64,000 nucleotides of DNA from Azolla caroliniana (GCA_043228905.1 JBHGNT010000004.1:3658001-3722000); one strand, 5' to 3'. Positions 1-64,000 are shown, counted from the stretch's first letter. The notes: a model not told the origin generated them from the sequence alone. Translations and numbers: made by a program.

Positions 1-2353
1 TTCTTTTCTAGTAAGAGGAAGATTTCAATTTAAGTACCTCATTCAAGAAAGATTTCTTACTTAAAAAATCTAATCTCCATTATTGTTAGTTATGAGATGG
101 GCATAACTTCTACGGGTGGTTCTTTTTGCTTATATAGTCATGCCTTGACTTGTTCATCTGGACAAACTTCATGACCTTGTTAGCTTCTTATTCTTCACAA
201 ATGCTTCTACATCGCCCCATTCATTAGATCTCAAGATGAGCTTTTTGTTTGATGGGATTTTGATTTTTTGGTAGGGTATATTTGTCATTGACATAGATGT
301 TGATGATGAGGGAATCATATGCTTCGAAAATGGCACCACGTCTCTATTTAATGACGAGGGAACCATTTCCTATGTAAAGGTTTAACTCACATAAAGGAAG
401 ATATATGAACGTTAATGACATAATTGGAGAAAGAAACAATGCCTTGTAGTTTAAGAAAATAAAGTAAATGTTTACTTCTTGTTAGTAATATGGATTTTTC
501 TTTATCATACACTTATATTTGCACTACCTGTCACACCCATCTTGTTGTAATTGACTACAAAATAACGCAAGCAAAGTTGTCGAAGAGTTGATTCTAACAT
601 CAACAACGATGTGATAGAGTGACTATAGTGCATGTAAAGGATGTGTTTGGTAAGTTTTCAATAAATCAATAACCAAGGTGGAATGCAAACATTGTATGTG
701 AAAAAGCTTTACAAGGAGTATTTTGATGTGATGATAATGTGACTAAGGGCTGTAATATATTGAATATATCACTTGGTAGCTTTGTTCAACCAATGGTTAC
801 AACAATATTGTAATGTTGAATGCTATTTTAGCATAATTTGTCTATTAGTTTGTAACATTGTAATACTTTTACATGTATGGCAATGCTTAAACATTGTGCT
901 AATGTAGATAACGCTTCTACATTTCTTTTGATATAATACGAATTTGTCACTAAATTATGTACCATATTGAATATGAGAATACAAAACATGTTAAAAGAAT
1001 ATGTAAATAAATAATTAACTTTCTCGACATAAATGTTCATTTCATATATCAACTTGCCTTTATATATGAAATGAACATACATCTAATCACTTCATTTCTC
1101 CCAACCATCTTCAATGATTTATCCATTCCATTACAAACTTGCTTTATGTATTTAAACCAATTGAAAAATACTAGGTCACTTATGGTAGTCTCTTGAAAGC
1201 TTGAAATCAATTATGGTGCCAAAGAAATACTTTTTAGAGCAATTGCGTATATGGGAATGTCTAGAGTTGTGTCACAACATAATATTCTCCCTTTCTCCTC
1301 ATTTATTTATCTCAATTCTTAAATAAACAACCCTTTGTACTCACAACAAGAGTAATATCATGATATAATAATCTCCATTGTATTAACAAACATGTTTATA
1401 CAACATCGTAGTTGGGGACAACGTAGAGGTCAAAATATTGACGACAATAACAAATTTATGACTATATACATGCATGACATTAATAAAATGTAATAAAATT
1501 CAAAACACTCATCATTACCAAGTGCATACAAGAACATTATCCGCTTTTAGACTTTCTTAAAATTTGAAATAATTTAGGTTGTAGAAAAGTGTATTTTTGG
1601 TAGGCACGTCGATAAATTGTATGAGTGAAGTTGTCTAGATCAAGAAAACGCGTCAAGTGATTGCTCACTTTCTTAGCCACTTATTATTAGTGTTAAAGGA
1701 GAATAAGTTTATTAACATCTCTTAAGAAGCCATGGTGGCATATAAGACCAAAACAAATAACATAATGTATCTTGTCCACTAGTTTGAGAAATGATCATTT
1801 ATGAGAGAGAGAGAAACCAAGATTGGTCTTACCAATCCATTCCGAAACTCCATGAGATGCTTCCTCTCAAATGTGCTATTGTGGTCGAGGAACCTCAACT
1901 CAACCTTGCAATGGTTCCCATAGATGATTCTTAATCTATTAGTGGATCGGGTGTGTCATTCTTCTCGCAAGTGCTCTCGATTGTCTCCACAACCCATTGT
2001 GTGGGAGAAGAACGAAAAACCACCACATAATATGCAACACATATTGGTTGACACACAACAATACATTTAGCAAGGTTCCCATGAATGGTTCAAATGGTCA
2101 AGGTTGAAGGCAAGTGAGGTAACATGTGGGTGGCAATGTTATTGGATGGTAAGGTGCAAGAATGAATGGCCAGATTTATCTCTCCAATACATATTCCATA
2201 CAAGGCGTTGGTCAGACCTTCAGGATTCTCAAGCATGATGCATTGTGGTGTAGGCGCGAATAGAGGTAGATGAGAGATATGGGAGTTTCAGACTTCCTAG
2301 TAAAGACATAACTCACAAGGACCAAATCATATTATAACATACATAACTTCTAA

Positions 2354-2354
<1 letters not shown>

Positions 2355-2429
<75 letters not shown>
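2355..2429. repeat. Compound (TG)n(AG)n microsatellite
   Basis: Directly visible dinucleotide runs. Confidence 0.95.
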
Positions 2430-2435
<6 letters not shown>

Positions 2436-2469
2436 AGTCTTTGTTGGTGCAAATCAAGGGTGTTTTGCC

Positions 2470-3300
2470 CAGATCGATGAAGCTCAATTGGTAAGGTTGC
2501 CCAATGGAGATGAGGTGGTCATGGGTTAAACCCCTACATTCCACAATGACATCTACTGAAATAAGAGATATATGGAGCAATAGAGAGGTGAGAAAATTGG
2601 GTTTCGAACCCAAGGTGTAGTGCTAGTAAGTAGTGTAAACGACTTCCCACTAGGGTAAGTTAATTACCATAAAAGAAAGAGAGCGAGATAGCTCAATTGG
2701 TGGTCTCGAGTTCAACCCTTACATTCCACAATGAAATTAGAGATATCTATGGAGTAATAGAGAGGTGAGAAAATTGGGTTTCGAACCCAAGACGTAGTGC
2801 AAGTAGTGTAAATGACTTACAACTAGGGTAACCTAATTACAATAAAAAAGAAAGGGAGCCTAAGATAAAAAGAAAAGAAAAGAAAAGATAGAGAGCCTTC
2901 ATAAAATCAAGCCCAAATGGTGGCATCTAGTGAAATTAGAGATATCTATGGAGTAATAGAGAGGTGAGAAAATTGGGGTTCGAACCCAAGATGTAGTGCA
3001 AGTAGTGTAAATGACTTATCATTAGGGCAAGCTAATTACAATTAAAAAAAAAAGAAATGAGAGAGAGAGAGCCTTCATAAAATCAAGCCTAGATGGATGT
3101 AGTTCAGTTGGTAAGGCAGCCCAATGGAGATTACGTGGTCATGGGTTCAACCCCAACATTCCATAGTGGCATCTAGTGAATTAATAGATATTTGTGGAGT
3201 AATAGAGAGGTGAGAAAATTGGGTTTCAACCCCAAGATATAGTGCTAAATTCTAATAATGTAAACAACTTATGATTAGGGTAAGCCAATTATGGTAAAAA
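2470..3300. mobile_element. Tandem of about 4 degenerate 160-210 bp tRNA-derived (SINE-like) units
   Basis: The core 'gagtaatagagaggtgagaaaattgggtttcgaacccaag' recurs at ~2575, 2752, 2951 and 3197. Plus-strand A-box/B-box-like motifs: AGCTCAATTGG 2481-2491, TAGTTCAGTTGG 3100-3111, GGTTCAACCC ~3144. Minus-strand GGTTCGAAACC at ~2600-2610. Units end in A-rich tails. Confidence 0.65.
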
Positions 3301-3308
3301 AAGAGAAC

Positions 3309-3595
3309 CTTCATAAAAATCAAGCTTTGTAATATGATTAGGTTTATAATCTTCATCAAATCAAGCCTTGTAATATGATTAGGTTTATAATCTTCATCAA
3401 ATCAAGCCTTGTAATATGATTAGGTTTATAATCGTCATAAAATCAAGCCTTCTAATATGATTAGGTTTATAATCTTCATAAAATCAAGCCTTGTAATATG
3501 ATTAGGTTTATAATCTTCATCAAATCAAGCCTTGTAATAGAGAGAGAGAGCCTTCATCAAATCAAGCTATTGTATTATTAGTACTTAGGTTTATA
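3309..3595. repeat. 41-bp minisatellite, about 6.5 copies, directly upstream of the FtsH start codon
   Basis: 'tcaagccttgtaatatgattaggtttataatcttcatcaaa' starts at 3320, 3361, 3402, 3443, 3484 and 3525, with a degenerate copy at 3562. Confidence 0.92.
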
Positions 3596-3673
3596 AGCAA
3601 AACAGAGTGGTCTCCGAGAAACAGAGGTTTCATTTGAGTCGTCACCCAACACCGACAGAGAGAGAGAGAGATC

Positions 3674-8203
<4,530 letters not shown>

Positions 8204-9572
8204 TGCTCTATCTGTTTGTTGTGATGCCATCGAAGACCAGTGATTGTAATGCATTTTCATTTTAATGCCCAAATCATATATTGTGCTGGAATAATCCTCA
8301 AAATTATTTGTTCATAGTTACAAAAGAGGATGGTGGTAAAACTCTTGTGGCAATTTTTTCTTTTGATTTTAACAAAATGTATAAACATGACTGTTTTTCA
8401 TTGATTTTGATAAATTAAAAAATTGTCTTTGATATTTTTGGCTACTCTTTTGAAGATGGTGTATAATACTTAGTCTGGGAAATTCTTTGCAAAATATATA
8501 AACGTATGTATATATCCTTAACACTGGAGTGTCAAGCATTTGTTCTTCATCCTTTTGCTCACATAATGAGATCTTTCCATAGACACCAGCGTAGAGGTAC
8601 AGGGAGGTGTTTTTATCTATGGAAGGCACACAGTAAAATAATGAAATACTTCTAATTAAATTTCAGTGTTGAAATAAGTTGGATTACTATTTCATGGTTA
8701 GATGTGATAGTGCGAGTAACATACAGCTAGGTCTAGGCCTAAGTATATAATTAACAGTTTTCCATTACCCCGATATCTCTAACAAACGTTGAAGTTTGGC
8801 AGATTCTTACATTGGTACAATTACACAATTCCCTTTTGGGTCTCCTAGATCTTCATGGATTTTGTGCAAAGCAGGGATGTATAACAACTTTCCCTGATGC
8901 TTTATACTCTCTTGTTGAGTAAATGATGTTGCGTTGTTGCTTCATTGGCTCCAATTAACTTGTGTGTTTGTATCTACTCTTGAATCATTTTGAACCGAGT
9001 TTGCCTTTATCTCTTAATGGTCTCATTTTTAAGAGTGTTTGTCCTCTCCTAACTTAATTTCTACAAAGCGGAGCCAAGATTAAGACCGACAACCAAGGAA
9101 TCCATTTGAGTCTTGTAGATGTATATATAGTAGGCATGTAAAACCTCCCATGTGAACACAAATAGCCACCATACATATGGTGTGCTTATTGGGGGGTTTG
9201 AGCCCCCGTCACATGAAAGACTATTATCTATATTTGTACATATCAGCATAATTTCCATGAAACTATTTGCATATTTACTTATATAGTACGTGTGTAAACT
9301 GTTCATATGCATGGAGAGTATCATGTGCATATACTAGTGTACATCCATAAGCGCACATTTGCTCAAATGGACACTTGAGGGTGTATAGCTTCTATTGTAG
9401 TTTGTGCATTATCATGTTCTTATCTGCAAGTTAGAATGAGGGTTAACAGATTTAACCCATGAGAGAGATTTACATGAAATATGAAACATTACAATGAGAC
9501 TTTGCAATGAGCAAAGTGGGCATCAACTTATTGATGAAGAATTAAGGATTTAGGTCTAGCAGCAGCAGCCTT

Positions 9573-10969
9573 TTAGCCAGCCATTCTTGTGCTATCCTTC
9601 TTGAAACAAAGGCTAAGCCATTTGCCATGACTGAGGCTAGCTTCTTGTGGACAATGTTCATGTTGGGACATGGCCTCACCTCTTTCAATGAAGGCACTCC
9701 AATCACCAGAGATGTAGGAGTTCGGACTTGACCGTTCCAGGAATAGCTTCAAAGGCGTGCCCGATGCCTTTGGTGGAGGCAAAACCCTGTCATTGTCGAA
9801 GACGGAGCTCCCACTAACCATACCTTGCTCCGCGACAAGTGTTCCGCGTTTGGGTCCGATCCATGGCCTTACCTTGTTCCTTCTTTCTAAGAAATGGACT
9901 AGAGATGGTAATGCCATGCTCTTCCTCTCCTTATCTAGTAAATGAGCTAGAGATGGTGACATGCCTACTTGCTTGTGTCGATCTCCCCCTGACCCACATA
10001 CCAGTAATGAGCAACATGTTCGATCTCCACGGATTGTCGTTGACATTGCTGTCCCTCCTCCTCCTCCTGGACCAACATTACTGATGATTCCTGCCTTTTT
10101 CCTTGCTCTATCTGCTCGTTGCAACATTATAGCATGGCTTTGGTATGGCTGTGATCTCGATTGGATGCCAATCAAGCTACCCAATGTTATGCTCTTATCA
10201 GGGAAGAATGATTCGGATGACTGCAAACAAAAACAAATGAAATGGATGGCAACAATTTTAGTACAAATTTGTGGTTCCCCACAAAGTTTTTTTTTACTTA
10301 TTTATGAACAATGTTTGAGACAATTAATCACACCGTTGTAAAAAGGAACGGTCGTAATCTTTCTCTTTGCAGCTATATCTACCATTTAATTCCACTAGCA
10401 CTAGCACTAGTTGTAGCTATATCTATAATGTATTATACATGGAAATGAATCTAATCCTTGGAAAAAAACAACACATTAGTGAGAGATTGAGCTAAGAATC
10501 CAAACAGAAAAATTTAAACCAGTACATATCTATTGTATATGGTTAGGAAACCATGAATTTATATCTATGTGCAATTAATGGTAGAGAGATCATGCTACTT
10601 TCATGCTGATTTTGTAAAGTACTCAACTAAAAATTGCAGTCATCTGTATTTTAACTTGGATGGAAGCTTTTAAAAGTGAAGGAGAGGATTAAGAAGAGGC
10701 ATCACCTGAGTTTCAAGATCATCAGAGGAGTTAGATTGGGATGTGATGGAAGGTGTGGAGAGAGATCTACCCATATGAGGATAAGTATGATTGCTGTGAT
10801 TGCGGCTATGGTTCTGATGATTGGGATTGAGATGATTGATAAAGGAATGCAAACCAAGGGGCCAGCCATTATTATTGTTGTTGTTGTTGTTGTTAGTCTG
10901 ATGAAGATGATGATTAAAGTCATGAATGCCAATGTAGTCAAGGTTAGTTATGTCTTGATCATGGCTCAT
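9573..10969 (-). CDS. Uncharacterised At3g17950-family protein. Exons 10969-10706 and 10220-9573
   Basis: Family motifs GWPLGL, SSDDLETQ|SSESFFPDKSITLGSLIGI across a phase-0 GT-AG intron, and SPSLAHLLDKER. Poly-Asn tract from an (AAC)n microsatellite. Confidence 0.8.
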
Positions 10970-11261
10970 ACTTCTTCGGATCACAAAAAAAAGACTGTTT
11001 AACCGATCTCAACAGGATGTAATGTGATGGAGCAGCAGTACAGGAAATTTCAAAGAAAGGAACAACAGAGGAGGAGGAACAGAAGGAAAAGGGAGAGACT
11101 GTGCCTCCCTTCAGTCTCTTCCTGCTTTTTATTTATTTGATTTATTTGACTTTGTTTGATGAGGAATGCAGGAAGAGTGAGCTTTTTAAGCTAAGCGTCA
11201 AAACACCATAACCAAAAGCTTCCCCCAAAAAAACAGAGGACCCTCAAATCATCATCATAGA

Positions 11262-11287
11262 CACTACTACATACTACTCTGTTCTCT

Positions 11288-11329
<42 letters not shown>

Positions 11330-11341
11330 CTACTACTCTGT

Positions 11342-11373
<32 letters not shown>

Positions 11374-11389
11374 TACTACATATACTCTG

Positions 11390-11430
<41 letters not shown>

Positions 11431-11443
11431 TACTACATACTCT

Positions 11444-11478
<35 letters not shown>

Positions 11479-11531
11479 CACACACACACACACACACTAC
11501 TACATACTCTGTTCTCTCTCTCTCTCTCTCT

Positions 11532-11579
<48 letters not shown>

Positions 11580-11580
11580 T
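11262..11580. repeat. Higher-order compound microsatellite: 5 x [ctactacatactctgtt-(CT)n-(CA)n]
   Basis: Linker variants visible at ~11264, 11330, 11373, 11430 and 11497, each followed by CT then CA runs. Confidence 0.9.
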
Positions 11581-12379
11581 AAGGGCTCGTTCCCACGGGA
11601 GGCCTCGGTCTCCGTCAACACGGGGTTCGGCCCTCGGTCTCTTCGGGGGGACACACTTCCTTCTACTACGACGTGTCCCCGACTCCTCCTTCCATCCCAA
11701 TCATCGAATGGTTTCATACTATCCCTCACACATGACTAAAGAACACACACCCCCGTCCACATACATAAAAAGAAGAAGAAGTAAAGACAAAACGAAGAAA
11801 ACTGATACAGAAACATGAAGAGTTCCCCACACGCCCCCCCCCCCCCCCCTTGATCCCGTTAACTCTTCTTGATTGGCTTGTCTTCCTTCCCTGGAAACCC
11901 CCTTTCGCTCCCTCCTTGACACCACATAGGCATAAGACTTTTGCCCCCAGCGTTCCACGACTTGTTTTTGGAGCAATTGCCTCCTTTGACATGACGGGTA
12001 AATAAAAAGCAAATGGACAACGTTTCGTCACTTAACTTTTCCTAACGTGCAAACTTTCATCATTGGTGAAGTCAATTTCTCCACGCGGGGGCACACATGG
12101 AAACAAACACACACATCACTTTCGAATGCATGGATTATATATATTTCTCAAAACATACACATCCACATTACCTGGCATGCACAATATGTTTCCTAATGCC
12201 ATTCACACCTCCGAAGGCTATCAATAAATGACAAACAAACCTACAATTGTAGAAAAAAACAAAACAAAAGGCATAGTATATATATATGGGAATGTGAATT
12301 GAGAATAGCTAACTATTCCATATTACATAAAATATGCCACAAATTTGATGCCATACGCATGTGATGTCATGATTTTGGA

Positions 12380-12433
<54 letters not shown>

Positions 12434-15400
12434 GTAGGTCAATATCATCTTTTGGTAGCATGTAGTTTGTTTAATAATTGAATGTACTCATGGATTGAGC
12501 CAAATCTTATACTTTCACTATTATGATTGTTAAAACAAATCGTGTTGTAGTGCAACAAATAAAAGAGAAAGAATGCATACCCCCATGACAATCAATCATG
12601 TGTGTGCGTGTGCGTGTGCGAGTGCACGTGCTTTCGCCCAAAACACAGGTATGTGTGTGTGTGTAATGTATTTTCAAAATACATTAGATTACAAGGAAAT
12701 AATTGTAGAATTAGTGTAACCCCAAAAGCACAACCCCTTTCATCATTTCATAAAACGTTTGTATTCTCAACTCCATATCTGTGCTAGCGATGGCAAAGTT
12801 TTGAAGGTTCATTTCAGAAAGCATAGCATCTGCAAAGCACATAAAGATGCTCAATGAGTTGATGGGATGATATATTTATGGAGCCCTGGTGGGTGGATTC
12901 ACCATGAAAACATTAGCTATCATAGCATGGCCCTATTCTATACATATGGTCCCATAAATTCACACATCACGAGCATCTAGGTGTTGATTTTGATGTAGTT
13001 GATGTCATTGGTATCTTGGATTGCATTTATAATAACTCTCTTATAGGCACAATGCAACAGGTTGGTATATGCCTTTACAGAACATGTTTGATATGAGTGT
13101 GCAAGGAAGTAGTTTAAACGAATTAGAGTGTACTTGCAAAAGTTGTCAAAATCACACTCATATATAGGGGGTGGTAGGGGGATGAGACACCTATACTACA
13201 TACAGCTAGTCATAGTTAACACATATTGAGCCCCCTTTTATCTTGCAACCAAGTTATCCATTGCTACAATGTCATTGAATAAGAGTAACCCCATGACTAA
13301 AGCAACAACTTGCACTCACACATAAACTATAGTAATTATACAAACTATAGTAATCATGACTAGAGTAACTATAAGAGTGGCATACCATGTGAATGAAATT
13401 ATATTGTCATGAGTTTATGACCCCCCATCTCATAATAAGAAGAATCCAAATGTCAACATTATAAAAATGACCATGATATTTGCGTTTGAAATTGATTAGG
13501 TACCACCCTTACATAAAGAAGCTACAACTCCAATACTATGGAGCATACAATAATCATGCAATGCCACTGTTTGGTATATGTAGACCCATATGTTTTTTAA
13601 AATTTACGTCTTAAATGAAATGTAAGTTTCTAGGGAAAAAATTTCACTTGCGATTGTTAATCCATTGCATCCAACAACTTACAAGTTTACTATGTTATTA
13701 AAGTAGGTTGATTTTATTGAACAAAACATTTACTTTTAACAATTAGGACGGTTACACAAGACACCCATCATGCTTACAATGGTAGTCCAACAGTAAAATA
13801 GATAACGTCAAGCCCCAATGAGATTTCGTCATGTGTGCGCACTTGCCCAAGATACATACATATATACATATATATATTATGTGCATATTATATGTTTCGT
13901 ATAACCTCAAAATTTTATTGCTTTGCCATAACAAATCATGGTAAGGAATCATGGCTTGCCAAACCTAATCCTTCAAATTTTTTAGCATTGACACCAATAA
14001 GGGTAGCCTCATACTGTAGAATGTAGCATTTATGAAAGCATAAAGGTGTTATATGAGGTCTTCAAACACCGACAATAAAAAACTCAATGAACGGAGGGAT
14101 GATAAAATTATACACCCCTCATGGATTGATTAACCATACAAGGGTAGCAATAGAAGTATTCTTGTCCTTTACATGTACGGTATTTTTTATAATTCGGCCT
14201 TTAGGTATGTTAGTCATGTGGTTGATGTCATAATTGTTAGAGAAGATAAAATGATCTACCTAGAATACACTTTGTTAGCATTTTCGGAGAGAGAATAAAT
14301 GCAAACATGAAAACTTGTTCAAGGGTCAAAAACTAGAAGAGGCCATCTCATTAACATTCATCACTTTTCAAGCTATAATTATGCATGCAAGACGACATGC
14401 TCACATGCACAACAATAATAACCTTTTAAATGAGGTGTATTTAGTGGACATTGGTCGAGGTTTAGTTATATCTCACCATCCACATTATTTCCTCCCTCAT
14501 AATAGCGAAACCATTTGGAAATATCATGAATATCGAAGTTTTCTATAGACAATTAATCCTTGCCAATATCGTAAGACATACAATGCAAGCAATTTATGTG
14601 TGCACCCACTTGCATGCACTTTAGTGGAACCACATTGAACATGCCAAGATTCACATTAAAAAATGAAGTTGTTTGCATACCATAAGCATGTGTTGTCACA
14701 ATTTGATATATGTAGGCACCAATTATGTTTGGGTAGCTAAATGTTCACCTTGAGGCTTGGACCCTTAAGATTCTTAATAATGATACATCTAGTTCTAGTC
14801 GAAAAGTAAAAAAGATGGGGAGTAAATTCCATGTCACTAAGTTGTGTGTGTGTGTGTGTGTCCGCATGGGCCCACAGTGCAATTGTCCATTATGATATAA
14901 TATTGTGTATTAGGATCAAATAACAGGAATAGTACCCTAGTTGAGTCATTAAAGGCATGTTAAAATATGCATAACAAGAAGACTACAATTATTTTATTCC
15001 TTATCTAATGTATGCGATCTTACGATTATGAGGGTAAGCTCTAAAGTCTTATGTCGTAAAATGTGATATATCTATGAATCTAGAAATGTCCAGCATGAGG
15101 CCTTCAAACACCACAACTTGGTTACGCAAAGTGTGATTTAGAATTGTTGATGAATAGATGGATGATGAGATATTACGTTTATCCTCATGGGTGGACAATC
15201 ATCGATCAACCATGACATTTGGACAAGGTAAGAAGATCGTATTTCTATGTGTATATGCAATGTCATTCCACATCTAGCTATTCATGATGCCATCAAATCA
15301 TCTAGATGGGGTATCTTGCTACAGATTTAGTGTTGGTATATTCCCATTAATGGCCATATGTATTTCATTTGTGTATTATACTTTAAATGTATCCGATGTT

Positions 15401-16894
15401 ATGTGTATCAAAATTTGTACTTGTCTAATATTGCACAGTTTTGTTCAAATTTATCTCTAAAATCTTATCTAGAGTTACTGAGATGTTGTCGAGGTGGCCC
15501 CACTATTGGGAGCCACCAAAAACAATTATTACGATTTAGGTAACCTACTCTCATATTTTTGTCGGTCCTTATCAACTTTTTTTGACAATGTTTTCACATT
15601 GTCTCATTTTTCTCAAGAACCCAATCCTTTTCCATTTTTTACATTCGTGTGTTAACGTACTCTCCATAATTCTAGCAATATTTAGAGACAAATATACACG
15701 AGAGGAACAAATAAAGACCTTATCTTTTATTTCACGTTTTGGTTCTAGAGATGTAAGAAAACCAACATGATACATAAATGCAAGTTACAAGAGCTTTAAC
15801 CCCAATTTAAAAATGTTACTAAAAGAGTATATGGAGGCCAGAATTTAACCTAAAAATTGTCGAACCGGGGTTAGTTAATAATATAATACATAAATGTGGG
15901 CAAGTTGTCGTCATAGTCCTAAAGCCTCCAAAATATGTAGAGTTTAATGGCTTTTATGGGATGCACATCTATCTCTCAAAGGATCTTTTTAAACTCTCAC
16001 AAAAAGTTGGGAAACTAGCTTTCTATAGGCACCCATCCAACTTCTTATAATGAGGTAATTTATTGTAACATGTTCGAACATCCATGAATGAGCAACAACA
16101 AACAATTATATTATGAGCACATACTATGCCATGAATTTGATTCTCAATATAGTTATAGCCCTACATTATCCCTTGTATTGATATGTAATCTTGTAAGGCA
16201 TGGTATTTACTCTTCTTTCCAAACTTAAATTGTTTCATTAAAGAAACCAAATATAATTTAAACCTTTAACTGCATTTTCAAAATCAATTTCTATCGTATA
16301 CATGAAATTGTGCATGCTTAGCCAAGGTTTAAATGTCACTAAATGGAGACCAATTATGCGTCAAGGAATGCGCACTAAGGCTTCATGTGTCAAGGTTTCA
16401 AGGCTTATCCTAGGGTTAGAGAATTTATATATCTTACCCATTGTCATGTGTAGTTTGATGAGCTCTAGGTCAACAACCTTACACTTTTTGGATTAAATTA
16501 ACTTTAGTGCATTGAAATATGATGGTAACAGAACACTCCCAACATATTTGGGATAATTTGTTGTAAAATTTGCTATTATTTGAATGCACTTGAAGATTCT
16601 TTGTCCCTTAGTTTGTAGCTCAACATGACAGAGCTTGTTACGTTCTTTTGTGAATTCCTTCATGAAGGAAGTTGTTCTAAATAAACTCTCCCTTCATTTC
16701 TTAATGTACCTTAACATGAGAGAGCTCCTATCTTTTCTTTGTGTAGCGTTGTTACATGAAGGATGTTGTTCCATTCCCTTGTGTAGCCCTACTCAAAGAA
16801 CAAACTACTTCCCCTTTCCACTAAACGGACCTCGATCTAGGTTTGATCCTCAGGTTTTATAGTTTTCTTCTTCATTTTTCCTCTTTTGCTGTTT

Positions 16895-16933
<39 letters not shown>

Positions 16934-19659
16934 TTCTCTATTCCCCTTTCCTTTTGTCAAAGATCTTTTTCATTTGGTAACGTTTGTTTTACCCTTCCTC
17001 CCGAAAGTTCCTAGAATTCTCCTTTCCATACACTTACACATCTACACCACATTTACATATATATGGCCATTTTACGCCGAACACAATACACACACACACA
17101 CACACACACACAATTACACATACATACTTTTTAGAAACACAGACACTTTCACATGTTATGAGACTCACAAAATCTCATATTTTTATATACAAATGCATAA
17201 GCTCATAGTTTTACACATATGTCCATACATACATATGAGCATGACATAATGTGTCTTGCATACATTGTGAGGAAGAATTCTCAAGGGCATAATTACACGT
17301 TGACTTGCAATGTTCATCTACTACAACTATCTTTGAGAGCAACAATATCAAAACTCATATTTCCTCGTTCACTACAACCACGGTCCACCAAGAGCTTTCC
17401 CACCCTTCATATAGATTTTCACAACAATAGTGAGAAGCCTCATGAGTGGATATTCGGAATTGGGCTCAAATAATCAAACAAAAGAAATTGACTAGATCAT
17501 TGAAGTTAGCTCATGTTGTCCTCCTTTGCTCTATCATATGTTTCTTTTAACATTTAGATTTGAAGTGACCCTTCACATGACAATAATGAATTTATTTAAC
17601 AAACTCATACACTCCATACAAGTAATATAACATAAATCCAAATGACCCCACTAAATGAAGGCCTTCATGGCTTCCTCAAGCATTAGATTGGTTACATATA
17701 GATTTGCTCATGGCAATAAAGATATTTGTAATGGGGTACACTATGCTTCTGTAAGTGCTAAGTGAATATCACCCCACTCCTCATTTTGTGTTGCGTTCGT
17801 AGTCATCAACCACCATCATGCATTGTATAAAACAAAAGGTCACAAACGTGCATTTGAATTTAAAGCTACACATACTATATTTAATGATAAGAAAATTAAA
17901 AGTTTGCCTTGCATTTACAGTTACAACAAGGGATACCAAAGCCTGAATAATGTATACTTGTGTTTGTATAAAGGTTATGTGACATATCCGTGTCGCGATG
18001 TTAGTTATTGAGTGAATGGAAACTTGTTGACTTTTAATCAGGATGGCCTAACTTCACCTTTTCATGTTTAGTGGTGAGTTGAATTCAGGGCCTGCCCTGC
18101 TTCATGGTTAGCTTTGGGCAATGTAGTTGTATTGTATTGATGAGCCCACATGCAATTCAAGATGATTATATTAAATGATTAGAAAGCAAGGAATAGACAT
18201 TTAGTGTTTTGGTTTAGACATATTACACACACAAGAAAAAGACATTCGAAGATAATATATCAACAAAATTGCACAAATTAGATACCATAAGGGCCATGTT
18301 AAATATATGCAAGAGAATGCTATAATTGTATGTACAATGAAGCTAATAATAAGAGCATTCTCCAAAGCTCTTGTATTGAGCAATGACCTTTTCAATGTAT
18401 ATTTAAATTTGACAAAACAAATGCCAATTCACTACATCCATCTCGTGCTATAACGAGATGGATAGCATTTTGCCTATTTGATCTCTAATGTCATGTCATA
18501 TTCTCATTGGCTACTAAGCCTAACAAAAACTCACTCAAAGGCTCATTTAACCAAAGCAGGATGTATGAGACAAAATATGCCAATAGCTCTTCAGAAGTTA
18601 TATAATCAAGCCACCAAAACAAACAAGTACAACATAACCGGCATGTTTGCAAATTTTGATACACATGAAGCTTGTCCAACTTCGAATGAAAGTCTAGATG
18701 CTCAACATTGTGATGACTTTAAATTCTGAAGCAAATGTGAGGAAATTATCTTATGTTAGATAGACTTCGTATGATCCTTGCATTTTTTGTTAAAAATCTA
18801 CATACTTATATAAGTCTTCATTGTTTTACATATTTAAAATTGTCCATTTTATGAGAATTCTCTTTGGTGGGAATCACAATATTGTAGAATTTATCTAAAT
18901 CAAACTCTAGTACTGATCTACATTCATTGCATCTCTAGCTCAAGAGCATGCATACTCAGGTTGTTGCAAGTGAATTCGTAAATGCATCCAAGTAGGATAC
19001 AATAACATTTTCTTATATTAGGAAATGATGCTAACAAAACTTCATGGCTAGTATTTTGTGAGAAAGCATTGGAGAATTGCAAATCAAACTCTGGTGGTCT
19101 AAAATGGAAGATGAACATACATAAGATATAGGACCAGGATTTGTGGTAAAGGAATATGACTAGGTCTAAAATGGTAAAGGATTTGTGGAAAATGAATAAG
19201 ATATAGGACCAGGATTTGCATCATTGACTACCGTAGTGTAGATACATGGCCATTTTCTAATACTTCAATGAAATTAATAAACTCACAACATGCATAATCT
19301 TCGATACAACATATTGAAAATGGTACAAAGGTTAAAATCAAATAGTTGGAGGAAAAGACCACCAATTTGAATGAAAAACTAGATGTAGATAAACCATAAC
19401 CTACCCATCTGCATCGAGAGTCACTACTCACTTTCACATTTATCACATGAAATGTAATATGTTTGGTCTCATAGGTCACATTTGACCTCCGAAGATGATT
19501 ATAGAGTCTATCTATCTTTAACAACAGAGTGTTGCCAAATCCCATCTTGTTGCCAGCCTCTTTGCAAGGCGACTGAGAGCTGAGGTAGAATTTAGATAGG
19601 GTATTTTTGGAGCAAAGATTCTGATCGTGAACACGAATCACCCATAGTTGCAGTTAGGA

Positions 19660-20066
19660 CTAGCCTACAATACCAAAATAAGAGAGTGAAACAGCACCAA
19701 CAACCACAACTAGCGATGACGTGACTAGTAGAATAGCTGACATGCATGATGAAACCTCTCTATAGTAGAAAACTGCCCATGATGCACTTATCAAGAGTTG
19801 GCATTGAACCAGTGGCCAGCCTATCGAAAAACCCAAATAGACTGTTGCATATATACTGTCAAGTCCAAATTATTGTCTTGTTAACACTAATAATATAAAG
19901 CATGCATTGTAACAAACAAAAATTAATCACAAGAATGTCTCAAATTCTAGTAATACTATTCACAAATATAATCACAGATACATTGATTTCCATCCTTCAC
20001 AATCATATGAATATATGTATGTATACACACACACATATACATACATACAAACATACATACATACAA

Positions 20067-20097
<31 letters not shown>

Positions 20098-23000
20098 TAT
20101 AATATTGTAGGGTACACTTAAAACATTTCCATGCAATGTTTTTAATGTTAAGAAATAAAACTAGTCACAAAATTGATCATACCTTAAAAAATTTCCTACA
20201 TTCCACAAGACGCCAGAGAGGAGAGCTGGTCCAGCAACAACTTTAGCTTGAAAAGATGGAAATGGATGCCCAAAACACTTGTGTGAACACCAATAGATTC
20301 CTAGTACCAAAAGTGTCATTGCCATTGATCCCACCCCAAACGAAACAAGATACTCTACACCTTCAACATCCTTTTACAGGAAAATATATTTTAGAAAACA
20401 GAAAAAAAAAAAAGTGTATAGAAGAAAGCACATTAGACTACTGTCATCTATCAATGGAACAAATAGTACATTAGAAAGCATTCTTAACAACCAGAAAAGA
20501 TATGAACAACAAATTCAATATTCCTCTGCCATCATCAATTGATTCCAACCAACCTTGTGAGCATATTTCAATGGAATAAGGGAGCTCCCATTGAAAAGAC
20601 CAACAAGTGTTGCCAAACCTATCCCCTTCATAAATGTTGAAGCAAAGAGTCGTGCTTCACTTTTCCCATTATTTGACGATGTCATGTCTTTTTCCTCCAG
20701 CAAAGAAGAATGCAGATCCTTTGAAACCCCAATATTTAGACTATTTATATCTACAGTTCCCTTCCCAATGGCAGTTCCTAGTCCTACCATGCCAATCATC
20801 ATCACTAACACGGATAAAAGGGAAAATGTGTGATTCTGGATTGTCTCTTTGAAAATGTATGCCCCCCAGATGTAAGAAACAATAACTGAACACATTTACA
20901 AGGGAAGATTAATCAAGAATATTTTCCATTGTTTTGAGTATAATCCTTAGAAAAACATAGAAAAAAATATTTTTTATTCATTTTTATTATTATACTTGAG
21001 GAAATAATCAAAGAGACTTACTGCTTAGACTACTCCAAAGTGATTGAGCTAGACCAATGCCAACTAATTGAATTGCAAGGACAGCCGCAGAACCAGTCAT
21101 AACCCATATTAATGCACCAACCATACCCCACCAAGTAAACTTCAAGGGCTGCAATGACAAAGAAGAAAAACTTTATATACGTTTTTGCTATTTCCATAGA
21201 TTTGAACATGTTATCTAATAGATTTAATCAAATCGAGATAGAGACTGCATACTGTATAGATCAAAACAAGCCAAGATGTAAGGAAGCAGGCGAGAGACTT
21301 ATAAGATTGATAGATTAATGGGTTCACATTCGAATTGACGATCCGTGAAGACTTCATTGGTACCGCTGTACAAAGCCACAGAAGTGATGAAATGCTACAA
21401 AAACTATGTCACATCTTCATTGATTCTTCCCCTTTGTTAGAATCTTTCATGTATTTAGCTATAGATTAAAGTTGATGGATTCTAATACTGTTAACACATG
21501 CAATAATTGAGAGAACTTTATATTAGTCTTCAGGCATTTCACTGTAACTTTCCAATTTCTAGATTTTGCGCAAAAGTTTGTATGATAAATACTATAGAAT
21601 ACAGAAAGTGATCTCTCTATTTCAATATGCTTCCTTGAGGTAACATGAAACATCCATGAAAAGTCTTTTTTCTCAACAATTCAAAATACCTAATTACCGG
21701 TTTAGATAAGAGGAAAGAATGTGCAAGGCTGAATTTTTAAATTTGCACAAAAAATGTCATTTTCATGAAGATACAAAAAATGTTTTATGTGGAGAGAAGT
21801 TTAAAGATCTAATCGGTTTAGATAAGAGAAAGAATTTGCAATGCCAACTTTTTCATATTTTCAGCCAGTAGAAAAAGCATACACTATTTGGAAACAGGTT
21901 GGTATTTATATATATGATACGAAAATATCTAGATTTTTCATGTATATGAATTTCAACAAAAGATCTTGTTTCATATATAGAAACTTCAATGAAGAATCAG
22001 GTTTTCATGTGTATAAATAAAGTTTGAGCAAAAAAAATCCAGCTTTACGCAGAGAAGAAAAAAACAAGTTTAGACAAGATCAAAGAATTTGCATGCAGTG
22101 CAAGTTTTTCTTTTCATATTTTCAGTCCGTGAAAATTAAACAACGCAAGTACATGTGCCAAACCCTCAGTATTTCCAAGGATCAATGTGTAAAACAGTCA
22201 TAAACAACATACATTCGTGTGTGCGTGTGTGTATAAAGATTCAGAGGAGTTGGATCCGTATATGTAAACAGAAGACATAAACACGAGCAAAATACGTTGC
22301 CATGGAGGAACCTAGCAGAAAACCTTGGGGGTGGGTATTTATATATATGATACGAAATTATCTAGATTTTTCATGTATATGAATTTCAACAAAAGATCTT
22401 GTTTCATATATAGAAACTTCAATGAAGAATCAGGTTTTCATGTGTATAAATAAAGTTTGAGCAAAAAAAATCCAGCTTTACGCAGAGAAGAAAAAAACAA
22501 GTTTAGACAAGATCAAAGAATTTGCATGCAGTGCAAGTTTTTCTTTTCATATTTTCAGTCCGTGAAAATTAAACAACGCAAGTACATGTGCCAAACCCTC
22601 AGTATTTCCAAGGATCAATGTGTAAAACAGTCATAAACAACATACATTCGTGTGTGCGTGTGTGTATAAAGATTCAGAGGAGTTGGATCCGTATATGTAA
22701 ACAGAAGACATAAACACGAGCAAAATACGTTGCCATGGAGGAACCTAGCAGAAAACCTTGGGGGTGGGTATTTATATATATGATACGAAATTATCTAGAT
22801 TTTTCATGTATATGAATTTCAACAAAAGATCTTGTTTCATATATAGAAACTTCAATGAAGAATCAGGTTTTCATGTGTATAAATAAAGTTTGAGCAAAAA
22901 AAATCCAGCTTTACGCAGAGAAGAAAAAAACAAGTTTAGACAAGATCAAAGAATTTGCATGCAGTGCAAGTTTTTCTTTTCATATTTTCAGTCCGTGAAA

Positions 23001-24641
23001 ATTAAACAACGCAAGTACATGTGCCAAACCCTCAGTATTTCCAAGGATCAATGTGTAAAACAGTCATAAACAACATACATTCGTGTGTGCGTGTGTGTAT
23101 AAAGATTCAGAGGAGTTGGATCCGTATATGTAAACAGAAGACATAAACACGAGCAAAATACGTTGCCATGGAGGAACCTAGCAGAAAACCTTGGGGGTGG
23201 GTATTTATATATATGATACGAAATTATCTAGATTTTTCATGTATATGAATTTCAACAAAAGATCTTGTTTCATATATAGAAACTTCAATGAAGAATCAGG
23301 TTTTCATGTGTATAAATAAAGTTTGAGCAAAAAAAATCCAGCTTTACGCAGAGAAGAAAAAAACAAGTTTAGACAAGATCAAAGAATTTGCATGCAGTGC
23401 AAGTTTTTCTTTTCATATTTTCAGTCCGTGAAAATTAAACAACGCAAGTACATGTGCCAAACCCTCAGTATTTCCAAGGATCAATGTGTAAAACAGTCAT
23501 AAACAACATACATTCGTGTGTGCGTGTGTGTATAAAGATTCAGAGGAGTTGGATCCGTATATGTAAACAGAAGACATAAACACGAGCAAAATACGTTGCC
23601 ATGGAGGAACCTAGCAGAAAACCTTGGGGGTGGGTATTTATATATATGATACGAAATTATCTAGATTTTTCATGTATATGAATTTCAACAAAAGATCTTG
23701 TTTCATATATAGAAACTTCAATGAAGAATCAGGTTTTCATGTGTATAAATAAAGTTTGAGCAAAAAAAATCCAGCTTTACGCAGAGAAGAAAAAAACAAG
23801 TTTAGACAAGATCAAAGAATTTGCATGCAGTGCAAGTTTTTCTTTTCATATTTTCAGTCCGTGAAAATTAAACAACGCAAGTACATGTGCCAAACCCTCA
23901 GTATTTCCAAGGATCAATGTGTAAAACAGTCATAAACAACATACATTCGTGTGTGCGTGTGTGTATAAAGATTCAGAGGAGTTGGATCCGTATATGTAAA
24001 CAGAAGACATAAACACGAGCAAAATACGTTGCCATGGAGGAACCTAGCAGAAAACCTTGGGGGTGGGTATTTATATATATGATACGAAATTATCTAGATT
24101 TTTCATGTATATGAATTTCAACAAAAGATCTTGTTTCATATATAGAAACTTCAATGAAGAATCAGGTTTTCATGTGTATAAATAAAGTTTGAGCAAAAAA
24201 AATCCAGCTTTACGCAGAGAAGAAAAAAACAAGTTTAGACAAGATCAAAGAATTTGCATGCAATGCAAGTTTTTCTTTTCATATTTTCAGTCCGTGAAAA
24301 TTAAACAACGCAAGTACATGTGCCAAACCCTCGGTATTTCCAAGGATCAATGTGTAAAACAGTCATAAACAACATACATTCGTGTGTGCGTGCGTGTATA
24401 AAGATTCAGAAGAGTTGGATCCGTATATGTAAACAGAAGACATAAACACGAGCAAAATACGTTGCGATGGAGGAACCTAGCAGAAAACCTTGGGGGTGGG
24501 GGGGGGGGATCATGAAAGAAGAAAAGACAAAACAAAGAGAGGATAAGAAACAGAGAGCAGAATTCATGGAAGCTCACCAAAAGAGCCGAAGAAGAGCATG
24601 GATCCAGATGCTGCAAGGACTCCCAGGGCGAGGTCTGCCAT
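19660..24641 (-). CDS. TMEM144-like multi-pass membrane protein (drug/metabolite transporter superfamily). Exons 24641-24578, 21365-21253, 21148-21022, 20885-20554, 20370-20183, 19855-19660
   Basis: Hand-spliced ORF with GT-AG introns in phase: MADLALGVLAASGSMLFFGSFAVPMKS...PLIYQSYKSLACFLTSW...FTWWGMVGALIWV...GIGLAQSLWS...GLFNGSSLIPLKY...YLVSFGVGS...GPALLSGVLWNVGNFLSIYATVYLGFSIGWPLVQ...WAVFYYREV...GAVSLSYFGIVG*. About 10 hydrophobic segments. Motifs match my recollection of TMEM144. Confidence 0.82.
21901..24498. repeat. Tandem array of 6 x 433-bp near-identical units inside intron 1 of the TMEM144-like gene
   Basis: Unit start 'ggtatttatatatatgatacg' at 21901, 22334, 22767, 23200, 23633 and 24066 (exact 433-bp period). 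Confidence 0.97.
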
Positions 24642-25394
24642 GGCGATGGTGCAGTGGAGTTGAGTGACAGGAGTGGCAGTAGATGAAGAAGAAGAAGAAA
24701 GAAGAAGAAGAAGAAGATGAAGATGAAGATGAAGAAGATGATAAACTGAGTGTTTGTTTTGTGTGTCTTTTTGGACTTCTATAAAACTCCAATGGAACTC
24801 ACTGAAGCAATCTTGCGGTCCGTCCGTCCGTCCGTCCGTCCATCCGTCGGGGGGGTCAAGTATACTCATTATCGCTTATGACATAAGACTAGGGGCAAAA
24901 ATAATAGGAAAATTATTTCAGAATAGGTATGTATTATTGGGGGCTCTTTTTCAATATTTATGAGTCATGACATTTGGAGTTTTCCTTCGGATAATAAGTA
25001 CGTACTACACTTAAATTTTGCACTAGTATATTTAGTATGATATGAAACAACAAAGTGAACATGTCAGTAAAGTATCCTTACAGCATAATATATATTGTTC
25101 TATTGTTCTAAGCATGAGGTATTAGAAGTAGTTGAATGGTAAATACATGTACATAAACAACCATGGGTATAATAACAAAGTCTTATGCCATTTTGTTGAA
25201 GTAGACAATGTCATGTACCTAGTACTTACACTTTGTATTGACCAATACGAAGATTGACAAGTCCTCAAGCTAGTTAAGCGCAAATATCAACAAAATATGT
25301 CTTTTTTTCCAAAAAAAGATACTACATTAGTATTGTTAGGTAGTGGAGCAAGAATAGGGTTGGTTAGTTATGTGAAGCACCAAGAAGTTAAAGT

Positions 25395-27631
25395 TGTAAC
25401 TAACACGATTATAAATAGAAACAAAGGATGTCCAATGAGGGCACTTTTTGGAGCCTATCCTGTGTATGTTACATTGGTGGAGATAACGGGCTCTTGCCAC
25501 GCCGTCTGAGGGTGTAGAGTACTCCAACCGACTTCTTGACGGAGCACAACAAGCCGACAACTGACTCTTCTCATTAGCAGTTGATGATCACCGCCGGGTC
25601 ACCATCTACGACACAAAAATCTCATACACCATGCAACAACCGGAAGGGGATAACACTGTCAGCATGCAACCCAAATTCATAGAACACGCACAGATTAACC
25701 CTGCCATGGAGCAGATGTTTCAGGCGATGTCAACAATGATGATGCAAGTAAATCATACGAACCAAACACTTATGACATGGCTTACAAATCAGTCTGTTGG
25801 TGCAATGACCAACAAACAGAAAGATTCAAGAATCCGTCTGAGAACCTTCTCAGGCCTTCCAACAGAAGATGTTCTAGAATGGTTGGATCATTTCGACAAC
25901 GTGACGAGTTACCATGAATGGCACGACGAAAGAAAGGCGTTAGAATTGTGAACGGTGCTAGAGCATGTTGCCGCCACCTGGATCATTCAACAACCCAAGG
26001 AAATCAAACAAAATTGGACCTACTTACGCGAGCAACTCATACAACACTTTGCAAACAACGACGTCACACAAACAACCCTCCAACAATTAAACAATCTACG
26101 TCAACATGCACATGAACCAATGGCACAATTCGCCGTCAAAATGAAACAATTGTTACTGCGTGTCTACCCCAATATGAAGGAGACCATGAAGCTCTATTTT
26201 CTACTACCACAATTACGCCACGACATATACCGTCGTTTGTCAAAGACCAAGGCCCAACTACATTCCAAATGGCTACAAATCGCACAACGAATTGAGGCAC
26301 CGGATTACATTGACCTATCACAATCAACACCACCTGCAAATAACAGTATTCAAAAGACAACCATTGAGCCAACCGTTGGCCTGATGGATATAGACGTCCA
26401 AAATGTACAATTTAGCACTAAATAGAGCTTACAAGATAGAGACAATCATGGTAAGCCCCGTTGTTTCTATTGTAATGGGTATGGCCATTTAAAAAAATAT
26501 TGTAGGAAGTTTACAACCTCTAGACATCATCAAAATGCACAAATCCAATAGGTCAACACAACATCACTCGCCATGGAACAGGGAAACAACCAAACAAGAC
26601 GTTGACGGAAGAGCAACCCCCGCACATTCAAGCCGCAACCTCTTTCGGACGCATGGTATGTTCCACAATAGCACAAATAGATCACACATCACATGAAGCC
26701 CTTTTAGATTCAGGAAGCACCATATCTTCAATTAGTGTAGATTTAGTTAAGTCACTGAATTTACCTACTTCACCCGCAACGCCGATTCAGGTCATCTTTG
26801 GCGATAAGCAAAAAATATACCAATCCGCTAGACATGCACATTGTACATTCACACTTGCACAACACACCTTTCTTCATTCTTTCTACGTATTACTGCACCA
26901 ACTTTTTTTTTTAGTAACACTTTTATTACTAGTGGGAAACCTCAAAGTGAGGTGAAAACCCACAAAGAATAAAGATAAATGTACATGTGTCGATTAGACA
27001 CTAAAGAGCTTAAAAGCACTCAAAGCAAAGGTTGTAAATTTGGAGTGTGATGTCTCTAAGTTGCAAACAATCAAATAGAGATTGCCTGAGGGATTGCTTA
27101 AAGAAGCTAACTTCATGCAATTGGTTTTGATCAAAGACCTTATTATTGTGGGTTGTCCAAATGGTCCAAAGTGCCGCACCAACTATTTTCAATGACATTA
27201 GGTTGTGATTGGTTTATAAAGAATGGTGCACAATTGCACTTTGATACACAAACATTAGTTTTACCTAATAAAAAGCCATTGACCACAATTCCATTACTTA
27301 ACACTCCACAATTTAGCACACACATCTTGCACACACGAATTCACCTAGAACCACCACAAGTACGGCTAGCCGCAATACATTAGTATCCTTCGGCAGTTCC
27401 CCGACCTATTTCACAAGCCGACAAAGACAACCAAGATCAATCTTCCGGTGCAACATTCTATTCCCACAACCGATTCAAAACCAGTGCGAACTGCACCCCG
27501 ACGACGATCATCGTTAGATAATCATCAAATCAATCAAGTAGTACAAGACATGCTAGAGAAAGACATCATCGAGTCATCAAGTAGCGATTGGATTTCAGAG
27601 CCACATCTCGTCCGTAAGGACGATGGTACGT
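25395..27631 (+). mobile_element. Decayed Ty3/gypsy LTR retrotransposon, 5' part (short LTR, PBS, gag, zinc knuckle, protease, start of RT)
   Basis: TGTAAC...GTTACA termini at 25395-25473, followed by PBS-like TGGTGGAGAT (25475). gag RTFSGLPTEDVLEWLDHFD, CCHC CFYCNGYGHLKKYC (~26462), protease ALLDSGST, RT start IIESSSSDWISEPHLVRKDDGT. In-frame stops and frameshifts. Confidence 0.88.
26904..27175 (-). mobile_element. About 270-bp non-LTR (poly-A tailed) retroposed insertion inside the gypsy protease
   Basis: Poly-T at the left end, flanked by direct repeat GCACCAACT (26895-26903 and 27176-27184). Removal restores the protease frame YVLLHQL-FSMTLGCDWF. Confidence 0.75.
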
Positions 27632-28969
27632 TGTCGTGAAGTTTCGTGCGTGTGTATTACTTGGGAGAGACCACGAAGGTCTTGGACTAGGGAGTACGAA
27701 GGGATAGAGAAGACCCGAGGTTTGCTTTACAATAATACTACTTCCTGACCCCTTCCCGAGCAAGGGCTCGTTGCCCCTTTTGTGGGGCTGGTGGCTTTCA
27801 TTGATCACGACTCGTCGAGTTTTCGAGATCACCACACGAGCCAAGTGATCAAATGGGTACAAACAAAGATGAGCACGCAAGATGAATGCAAAAGGGGACG
27901 ATAACACAAACACGAATGCTCGTACGCCTTTATGAGGAGGAGAGGTGCATGGGCATGCCCGAATGCTCCCTCGTCACAAGACGCTGAATGTGCAAGGAAA
28001 GGGACGAGAATACAAACATGAATACTCGTACGTCTTTATGAGGAGGAGAGGTGCATGGGCACACCCGAAAGCTCCCTTGTCACAAAACGTTGAACGTACA
28101 AGGAGGACACAAAACACACGCACAAATGCTTGTATGCCTTTATGAGGAGGAGAGGTGCATGGGCAAACCCGAACACTCCCTCGTCACAAGATGACTAGAC
28201 GTACAAGGAAGACACAAACACACGCACAAATGCTCATATGTCTTTATGAGGAGGAGAGGTGCATGGGCACGCTCGAAACGCTCCCTCGTCACAAGACGAC
28301 CGAACGTACAAGGAAGACACAAACACACGCCTTTATGAGGAGGAGAGGTGCATGGGCATGCTCGAAATGCTCCCTCGTCACAAGACGACTGAATGTACAA
28401 GGAAGACACAAATACATGCACAAAATGCTCGTACGCCTTTATGAGGAGGAGAGGTGCATGGGCACGCTTGAAACGCTCCCTTGTCACAAGACGACCGAAC
28501 GTACAAGGAAGACACAAACACACACACACAAGTGCTCGTATGCCTTTATGAGGAGGAGAGGTGCATGGGCACGCCCGAAATGCTCCCTCGTCACAAGATG
28601 ACCAAACGTACAAGGAAGACACAAACACACGCACAAATGTTCGTACGCCTTTATGAGGAGGAGAGGTGCATGGGCAAGCCCGAAACGCTCCCTCGTCACA
28701 AGACGACCAAACGTACAAGGGGACGATAACAAAGAAAGAGAGAAAGAAATACATGAATGATATTGGCTAAAGAAATAAATATGTGTTCGATTCCAACGCA
28801 AGAGGGCCCTTTATAAAATAGGGTTTGATTACAATGTGGCAATTTCTAGTTAACCACAAGCTCAACAAAACATAAATACTAAATGCCCTTAGAGACAAAA
28901 GAAAATCCGAACACGGAGCACGAACACAAAGAAGACTAACAAACAAGCACCACAAAAATGCCGACCCCA
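27632..28969 (-). mobile_element. Partial LTR inserted into the RT of the preceding element
   Basis: Abrupt break of RT at TGTCGTGAAG, which reads ...CACGACA on the minus strand, the same terminus as the LTR family at 51576. Contains an internal tandem array and is itself interrupted at 28970. Confidence 0.65.
27900..28730. repeat. About 105-bp tandem repeat, 8 copies, inside an LTR
   Basis: 'tatgaggaggagaggtgcatgggc' at 27931, 28037, 28141, 28245, 28334, 28440, 28547 and 28652. Confidence 0.95.
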
Positions 28970-29537
28970 TGTTAAGGATCTATGTATCGATGGAGTAAGC
29001 TCCTCAATATCGTGGCGGGATTCGGACCAGCGTATACCCTCTTGATGGCGAATCAGGCAGAGATGGTTGTCGGATACCTCCGAGCCTCACACTCACTCAA
29101 CGATTAGTAAATGATTAAGCACGATATCTCTCTCACTCTCTCAAGCTCTCTCTCATAGACAATAGATTAATAGATATAGACAGTAAGAAGCAAGAGTATG
29201 TCTATTATTAACCCTCTTTACTAAGAGGTCTAGCACCAACAAGGAGAGAGATTAGTGTTCTCTAACTCAACACTTCACTAATCTCTCTTAAGCTCAAAGA
29301 TTACAAGAAGGAGGAAAGGAAGCTCTAGCTCTAATCAATTGGAGATCTTTACAAATGGGAGAACCCCCACAAAGCCACTACTATGTGGTTTATATAGCTT
29401 TCACGTTTAGGGTATGGGCCTTTCACATTTGACCGTCTCTTTGCTTTCCTTTCCTCTTGTCGTTTCCTTTTCGTACTACGTCCTTGTTGATGCGTTCTTA
29501 TTCGTGACTGGTTGTGATGTTATCCCAACGCTTAACA
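28970..29537 (-). mobile_element. 568-bp LTR, probably the 3' LTR of a minus-strand element
   Basis: 7-bp inverted termini TGTTAAG...CTTAACA and TATATAAA on the minus strand at ~29390. The flanks do not match each other, so it is not a solo LTR. Confidence 0.75.
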
Positions 29538-29548
29538 TCACCGCCAAC

Positions 29549-32346
29549 CTAATGAGTGCACACTCCCGGGTGCACTGTGGGAGGGGAGCTTCGAGCGTTG
29601 GGGGCGAGTAGAATTGAGTAGGGGGGTTCGTCGGGGGGTGGGTAGCAGTGGAGATGATGGCGAAGACGGCGGATGTTTAGTGGTGGTAGCCGGATTTCCT
29701 GCAGTTGGTCGGTTGTTGTGAAGAAATCTTTCTTGGGCCCGGTGAGCCAGGTGTAGGTGTTGTGGCTGACGAAGGGAGAAGGGGGGTTTCGACTAAAGCT
29801 TATGTAAGCGGGGAAAAAATGCGTGTCGATCATGGTTTCAAAATCCCGTTTGTAGGTTGCGGGGAGTATGTTGACGTGTGTCCAAAGGCCGACTAGTTGG
29901 CGGCGAGTTGGACCTTTGTTCAAATTGAAGGCGAGGCCCCACACTGGGTGGTTGTGCCGTTGGAAGGGGGGGGCTTCGTACAGGCCAGAGTCAAGGAGAA
30001 TGAGTAGAAGTTGTAGAAAACGAAGGCTGGCTTGAATGTTGGGGTCCGGGACGTCGAGGTATGTACGTAGGAATCGTCGCATGACCCGGATCATGTCGGG
30101 TTCAGTCGGGGATGTGTGCGGGGGTCGGGGGAACAACGACCAATTGAATTGAAGGGTGGGTAGGCAGGCCTGGGCGGCGCGCGAAAATCGGGCCATGGCC
30201 AACGACAAGGAAGGGAGGAAAAAAGGTGGGGCTGGTGCGCAGCTCGGGGGGGTGTGAGGGCGAGCCATTCGCGGAAGGATGTGTGTGCGAACCAAGGGAG
30301 ACGCAATGGGGGTTGGGGTGCCGGGAGGTTCAAGGAGGGGGTCGACGACGGGGTGGTGCCACCCTCGAGTGGGGGTGGGGTTTGTGGCTACCCAGGTAAG
30401 ACATCTTATCGCGGTAAACATGGGGGCAAAGGAAGATGTCGACTTGGGGTTCGGAGGCGACTTTGGGGTAATAGTTGTAGAGGCGGGTGAGGAGTAGGGG
30501 GGGGTCTCACAGATGTCGAACTCCCAGGGAATGGGGGCGGCAGACTGATTGTCAAGACGAGTGTCCCAACTGGTACCCACTTTCGATGCAATCAAGGGCG
30601 GTTTGGAGGCCATGGGTGAGTTGGTAGTGGTCGACCCAAATCAGCGTAGAAGGCCGCAACGTTGAAGCGGGCGCTCGGGGTGTGGAGTAAGGGAGGTGTA
30701 GTGAAGATGGGGGAGGGGTAGTTGTTAGTGGAGCATGAGGTGGGCGAGGGGATGGTTGAAGGGGAGAGCTTTGCGGAGGATGGCCTCCGTGAATGTCCGA
30801 CCGTGGTGGGTGACGACCCGTGTGTGGAGGGGAAAGGGTCGGGTGGTGGGGGGGGGAAGGGGGTGAGCTGAGGGGGGGTGTGCGAAAGGGGTTGTCACCG
30901 AACATGGGATGTGTGTGGTCGGGGATGTGGTGTTCACTGAGGGTGAGGGTGTGGGGGCGAGTGGTGAGGGGGTAAGGGAAGTGGGCTAGTAGGTGGTGGG
31001 GGTGGGGGTGGGGGGGGGGGGGCTTGGAGGCGGGGAGGAGGGAGGGTGAGGGTGATGAGCTGGTTGGTGTTGGGTTCATCAGGTGAGTCGTGGTCACACT
31101 CCAGGTCGATCTTTGGGGGGAGGGGGAGAAGGGGGGTGCGGGGGTAGGAGGGCACGAGCACGAGCCTCATCGAATGTCATGAGTTGATACTCGTGGGAAA
31201 TGTCGAGGTATAGGGCTATTCCGGTTCTAGGCGGTTTTCCAAGCGTGTATTAGCCAGAGGAAACCGAAAGGGGGTACGGAGGTCGTTGTGTTTTCCAACA
31301 GGGTGCGGGTGAGGGTGTCGGCGATGTGGTGTAAGCACACCAGTGTTGCGAAGAGGTGGGCCAGCTGGTCTTCGGTGACCTTGCATTGTGACATCAGAAG
31401 GGTAGGTGAAATAGATCAGGTTAGAGATGTCTAAGTCGGGGGTGAGGGCGGTGTGAAGGTAGGCCATACCTTCGAGGAACAAAATGGGGAGGTGTTGGGG
31501 GAAGAGGTCGCCGGCTGGGGAACAGGTTCTTCGGTGGCTTCCTGGTAGAACATGAAGAGGGCAAGGGTGTGGTTGTCTTCGGGGAGTACTCGGATGAAGG
31601 TCTGCCGGTCTGGGGGTGTGGTGTCGTCAAAGAATACGCAACGTGTGGCGGCTAACAACCGAAGGACGCACATTGCTTGGATGAGGAGGGTGCGTGGTGT
31701 GCGTGGTGGCAGTGAAAAGTTCGGAGAGCAGGGAGGTCGAGGTCACGTACACCGAGAGTGCCTGATCATATTCGGAGAGCCAGTTGGGGGAAGGAGAGGG
31801 GTTTGAACGGTGGAGGGGTCCGTCACGCCAGGGGTGAGGGCGTGTTCAAGGGCGGCTTTGGACGTGCGGAATTGAAGGATGTCCTTTTCGAGGTCGGCGC
31901 ATTGGCGGCAGTGTTTGATGAGGAGACATCGGTTGCGTTCATTGGCGACTTCGACTTGGTGGACCATGGCGTCTCGTTCAGCCTTGAGGGTGGTGATCTC
32001 GCTCGTGAGTTGGTGAGTGGTGGACATGGCGGCAGCCAGGGCCTCGGATCGTTCGGAGAGATCAGCCGTCACAGCTGCGAGGCGGGCCTCGGTCAGTTGG
32101 TGTTGGGTGGTGAGGTGGACGTACTCGGACGAAAGTTCGGCATGTGTTTGCGTTGCGCGTTCCTGGTCGTGGTGCTAGGTTGTCCGAGCTTGTTGGAATT
32201 CGTCAGCGAGTTGTTGGTGTCGGGTTTGCGTTGTCAGGAGTTCTTGCTTGAGGAGGTCATGGGCGGTCGCTTGGCATGCGTTGGTATGGAGGGCGCTCCG
32301 TACCTCGGCGGTCAAGATCTCGTTCCATGTAGAGGTCTCGTGTTGA
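29549..32346 (-). pseudogene. GC-rich, frameshifted ORF region of unknown function abutting the 3' LTR (coiled-coil, Pro-rich linker, 354-aa C-terminal ORF)
   Basis: ORF pieces 32345-32175, 32072-31743 (heptad-like), 31673-31216, 31170-30552 (poly-Pro) and 30613-29549. Sharp GC increase. No RT, RH or INT motifs recognised. Confidence 0.5.
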
Positions 32347-32446
32347 NNNNNNNNNNNNNNNNNNNNNNNNNNNNNNNNNNNNNNNNNNNNNNNNNNNNNN
32401 NNNNNNNNNNNNNNNNNNNNNNNNNNNNNNNNNNNNNNNNNNNNNN
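32347..32446. other. Assembly gap (100 N)
   Basis: Run of N. Confidence 1.
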
Positions 32447-32471
32447 ACGGCTGTTCATTTGAAACAGAGCA

Positions 32472-37482
<5,011 letters not shown>

Positions 37483-38660
37483 GTTTCCCTTATGTAAAAG
37501 CATTATTCTTCACAAATAGATCAAGGGATCTCTCGATCTTGCTCGTAAAGTCTATTTGTCCATGACATGACAACACAACACCTCCATGTTTTTCGTGGGT
37601 GTGTCAAAGAGTGGGTTTCTAGTTATTAAAAAGAGTGGCTATGAATATAGAGAATAGAAGCTTAACCAAGAGCTCTTGTGCACAAAACTGGCACCAAAAT
37701 TCATCCATTGATGGTAGAAGATCCTTCCATGTATTTTAGTATTCCTTACTATAAGAGATAAATCAACATGTCTATAAGATAATTTCAACAAGGTTGTGTA
37801 ACATGTGTACATTTAAATCATAATTTATTTTTTCTTAGCTAGTCATAACACATTTTTTACGAGCCTTGGATTAGCTGCTTCTGCATTCTTTATGGTGGAT
37901 TTTATGCTCTGTTTGGTTTCATAGCTGTGAAACATTGTTGATGTATTTGAACAATTTGGAAAACTGAATTTTCCTTGAGACCATTTTCATCCATGTTGGA
38001 TGATGCAAAAGTTGACAGTACAAATTCATCAAGCATCATATCTTAGGGACCAATTCGATTTTATGCAAGATCAACATGACTTCTTGGGTTCGCAGCTCTG
38101 GTACTGAACTTAGATTTCAGCTTGGTTGTTTACCATAAATTTGGCTTTTTGGGTGATTACATTTCCCTCAGAATTTTCCCTAATAAGTCAAAGTTTGTTT
38201 TAGAGGGAGATTGCAACCATTGCAATTCTCTTGTTGCTTTCATCAAATAAATATCTCCATGTGCATTTTATATAAACTACAGTGTCTCCTTTGCATATTT
38301 CAATGTGATGCCATGAAATTGTTGTTTCTAAATAAATAGCTACTCCTCTCAATGTGTACATGAACTCATAAATTGAAGGTTATGAGTTGGTGACTTAACA
38401 TTTGAAAGAGGAAGAAACTACCTTTCTACTCGTGGCAACTTGTAAGTGCAAAATTCCAAAAGAGGAAGGGATCAGCTTTGGAGTCTATGCATTGCATTGT
38501 TGGTAGGTTATGAGTTTACAAATGATTAGGTCCTAGATTCAGCATTCCTTGAAGCAAATGTGCTAGGATGTGATACAATATGCAAAAATAGATTTGTATA
38601 AGGTAGCCATTTTGACAAAAGATTCTGAATTATAACTTTACCAACGGTCATGTAACAAGG

Positions 38661-38912
38661 TTCTAATGATCATGATAGTGTCTTAACCACCACATGATGA
38701 TGATGATGAACTAAGACGGAAGTTAACTTCATGGATGAGATGATGATTGGGGGTTAAGAGATGCTAGGTTTTGTAGTACCAAGATATTCTAACGATCATG
38801 GTAGGCTCTTAACCATCATATGACAAATGATCATGACACTAAGATAAGGTAAGTTCATGGATGAGATGATGATTGGGGACTATGAGATACTAGGTTTGAT
38901 GGTACTAAGATC
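38661..38912. repeat. Degenerate tandem duplication of about 127 bp
   Basis: 'ttctaa(t/c)gatcatg...ttcatggatgagatgatgattgggg...gagat(g/a)ctaggttt' occurs twice (38661 and 38788). Confidence 0.75.
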
Positions 38913-41541
38913 TTGTCCCTAATGAACATTTATACTATGTACCTATTACTAGTAATTTTTTATATTGTTGTGCTATAGATGGGCTTTCCATTAGTAGTTT
39001 GTAAATTTCAATATCCAATTTACCATTGCTTAGTAATAAATTATTCCTTATGATAAAACAAGTTATTGGAGGAATTTCCTCATTTTGAGGATATATAACA
39101 CATGATTCAAGATTCGCCATAGTTTCCAAAATGTTTTAAGGTTGTGATAATATGAGCTATAGACTAATGTCAACTATAATGTGGACATTTGCAAATTATC
39201 TTAGTCTTCATTGTATTGCTCTACATTAGAGACATGCTCATACAGAAGCAACCTATATTTTTCTTGGAAAATGATTGGTTATTAGCAATCAATCTTTGCG
39301 TATCTTGTGAAACAAGAACAATGGTCTAGGTATACCAAAATTTCTAGACTCTAGCAATTAATATCAATAGTTTTTTGTATATCTAATTTATTATTTCTTA
39401 ACCTTTCTCAATTTCGGATAAGTCTCATGGCTAATGGTTATATTTCACCTCACTAAATTCCATAAATTATTGTCTTTAAACACACACTTAAAGAAATGAT
39501 ATAACATCTTAATAAGATAACATTACTCATAAAAACCTAATTATCGCATTCAATTTAGAGCAAGGATTTAGCTAGGTAAAACTTCTATACTAGTAATTAT
39601 TTGAGAATTACCTGATTTCTTTACATATAAAGATAGCATTTGAAATGTTCCTCCATAAAACCAACTTGTCCATTGGTTACATGCAATTCTATTTTTGGTG
39701 AAGATTAGGACAATTACTATTCACAAGTGACAAAATGAGACTCCTAGATATTGAGGTATGCTTGGATAATTGTACAAGTTGGCACATGTGCTTGGATAAT
39801 TGCATACTTTGGCACATGTAGAGAATAATGGTATGAATTACATGGATACTCATAAGACTAGCTAGACATGGATACTAGTAAAGTGAACTTCATATTAAAC
39901 TTTTAAGAGTAGATCGTGCAGATATTGCTAGTAATATGATCATTCATGTCACATGATGAGCAAAACAAACTACCAATAAACCAAACAATGGGGTCTATGA
40001 TTACTTTGGGCACTTGCAAGTGGATGTTATTAATGCCATAACGTAGTGTGATGGAAAAAGGATGTGTATGGGGAAACTAGGGCCCACATATTAATGGAGA
40101 AACAGAAACAATTCTATAGCCTTAAGAATACATACATTAAACTCCATTCAAATATAGTCATGATTGATCTCCTAGTTTATTTTTGAATGCTTGATCCACA
40201 AAGTTTTGTTTCTCTAGTATTAGCCCTAGAAATCACAAGCACATATTTACATAGTTGGAAATCCTCACACACACATGCAAGTACATTTAAATATTACTCT
40301 CTTATTACAAAGGTTGTTATCCGACTACTCAAAGTCTTGGTGGCCCTTGGTACAAATTTATAGATAATTTATATTAGGTTTAAAGTTGTAAGGGTATTCA
40401 AAATGACAAGTGTATGTCATCTAAAGATTTTTTCCATCTTCATTGATCTATGTGGAATGAAAAGATTGAGCAATTTCGAGAACTATTCATTTTGGAATAT
40501 TTAGAGTGCTTGATGTTTAACTTCACGAAGAATCATAACCATTTGTTATACACAGAGTGAGTAAATGAATTACTTTGTACTAGATGAAGGTATGGTTGTT
40601 GGTTTGCCGCAAAGATGGGATGGTTCATGCATGATAACATATTGTGAGTGTATATGAAACCTTTAAAATATGTAACATTGTGGATATAATAGAACTCATA
40701 TCACATGCCATATCCGTATGTGATAGCCAATTGTTCTGGTGTTAGGTCTTGGAAGAGCTATTACATAAACGTTCTCACTCGTGAATAATATGAGAAATTG
40801 TTAAAAAATGTCTACACGGTGTGAAATCATAAACCATCTAATGGTTTATCCCTTATCAATGATTGCAAGATCTATGAATTACAACATGGAGCAATCTTAC
40901 AGAATAAGAAAATTAAATCACTTGTTATAATCGTAGTAGGGGGACTATCAAGTCAAGTGTATGTGATTAGCCCATTAAAGTTTCAAGTGCAAACTTTAAG
41001 GGCATACGAAATTTGAAAAGGTCAAATTCCAAACCGTCTTGACAAGAGTGTATTAAAGCTTGACTAGGGCTCATACGAAGAGTGATGGAAAAACGAGGCA
41101 TCGAAAGCCATAATGATACATTTGAGTACATGTGACAACTGGATTCAAGGTCAAGTCACACACTGTAATGCTGGAGGCCATGTCGTTACATTGCGAAAAA
41201 GGCGGATTGAAACAAGTGGCCGCAAACGACATATCCATCTACCAACCATATTCGATTCACATCTGCCACATAGTCGCAACGCATACTAAATAAGCAAGAG
41301 TGACAAAGTGACGAGTGATTGAGAGAGAGAGAGAAAGGTGGGGGAACACGAACTATTGTCTAGACCGGAATGAGTGTGAACACATATGGTCGGACATAGG
41401 CGAGAGAGAAGTGGTGAAAACGGCACATGAGCGAAAAAGAAAGGGAGGGCGAGTTTCCTTTATTCCTTTATTTGTTGTTTTTTTGTGTGACAACTCACAA
41501 ATGAGTATATAGCATGAGTGTGTGTGTTGGATCAAGGCACT

Positions 41542-41547
<6 letters not shown>

Positions 41548-41606
<59 letters not shown>
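41548..41606. repeat. (AG)n microsatellite
   Basis: Visible run. Confidence 0.95.
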
Positions 41607-41608
<2 letters not shown>

Positions 41609-42021
41609 ATCAATGGAGTATATCTAACATATGGTTGTTGTTATAGTTATGGATGTTTCAATAGATTGGGTGGTGGATCAAGGCAGGCATTATGCTTTAA
41701 AAACCATGAAAGAAAAGGTATCCAAAAAGACCACACACTGCTACTACTAAATTCTAATGTATTCATATATGTATTACACACAACCCCAACCATACCATAT
41801 GTATATGTACATACATACATATACACAATCACAACTATTAGTAGAGGAAATATTTAGTGATTTTAAATGATTTATGGGGAGAGAGAACAAGCTACACAAA
41901 CCCCACATAAAACACATTATACACATATACACACTACATATATGTAGATACATAGCTAGGCATTCATTCAATACCCACTAGAAGTTGCTTGGGAGGAGCC
42001 CCCAAATTACTATTAAGTTTT

Positions 42022-42023
<2 letters not shown>

Positions 42024-42110
<87 letters not shown>
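42024..42110. repeat. Compound (AC)n(CT)n microsatellite upstream of the MYB gene
   Basis: Visible runs. Confidence 0.95.
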
Positions 42111-42113
<3 letters not shown>

Positions 42114-42534
42114 TATGTATTTATGGTTATGGAGCTATTTAACTAGACCTTCTCTTTCTGTCTCTCTCTCTGTTCTTCTGTTTCTATTGATTGATTGATT
42201 GATGATGGAAGAAATTTGATGATCCTCTCCAACCCCCCCCCCCAACACAACACAAACACAACACAAAATAAAAAGAGAGAAAAGAAAGAGAGAGAGAGAG
42301 AGAGAGAAAGTGGAGGAAAGGAGAGAAAACATTCTTCACTAAAACTCCTCATGAACGTGTGTGTGCAGTGCAGAAACAGAGCAAATACAGGGGACAGAAA
42401 AACAGAGCATCCTGTAAGTCGATCCAAAACTCATTAAAAAAGAGACACTTAAGGGTTAGGGGACATTTGGTCTAGCTCTGACACATATCAGAAGAATTAT
42501 TCCATCGAATCCTTCTTCTTCCTTCACCACTCAT

Positions 42535-45353
42535 ATGGGTCGCTCACCAAATGGTTCAAAAGAGGGTGCCATGTCCATGTTGAAGAAAGGTGCATGGACT
42601 CCTGAAGAGGATGAAAAGCTCATAAACCACATCAATCAGCATGGCTATGGAAACTGGCGAGCTTTACCGAAGAAATGCGGTAATTCATCATATTATATAT
42701 TATGTATATGTGCATACCACTCCCCCTAACAATTTATATCCACTATATCGATGATAACTTTTGCATCATGTATTTATCGATGATCTAATCAAATTGTATC
42801 GATAAATTTTGTATCATGTATTTATCGATCTAATCGAATTTACTATGAAGTACAGATTATTATGTTGATCATGATCCTTTCATAATTATCTAGATACAAT
42901 ACTACATGCAGTTGCTAATTTCCGAGGACCCGTGCGGTTACAGATACATACATAATAATACAGAATATGTTTGCAATAGCTTGGATATAGTGTATTTTGA
43001 TCATATTATATGTACATAGGCTCATCATCATCTTTCAGTCTTGGTTTTTAATTTGCTTGATCCTGTACTTACTACTGGAACATGGTTACATCAATAAACA
43101 GTTTTGTTAATGTGGGAAATATATTCAAAATCAGGTCTTCAGAGGTGTGGCAAGAGTTGCCGGCTGCGCTGGACGAACTACCTACGTCCCGACATCAAGA
43201 GAGGAGCTTTCACTGAGATCGAGGAGCAGAAGATCATCCAATTGCATGCTCTTGTTGGGAACAAGTATGTGTTGATTCTCTCATATTGAACAGATATAGC
43301 CATATTATGATAACCTACTAGTATGATTAGGGGTTTCTTGAATGCAGTGTAATGGGGATAATATTCCCACAATTGATTGAATCATTAAACCTAGTCATTT
43401 TGGAGATATCTTAGAACCTAGTATGGGAACAAGCTAGATGTTAGTCATTTTATGATCTCTTATAACCTAGTATGATTAGGGTTCCTTTTTATATATATAT
43501 CTCATTCCAGGTGGGCATTCATAGCCTCCCAATTGCCGAAGCGGACGGATAATGAGATCAAGAACTATTGGAACACGGTTCTAAAGAAGAGATTCTCGCA
43601 AAAGATGTGGTGGTCTCCGTCGGCCTCGGGCTCGGGCTCGGCGTCATCCCCGACAGCGACATGTGCCGTGATACCCGAGAGCGTGTCCATGCTGAACCAG
43701 CTCATAGGTGGGAACAATGGGATAAAGCCCTACAATTCACAAGCTAGCAATACAGTCATGGTGAATGATCAAAGCTCCTTGGAGACCCTCAACATGTGGA
43801 TGAATAACATGCAAGATAGTACATTAACCAGTAGCACTAACTCTATTGATAAGGTTAAGGCTAGCTATAGCACTAGCAATATAGAACATAATAAGAAGAA
43901 TAGCAGTACTACTAATACTACTACTACTACCACTACTACTTTAAGTAATAGTAGTAGTAGTAGTAGTAATAGTAGCACAAGTCACCTTGCTCAATGGGAG
44001 ACTGCAAGGCTTGAGGCAGAGACAAGGCTTGCCCAACAATCCAATAGCATAGCTAAACCTAAACCATCTAACCCTAACTATATTAACATCAATTCGGCAC
44101 TTTCGGCATGTGGGGCCGCGGGCAGCAGCATGCCATTCAATTCCAAGTTTCGCGCTTTCAGCAGTTTGAACATGATAAATACCACTACTAGTCCAGGAGT
44201 GTCTGCACCACCACCAACACTTCCTAGTTACCTGGACACATGCAATATAATTGATCAGCTCACAAGCCCTAAGTATATGAATATAAACATGGCAAGGAAA
44301 CTAAACCCTAATATAATGAGCAGTACAGGTAGTAGTAACATTCAACATAGCACTGCCAACATTTTGACAAGCAACAATCTCTCTGGTGATACAATCTTGT
44401 CTACTAGCCCCAATTGTATCAACACCACCAACAACAACAACATATATAACACTAATGCCATGCAGATCAACACTATTATTTCACCTGTTAGTTATACTGA
44501 TACCACAGCTACTACTAGCTACTCTAGCAGCCATCATGATGAATGCATTGAATTCTTCCATCCATCCAGTACACAGCTAGCTAGTGCTAAATTGAATACT
44601 ACTACTACTACTTCTACTACTTCTACTAGGCCAACTTGTACTACTACTAGTACCATATCATTAACTGCTCATGATGATCAACAGAACCCTAACAAGCCTA
44701 CTCATTCAGCTGCTGTTAAGCTCATAAACCCTAGTGGTAGACTCTCTTGGAGCAAGCATGAATTGTCCCTCCCTAACCTTGTCCTCACAAGCCCCACCTC
44801 CTGTGAAGCTTCGCAGCCGATTCGACCCACCGGCTCATCCCCATGTCTCCATCGATCTTCTAGCTGTACCAACAACAATACCTCAGACACATATAATAAT
44901 GATTTTGACATTGTTTCGACACCTAGGTCTAGTGGCCGCGCCCGACTTAAGCTCGACAACATCATTCGATCCGCAGACTCCTCCAACCATATGAATGCTA
45001 GCATTAATGGCACATCCGTGAATCATTACAACTCTATCCTCATGATGATGAGCCCCGCTAGTTGCGATGATCCAATAGTATCTTCGAATGCGATTAACAC
45101 CACCAATGATACTACTGGCAGTAATGATCAGCTAGATGATATCTGCAATTTGTTGACATTGCCATCTCCGAAGAACATGATGCCGGGCATAAGCACATCT
45201 TCGTCGGGTTTGGATAACATCAATGCCGCCACGAGCATGATGCTACAGGGTCTAAACTTCCAACAGATCGAGACGCTAATGCTCGGCGGCGCGGATCAAC
45301 CGAATCATGACACCCAATTCAGCAATTTGCTAATGGATCTCAACTTGTGTTAA
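42535..45353 (+). CDS. R2R3-MYB transcription factor, subgroup 9 (MIXTA/MYB16/17/106-like). Exons 42535-42679, 43135-43264, 43511-45353
   Basis: [15 protein letters not shown]...[60 protein letters not shown]. Canonical two-intron layout. Subgroup-9 motif [21 protein letters not shown]. Confidence 0.94.
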
Positions 45354-48300
45354 AGATCAAAATCCATCATTGCACACAAGTCTATTATATACACCCCCCC
45401 CAAAAAAAAATCATGATACGATGGAAAATTTATATGATGTGTACTGTACATGGATTCATGAATGTTGTACTTTTAGGGTACCTTAGAATAATGTAATTAA
45501 CAAATAACCAATTCAAGTGATGTCCAATTAGTTGCTCTTAATGAATTAAAATTATGATATTGTATTATTATAAGTTGGTTCCCATGACATCCTGAAAAGT
45601 AATTGGCACAATTGATCCTAACATGTTTGCATGCGTGTGGACATATGTACTAGAATATTCCTGACAATGTGCACAATGCTCTATCATTGATAGCTACATT
45701 TCTCGTCTTTGACGCCAATTATCCAACACACTTACTAGACGGTAATTTCAATGAGGTCCGAGAACTTATCAACAATATTACACTACATCGGTAATCAGCA
45801 TGGAAATGATGAGGGTCATGTCGATGATCAGGGTGATTGGTATATTCACGTGCGTGTTAATTATATTGTACTCTAGATGGAGACTTTCATGAGATGTCGA
45901 TGGCATTGTGACAAGTTATACAAATACCATGTTGGTTGTCTTGACATTGTGGCATGTGGTAAAAATAAGAGGGTTTCTGTCGGGTGTTCCTACCATTGTG
46001 GCCACTTATTTGTGTACTCAGATATTGTTCTAGATGTGTCTCATGAGTCATAGGTTTGTCTACCCTAGGAGTAGGCAAACAGATGGAATAGAGGTCATGC
46101 TCATATTGTCTCTAACTATAATGGTTGATGGAGTAAATGCTACAAGCTAGAGTGGTATTCTCGTGTGTGACTAGGGTAGAATGCACACGTGTGATACATA
46201 TAGATAATAGAATAGGCGAGGAGGTACTTCCCCCTTTCGATTAGTCTGAAGTGTGTATGTATTAAATGTTTAAAAGAGTGCTTTGAGTTGCCACTACCGC
46301 AAATGTCCTAAGTATGTTCGACAAGAAAAAAGAGATTATGATAGAGTAAGGAGGGACGACGTGACAACATAATGAATGGGCTTATCTATCTCGGATACAG
46401 ATCCAAAGGAGTTTGAGTAAGGGTTGGATTTGAACAAGTACTAGATTGTAGGAAGAGCTTAATATGGTAATTTATTACCAAATTAAATGTAACTTAGTAA
46501 TGCTAGATGAAGGTCTAACAAAGATATTATTAGGCGCAAATCTCACAATAAATTATGTTACATGCACAACCATAATTGATCATAAGATAAGTTTCTAGTA
46601 TACGTCCCTCAATTTATGATGAGTACGTGTGGTTTAATTATAAAATGAATAAGGGTATGAATTGAATTATAATTCTATGGTGTGAGATAAATGATTAAGT
46701 GTCTCATTACTTGACCACTTCATGTGGAGTAGTTAAGTGTGTGAATACCTCAGGAACTTGGGGTTTTGCCTATATTAGAAGGTCAACCTTACTTCTTATC
46801 TAATGTCGAGACTATGCCACTGTGGCTATAGCTCTTGTTCGGTATGCACGTGCGATCCTTACAGAATCTAAGGTACGACCTATATCAACACCAATGGTAT
46901 GGGGCATCGAGGAGATTCAAATCGGTCTCATGCTATCACCAGGGGGTGGTTTGGGACCTTGGCTTCCTTTTTTTAGTTTTTCTTTCCTTTATCTTTTGCT
47001 TACTAATTAGCTAACCTCTAATTGGTTTTGTATAAATAGTGCACAGATAAAATACAATTTCTAACAGAAGATAGTATTCTATTAAAAAAACCCTTACATT
47101 CGATTCATACATTGCTGAATTCCCAAAACATTGATGAAGCAACTATTCATCATGATAAGGTTGATTGTTTCAAATTGAGAGAACTCTCCTCGAGAGAGGG
47201 AGAACACATTTATGCAACAAACGTATTATAGTTGTGGTGGTGGGCAAGGGGGGGAGACACATTATATGTATGTCATAAAATCAAAAGTTGCATTAAATGC
47301 ATTTGAGTAGCGAAAACAGGTATATTAGAAATAACATTTAATGCATGTGAACTATAAAAGGTGAAACCTTATGAAAGGAAATTATACACATTTACTCCAC
47401 CAATACCAAAAGCAAAAACTATCAATAAACTTATAACCATCTCAAGAACTTGGTTGTAATTTTTCAAGTGTCTTGCAAGGTTTCAAAATTTAAATCCAAA
47501 CTGTTGCGATCGCAGAACTCATGGCAAAATTCACATTTTCCTCGAACATTGTTCTCTCTATGTAGACTTCTAGGAAAAAGCTAACTATGATGATGTTATA
47601 ACTACATCCTTAGTACTGGTCACCAATTGCAATATTCAATTTCAAATAATTTTTACTAACACGTGTATTTCATAAACAATCATCTATTTTCCATTACCCT
47701 ACATATGTATGTAAGTGAATATTTAAGGCTTTTATATCGAAACATTTCTAGGTGTAGAGCTTTAGTTTTACAATATACTTATTGATTGTGTCATAACGTT
47801 TTATAGATACATCAATCTCAATTTTCATGTTTTGCGTTCATGCATGTTGAATTTCCTTCCTATGCTTAAAATAATTGGAAAGTGCCACAATATTACGAGC
47901 ATTTAGAAGAAAACATATTTGCCCACAATAAATTTAGGCTCACTTTTCATGAACAAGGATGTGAAATTTTGATTTGACTTCATATAATTTCGTAAAGGGT
48001 TAAATATTTAACATTTGTAGAAAGCATTCTATCCCACAACATTTTCATGTACATATTGTTTCACACTCTCTTATTGTGCACAATACATGATATACATTAT
48101 GCGCTACAAGCTCTCAAAGAATTCTTTAAGCTCACTTCAGTTAGTATTTCCACAAAATTTTCCATAAGTGAATAAATCATGGATGTATTACTCATACAGT
48201 CTGTACTCTCTAATTACGCGTTCCTTTGATTGGTGCTTAAGCTATGGTGGCTTTGATGCATAGACACAAATTTCTTGGCAACTTGTCTATAAGAGTGAGA

Positions 48301-48599
48301 TAAATGTGTATATTCTTGAACATAACGATACATTTTTTTCTAGATTATATATTTCAAAAGAATATGATTCATCACATTGAATGATTTGAATAGAGTTATG
48401 GCTTAGAGAACAAAATGCGTAAGTACAAATTTGGTAACAACTTTCACAAAATCCAAAACATTTTTAGGGTTAGACTTGAGTTATAAATTTAGGTTTTTCA
48501 TTCTTATCATTCAAACAAATCATTTGTTTGAGTGTGCACTATATAATAGGTAAAAATTCAAATATAAATAAACACTTCGAAAAGGAAAAAAATTAGGTT

Positions 48600-50604
48600 A
48601 CATGAGGAGCGCATACGATACTGCGACGACACGCAGAAGGGACTCCTGTGTATTGCCCTTTCCTACTTCTCTAGTCATAGATCTCACGGTGGACTTCTTT
48701 CTCTCTTCTGATACAGAACGGAAGTTACATTTGGAGGTGGATCGCCTGCAACATCATTCAATTTTTATCTATGCTTTGGGAGGTCGTCCAAATCGTGCAA
48801 ATCTATGTCACTTGTTGCAGGCTCGTTTGCAAGGTGAGTTGGCATAAATTCTAGACATCCAATTTCTCCATAAGGGCTACTACCATGTTGAATTGATTAG
48901 TGGTGATATGGTAGATAACTGCTTCTATTGGGTAGTGTTAAGCTAAGGGGAAAATGGATGCAATTTTTAAAATGATATGCTAGATTCGATTAGGATGACA
49001 TGAGTGATACAATTTCTAGGAAATATGTTTTCTTTGCAATGTTTCCGGCCTTACCCAAAGAGTGGCGACCAATAATAAAGGATCTTTCTTTTTTTTAGTG
49101 GCACTTGTTGCAAGCTCGTTTGCAAGGTGAGTTGGCATAAATTCTCGACATCCAATTTCTCCGTAAGGGCTGCTACCATGTTGAATTTATTAGTCGTGAT
49201 ATGGTAGATAAACTGCTTTTGTTGGGTAGTGTTAAGATAAAGGGAATATCGATGCAATTTTTAAAATGATATGTTGGATTCGATTTGGATGACATGAGCA
49301 ATACAATTTCTAGGCGATTTGTTTTCTTTGTAATGTTTCCGGCCTTACCCAAAGAGTGGTGACCAATAGAGGTGAGATGAAAGATACACCTTAGTATATG
49401 ACTTGAGAAATGTACATAGAGAAAACAGAAGGAGACATTTCATCTCACCTCTATTGTGATACAAAGGCTAATACCTGAACATCTGATCAAACAAATGATA
49501 TCACATAAGAAACAACTGGAGCAAAAACTACAAGCTCTGCAACAAAAAAGAAGGTATTGCATAATTCCATCTCAGACTAGAAGTTGTATCTGAAAATAAG
49601 TGAAGTCCTTGCCATCGCTTCTTAAAACCCACTTGACGTTGCCATAGAACATCAGGTGAACCCTACAGATCATCATATTGACCACGTAGTGTATGGAGAA
49701 ATAACAACCATAATTCAATAAGCATGCTGTGGAGATGTATGTAAACATGATTAGAAACGACATTACATCTCGCTTTCCATATTATCCAAAGAGCTAATGA
49801 CATAAGAGTAATAAAGGATCTTGCTGCTATCATTGGGCAATTGGTAGATGACTATGTAGAAATTGATAGATTTAATGCAAAAAATCAGAATTTGCCAATA
49901 ATGAGGTTGTTAGGGTAGACCAATATGGTTCTTCCTTCTTCAATTACATCGCCAACATTAGTTGGGGGCAAAGTGCGAGTGCTGGATTGCAAAATCAATG
50001 CTTCAAATGTAGGAAAATTGGTCATATGGCAAAAGATTATATTTCAGTAGAATTCACATAATGGGGATAGTATGGAGAAATTTAAAGATAAGGTGGCTAC
50101 ATATGTGGTGGATGATTGGACTATGGTGAGAAAAGGAAAACTTGGTCTTCTTGCGAAGAATGTGGCGCTTTCCAATAAAAGGGTTCCAACAGGAAATAGG
50201 TGGACCCATTGATGCTCTCACACAAACATTACCAATGGATGATGTTTTGGTTGAGGGGGTAGATGGAGGCTCTATTACTAAACACAAATCTAATACGAAT
50301 TATATTATAGATAGCGATCTTTCTACTTCGTCAATGGACATAAGAGTTAATAATTTACTAGACTCTTTGGTGGTTGGGGCTCCACCTAAGGGTAACCATA
50401 CCTTGGTGCACTATGACAAGGGTTTAGGGAAGAAGGGAGATGAAACCTTTCCATTAGTTGTATACGAGGAAAAGAAAGTTCTCACGGTAATTCAGGAAGA
50501 CTCTATTGTGGAAAAAAATGGCGAAGTGGTTAACTTGTTGCAAATTGAGACCACTAAAAGTTGTCACTTGTCAAGGGAGGAGCCCCATAACTACAATGCG
50601 CGTA
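48600..50604 (+). mobile_element. Highly decayed L1-type LINE ORF1 relic with an internal ~293-bp tandem duplication
   Basis: ORF1-like remnants (IQFLRKGxYHVEF; FPALPKEW; GLQNQCFKCRKIGHMAK zinc knuckle at ~49998-50035). The segment starting at 48809 is repeated at 49102. Many stops. Confidence 0.6.
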
Positions 50605-51832
50605 TGTTAGTAGGCCAGGTAAGAGTCGGACAAGTGTGGAAGTGTCGGAGTCGACAATGTTCGGAGAAACACAGAGTTGGAGTCGGATCGATGAGGTGGA
50701 TCAATGAGTCAACATTTTACATATATTAGAGTTAGTTAGAAGTTTTGGTTAGTTCTTGCCGACAAGGCAAAGTGTGATTCTTGATGAGTCTGTCTTTCGG
50801 GTCACCTATAAAAAGGGATCGAGAACATTGTAACACTATCGTTCTAGTATGAGTTTAATACAGTTATTAGTTAGTAGAAATTTGTGTTGCGTATTCTCTA
50901 AGTAATATATTGTTCTATTCGACTCAGTTATATTCTGCTCGTAATTATATTATGCCAATTAGTCGATCACGATATATTTATATGGTATCGTAAAACTGCA
51001 CAGGAAGGTAGTCCGTATTCCATTTGTAATTCCACAGTTTTTTGATAGAACCTTTGGTCCTGTTGTGCTGTCGGTCTCAGTGGTCGACTGTCGAACCGAA
51101 CAACACAATAATTTTGGCACACCCGGTTACATTTGTATTCAACAGAGAACAAGTTAGAATGGATGTCGTCTAGCCCGGAAGCACCGGTTGATCGCAAATG
51201 TCCTCACACACACTCAACAACTCAACGTGTAGGGGAGGATCTTGTCGACAATTTTCAATCTACGTAGCAGAAACGCGCTGATCGGGAGTGGTCTTCGATT
51301 CCTGATTTAACTGAAAATTATTCGGACGATGGTCAGTTCGGACAAGTTTCTTTCTACGACATCTGGGGTGACGACAATATGCCTTAGCCTTACTCGAAGT
51401 ATCGAGATGGCACGGATGCAGAAGCACACATTAGGAAACTCTTGACAACATGAGAAATAAACCATGGAGCTCAGTGACTGTTGGCGGAAGTTGAAGATAA
51501 GTCTAAAATTGCTGAGTTTGTTTTGTCCTTGGATGGTCCGTCGGCAAATTGGTTTGCCTAGAACGGCATCAGCGCTGTCGTAGTGTAATTCACACACTAT
51601 GTGAAAATTGCATTTTTGTTCCTACGGATTAGATAAGGAGGAACTGGTAAGGAGAACCAGTGAGAACCTGATGAAGGAGGACCCGGTAAGGAAAACCTGA
51701 TGAAGGAGGACCCGATAAGGAGAACCGGTAAGAACCGGATCAATTAGAACCGACAAGAGCCGGATAAAGAAGGCCGGTGAGAGTCTCTCACCGGATTAAG
51801 AGACAAATTTGTAAAAAAAAAAAAGATTGTTA

Positions 51833-51906
51833 CATGCATAGGGAAGGATTCAAACCCTATACCTCCACGTAGACAAACCCCAACCTTACCATTGCACTAA
51901 CTTATC
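51833..51906 (-). promoter_or_regulatory. tRNA-like Pol III A-box/B-box cassette in LTR B (copies also at ~56475-56545 and ~60940-61005)
   Basis: Minus-strand TAGTGCAATGG (51899-51889) and GGTTTGAATCC (51856-51846). The 3' LTR copy has a consensus GGTTCGAATCC (60955-60945). Confidence 0.6.
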
Positions 51907-53389
51907 CTAAGTGTTCTAAATATAGATTTAATATATATAAGACCTTTATTTACGCCTACCTTTATTAAAAGGTAAGTCATGCATTTTTAGAATGCGTGAA
52001 TACTTTATTTATAAGAAAAATGTACACTAATAAAAAATTACTCATGCACATCTAGCGAGCATGAGCACTATATTTAGGAAATAAAAGCTTAGTGTAAAAG
52101 GCAACTCATACACACTATATTTAGAAAAAGCATGAAGCTATGCTTAGCCTCTGCCATCTTTATATAAGGAGGAGAGAGAGATGTATGGGGTTGTTGATTA
52201 TTTTACAAGGATTGATCAATCTAATATATTCGTGGGATTCACGAGTTTATCATCAAAATTCTCTTTCTTACAATCTAAATATTGATTAAATACACTAAAC
52301 ACGTGGGATTCACAAGTTTTATTTCTTACTTCTCTTTCTACCTATTCATAACTAGCCTTATATTGTATTCTTCTTTCTCCTAGTCCAAAACCTCAATGGT
52401 TCCCACCCGACTCATGCAACGATCTGGAGCCGAAAGGCACGACACAAGTGGTGAGCCTGACGTGAAACCAGGTGGCAAGGAGATGGAAAATCAACCGGGG
52501 GCTAACAACATGATGGCGATGTTTGAGCGGATGCTACGAGAACAACGTGCGATGTCGGAGATTGCGGCGGCTGTAGAGCGGCTCGTGCAACGGAACGGGC
52601 AATTCAACGGGAAAGACGTGTCGCGATATTTGCGAGATTACAAGGCGGAAATGCTACGGTGTGGGATTTCGGAAGGACTGCAAGTGACATCCTTCAACCG
52701 GGTGGCGACCGACGGGCTTCAAGGGAGTATCCACGGGATACGGCAGCAAAATCCGACGTGGGAGGCATTTGAAGAGGTGCTAAAGACCACGTTTGCCATT
52801 GAGGACTCCTCCAAGGCAACGAGGAGGGGATTCGAAGATTGGGTGGAAACACCAGATAAGGGGATGAAGGTCCTCGATGTGTTTTCGTCATTCGAAAGTC
52901 GGTTCGGGAGGTTGTCTGCGAGAGATCAAGCTATCCTCGCACCAAACAAAGTGATCATGTTCCTACGACCCGTGGACATCCGAGACTGGAAAGATCTTGG
53001 AGTGCTTTTGGAGGACACGACCACTGAGAGTGGCCTCACCAATGTTAGGATCAGTACTAAGACAGAGAAGGAATTAGTACTAAAAGATGAGGATTAGTAC
53101 TAAGAGAGGTGTAGAACTCTCGAGAGAAGGAAAGAGTGAGCGAGAGAGAGAGAGAGATAGAGAGAAAGAAAGGGTGAGAGAATGATGATAAAAGATATAT
53201 ATTATGTGAAGAGAGTATACAATAGTAGCTAGGAGGCTTAAGACTGGCGTTGAACCGATTTGGTTTGAAATAATGCCTTGTGCCTCCTTTTATAGTGTTC
53301 TTAGGAGAACTCCTGAAGTTTCTAGAATGTTTTAGAGAAATCTGGAATATACATCAATTTTCTATAATAATATAAATAATAAGTATTAC

Positions 53390-53458
53390 AATGTGTGGTC
53401 TAATGGTCAAGAGCTCGACCCATGTAGCATAAGGTCATGGGTTCGAGTCTTGCCGTAT
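53390..53458 (+). promoter_or_regulatory. tRNA-like Pol III A-box/B-box cassette in LTR C
   Basis: TGGTCTAATGG (53396-53406) and GGTTCGAGTC (53440-53449) at tRNA-like spacing. Confidence 0.6.
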
Positions 53459-54061
53459 CATGACACTATCCTCCCTTTAAAACGACGAGTGTCATGAGTC
53501 GTTTTGGATTGAGGACCCGGTTTGTCTAGATATTGACGATGGAATTCTTCAAGAAGACTCTCTGGGACTATATCCTCGCCAATCGACTAGATAGTAGAGC
53601 TTGTTGCGAACAATCTTGGAATCAAGGATGGCGGCAACCTCGTACTTAGGTCCATCTTCAAGCTCGATCGGGGGTGGAGGCTGTGTAATACGTCTTGGGA
53701 TGGTGCTCTCTTGATAGGGTTCGAGGAGAGAACTATGAAACACCGGATGTATCCGAAGTTGCGGAGGTAGATCGAGACGAAAAGCAACATCATTAATCTT
53801 TCCTATAATACGGAAAGGACCTAATCGCCGATAATCCAACTTCTCACATGGGTGAGTAGTCTTGATGTGTCGTCGTAGTAGCCATACCCGATCTCCAATG
53901 TTAAAACTGGATGGAAGTCGATGACGATTCGCGTAAACCTTGTGTGTTTGTTGAGCTTGTTGGAGATGAGTAGATAAATCGTCTTGTATAACCGCTCTAA
54001 ACGATCCTCTACGCAAGGATTCTGGGGTTTCAAATACACACCACCAAGGGTGACAACCCAT

Positions 54062-54922
54062 TGTCATGGCGTGGCTTGCCTAGAAGCGTAGTGTTGCGTA
54101 GACAAAAGATATTGTGAAAGTGAGGAAGGAATCACTGGGATTATGGACAAAAGAGACGAAAGAGTAGAGATAGAGTAAATAGAGATCAACAAGATATGAC
54201 AAGCTAGGATATTGAATGATATTTGAAGGAATAAAAGAGATTTATAATTATTTGATGAAAGAGTTACAAAAGTGGTTGTAAGCGTCGTTGATCCTTTGAA
54301 CTTGGTCTCACAAGATAATCGCTCTTCTCTTTCTTGATAGTAGGCCACAACAATCTTCACTTCAATATTTTGATGAAGATAAGGCTCAAACCGCCTCCCT
54401 CTTGTTGAGAGTTGACCACCACGATCACCAAGCTAGAGCTCCACCTTTATGTTGAACTTCTTCCTTTCTTTCTCTATTTTATGTTATCTCTTATGTAATA
54501 TATATTTGATTGATATCTCATACCTCTCCCCCTTTGATCTTCTCTTTCACCATTTAAATAGGTGACCCCATGCATATGATGCATTGGAGGGTACAAGTCA
54601 TGCATGTGATGCATGATAGGCATCTCGCTCATTTGAGCTTTCATGTATGAAAAAATATATGGCATAAGAATAAACAAACAAAAATATAGTTTTAAAAACA
54701 GGATCTAGCCTAATGGTAGGTGTGTTGACTTTGGTATAAGAGGTTGTGGGTTTGAGTCTCTCAAATATTATTGAATACAACATGTAACGTCGTTTTTATA
54801 TCATGAAGCAAATCCTTTATTCTAAATATATTATTAGTATAGAGTAAATCGTAAGATTTGAAAGTCATAGGGTGGGGTTATTGGTTCAAGTCCTCTCTTG
54901 TTCGTGTAATATAATATATTTA

Positions 54923-54959
<37 letters not shown>

Positions 54960-55094
54960 TTTCTTTACATATATATAATATTATCATATGTGTTGTTAAT
55001 ATTATCTTTATATATAAAACATTATCAAATTTTATTTTAGTTACGTATTTATCTTATTGTAGACTTTTAATGTGAAGCTTTCTACTTCATGACA
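54062..55094 (-). mobile_element. Solo LTR (family D, 1033 bp) inserted in the integrase of element C
   Basis: TGTCATG...CATGACA termini and flanks CCAT/CCGT. Removal restores TPFYAYT-GCHPWW. TATA-like CTATTTAAAT on the minus strand at ~54552-54561. Confidence 0.85.
54700..54897 (+). promoter_or_regulatory. One clear and one degenerate tRNA-like A-box/B-box cassette in solo LTR D
   Basis: TAGCCTAATGG (54706-54716) with GGTTTGAGTC (54749-54758), and a second B box GGTTCAAGTCC (54883-54893). Confidence 0.5.
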
Positions 55095-56137
55095 CCGTAT
55101 AAGCATAAAATGGTGTAACTTTAGTTGATGTGTGGACAGAGTTATTATAGGCAAATTCGGCGAAGTGGAAAATATCTGCCCAGTCATCCTGATGATAGCT
55201 TAGAAAGCACCGAAGATACTGCTCCAGTGTTTGATTTGTTTGTTCTGCTTGGCCATCGGTTTGTGGGTGGTAGCCGGAGGAGAGGTTACAAGTGACCTTG
55301 AGCATTTTAAAAAGGTGCTTCTAGAATTTTGATACGAACTGGGGTCCACGGTCGCTGATGATACTATCGGGAAGGCCATGATGCCGACATACTTCACGCA
55401 TGACAATTTCAGCGGTTTCTTCACTAGAGATTTCCTTAGTACATGGCAAGAAATGAGCCATCTTTGTATATCGATCTACGCCTGTTAGAATCGCATTGAA
55501 CCCTTTAGAGACTGGAAGATCTGTGATGAAGTCTAGAGCAATGGATTGCCACGGCTTGCTTGGAATTGGTAATGGTTCTAATAAACCATATGGATGATGC
55601 CTTGGCATTTTTGCTCTACAGCATGTATCACAAGTTCGAACAAAATCTTCGACAAATTGTTGCATATGGGGCCACCAGAATGATCGTTGTACTAAATCTA
55701 ATGTTTTAGTACTACCAAAATGCCCAGCTGTATATGTGTCATGACAGTTTTGGACTACTCGAAGGTGGCAAGAACCATTAGGAACATGCAAGAGTTCATT
55801 AAAGAATAGTAATCCATCATGGTATTTGAATTGCTGATAGTCCGTACCTGGTGGTTACGACTGTGAACAAGATGCTCGAAGGGGATCAATTTGTGCTAGA
55901 ATGGCTTGCGCGAAAGCATCGGTCTTCAAGTCGTCACGTATAGTATTGATAACGTGGGAATCCATGGGCATGCCAAAGACCTATGTTGCTTGCAATCGTG
56001 TCGGTCCCAAGATTACTTGCTTTTGGTTATCAAAAGCTAGCTCGCTGGGACGCGGTGTTAGTTACAAACGCTGTGATAATGCATTTGCCTTCCCTTGGTG
56101 CTTCCCCGGACGATATGTAATTTTGAAGTCGAAACGC

Positions 56138-57025
56138 TGTCGTAGTGTAATTCGCACACTACGTGAAAAATTACATTTTTCGTTCTCCGGATAGGATATG
56201 GAGTACCCAGTGAGAACCAGAAGGAAGAACCGGTGAGGACCGAAACCGGTAAGGAGACCGACAAGAGCCGGATGAAGAAGGCCGGTGAGAGTCGGTGAGA
56301 AACGGACGAAGAGGACCGGTAAGAAGGATCTGGTAAGAACCGGATAAAGAAAACCGGCGAGAACCGAAGGAAGCAGAACTAGCAAGAGCCGGATGAAGAA
56401 GGCCGGTGAGAGTCTCTCACTAGATGAAGAGACATATTTGTAAATAGAAGAAAGTATAAAATTATATATTACATGCATAGGGCAAGATTCGAACCTTGCA
56501 CCTCCATGTTAATAATGTTAAGCCTTATCATTATACTAGCGTATTATGAATTTTAAAGTTATACTAAACTTTATCCCATGTAAAATTTCTAAACATGCAT
56601 GGTACAAAAAGTTATTCATGCATAGACACTCGAGTTAGAAGAAAGGATGAGATAGAAAGCTAATCATGCACATGCAATGTGCATGAAAACTAAAGATAGG
56701 AAAAGCATGATGCTTGCATGTGATAAACTTAGACTCTTCCAACACTATATAAGAGAGAAAGATGTATAGAGGTTGTTGATTATTTTACAAGGGTTGATTA
56801 ATATAATATAATTGTGGGATCCACGAGTTTGCTAACTATTTTCCTCTCTTAATTTGAGTACTCACTAATACACTATACTTGTGGGATTCACGAGTTTTTC
56901 ATATCTTTCTTTCTTACAATGTATTTCATATTCTTAATTGCCTTAGAATTTTCTTTCCTCCTAGTCCAAAACCCCAGCGGTTCCCACCCGACTCACGCAA
57001 CGATCCGGAGCCGCAAGGCACGACA
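56138..57025 (+). mobile_element. Solo LTR related to family B (888 bp) inserted in the RNase H of element C
   Basis: TGTCGTAGTGTAATTCGC...GCACGACA with flanks ACGC/ATGC. Removal restores HFLT-R-FDFKITYRPG. Confidence 0.9.
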
Positions 57026-60000
57026 ATGCGTGAGGAAGTGGGCCACCAAGCTTGACGTCGATTTAACACACGAGCGTCCTGAAAGTAGGCAAGGTTTTTG
57101 TGGTCACTGAATACGGTGACTTGATGAGAGGATCCCTCTAGAAAATACCTCCATTGCGTAAAAGAGTCCCCTATTGCCAATAGCTCCTTATCATGAATTT
57201 CGTAGTTGATTTCGGTGGCGTCAAACTTGCGTGAGTGAAAAGCCACAGGATGTAGCTTCTCATCATTACCCCATTGTGACAGAATGCTCCCCAATGCGAA
57301 ATCCGATGCATCTGCTTCGATAATGAATGGTTCTTCATGAAGATCGACTTACGAGGAGCCTATAACCTCGTACAGATCCGACCAGGAGATGAATGGAAGA
57401 CCGCGTTTCGCACCAGATATGGGCACTTCGAGTATACGGTCATGCCGTTCGGCCTCACTAATTCGCCAACAGTCTTCCAACACATGGCAAATGATATATT
57501 CTGAGATCTCTTGGATGTTTTTTTGATCATCTATTTGGATGATCTACTGGTTTATTCGAAGACCCAAGAAGAGCATGATTCTCATGTACTGTTAGTACTA
57601 AAACGACTTTGAGAACATGGTCTTTATGCAAAGCTGGAAAAATGTAGTTTTGGGTGCAACCAGGTGGAATTTCTGGGCTATGTCATTTCCTCGGAAGGCA
57701 TCTACATGGACCCAGCTAAGGTTAAAACTATGGTAGAGTGGCAGACTCCGCGTTCGGTGCGAGATGTGCAATGCTTTTTAGGCTTTGCCAATTTTTACCG
57801 GAAGTTCATACAAGATTACTCAAAGCTCGTTCTGCCTCTCACACAACTTACTAGGAAATAGAAGGAATTAGTAATAAAAGATGAGGAATAGTACTCAGAG
57901 AGGTGTAGAACTCTCGAGAGAAGGAAGGAGTGAGCGAGAGAGAGAGATAGAGAGAGAGAAAGGGTGAGAGAATGATGATAAAAGATATATATTATGTGAA
58001 GAGAGTATACAATAGTAGCTAGGAGGCTTAAGACTAGTGTTGAACCGATTTGGTTCGAAATAATGCCTTGTGCCTCTTTTTATAGTGTTCTTAGGAGAAC
58101 TCCTGAAGTTTCGAAGAAGAATGGGTCACTCTGATTTATCCAAGACTTGCAACTGGTGAACAAGGTCAAGATCCAGAACTCCGGAGTTGGTCCGATAGTG
58201 GACGAATTTGCGGAATCATTTGCCGGTCGTGTGATATACTCCATCGGAGACCTATACTCAGGGTATGACCAATTCCAACTAGCCGTGGAAAGCTGAGACA
58301 TCACTACCATGCAGACACCGATAGGATTAGTCCGAATGTGCACTCTACCACAAGGAGCGACAAACTCGGTTGCACATATGATGAACGCAATGAACAAGGT
58401 GCTTCAAGATTGCATTCTGGAGATAACGATGCCGTTCCTAGATGACATTCCGATGAAAGGATGCACGGTAGAAGAAAAAGATGAAACTATGGATGATCGG
58501 GGATGCCGAAAGTTCATAGTCGACCATATTCGTGATTGTGAGAAAGTGCTTCGAAAGTTAGAAGATGTGCACCTAACACTTTCCGAGGAGAAATCGGCAT
58601 CCGGGCAAGAAGGGATATTGGTAGTCGGACATCTATGTGGGCCCTACGGCCGAAGACCGTCACCAACCAAGATCGATGTGATTCAAGCTATGAAAGATGT
58701 ATGCGAGTCACAATCCAAAGTCCGAAGGTTTCTTGGAGCTTGTGCATTTTATCACATATGGATTCTGCACTATGCACATATTGCGGACCCACTCTATCAC
58801 TTATTGCGGAAGGGGAAGAAGTTAGAATGGAAATCGGAACACACCAAAGCCATGAAAAAGCTCAAGAAAACACTACGGAGGGCTGAAGCACTTAAGAAAC
58901 CGAGCTATGAGCGACTGATCATAGTAACGGTTGATACAAGTCCAACTAGGATCGGATGGGTCATCAATCAAGCCGACTCGGATGGTTTGCGATATCCGAT
59001 CCGATTCGGAGCAAAGGTTCTCAACGAATGGCAGCACAGATATGCACAAGTCAAAAGAGAATTATGGGGAGTCGTGTCAGCAATCAAATCGGATCGAGAT
59101 TATTTGATTGGAGCCGAAGTAGTGATTGAAACGGATTGTCTTCTGATACTCGGGATGATGCGGTGTTGCACGATACCGGATGTGGCTATGCTAAGATGGA
59201 TTGCATATGTTAAGTCGCTTAACGCGGACGTACTACACATCTCCGGAAAAGACAATGCGGTAGTGGATATGCTATCAAGGGCTTGGTTCGGAGACGACAT
59301 AGCCGAATCCGATAATGAAGAAATTTCTGAAGACTACTTTGCTTCAGAGCACATATGCTGAGTAAATGTAATCCAAGAATTCTGAGAAGAAGAATACGAG
59401 GGAGAAAGCTTGATGATCAAGAAGGTGCTACAAGAGATTGAGGAATCATCGGAAGATAAAGAGAAGAGAGCTGAGATCCGAAGGAAGAAGAGGCAAGTCC
59501 AAAAGTTCTTCTTGAAAAATGGATTAATATGGAGGGAGCCGAAAATACCGGATGGCATACCACTTCGGGTAGTCGGGACGAAAGAGCAACGAAACTAGAT
59601 AATGTCCGAGTTTCACGAATCCAATTGGGTAGGACATCGAGGAACATGGACAACTTTTGTGGAAATCAAACAAAAATATTGGTGGAAGAATATGCACAAA
59701 GATATAGTGGAGTTCATAGAAAGCTGAGAGAAGGGTCAAATCTACTCCAGAGTTTGACATTGAGATGAGTTACATCCAACATTCTCACCGACAATCAACT
59801 TCAAATGGATGGTCGAACATTGTAGCCATGCCAACCGGGATCGGACAAAAGAAGTACTTGGTGTTAGCTCGGGAAGATCTCACAAACCAAGTAGAAGGTC
59901 GGGCGGTACGAAGGAAAACGTGTTTTGCGGTATGCCAATTTCTTTTAGAGGAGGTGTTTTGTAGGTACGGGTGTGTAGGACAAGTGATTGCGGATAAGGG

Positions 60001-61008
60001 AGAACTCGACTTTGATAAAGCTAGGGAATTCTTCACCAAACATGGAGTTCGGTTAACACTAACAACGACATACAATCAGGACCGGACAAGCACCGGTAAT
60101 GCCGACAGAAGTCACAATTGCGACATGGATAGTGCTGCCGTGGAAGGAAGGGATGAGCTGGGAAGAATTACTAGCAGTCCGGATACGACAACTGGAAGGA
60201 AGACCGGAAGACATAGCTGAAGCAACATGCCGACAATAGGAAGCACGATTCCAGAACAAAAGCCGATTCGACGGAAAGCATCGACTATGGCCACGAAAGA
60301 TTAAAGAAGGAGATTGGGTGATTGTCTATGACAACAGTTTGGATCATCAACATACAACAATACGGAAGTTCGCTAAGAGGTGGTTCGGGCCATACGAGGT
60401 TTGGAAAGTTTTCGACAACGGAACTTACCGACTATGCAAGTTGGATGGAACAATACTATGAGTGCCTATCGCGGGGAAACAGGTGAAGATTTTTAAGAAG
60501 CAGATTGACGGTGAACCTTATGTAAGCTTAGACAAAACCGACAACAAGGAGCAATCGGACACAACTCGTGGTGATGTAGAAAGCGAAGAAAGTGGTCTAC
60601 AATTGATAGTTGATATAAGGGAGGAATTGGGAAGTGCTACGGATGAAGACGAACAACAGGCATCGGGAACTTCGACACATACCGGAGGATGTGCGGGTTT
60701 GGAGGGGGCGAGTGTCGTAGTGTAATTCGCACACTACGTGAAAATTGCATTTTTGTTCCTACGGATGGGATAAGGAGGAACTGTATGAAGGACGACCCGG
60801 TAAGGAGAACCGGTGAGAACCAAATGAAGGAGGAACCGGTAAGGAGAACCAGTAAGAACCGGATCAATCAGAACCGGCAAGAGCCGGATAAAGAAGGCCG
60901 GTGAGAGACTCAAATTTGTAAATAGAAGAAGAGATTGTTACATGGGATTCGAACCCTGTACCTCCACATAGACAAACCCCAACCTTACCATTGTACTAAC
61001 TTATCCTA

Positions 61009-61770
61009 TGACAGGAACTAAACGCTCCGATGAGCACTGCTCAGCCACAACCGAGCTAGGAATCAAACACAGAAAACGGGGAATGAATACACACGACACA
61101 AAGGAGAGAAGAGTACACAGGATGTTTAACGTGGAAAACCTTGAGAGGGAAAAAAAACCACGACAGTCCACTAACTGCTAACTATCACTATATCACAATG
61201 ATTACAACAGTGAGCTCACGGAGGCAACGACCTCGTGCTCACGATCTTCGCCACAAGCGGCGGTTACAATAGAGGCAACGACCTCTTCCGCTCTCTCTCT
61301 CTCTCTCTCTATACACTGTTACGCGCTCTCTAGTCTTGCACCAACAAGAATGACAACTCTAACAAAAGAGTTTGCCCTAAGTCATATTTATACTAATATG
61401 ACTTTTCGGCTATTTACAAATATAGCCCTGATGGACTCTCAGATACATATTTACAAATATGTCCCTTCATCCGCTGAGCACTTCTCACCGGGCCTGCATC
61501 ATTCGGCTCTTGCCGAGCACTTGTCATCCGGTTCTCACCGGGCCTTCACCATCCGGCTCTTGCCGGGTACTGCTCATCCGGTTCTCACCGGGTCTTCACC
61601 ATCCGGCTCTTGCCGAGTACTGCTCATCCGGTTCTCACCGGGTCTTCACCATCCGGCTCTTGTCGGGTACTTCTCATCCAGTTCTCACCGGGTGTCTTCA
61701 CCATCCGGCTCTTTCCGGGTACTTCTCATCCGGTTCTCACTTCCCATCCGGAGGGACCCGTTTCCTAACA
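61009..61770 (-). mobile_element. Solo LTR (762 bp, Copia-like motif) inserted in the 3' LTR of element B
   Basis: TG...CA termini and perfect 5-bp TSD TCCTA (61004-61008 and 61771-61775). The minus-strand GTGGTTTTTTTTCCC...GGTTTTCCACGTTAAA motif is common in Copia LTRs. Contains a ~54-bp tandem repeat at 61480-61740. Confidence 0.88.
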
Positions 61771-64000
61771 TCCTAAGTGTTCTAAATATAGATTTAATAT
61801 GTATAAGACCTTTATTTACGCCTACCTTTATTAAAAGGTAAGTCATGCATTTTTAGAATGCGTGAATACTTTATTTATAAGAAAAATGTACACCAATAAA
61901 AATTTACTCGTGCACATCTAACGAGCATGAGCACTATATTTAGGAAATAAAAGCATAGTGTAAAAGGCAACTCATACACATTTTAAGTGTGCATGAACAC
62001 TTTAGAAAAAGCATGAAGCTATGCTTAGCCTCTGCCATCCTTATATAAGGAGGAGAGAGATATATATGGGGTTGTTGATTATTTTACAAGGATTGGTCAA
62101 TCTAATATATTCGTGGGATTCACGAGTTTATCATCAAAATTCTCTTTCTTACAATCTAAATATTGATTAAATACACTAAACACGTGGGATTCACAAGTTT
62201 TATTTCTTACTTCTCTTTCTACCTATTCATAACTAGCCTTATATTGTATTCTTCTTTCTCCTAGTCCAAAACCTCAATGGTTCCCACCCGACTCATGCAA
62301 CGATCTGGAGCCGAAAGGCACGACAGCACGTTCGAGTCCTTCAAACAATTAACTACCAGATTCATACAATTGTTTCATCGACAGATCTCGCAAAGAGATC
62401 AGATTGGTCAGTTCTATGCAACATATCAGGAACAACATGAAACAATGTCAAAATTTGTGATTTGTTTTCAAAATTTACAACTTCAAATCTCGAAGACAAT
62501 TCTAGATGAAGAATTAAAGGATATATTCCTCGAAGCAATTTGGGAACCTCTTTGAACAACTCTAGCAGCGTTCGATTTTCGAAATCAATCAATCGATCAG
62601 GTGATTGATAAGGCATTAGTTATGAATCAGACACACAAAAATAAGAATAGTATGAATATGTCCGCACTACATAATAAATTACCAACATTGGAAGGGCTCC
62701 GATTTCGGCAAGCGGTTCAGTGTACGACTTGCCTGAACACTGGACATTCGACAATGGAATCCAGTCTACGTACCCACTGTACGATATGTCATTCTAAAGC
62801 TTATTCTGTCGAGCAATGTGAATATAATTTGCTTAACAAAAAACCAGCCTCAGTTCGACAAATTTATCTTGAAAATTCTTATAAGGAGAACAGGAATAAA
62901 TCAACTAATCGATCACAAGAGGATGATTGTTATGAGGATAAATATCACTCGGATCAGCAGGATTGTGATGACAATTGAAGAAATGATAAAGATCCTAGAC
63001 GAGATGAGTATCAGCGTAACGACTCTTATGATTCATGACGGGATGAAGATCGGTAGAGCTATCATCGCCGTGATGGTTGGAATAATGACCATGATTATTC
63101 ACCTCAAAGAGATCATGGTAACTGACAACAATATGGAGGAGGTCATTATCACGAAGACAAAAAGACTAATAATTTTCAGCGGGCAGATGATAATCATCAA
63201 GGAAATCGATGGTTCAATGATAACAAGAAGCCCAAGGGGTCTTGGCAATTTCAACATGAGACTCGGGAGAGAAAAATTCCGATTTGCAGGATGTTCGGCG
63301 TCCTCAATATGAAACTAGTGAATCAAGTGGTTCATCGGTACCGAATTGTTACACATGCAGGAAAGATGGTCATTATGCAAATCAATATCCGACAAGGGAA
63401 AAAGGGAAGGCGCCAACCGTCAATATGGTTGTGCCCGAAATTCAACAAGTGACCACTCGAAGCAAAGGAAAACAATCGGAGTGGGAAGTGCAAGAAGCTG
63501 TTTGAAAAGCCGCTAAGGAATGGGTGGAAGAAGCTAATAAAAATAAGGTCGCCTATATGATGCAGATAATAAGATATCAAATAAGGGGCAACCTACTCCT
63601 CAGTCCGAACAGTTACCGATCCATGAGCAGGAGGAACCCTGAAGATTTTGGCGGATTGCCAAGTCTCATTACCTTTGGTAGGATTACGAAAGTTAGTACC
63701 CTGTTTTACAAAAAAGGTGGCAACTCTTATTGCACAAAAAGATGCAGAGCAAGTATCGGTCAATTATAGTCATCCAAGCAATGGTTCGACAGTCATGGAT
63801 GACCAAAGTGCTTCAATAAAGGTGATAATTCGGGGTCAAGAAGTAGTCGGGACTATTGTCAACGGTGGGTCAGGGGTCAATGTCATCAACAAGACCACCT
63901 ATGATAAGCTTGGAATTACCAAGTGGGATGCATATGGTTAAGGATGGCCGATACAAGCACAATTAGGCCACTCACGCTAATTCGACAATTGGATGTCATT

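Follow-up and report, generated by a model that had tools for sequence, protein, structure and literature searches.

We found that Gypsy retrotransposon LTRs in the window (the whole 64,000-nucleotide stretch of Azolla caroliniana DNA analyzed here) carry a tRNA-derived pair of Pol III promoter boxes, an A box and a B box, placed antisense in U3. This cassette is a fixed part of the LTR in a clade of coding chromoviruses and occurs also in the Phygy-like LTRs B and D. Judging from its sequence, we give somewhat less than even odds (roughly 45%) to the proposal that it is a landing site for TFIIIC/TFIIIB (Pol III), which would set up a boundary and an open patch separating the Pol II promoter of the element from silenced chromatin in the flanks.

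A scan with the textbook consensus detected six cassettes with at most one mismatch between positions 51500 and 62400, against a mean of 0.05 (maximum 1) in 40 Markov shuffles (Table 1). All six are antisense in U3: three in copies of LTR B, one in LTR C, and two in solo LTR D, the second of which was not matched by model R1. As in type 2 Pol III promoters, they combine A and B consensus boxes with an AT-rich upstream region and tRNA spacing (A-to-B starts 43 to 44 nt apart, 48 nt for the second pair of D). Their A boxes lie 259 nt (B 5' LTR), 206 nt (B solo LTR), 101 nt (C), and 145 nt (D) from the TATA box. The LTR B cassette sits ∼270 to 325 nt inside the LTR start, and that of C ends 16 nt from the 5' terminus of its LTR. 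The first-pass annotation had placed A and B boxes in B (three copies), C, and D, with tRNA spacing and upstream of the TATA boxes, a degenerate A box in the B-type solo LTR, and an additional B box in D; the coordinates and the consensus scan bear this out, the degenerate box having one mismatch and the additional B box belonging to a weaker A/B pair. It had LTR B starting near 51833, which has to be moved to 51576. A cassette is not present in every LTR of the region: LTR F and an LTR-like stretch at 50480 to 51110 have none (best match, four mismatches), and similar boxes are also present outside LTRs, at 2480 to 3260. Since matches with two mismatches are frequent (44 of 100 loci), we did not count them as cassettes.

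Table 1. Elements, LTRs, and cassettes, with positions counted from the first nucleotide of the window
Feature	Position	Strand	Remarks
Element B, complete	51576-62325	+	Phygy-like non-chromovirus Gypsy; 4-bp TSD GCGC/GCAC; spans gag to pol
5' LTR of element B	51576-52444	+	TG..CA ends; PBS after LTR; PPT before 3' LTR
Cassette, B 5' LTR	51847-51899	-	Antisense, tRNA-derived; A box 51889-51899, B box 51847-51856
TATA box, LTR B	52159-52169	+	Predicted from sequence; presumed Pol II role
PBS, element B	52449-52462	+	5 nt past 5' LTR
3' LTR of element C	53043-53465	-	Tcn1-like chromovirus in gag region of B; TG..CA ends; PPT directly adjoining
TATA box, LTR C	53287-53295	-	101 nt from A box
Cassette, LTR C	53396-53449	+	Antisense; A box 53396-53406, B box 53440-53449; 0 mismatches to consensus
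Element C integrase C-terminus, SH3 + chromodomain	53549-54076	-	Pfam PF24626, PF00385
Solo LTR D	54062-55094	-	TG..CA ends; 4-bp TSD CCAT/CCGT
Cassette 1, solo LTR D	54706-54758	+	Antisense; A box 54706-54716, B box 54749-54758; 1 mismatch
Cassette 2 (weaker), solo LTR D	54835-54892	+	A box 54835-54845, B box 54883-54892; 1 mismatch, consensus scan
Solo LTR, second B subfamily	56138-57025	+	TSD ACGC/ATGC
Cassette, B-type solo LTR	56486-56538	-	A box 56528-56538 (1 mismatch), B box 56486-56495
3' LTR of element B	60713-62325	+	PPT 60701-60712; interrupted by solo LTR F
Cassette, B 3' LTR	60946-60998	-	A box 60988-60998, B box 60946-60955
Solo LTR F	61009-61770	.	TSD TCCTA; no cassette; inserted 6-10 nt upstream of A box of B

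Element B contains an RT/RNase H frame at 58297 to 59358 and has its nearest named protein matches in Riccia and Adiantum (about 55 to 61%); its PBS is presumably of the tRNA-Trp type. The B 3' LTR is 92.6% and 97.8% identical to two parts of the 5' LTR. Compared with the B 5' LTR, the B-type solo LTR is 76% identical on the downstream side of the cassette and 67% identical across it; taken as a block, the cassette is less alike between the two B subfamilies than the remaining LTR. We called element C Tcn1-like on the basis of its chromodomain integrase (PF00385) and its self-priming relatives, in a tree that contained no named Tcn1 references. Solo LTR D, labeled Phygy-like, comes here without a coding part, its polarity being deduced solely from the TATA box and the CT-rich 3' part; sequencing runs include joints that skip it. 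The 4-bp TSDs of B and D (GCGC/GCAC, ACGC/ATGC, and CCAT/CCGT) are of the NCGN type preferred by Phygy, each pair showing one CpG-type difference.

Relatives of element C were collected with its integrase end as bait, that is, independently of the cassette. In C's clade, 12 of the 12 testable LTRs have the antisense cassette in their first 130 nt (at most three mismatches, shuffle P ≤ 0.033), and its presence or absence amounts to one change on the tree (support 93/88). None of the 33 other chromovirus LTRs has a cassette at the LTR start, which disposes of the idea of a general LTR feature; the comparison set was made up of chromovirus LTRs, with Phygy-like relatives of B and D lying outside it. 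The 12 positive loci belong to a single accession series with near-copies included and therefore represent about seven lineages, perhaps from one host group; a single host lineage may be the source of every cassette-positive locus. Given the single origin, orientation is not an independent count. Near the LTR start of L045, a locus outside the clade, there is a B-like core, but the best score of this locus, five mismatches, is at chance level. Viral contigs searched with the C integrase end, its alignment, and the RT of B contained no relatives. In the C clade and in B, LTR polarity is set by the PPT, PBS, and self-primer. The self-primer, a PBS matching the element's own R start, spans 12 nt in L002 and L006 and 9 nt in L014, with no clear match in L009; its sequence differs between L002 and L006, and in both it begins 32 to 33 nt past the TATA box that corresponds to the one of LTR C. 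Open frames of 305 to 389 codons lie downstream of the LTR in L002, L006, and L014.

The occurrence of the cassette in 12/12 clade LTRs and 3/3 B LTRs rules out a private SINE insertion and upholds the earlier description of a tRNA-derived, family-fixed, antisense U3 unit; likewise, neither random orientation nor a lack of excess conservation, the other contrary patterns foreseen at the sequence level, came true. Three DNA or probably-DNA runs each have hundreds of contigs extending over the B cassette, and among the joints listed there, none crosses it. Run X21, RNA by guess, has no contig on the B cassette, and run X14 is probably DNA, so that these runs are uninformative either way on expression.

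The boxes proved to be more conserved than their flanks, as a check proposed in the first-pass annotation was meant to reveal. Among 12 representatives, identity reaches 0.88 in promoter-fixed columns versus 0.38 in 49 flank and spacer columns; box columns have 0.67 to 0.79 identity, and spacer and flanks stay at background (0.35 to 0.39). The column values were obtained by anchoring without gaps, so that the identity of the flanks is underestimated. Of the columns not used by the scorer, T20 and three of the four AGGT loop positions are invariant in 12/12, and the A-B spacing is 43 to 44 nt in 14 of 15 aligned cassettes (46 nt in L039). B-box-to-LTR-end distances range from 16 to 49 nt and A-box-to-TATA distances from 101 to 259 nt. 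It is rather unlikely, in our view, that the cassette is a passenger, a tRNA-derived SINE head that inserted once long ago, was passed on with the LTR, and is now decaying, with apparent box conservation arising from common descent and consensus-based choice. One gain would be enough for this, similar units exist outside LTRs, and copies often have T at C56, as does most of the family-B depth; yet decay would not single out the box columns from a spacer and flanks at background, keep unscored tRNA positions invariant, or hold the spacing constant while the adjoining U3 lengths vary widely, and the module is also present in a second Gypsy lineage. Because C56 is T in 54 to 64% of the family-B contig depth while the mirror CpG change stays below 15%, the data suggest that a B subfamily with a weakened B box has amplified. 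An unbroken GTTCRA core is present in 4 of 4 contigs with high coverage and in 3 of 8 with low coverage (Fisher P = 0.08).

The suggestion that the cassettes are tRNA mimics or a source of tRNA-like small RNAs is, in general, not supported. ARAGORN detected no tRNA in the whole window or in 22 loci, and Rfam gave no tRNA match at E values up to 10 between 49000 and 64000. T-stem and D-stem positions are variable among cassettes, and the pairs formed in the acceptor (34/84) and anticodon (26/60) stems equal the chance expectation of 0.42, so we rejected a conserved cloverleaf or functional tRNA gene; the D stem is partly kept (30/48 pairs, P = 0.003), and RNA shape is therefore not wholly lost. 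The LTR C cassette folds as a hairpin (z = -4.0), not a cloverleaf, and a spacer-to-B-box duplex is found in 4 of 5 members of C's subclade (P ≤ 0.025). When the Pol III strand of the other 10 LTR cassettes was folded, no hairpin signal emerged (P = 0.07 to 0.64), which rules out a general hairpin and confines the fold to C's subclade; of 26 predicted pairs, a single one shows a two-sided change. In the B 5' LTR and the B solo LTR, T runs lie 22 to 24 nt past the B box. Some cassettes have no TTTT after the B box; otherwise the first one lies 1 to 52 nt past it, that of C falling outside the LTR, and there is no fixed Pol III terminator.

These data bear on the alternative of a divergent Pol III promoter with a functional product, a short antisense or hairpin RNA that from the 3' LTR would run antisense into the end of pol. 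We consider this unlikely. It would fit box conservation equally well, agrees with the hairpin of C's subclade and the T runs of B, and has a parallel in simian foamy virus LTR microRNAs, which need A and B boxes (PMC3993851), but it is at odds with the 10 cassettes devoid of a hairpin signal, the single two-sided change, the shifting or missing TTTT, and the unconserved spacer sequence.

A role in the element RNA would have the sense transcript, which just past the PPT complements the D-loop, variable loop, and T-loop of tRNA, pair with a host tRNA for packaging, circularization, or priming, much as the U3 part of the bipartite Ty3 PBS does. This would account directly for the antisense polarity and the PPT-adjacent position, the more so as the U3 of Ty3 pairs with the T and D arms of tRNAiMet (PMC5371799) and the invariant AGGT loop positions lie outside the classic promoter boxes. 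However, C-clade relatives self-prime, the PBS of L002 and of L006 matching the element's own R start over 12 nt, the conserved columns are the near-universal tRNA ones and not the arms of one tRNA, T-stem and D-stem vary, and the B and D cassettes lie 200 to 400 nt from the LTR start, so that we hold such a role to be quite improbable. As a primer in the C clade, the cassette was rejected: the PBS fits the sense R start better (12 versus 7 to 8 nt).

The flank of 16 to 19 nt between the B box and the TG terminus of C is also found in B (P = 0.003 and 0.0004 versus shuffled flanks). Because one gain explains the chromovirus clade and B carries the flank of C as far as the LTR terminus, the sequences favor exchange, here involving two Gypsy lineages that are only distantly related, over convergence; of the earlier alternative, "convergently acquired or exchanged," the second half is the one favored. 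The accompanying statement that the LTRs are otherwise dissimilar needs qualification, given this flank and the U3 tandem repeats common to LTR B and solo LTR F. We propose that one tRNA gene or SINE head was captured into an ancestral chromovirus LTR and that a later exchange of the LTR end passed the cassette to B. Selection would act on replicating master elements, and inserted copies would decay at the B-box CpG.

An antisense Pol III promoter in coding elements with their own Pol II promoter calls for another job, and a chromatin boundary is our preferred candidate. Fission yeast tDNAs are TFIIIC- and Pol III-dependent barriers (PMC2040200), and heterochromatin targeting has been suggested for chromodomain integrases (PMC7466625). 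Facing outward, the cassette would have its AT-rich TFIIIB site on the side of the TATA box and direct a Pol III transcript, if any, away from the Pol II promoter. Since the fission yeast barriers are active in either orientation (PMC2040200), a barrier role alone does not explain the polarity. In Arabidopsis, clustered tDNAs in heterochromatin are methylated and silent (PMC7544208). LTR F and the 33 other chromovirus LTRs do without a cassette, which counts against a barrier, as do the C56 changes of family B and the 67% versus 76% identity between its subfamilies.

The position of solo LTR F just upstream of B's A box, roughly the expected Pol III start, could also mean that the boxes act as mobile landing pads, used by elements that, like Ty3, insert where Pol III transcription starts. 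We regard this as very improbable: it is a single case, the other three nested insertions (C, D, and B solo) lie elsewhere, no recurrent insertion appears there among the loose ends listed, and landing would be a consequence of binding that offers no reason to keep the boxes.

Extending the boundary reading, it is possible, though doubtful, that autonomous Gypsy elements of a seed-free plant lineage carry a tRNA-gene-type barrier at the outer LTR edge, bind TFIIIC/Pol III to stay active in heterochromatin, and trade the module between Tcn1-like and Phygy-like lineages; it would then be a portable anti-silencing part taken from a host Pol III promoter, at very many sites of the host genome. Many TFIIIC sites would, if this is true, be scattered through heterochromatin. 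A barrier would give plant retrotransposons a cis-acting means to resist silencing, and whether tDNA/TFIIIC barriers work in plants would become testable by a single B-box mutation. Even if passive, the cassette is a marker of the exchange of LTR ends by distantly related Gypsy lineages, and it gives rise to false calls of SINEs or tRNA pseudogenes. The main text and supplementary material searched for a fern genome gave nothing on an excess of tRNA genes, for which LTR cassettes could be responsible.

Element C shares its chromodomain integrase and self-priming relatives with Tcn1 chromoviruses, and B and D share 4-bp NCGN-type TSDs with Phygy non-chromoviruses; the available parts of the accounts of these groups (PMC6317226, PMC2864245) mention no tRNA-like LTR part, the term "tRNA-like" having no occurrence in that of PMC6317226. 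The model for the proposed mechanism comes from Pol III-type boundary elements, the tDNA barriers of fission yeast cen1 (PMC2040200) and B2 SINEs (PMC8136502), which are host loci or SINEs rather than LTR modules and do not come from plants; CTCF binding is named for B2 boundaries (PMC8136502). The U3 Pol III microRNA genes of foamy viruses also place an A/B-box unit in the LTR of a coding retroelement, but they are terminator-bearing hairpins with shown products (PMC3993851), whereas here the hairpin is limited to one subclade and no terminator is fixed. Ty3 likewise has tRNA-complementary U3 sequence in a Gypsy element, as short boxes for the one tRNA that primes it (PMC5371799); here there is a full A-to-B unit, and clade members self-prime.

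The closest likeness is to TRIMs. Cassandra and Ajax captured a Pol III internal promoter in their LTRs as well, but it is 5S-derived, the elements are nonautonomous, and in Cassandra it drives the element's own transcript (PMC10886601). Helenus TRIMs (TRIMp3; Kojima 2024, PMC10886601), with Selaginella as the sole plant case reported, have tRNA-derived sequence in their LTRs with conserved A and B boxes, mostly not a functional tRNA, for which a SINE insertion into the LTR was proposed as the origin; the first-pass annotation, which knew of no description of such a feature, needs this qualifier. The same source notes that "not a few" Repbase LTRs have tRNA-like parts, its analysis being confined to TRIMs. 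Helenus elements are noncoding, 311 to 1,263 bp long, and their boxes, thought to be the element's own promoter, run A then B in the LTR sense in the four consensus LTRs compared (PMC10886601). The published LTR Pol III promoters (Cassandra, Helenus, and Ajax) thus belong to tiny noncoding elements and are thought to make element RNA. The cassettes described here lie in the outer U3 of coding Gypsy elements that have a TATA box of their own, B spanning gag to pol and the relatives all having been found by integrase, and they are antisense in all cases, which is not the orientation of a promoter for the element's own RNA.

We scanned for tRNA-derived cassettes (an A box plus a B box, the Pol III promoter boxes) with textbook consensus boxes and found six with ≤1 mismatch in positions 51500 to 62400, where 40 shuffles gave a mean of 0.05. 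Window-wide the count was eight, the remaining two being in an array at 2480 to 3260; no cassette was found in LTR F or in the LTR-like stretch at 50480 to 51110. The box positions specified in the first-pass annotation were confirmed, and the distance from cassette to TATA, which it had put at ~100 to 300 bp, measured 101 to 259 nt. The A-to-B start-to-start spacing was 43 to 44 nt (48 in D's second pair); ARAGORN and Rfam detected no tRNA.

The polarity of B (a Phygy-like non-chromovirus Gypsy element) and of C (a Tcn1-like chromovirus) was set by the PBS, the PPT, and the coding strand; for D, it was judged only from the TATA and the CT richness of the 3′ part. In two relatives of C (L002 and L006), the 18-nt stretch that follows the LTR has a 12-nt match to the sense strand of their own LTR, 32 to 33 nt past the TATA, with a different sequence in each; the match is 9 nt in L014 and none is clear in L009. 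This corresponds to the self-priming predicted for Tcn1 (PMC6317226). Since such a match places the Pol II start, the cassette lies in U3 and antisense, as first proposed. A conserved motif ∼35 nt past the TATA, GGTTCAACRCC (window 53246 to 53256, minus strand; L005, L006, L007, and L009), looks in itself like a B box in sense orientation, with no A box to accompany it, and overlaps the self-primer in L006.

The nearest named relatives of B's RT/RNase H are from Riccia and Adiantum (∼55 to 61%), and Tcn1 and Phygy elements have been described in moss and club-moss (PMC6317226); the window thus comes from a land plant that is probably seed-free. B and D fit Phygy by their 4-bp NCGN-type TSDs, as matched to the description in that source only. 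Chromovirus C is rearranged: part of its RT (∼57330 to 57860) is on the strand opposite RNase H and integrase and adjoins a truncated LTR C copy without the cassette end (window 57025 to 58112). Tandem U3 repeats are common to LTR B (4-bp TSD) and LTR F (5-bp TSD), with 70 to 84% identity, which suggests that modules were exchanged between LTR types. A 433-bp unit is repeated six times in tandem (99% identity) at 21897 to 24500.

Positions of features in the window and, where a locus is named, in outside loci
Feature	Position	Strand	Details
Element B	51576-62325	+	PBS 52449, PPT 60701, TSD GCGC/GCAC
LTRs of element B	51576-52444 and 60713-62325	+	
Chromovirus C, 3′ LTR	53043-53465	-	C carries SH3 + chromodomain and interrupts B's gag region
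Solo LTR D	54062-55094		TSD CCAT/CCGT; inside C
Solo LTR, second B subfamily	56138-57025		TSD ACGC/ATGC; inside C
Solo LTR F	61009-61770		TSD TCCTA; inside B's 3′ LTR
U3 repeats shared by B/F LTR types	51640-51815, 56200-56420, 61450-61740		
Host-gene frame, FtsH/AAA protease	5999-7246		415 aa
Host-gene frame	43476-45353		625 aa; starts with Myb repeat most like MIXTA/MYB106
A/B pair of GC ∼0.47 family	L054:981 and 6884, L048:3515, L063:6316		both LTRs in L054

We looked for relatives of C independently of the cassette, using as bait an alignment of 30 integrase ends, which yielded 79 loci from metagenomes (the best 80 of 534 confirmed, in 6 of 64 collection parts) and a further 21 from genome contigs. 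The LTR start was called by a fixed PPT-plus-TG rule in 46 of the 100 loci, and 45 were used, L016 being too short. An antisense cassette with ≤3 mismatches was present in the first 130 nt of the LTR in 12/45 (shuffle P ≤ 0.033), two of which (L009 and L020) also scored 3 on the sense strand; the remaining 33 scored ≥4 mismatches, with no cassette at the LTR start. On a tree of 53 rows (8 unlabelled; L038 omitted as too short), the positives and window C formed one group (support, 93/88) with one change, and 0/500 shuffles were as low. A model of 15 cassettes, which itself included 10 of the 12 positives, matched only these 12 among the 100 loci, always antisense at the LTR start. The carriers are coding elements, because the LTR runs on into open frames of 305 to 389 codons in L002, L006, and L014, and two of these (L002 and L006) have further DNA matches to the RT, RNase H, and integrase of C. 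The 12 positives share one accession series, near-copies included, and cover ∼7 lineages, perhaps from a single group of hosts. The cassette is absent from sister elements of low GC (L015, L018, L027, L065, and L069). The 21 loci L080 to L100, whose chromovirus-like integrase ends come from prokaryote genome bins, are probably eukaryotic contamination. An unrelated, probably fungal chromovirus family (GC ∼0.47) carries a 2-mismatch antisense A/B pair ∼240 to 250 nt inside the LTR, which the model did not match.

Four DNA runs, which carry three different organism labels, gave contigs over all three window cassettes; their depths there did not depart from those of neighboring bins, depth not being copy number. 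Among the joints listed, one of low depth (54639 to 54731) deletes D's A box. Private SINE insertion, named at first pass as a refuter, was not borne out: the B cassette was covered by 582, 899, and 1,249 contigs in three sequencing runs (X1, X11, and X14), with no joint among those listed, and the cassette was antisense at the LTR start in 12/12 C-clade relatives.

Over 12 representatives, mean column identity was 0.67 in the A box and 0.79 in the B box, 0.59 in both the D-loop tail and the variable loop, and 0.35 to 0.39 upstream, in the anticodon arm, and downstream, so that the boxes are indeed more conserved than neighboring U3. Ten promoter-fixed columns were 0.88 identical, versus 0.38 in 49 others; T20 and three AGGT loop positions, none used by the scorer, were invariant. 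The A-B spacing was 43 to 44 nt (46 in L039), versus 16 to 49 nt from box to LTR end, and AT content in the 40 nt preceding the A box exceeded that of the LTR in 10/10. Acceptor (34/84) and anticodon (26/60) stem pairs were at the chance expectation of 0.42, free T stem pairs numbered 19/36 (P = 0.13), and D stem pairs 30/48 (P = 0.003). No fixed T-run terminator was found after the B box. A hairpin occurred only in C's subclade (4/5 at P ≤ 0.025), with a two-sided change in 1/26 pairs; there, the spacer past the A box is almost the reverse complement of the sequence around the B box, so that a long hairpin forms at the end of the LTR (window 53396 to 53465; L003, L009, L020, and L039). Such features are better explained by retention of a promoter in the DNA than by retention of an RNA. 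That the cassette yields a Pol III RNA product is the least unlikely of the rival explanations, and that it pairs with a tRNA in the element's RNA, as in Ty3 (PMC5371799), is quite improbable.

We tentatively propose (probability, about 0.45) that the cassette is a putative TFIIIC/TFIIIB/Pol III platform, which would act as a boundary and keep an open patch for the Pol II promoter. In the C clade, it occupies the outermost U3, between flank and promoter. Fission-yeast tDNA barriers need TFIIIC and Pol III and work in either orientation (PMC2040200), and it has been suggested that elements with a chromodomain insert into heterochromatin (PMC7466625). In Arabidopsis, methylation silences clustered tDNAs (PMC7544208), so a protective effect cannot be taken for granted in plants. 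A landing pad for inserting elements is very improbable: solo LTR F (window 61004 to 61770) does lie 6 to 10 nt upstream of B's A box, about where Pol III would be expected to start, which is reminiscent of Ty3-type targeting, but this is one case only.

Against a platform, the B-box position C56 is T in several single copies and in 54 to 64% of family-B depth, with the mirror change at <15%. CpG decay by itself hardly accounts for this, which suggests that a subfamily of B has spread despite a weaker box. Taken as a block, the B cassette is 67% identical between subfamilies, versus 76% for the rest of the LTR. Intact cores were found in 4/4 high-coverage versus 3/8 low-coverage contigs (P = 0.08), an excess that is only suggestive. 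That the cassette is a mere passenger seems unlikely.

One gain explains the cassette throughout the chromovirus clade. Past the B box, B's flank can be aligned to the final 16 nt of C, as far as its TG terminus (P = 0.003 and 0.0004), and B's outer U3 repeats match F; B's LTR thus looks mosaic and may have captured a C-type LTR end. D's flank gave no such match to the C terminus (score, −1). Of the initial alternatives, convergent acquisition or exchange, these results favor exchange over convergence, and the LTRs, described as dissimilar, are not wholly so. Similar non-LTR units at 2480 to 3260 (best E value, 1.7e−4) indicate a pool of tRNA-derived heads in the genome. These ∼four degenerate units, in each of which tRNA-like A/B cassettes on the two strands converge, are followed by a 41-bp tandem array (3309 to 3539) upstream of a probable host gene start (∼3674); they may be a promoter-located array of SINE- or MITE-like type, derived from tRNA.

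We consider the cassette observation real and its function putative. The literature covered, including passages of PMC13570524, PMC4139406, and PMC2864245, with subscription papers mostly outside the search, describes no antisense cassette in autonomous plant Gypsy LTRs. Within that literature, the first-pass remark that no description was known holds for that case, not for LTR A/B boxes in general. According to PMC10886601, tRNA-like parts occur in "not a few" LTRs of Repbase, although TRIMs alone were studied there, so longer cases may sit in Repbase. Foamy viruses carry A/B-box microRNA genes in the LTR (PMC3993851). Helenus TRIMs have tRNA-derived A/B boxes in their LTRs, as here, but are non-coding, and the four LTRs compared read sense, whereas the cassettes described here are antisense in coding Gypsy elements (PMC10886601).
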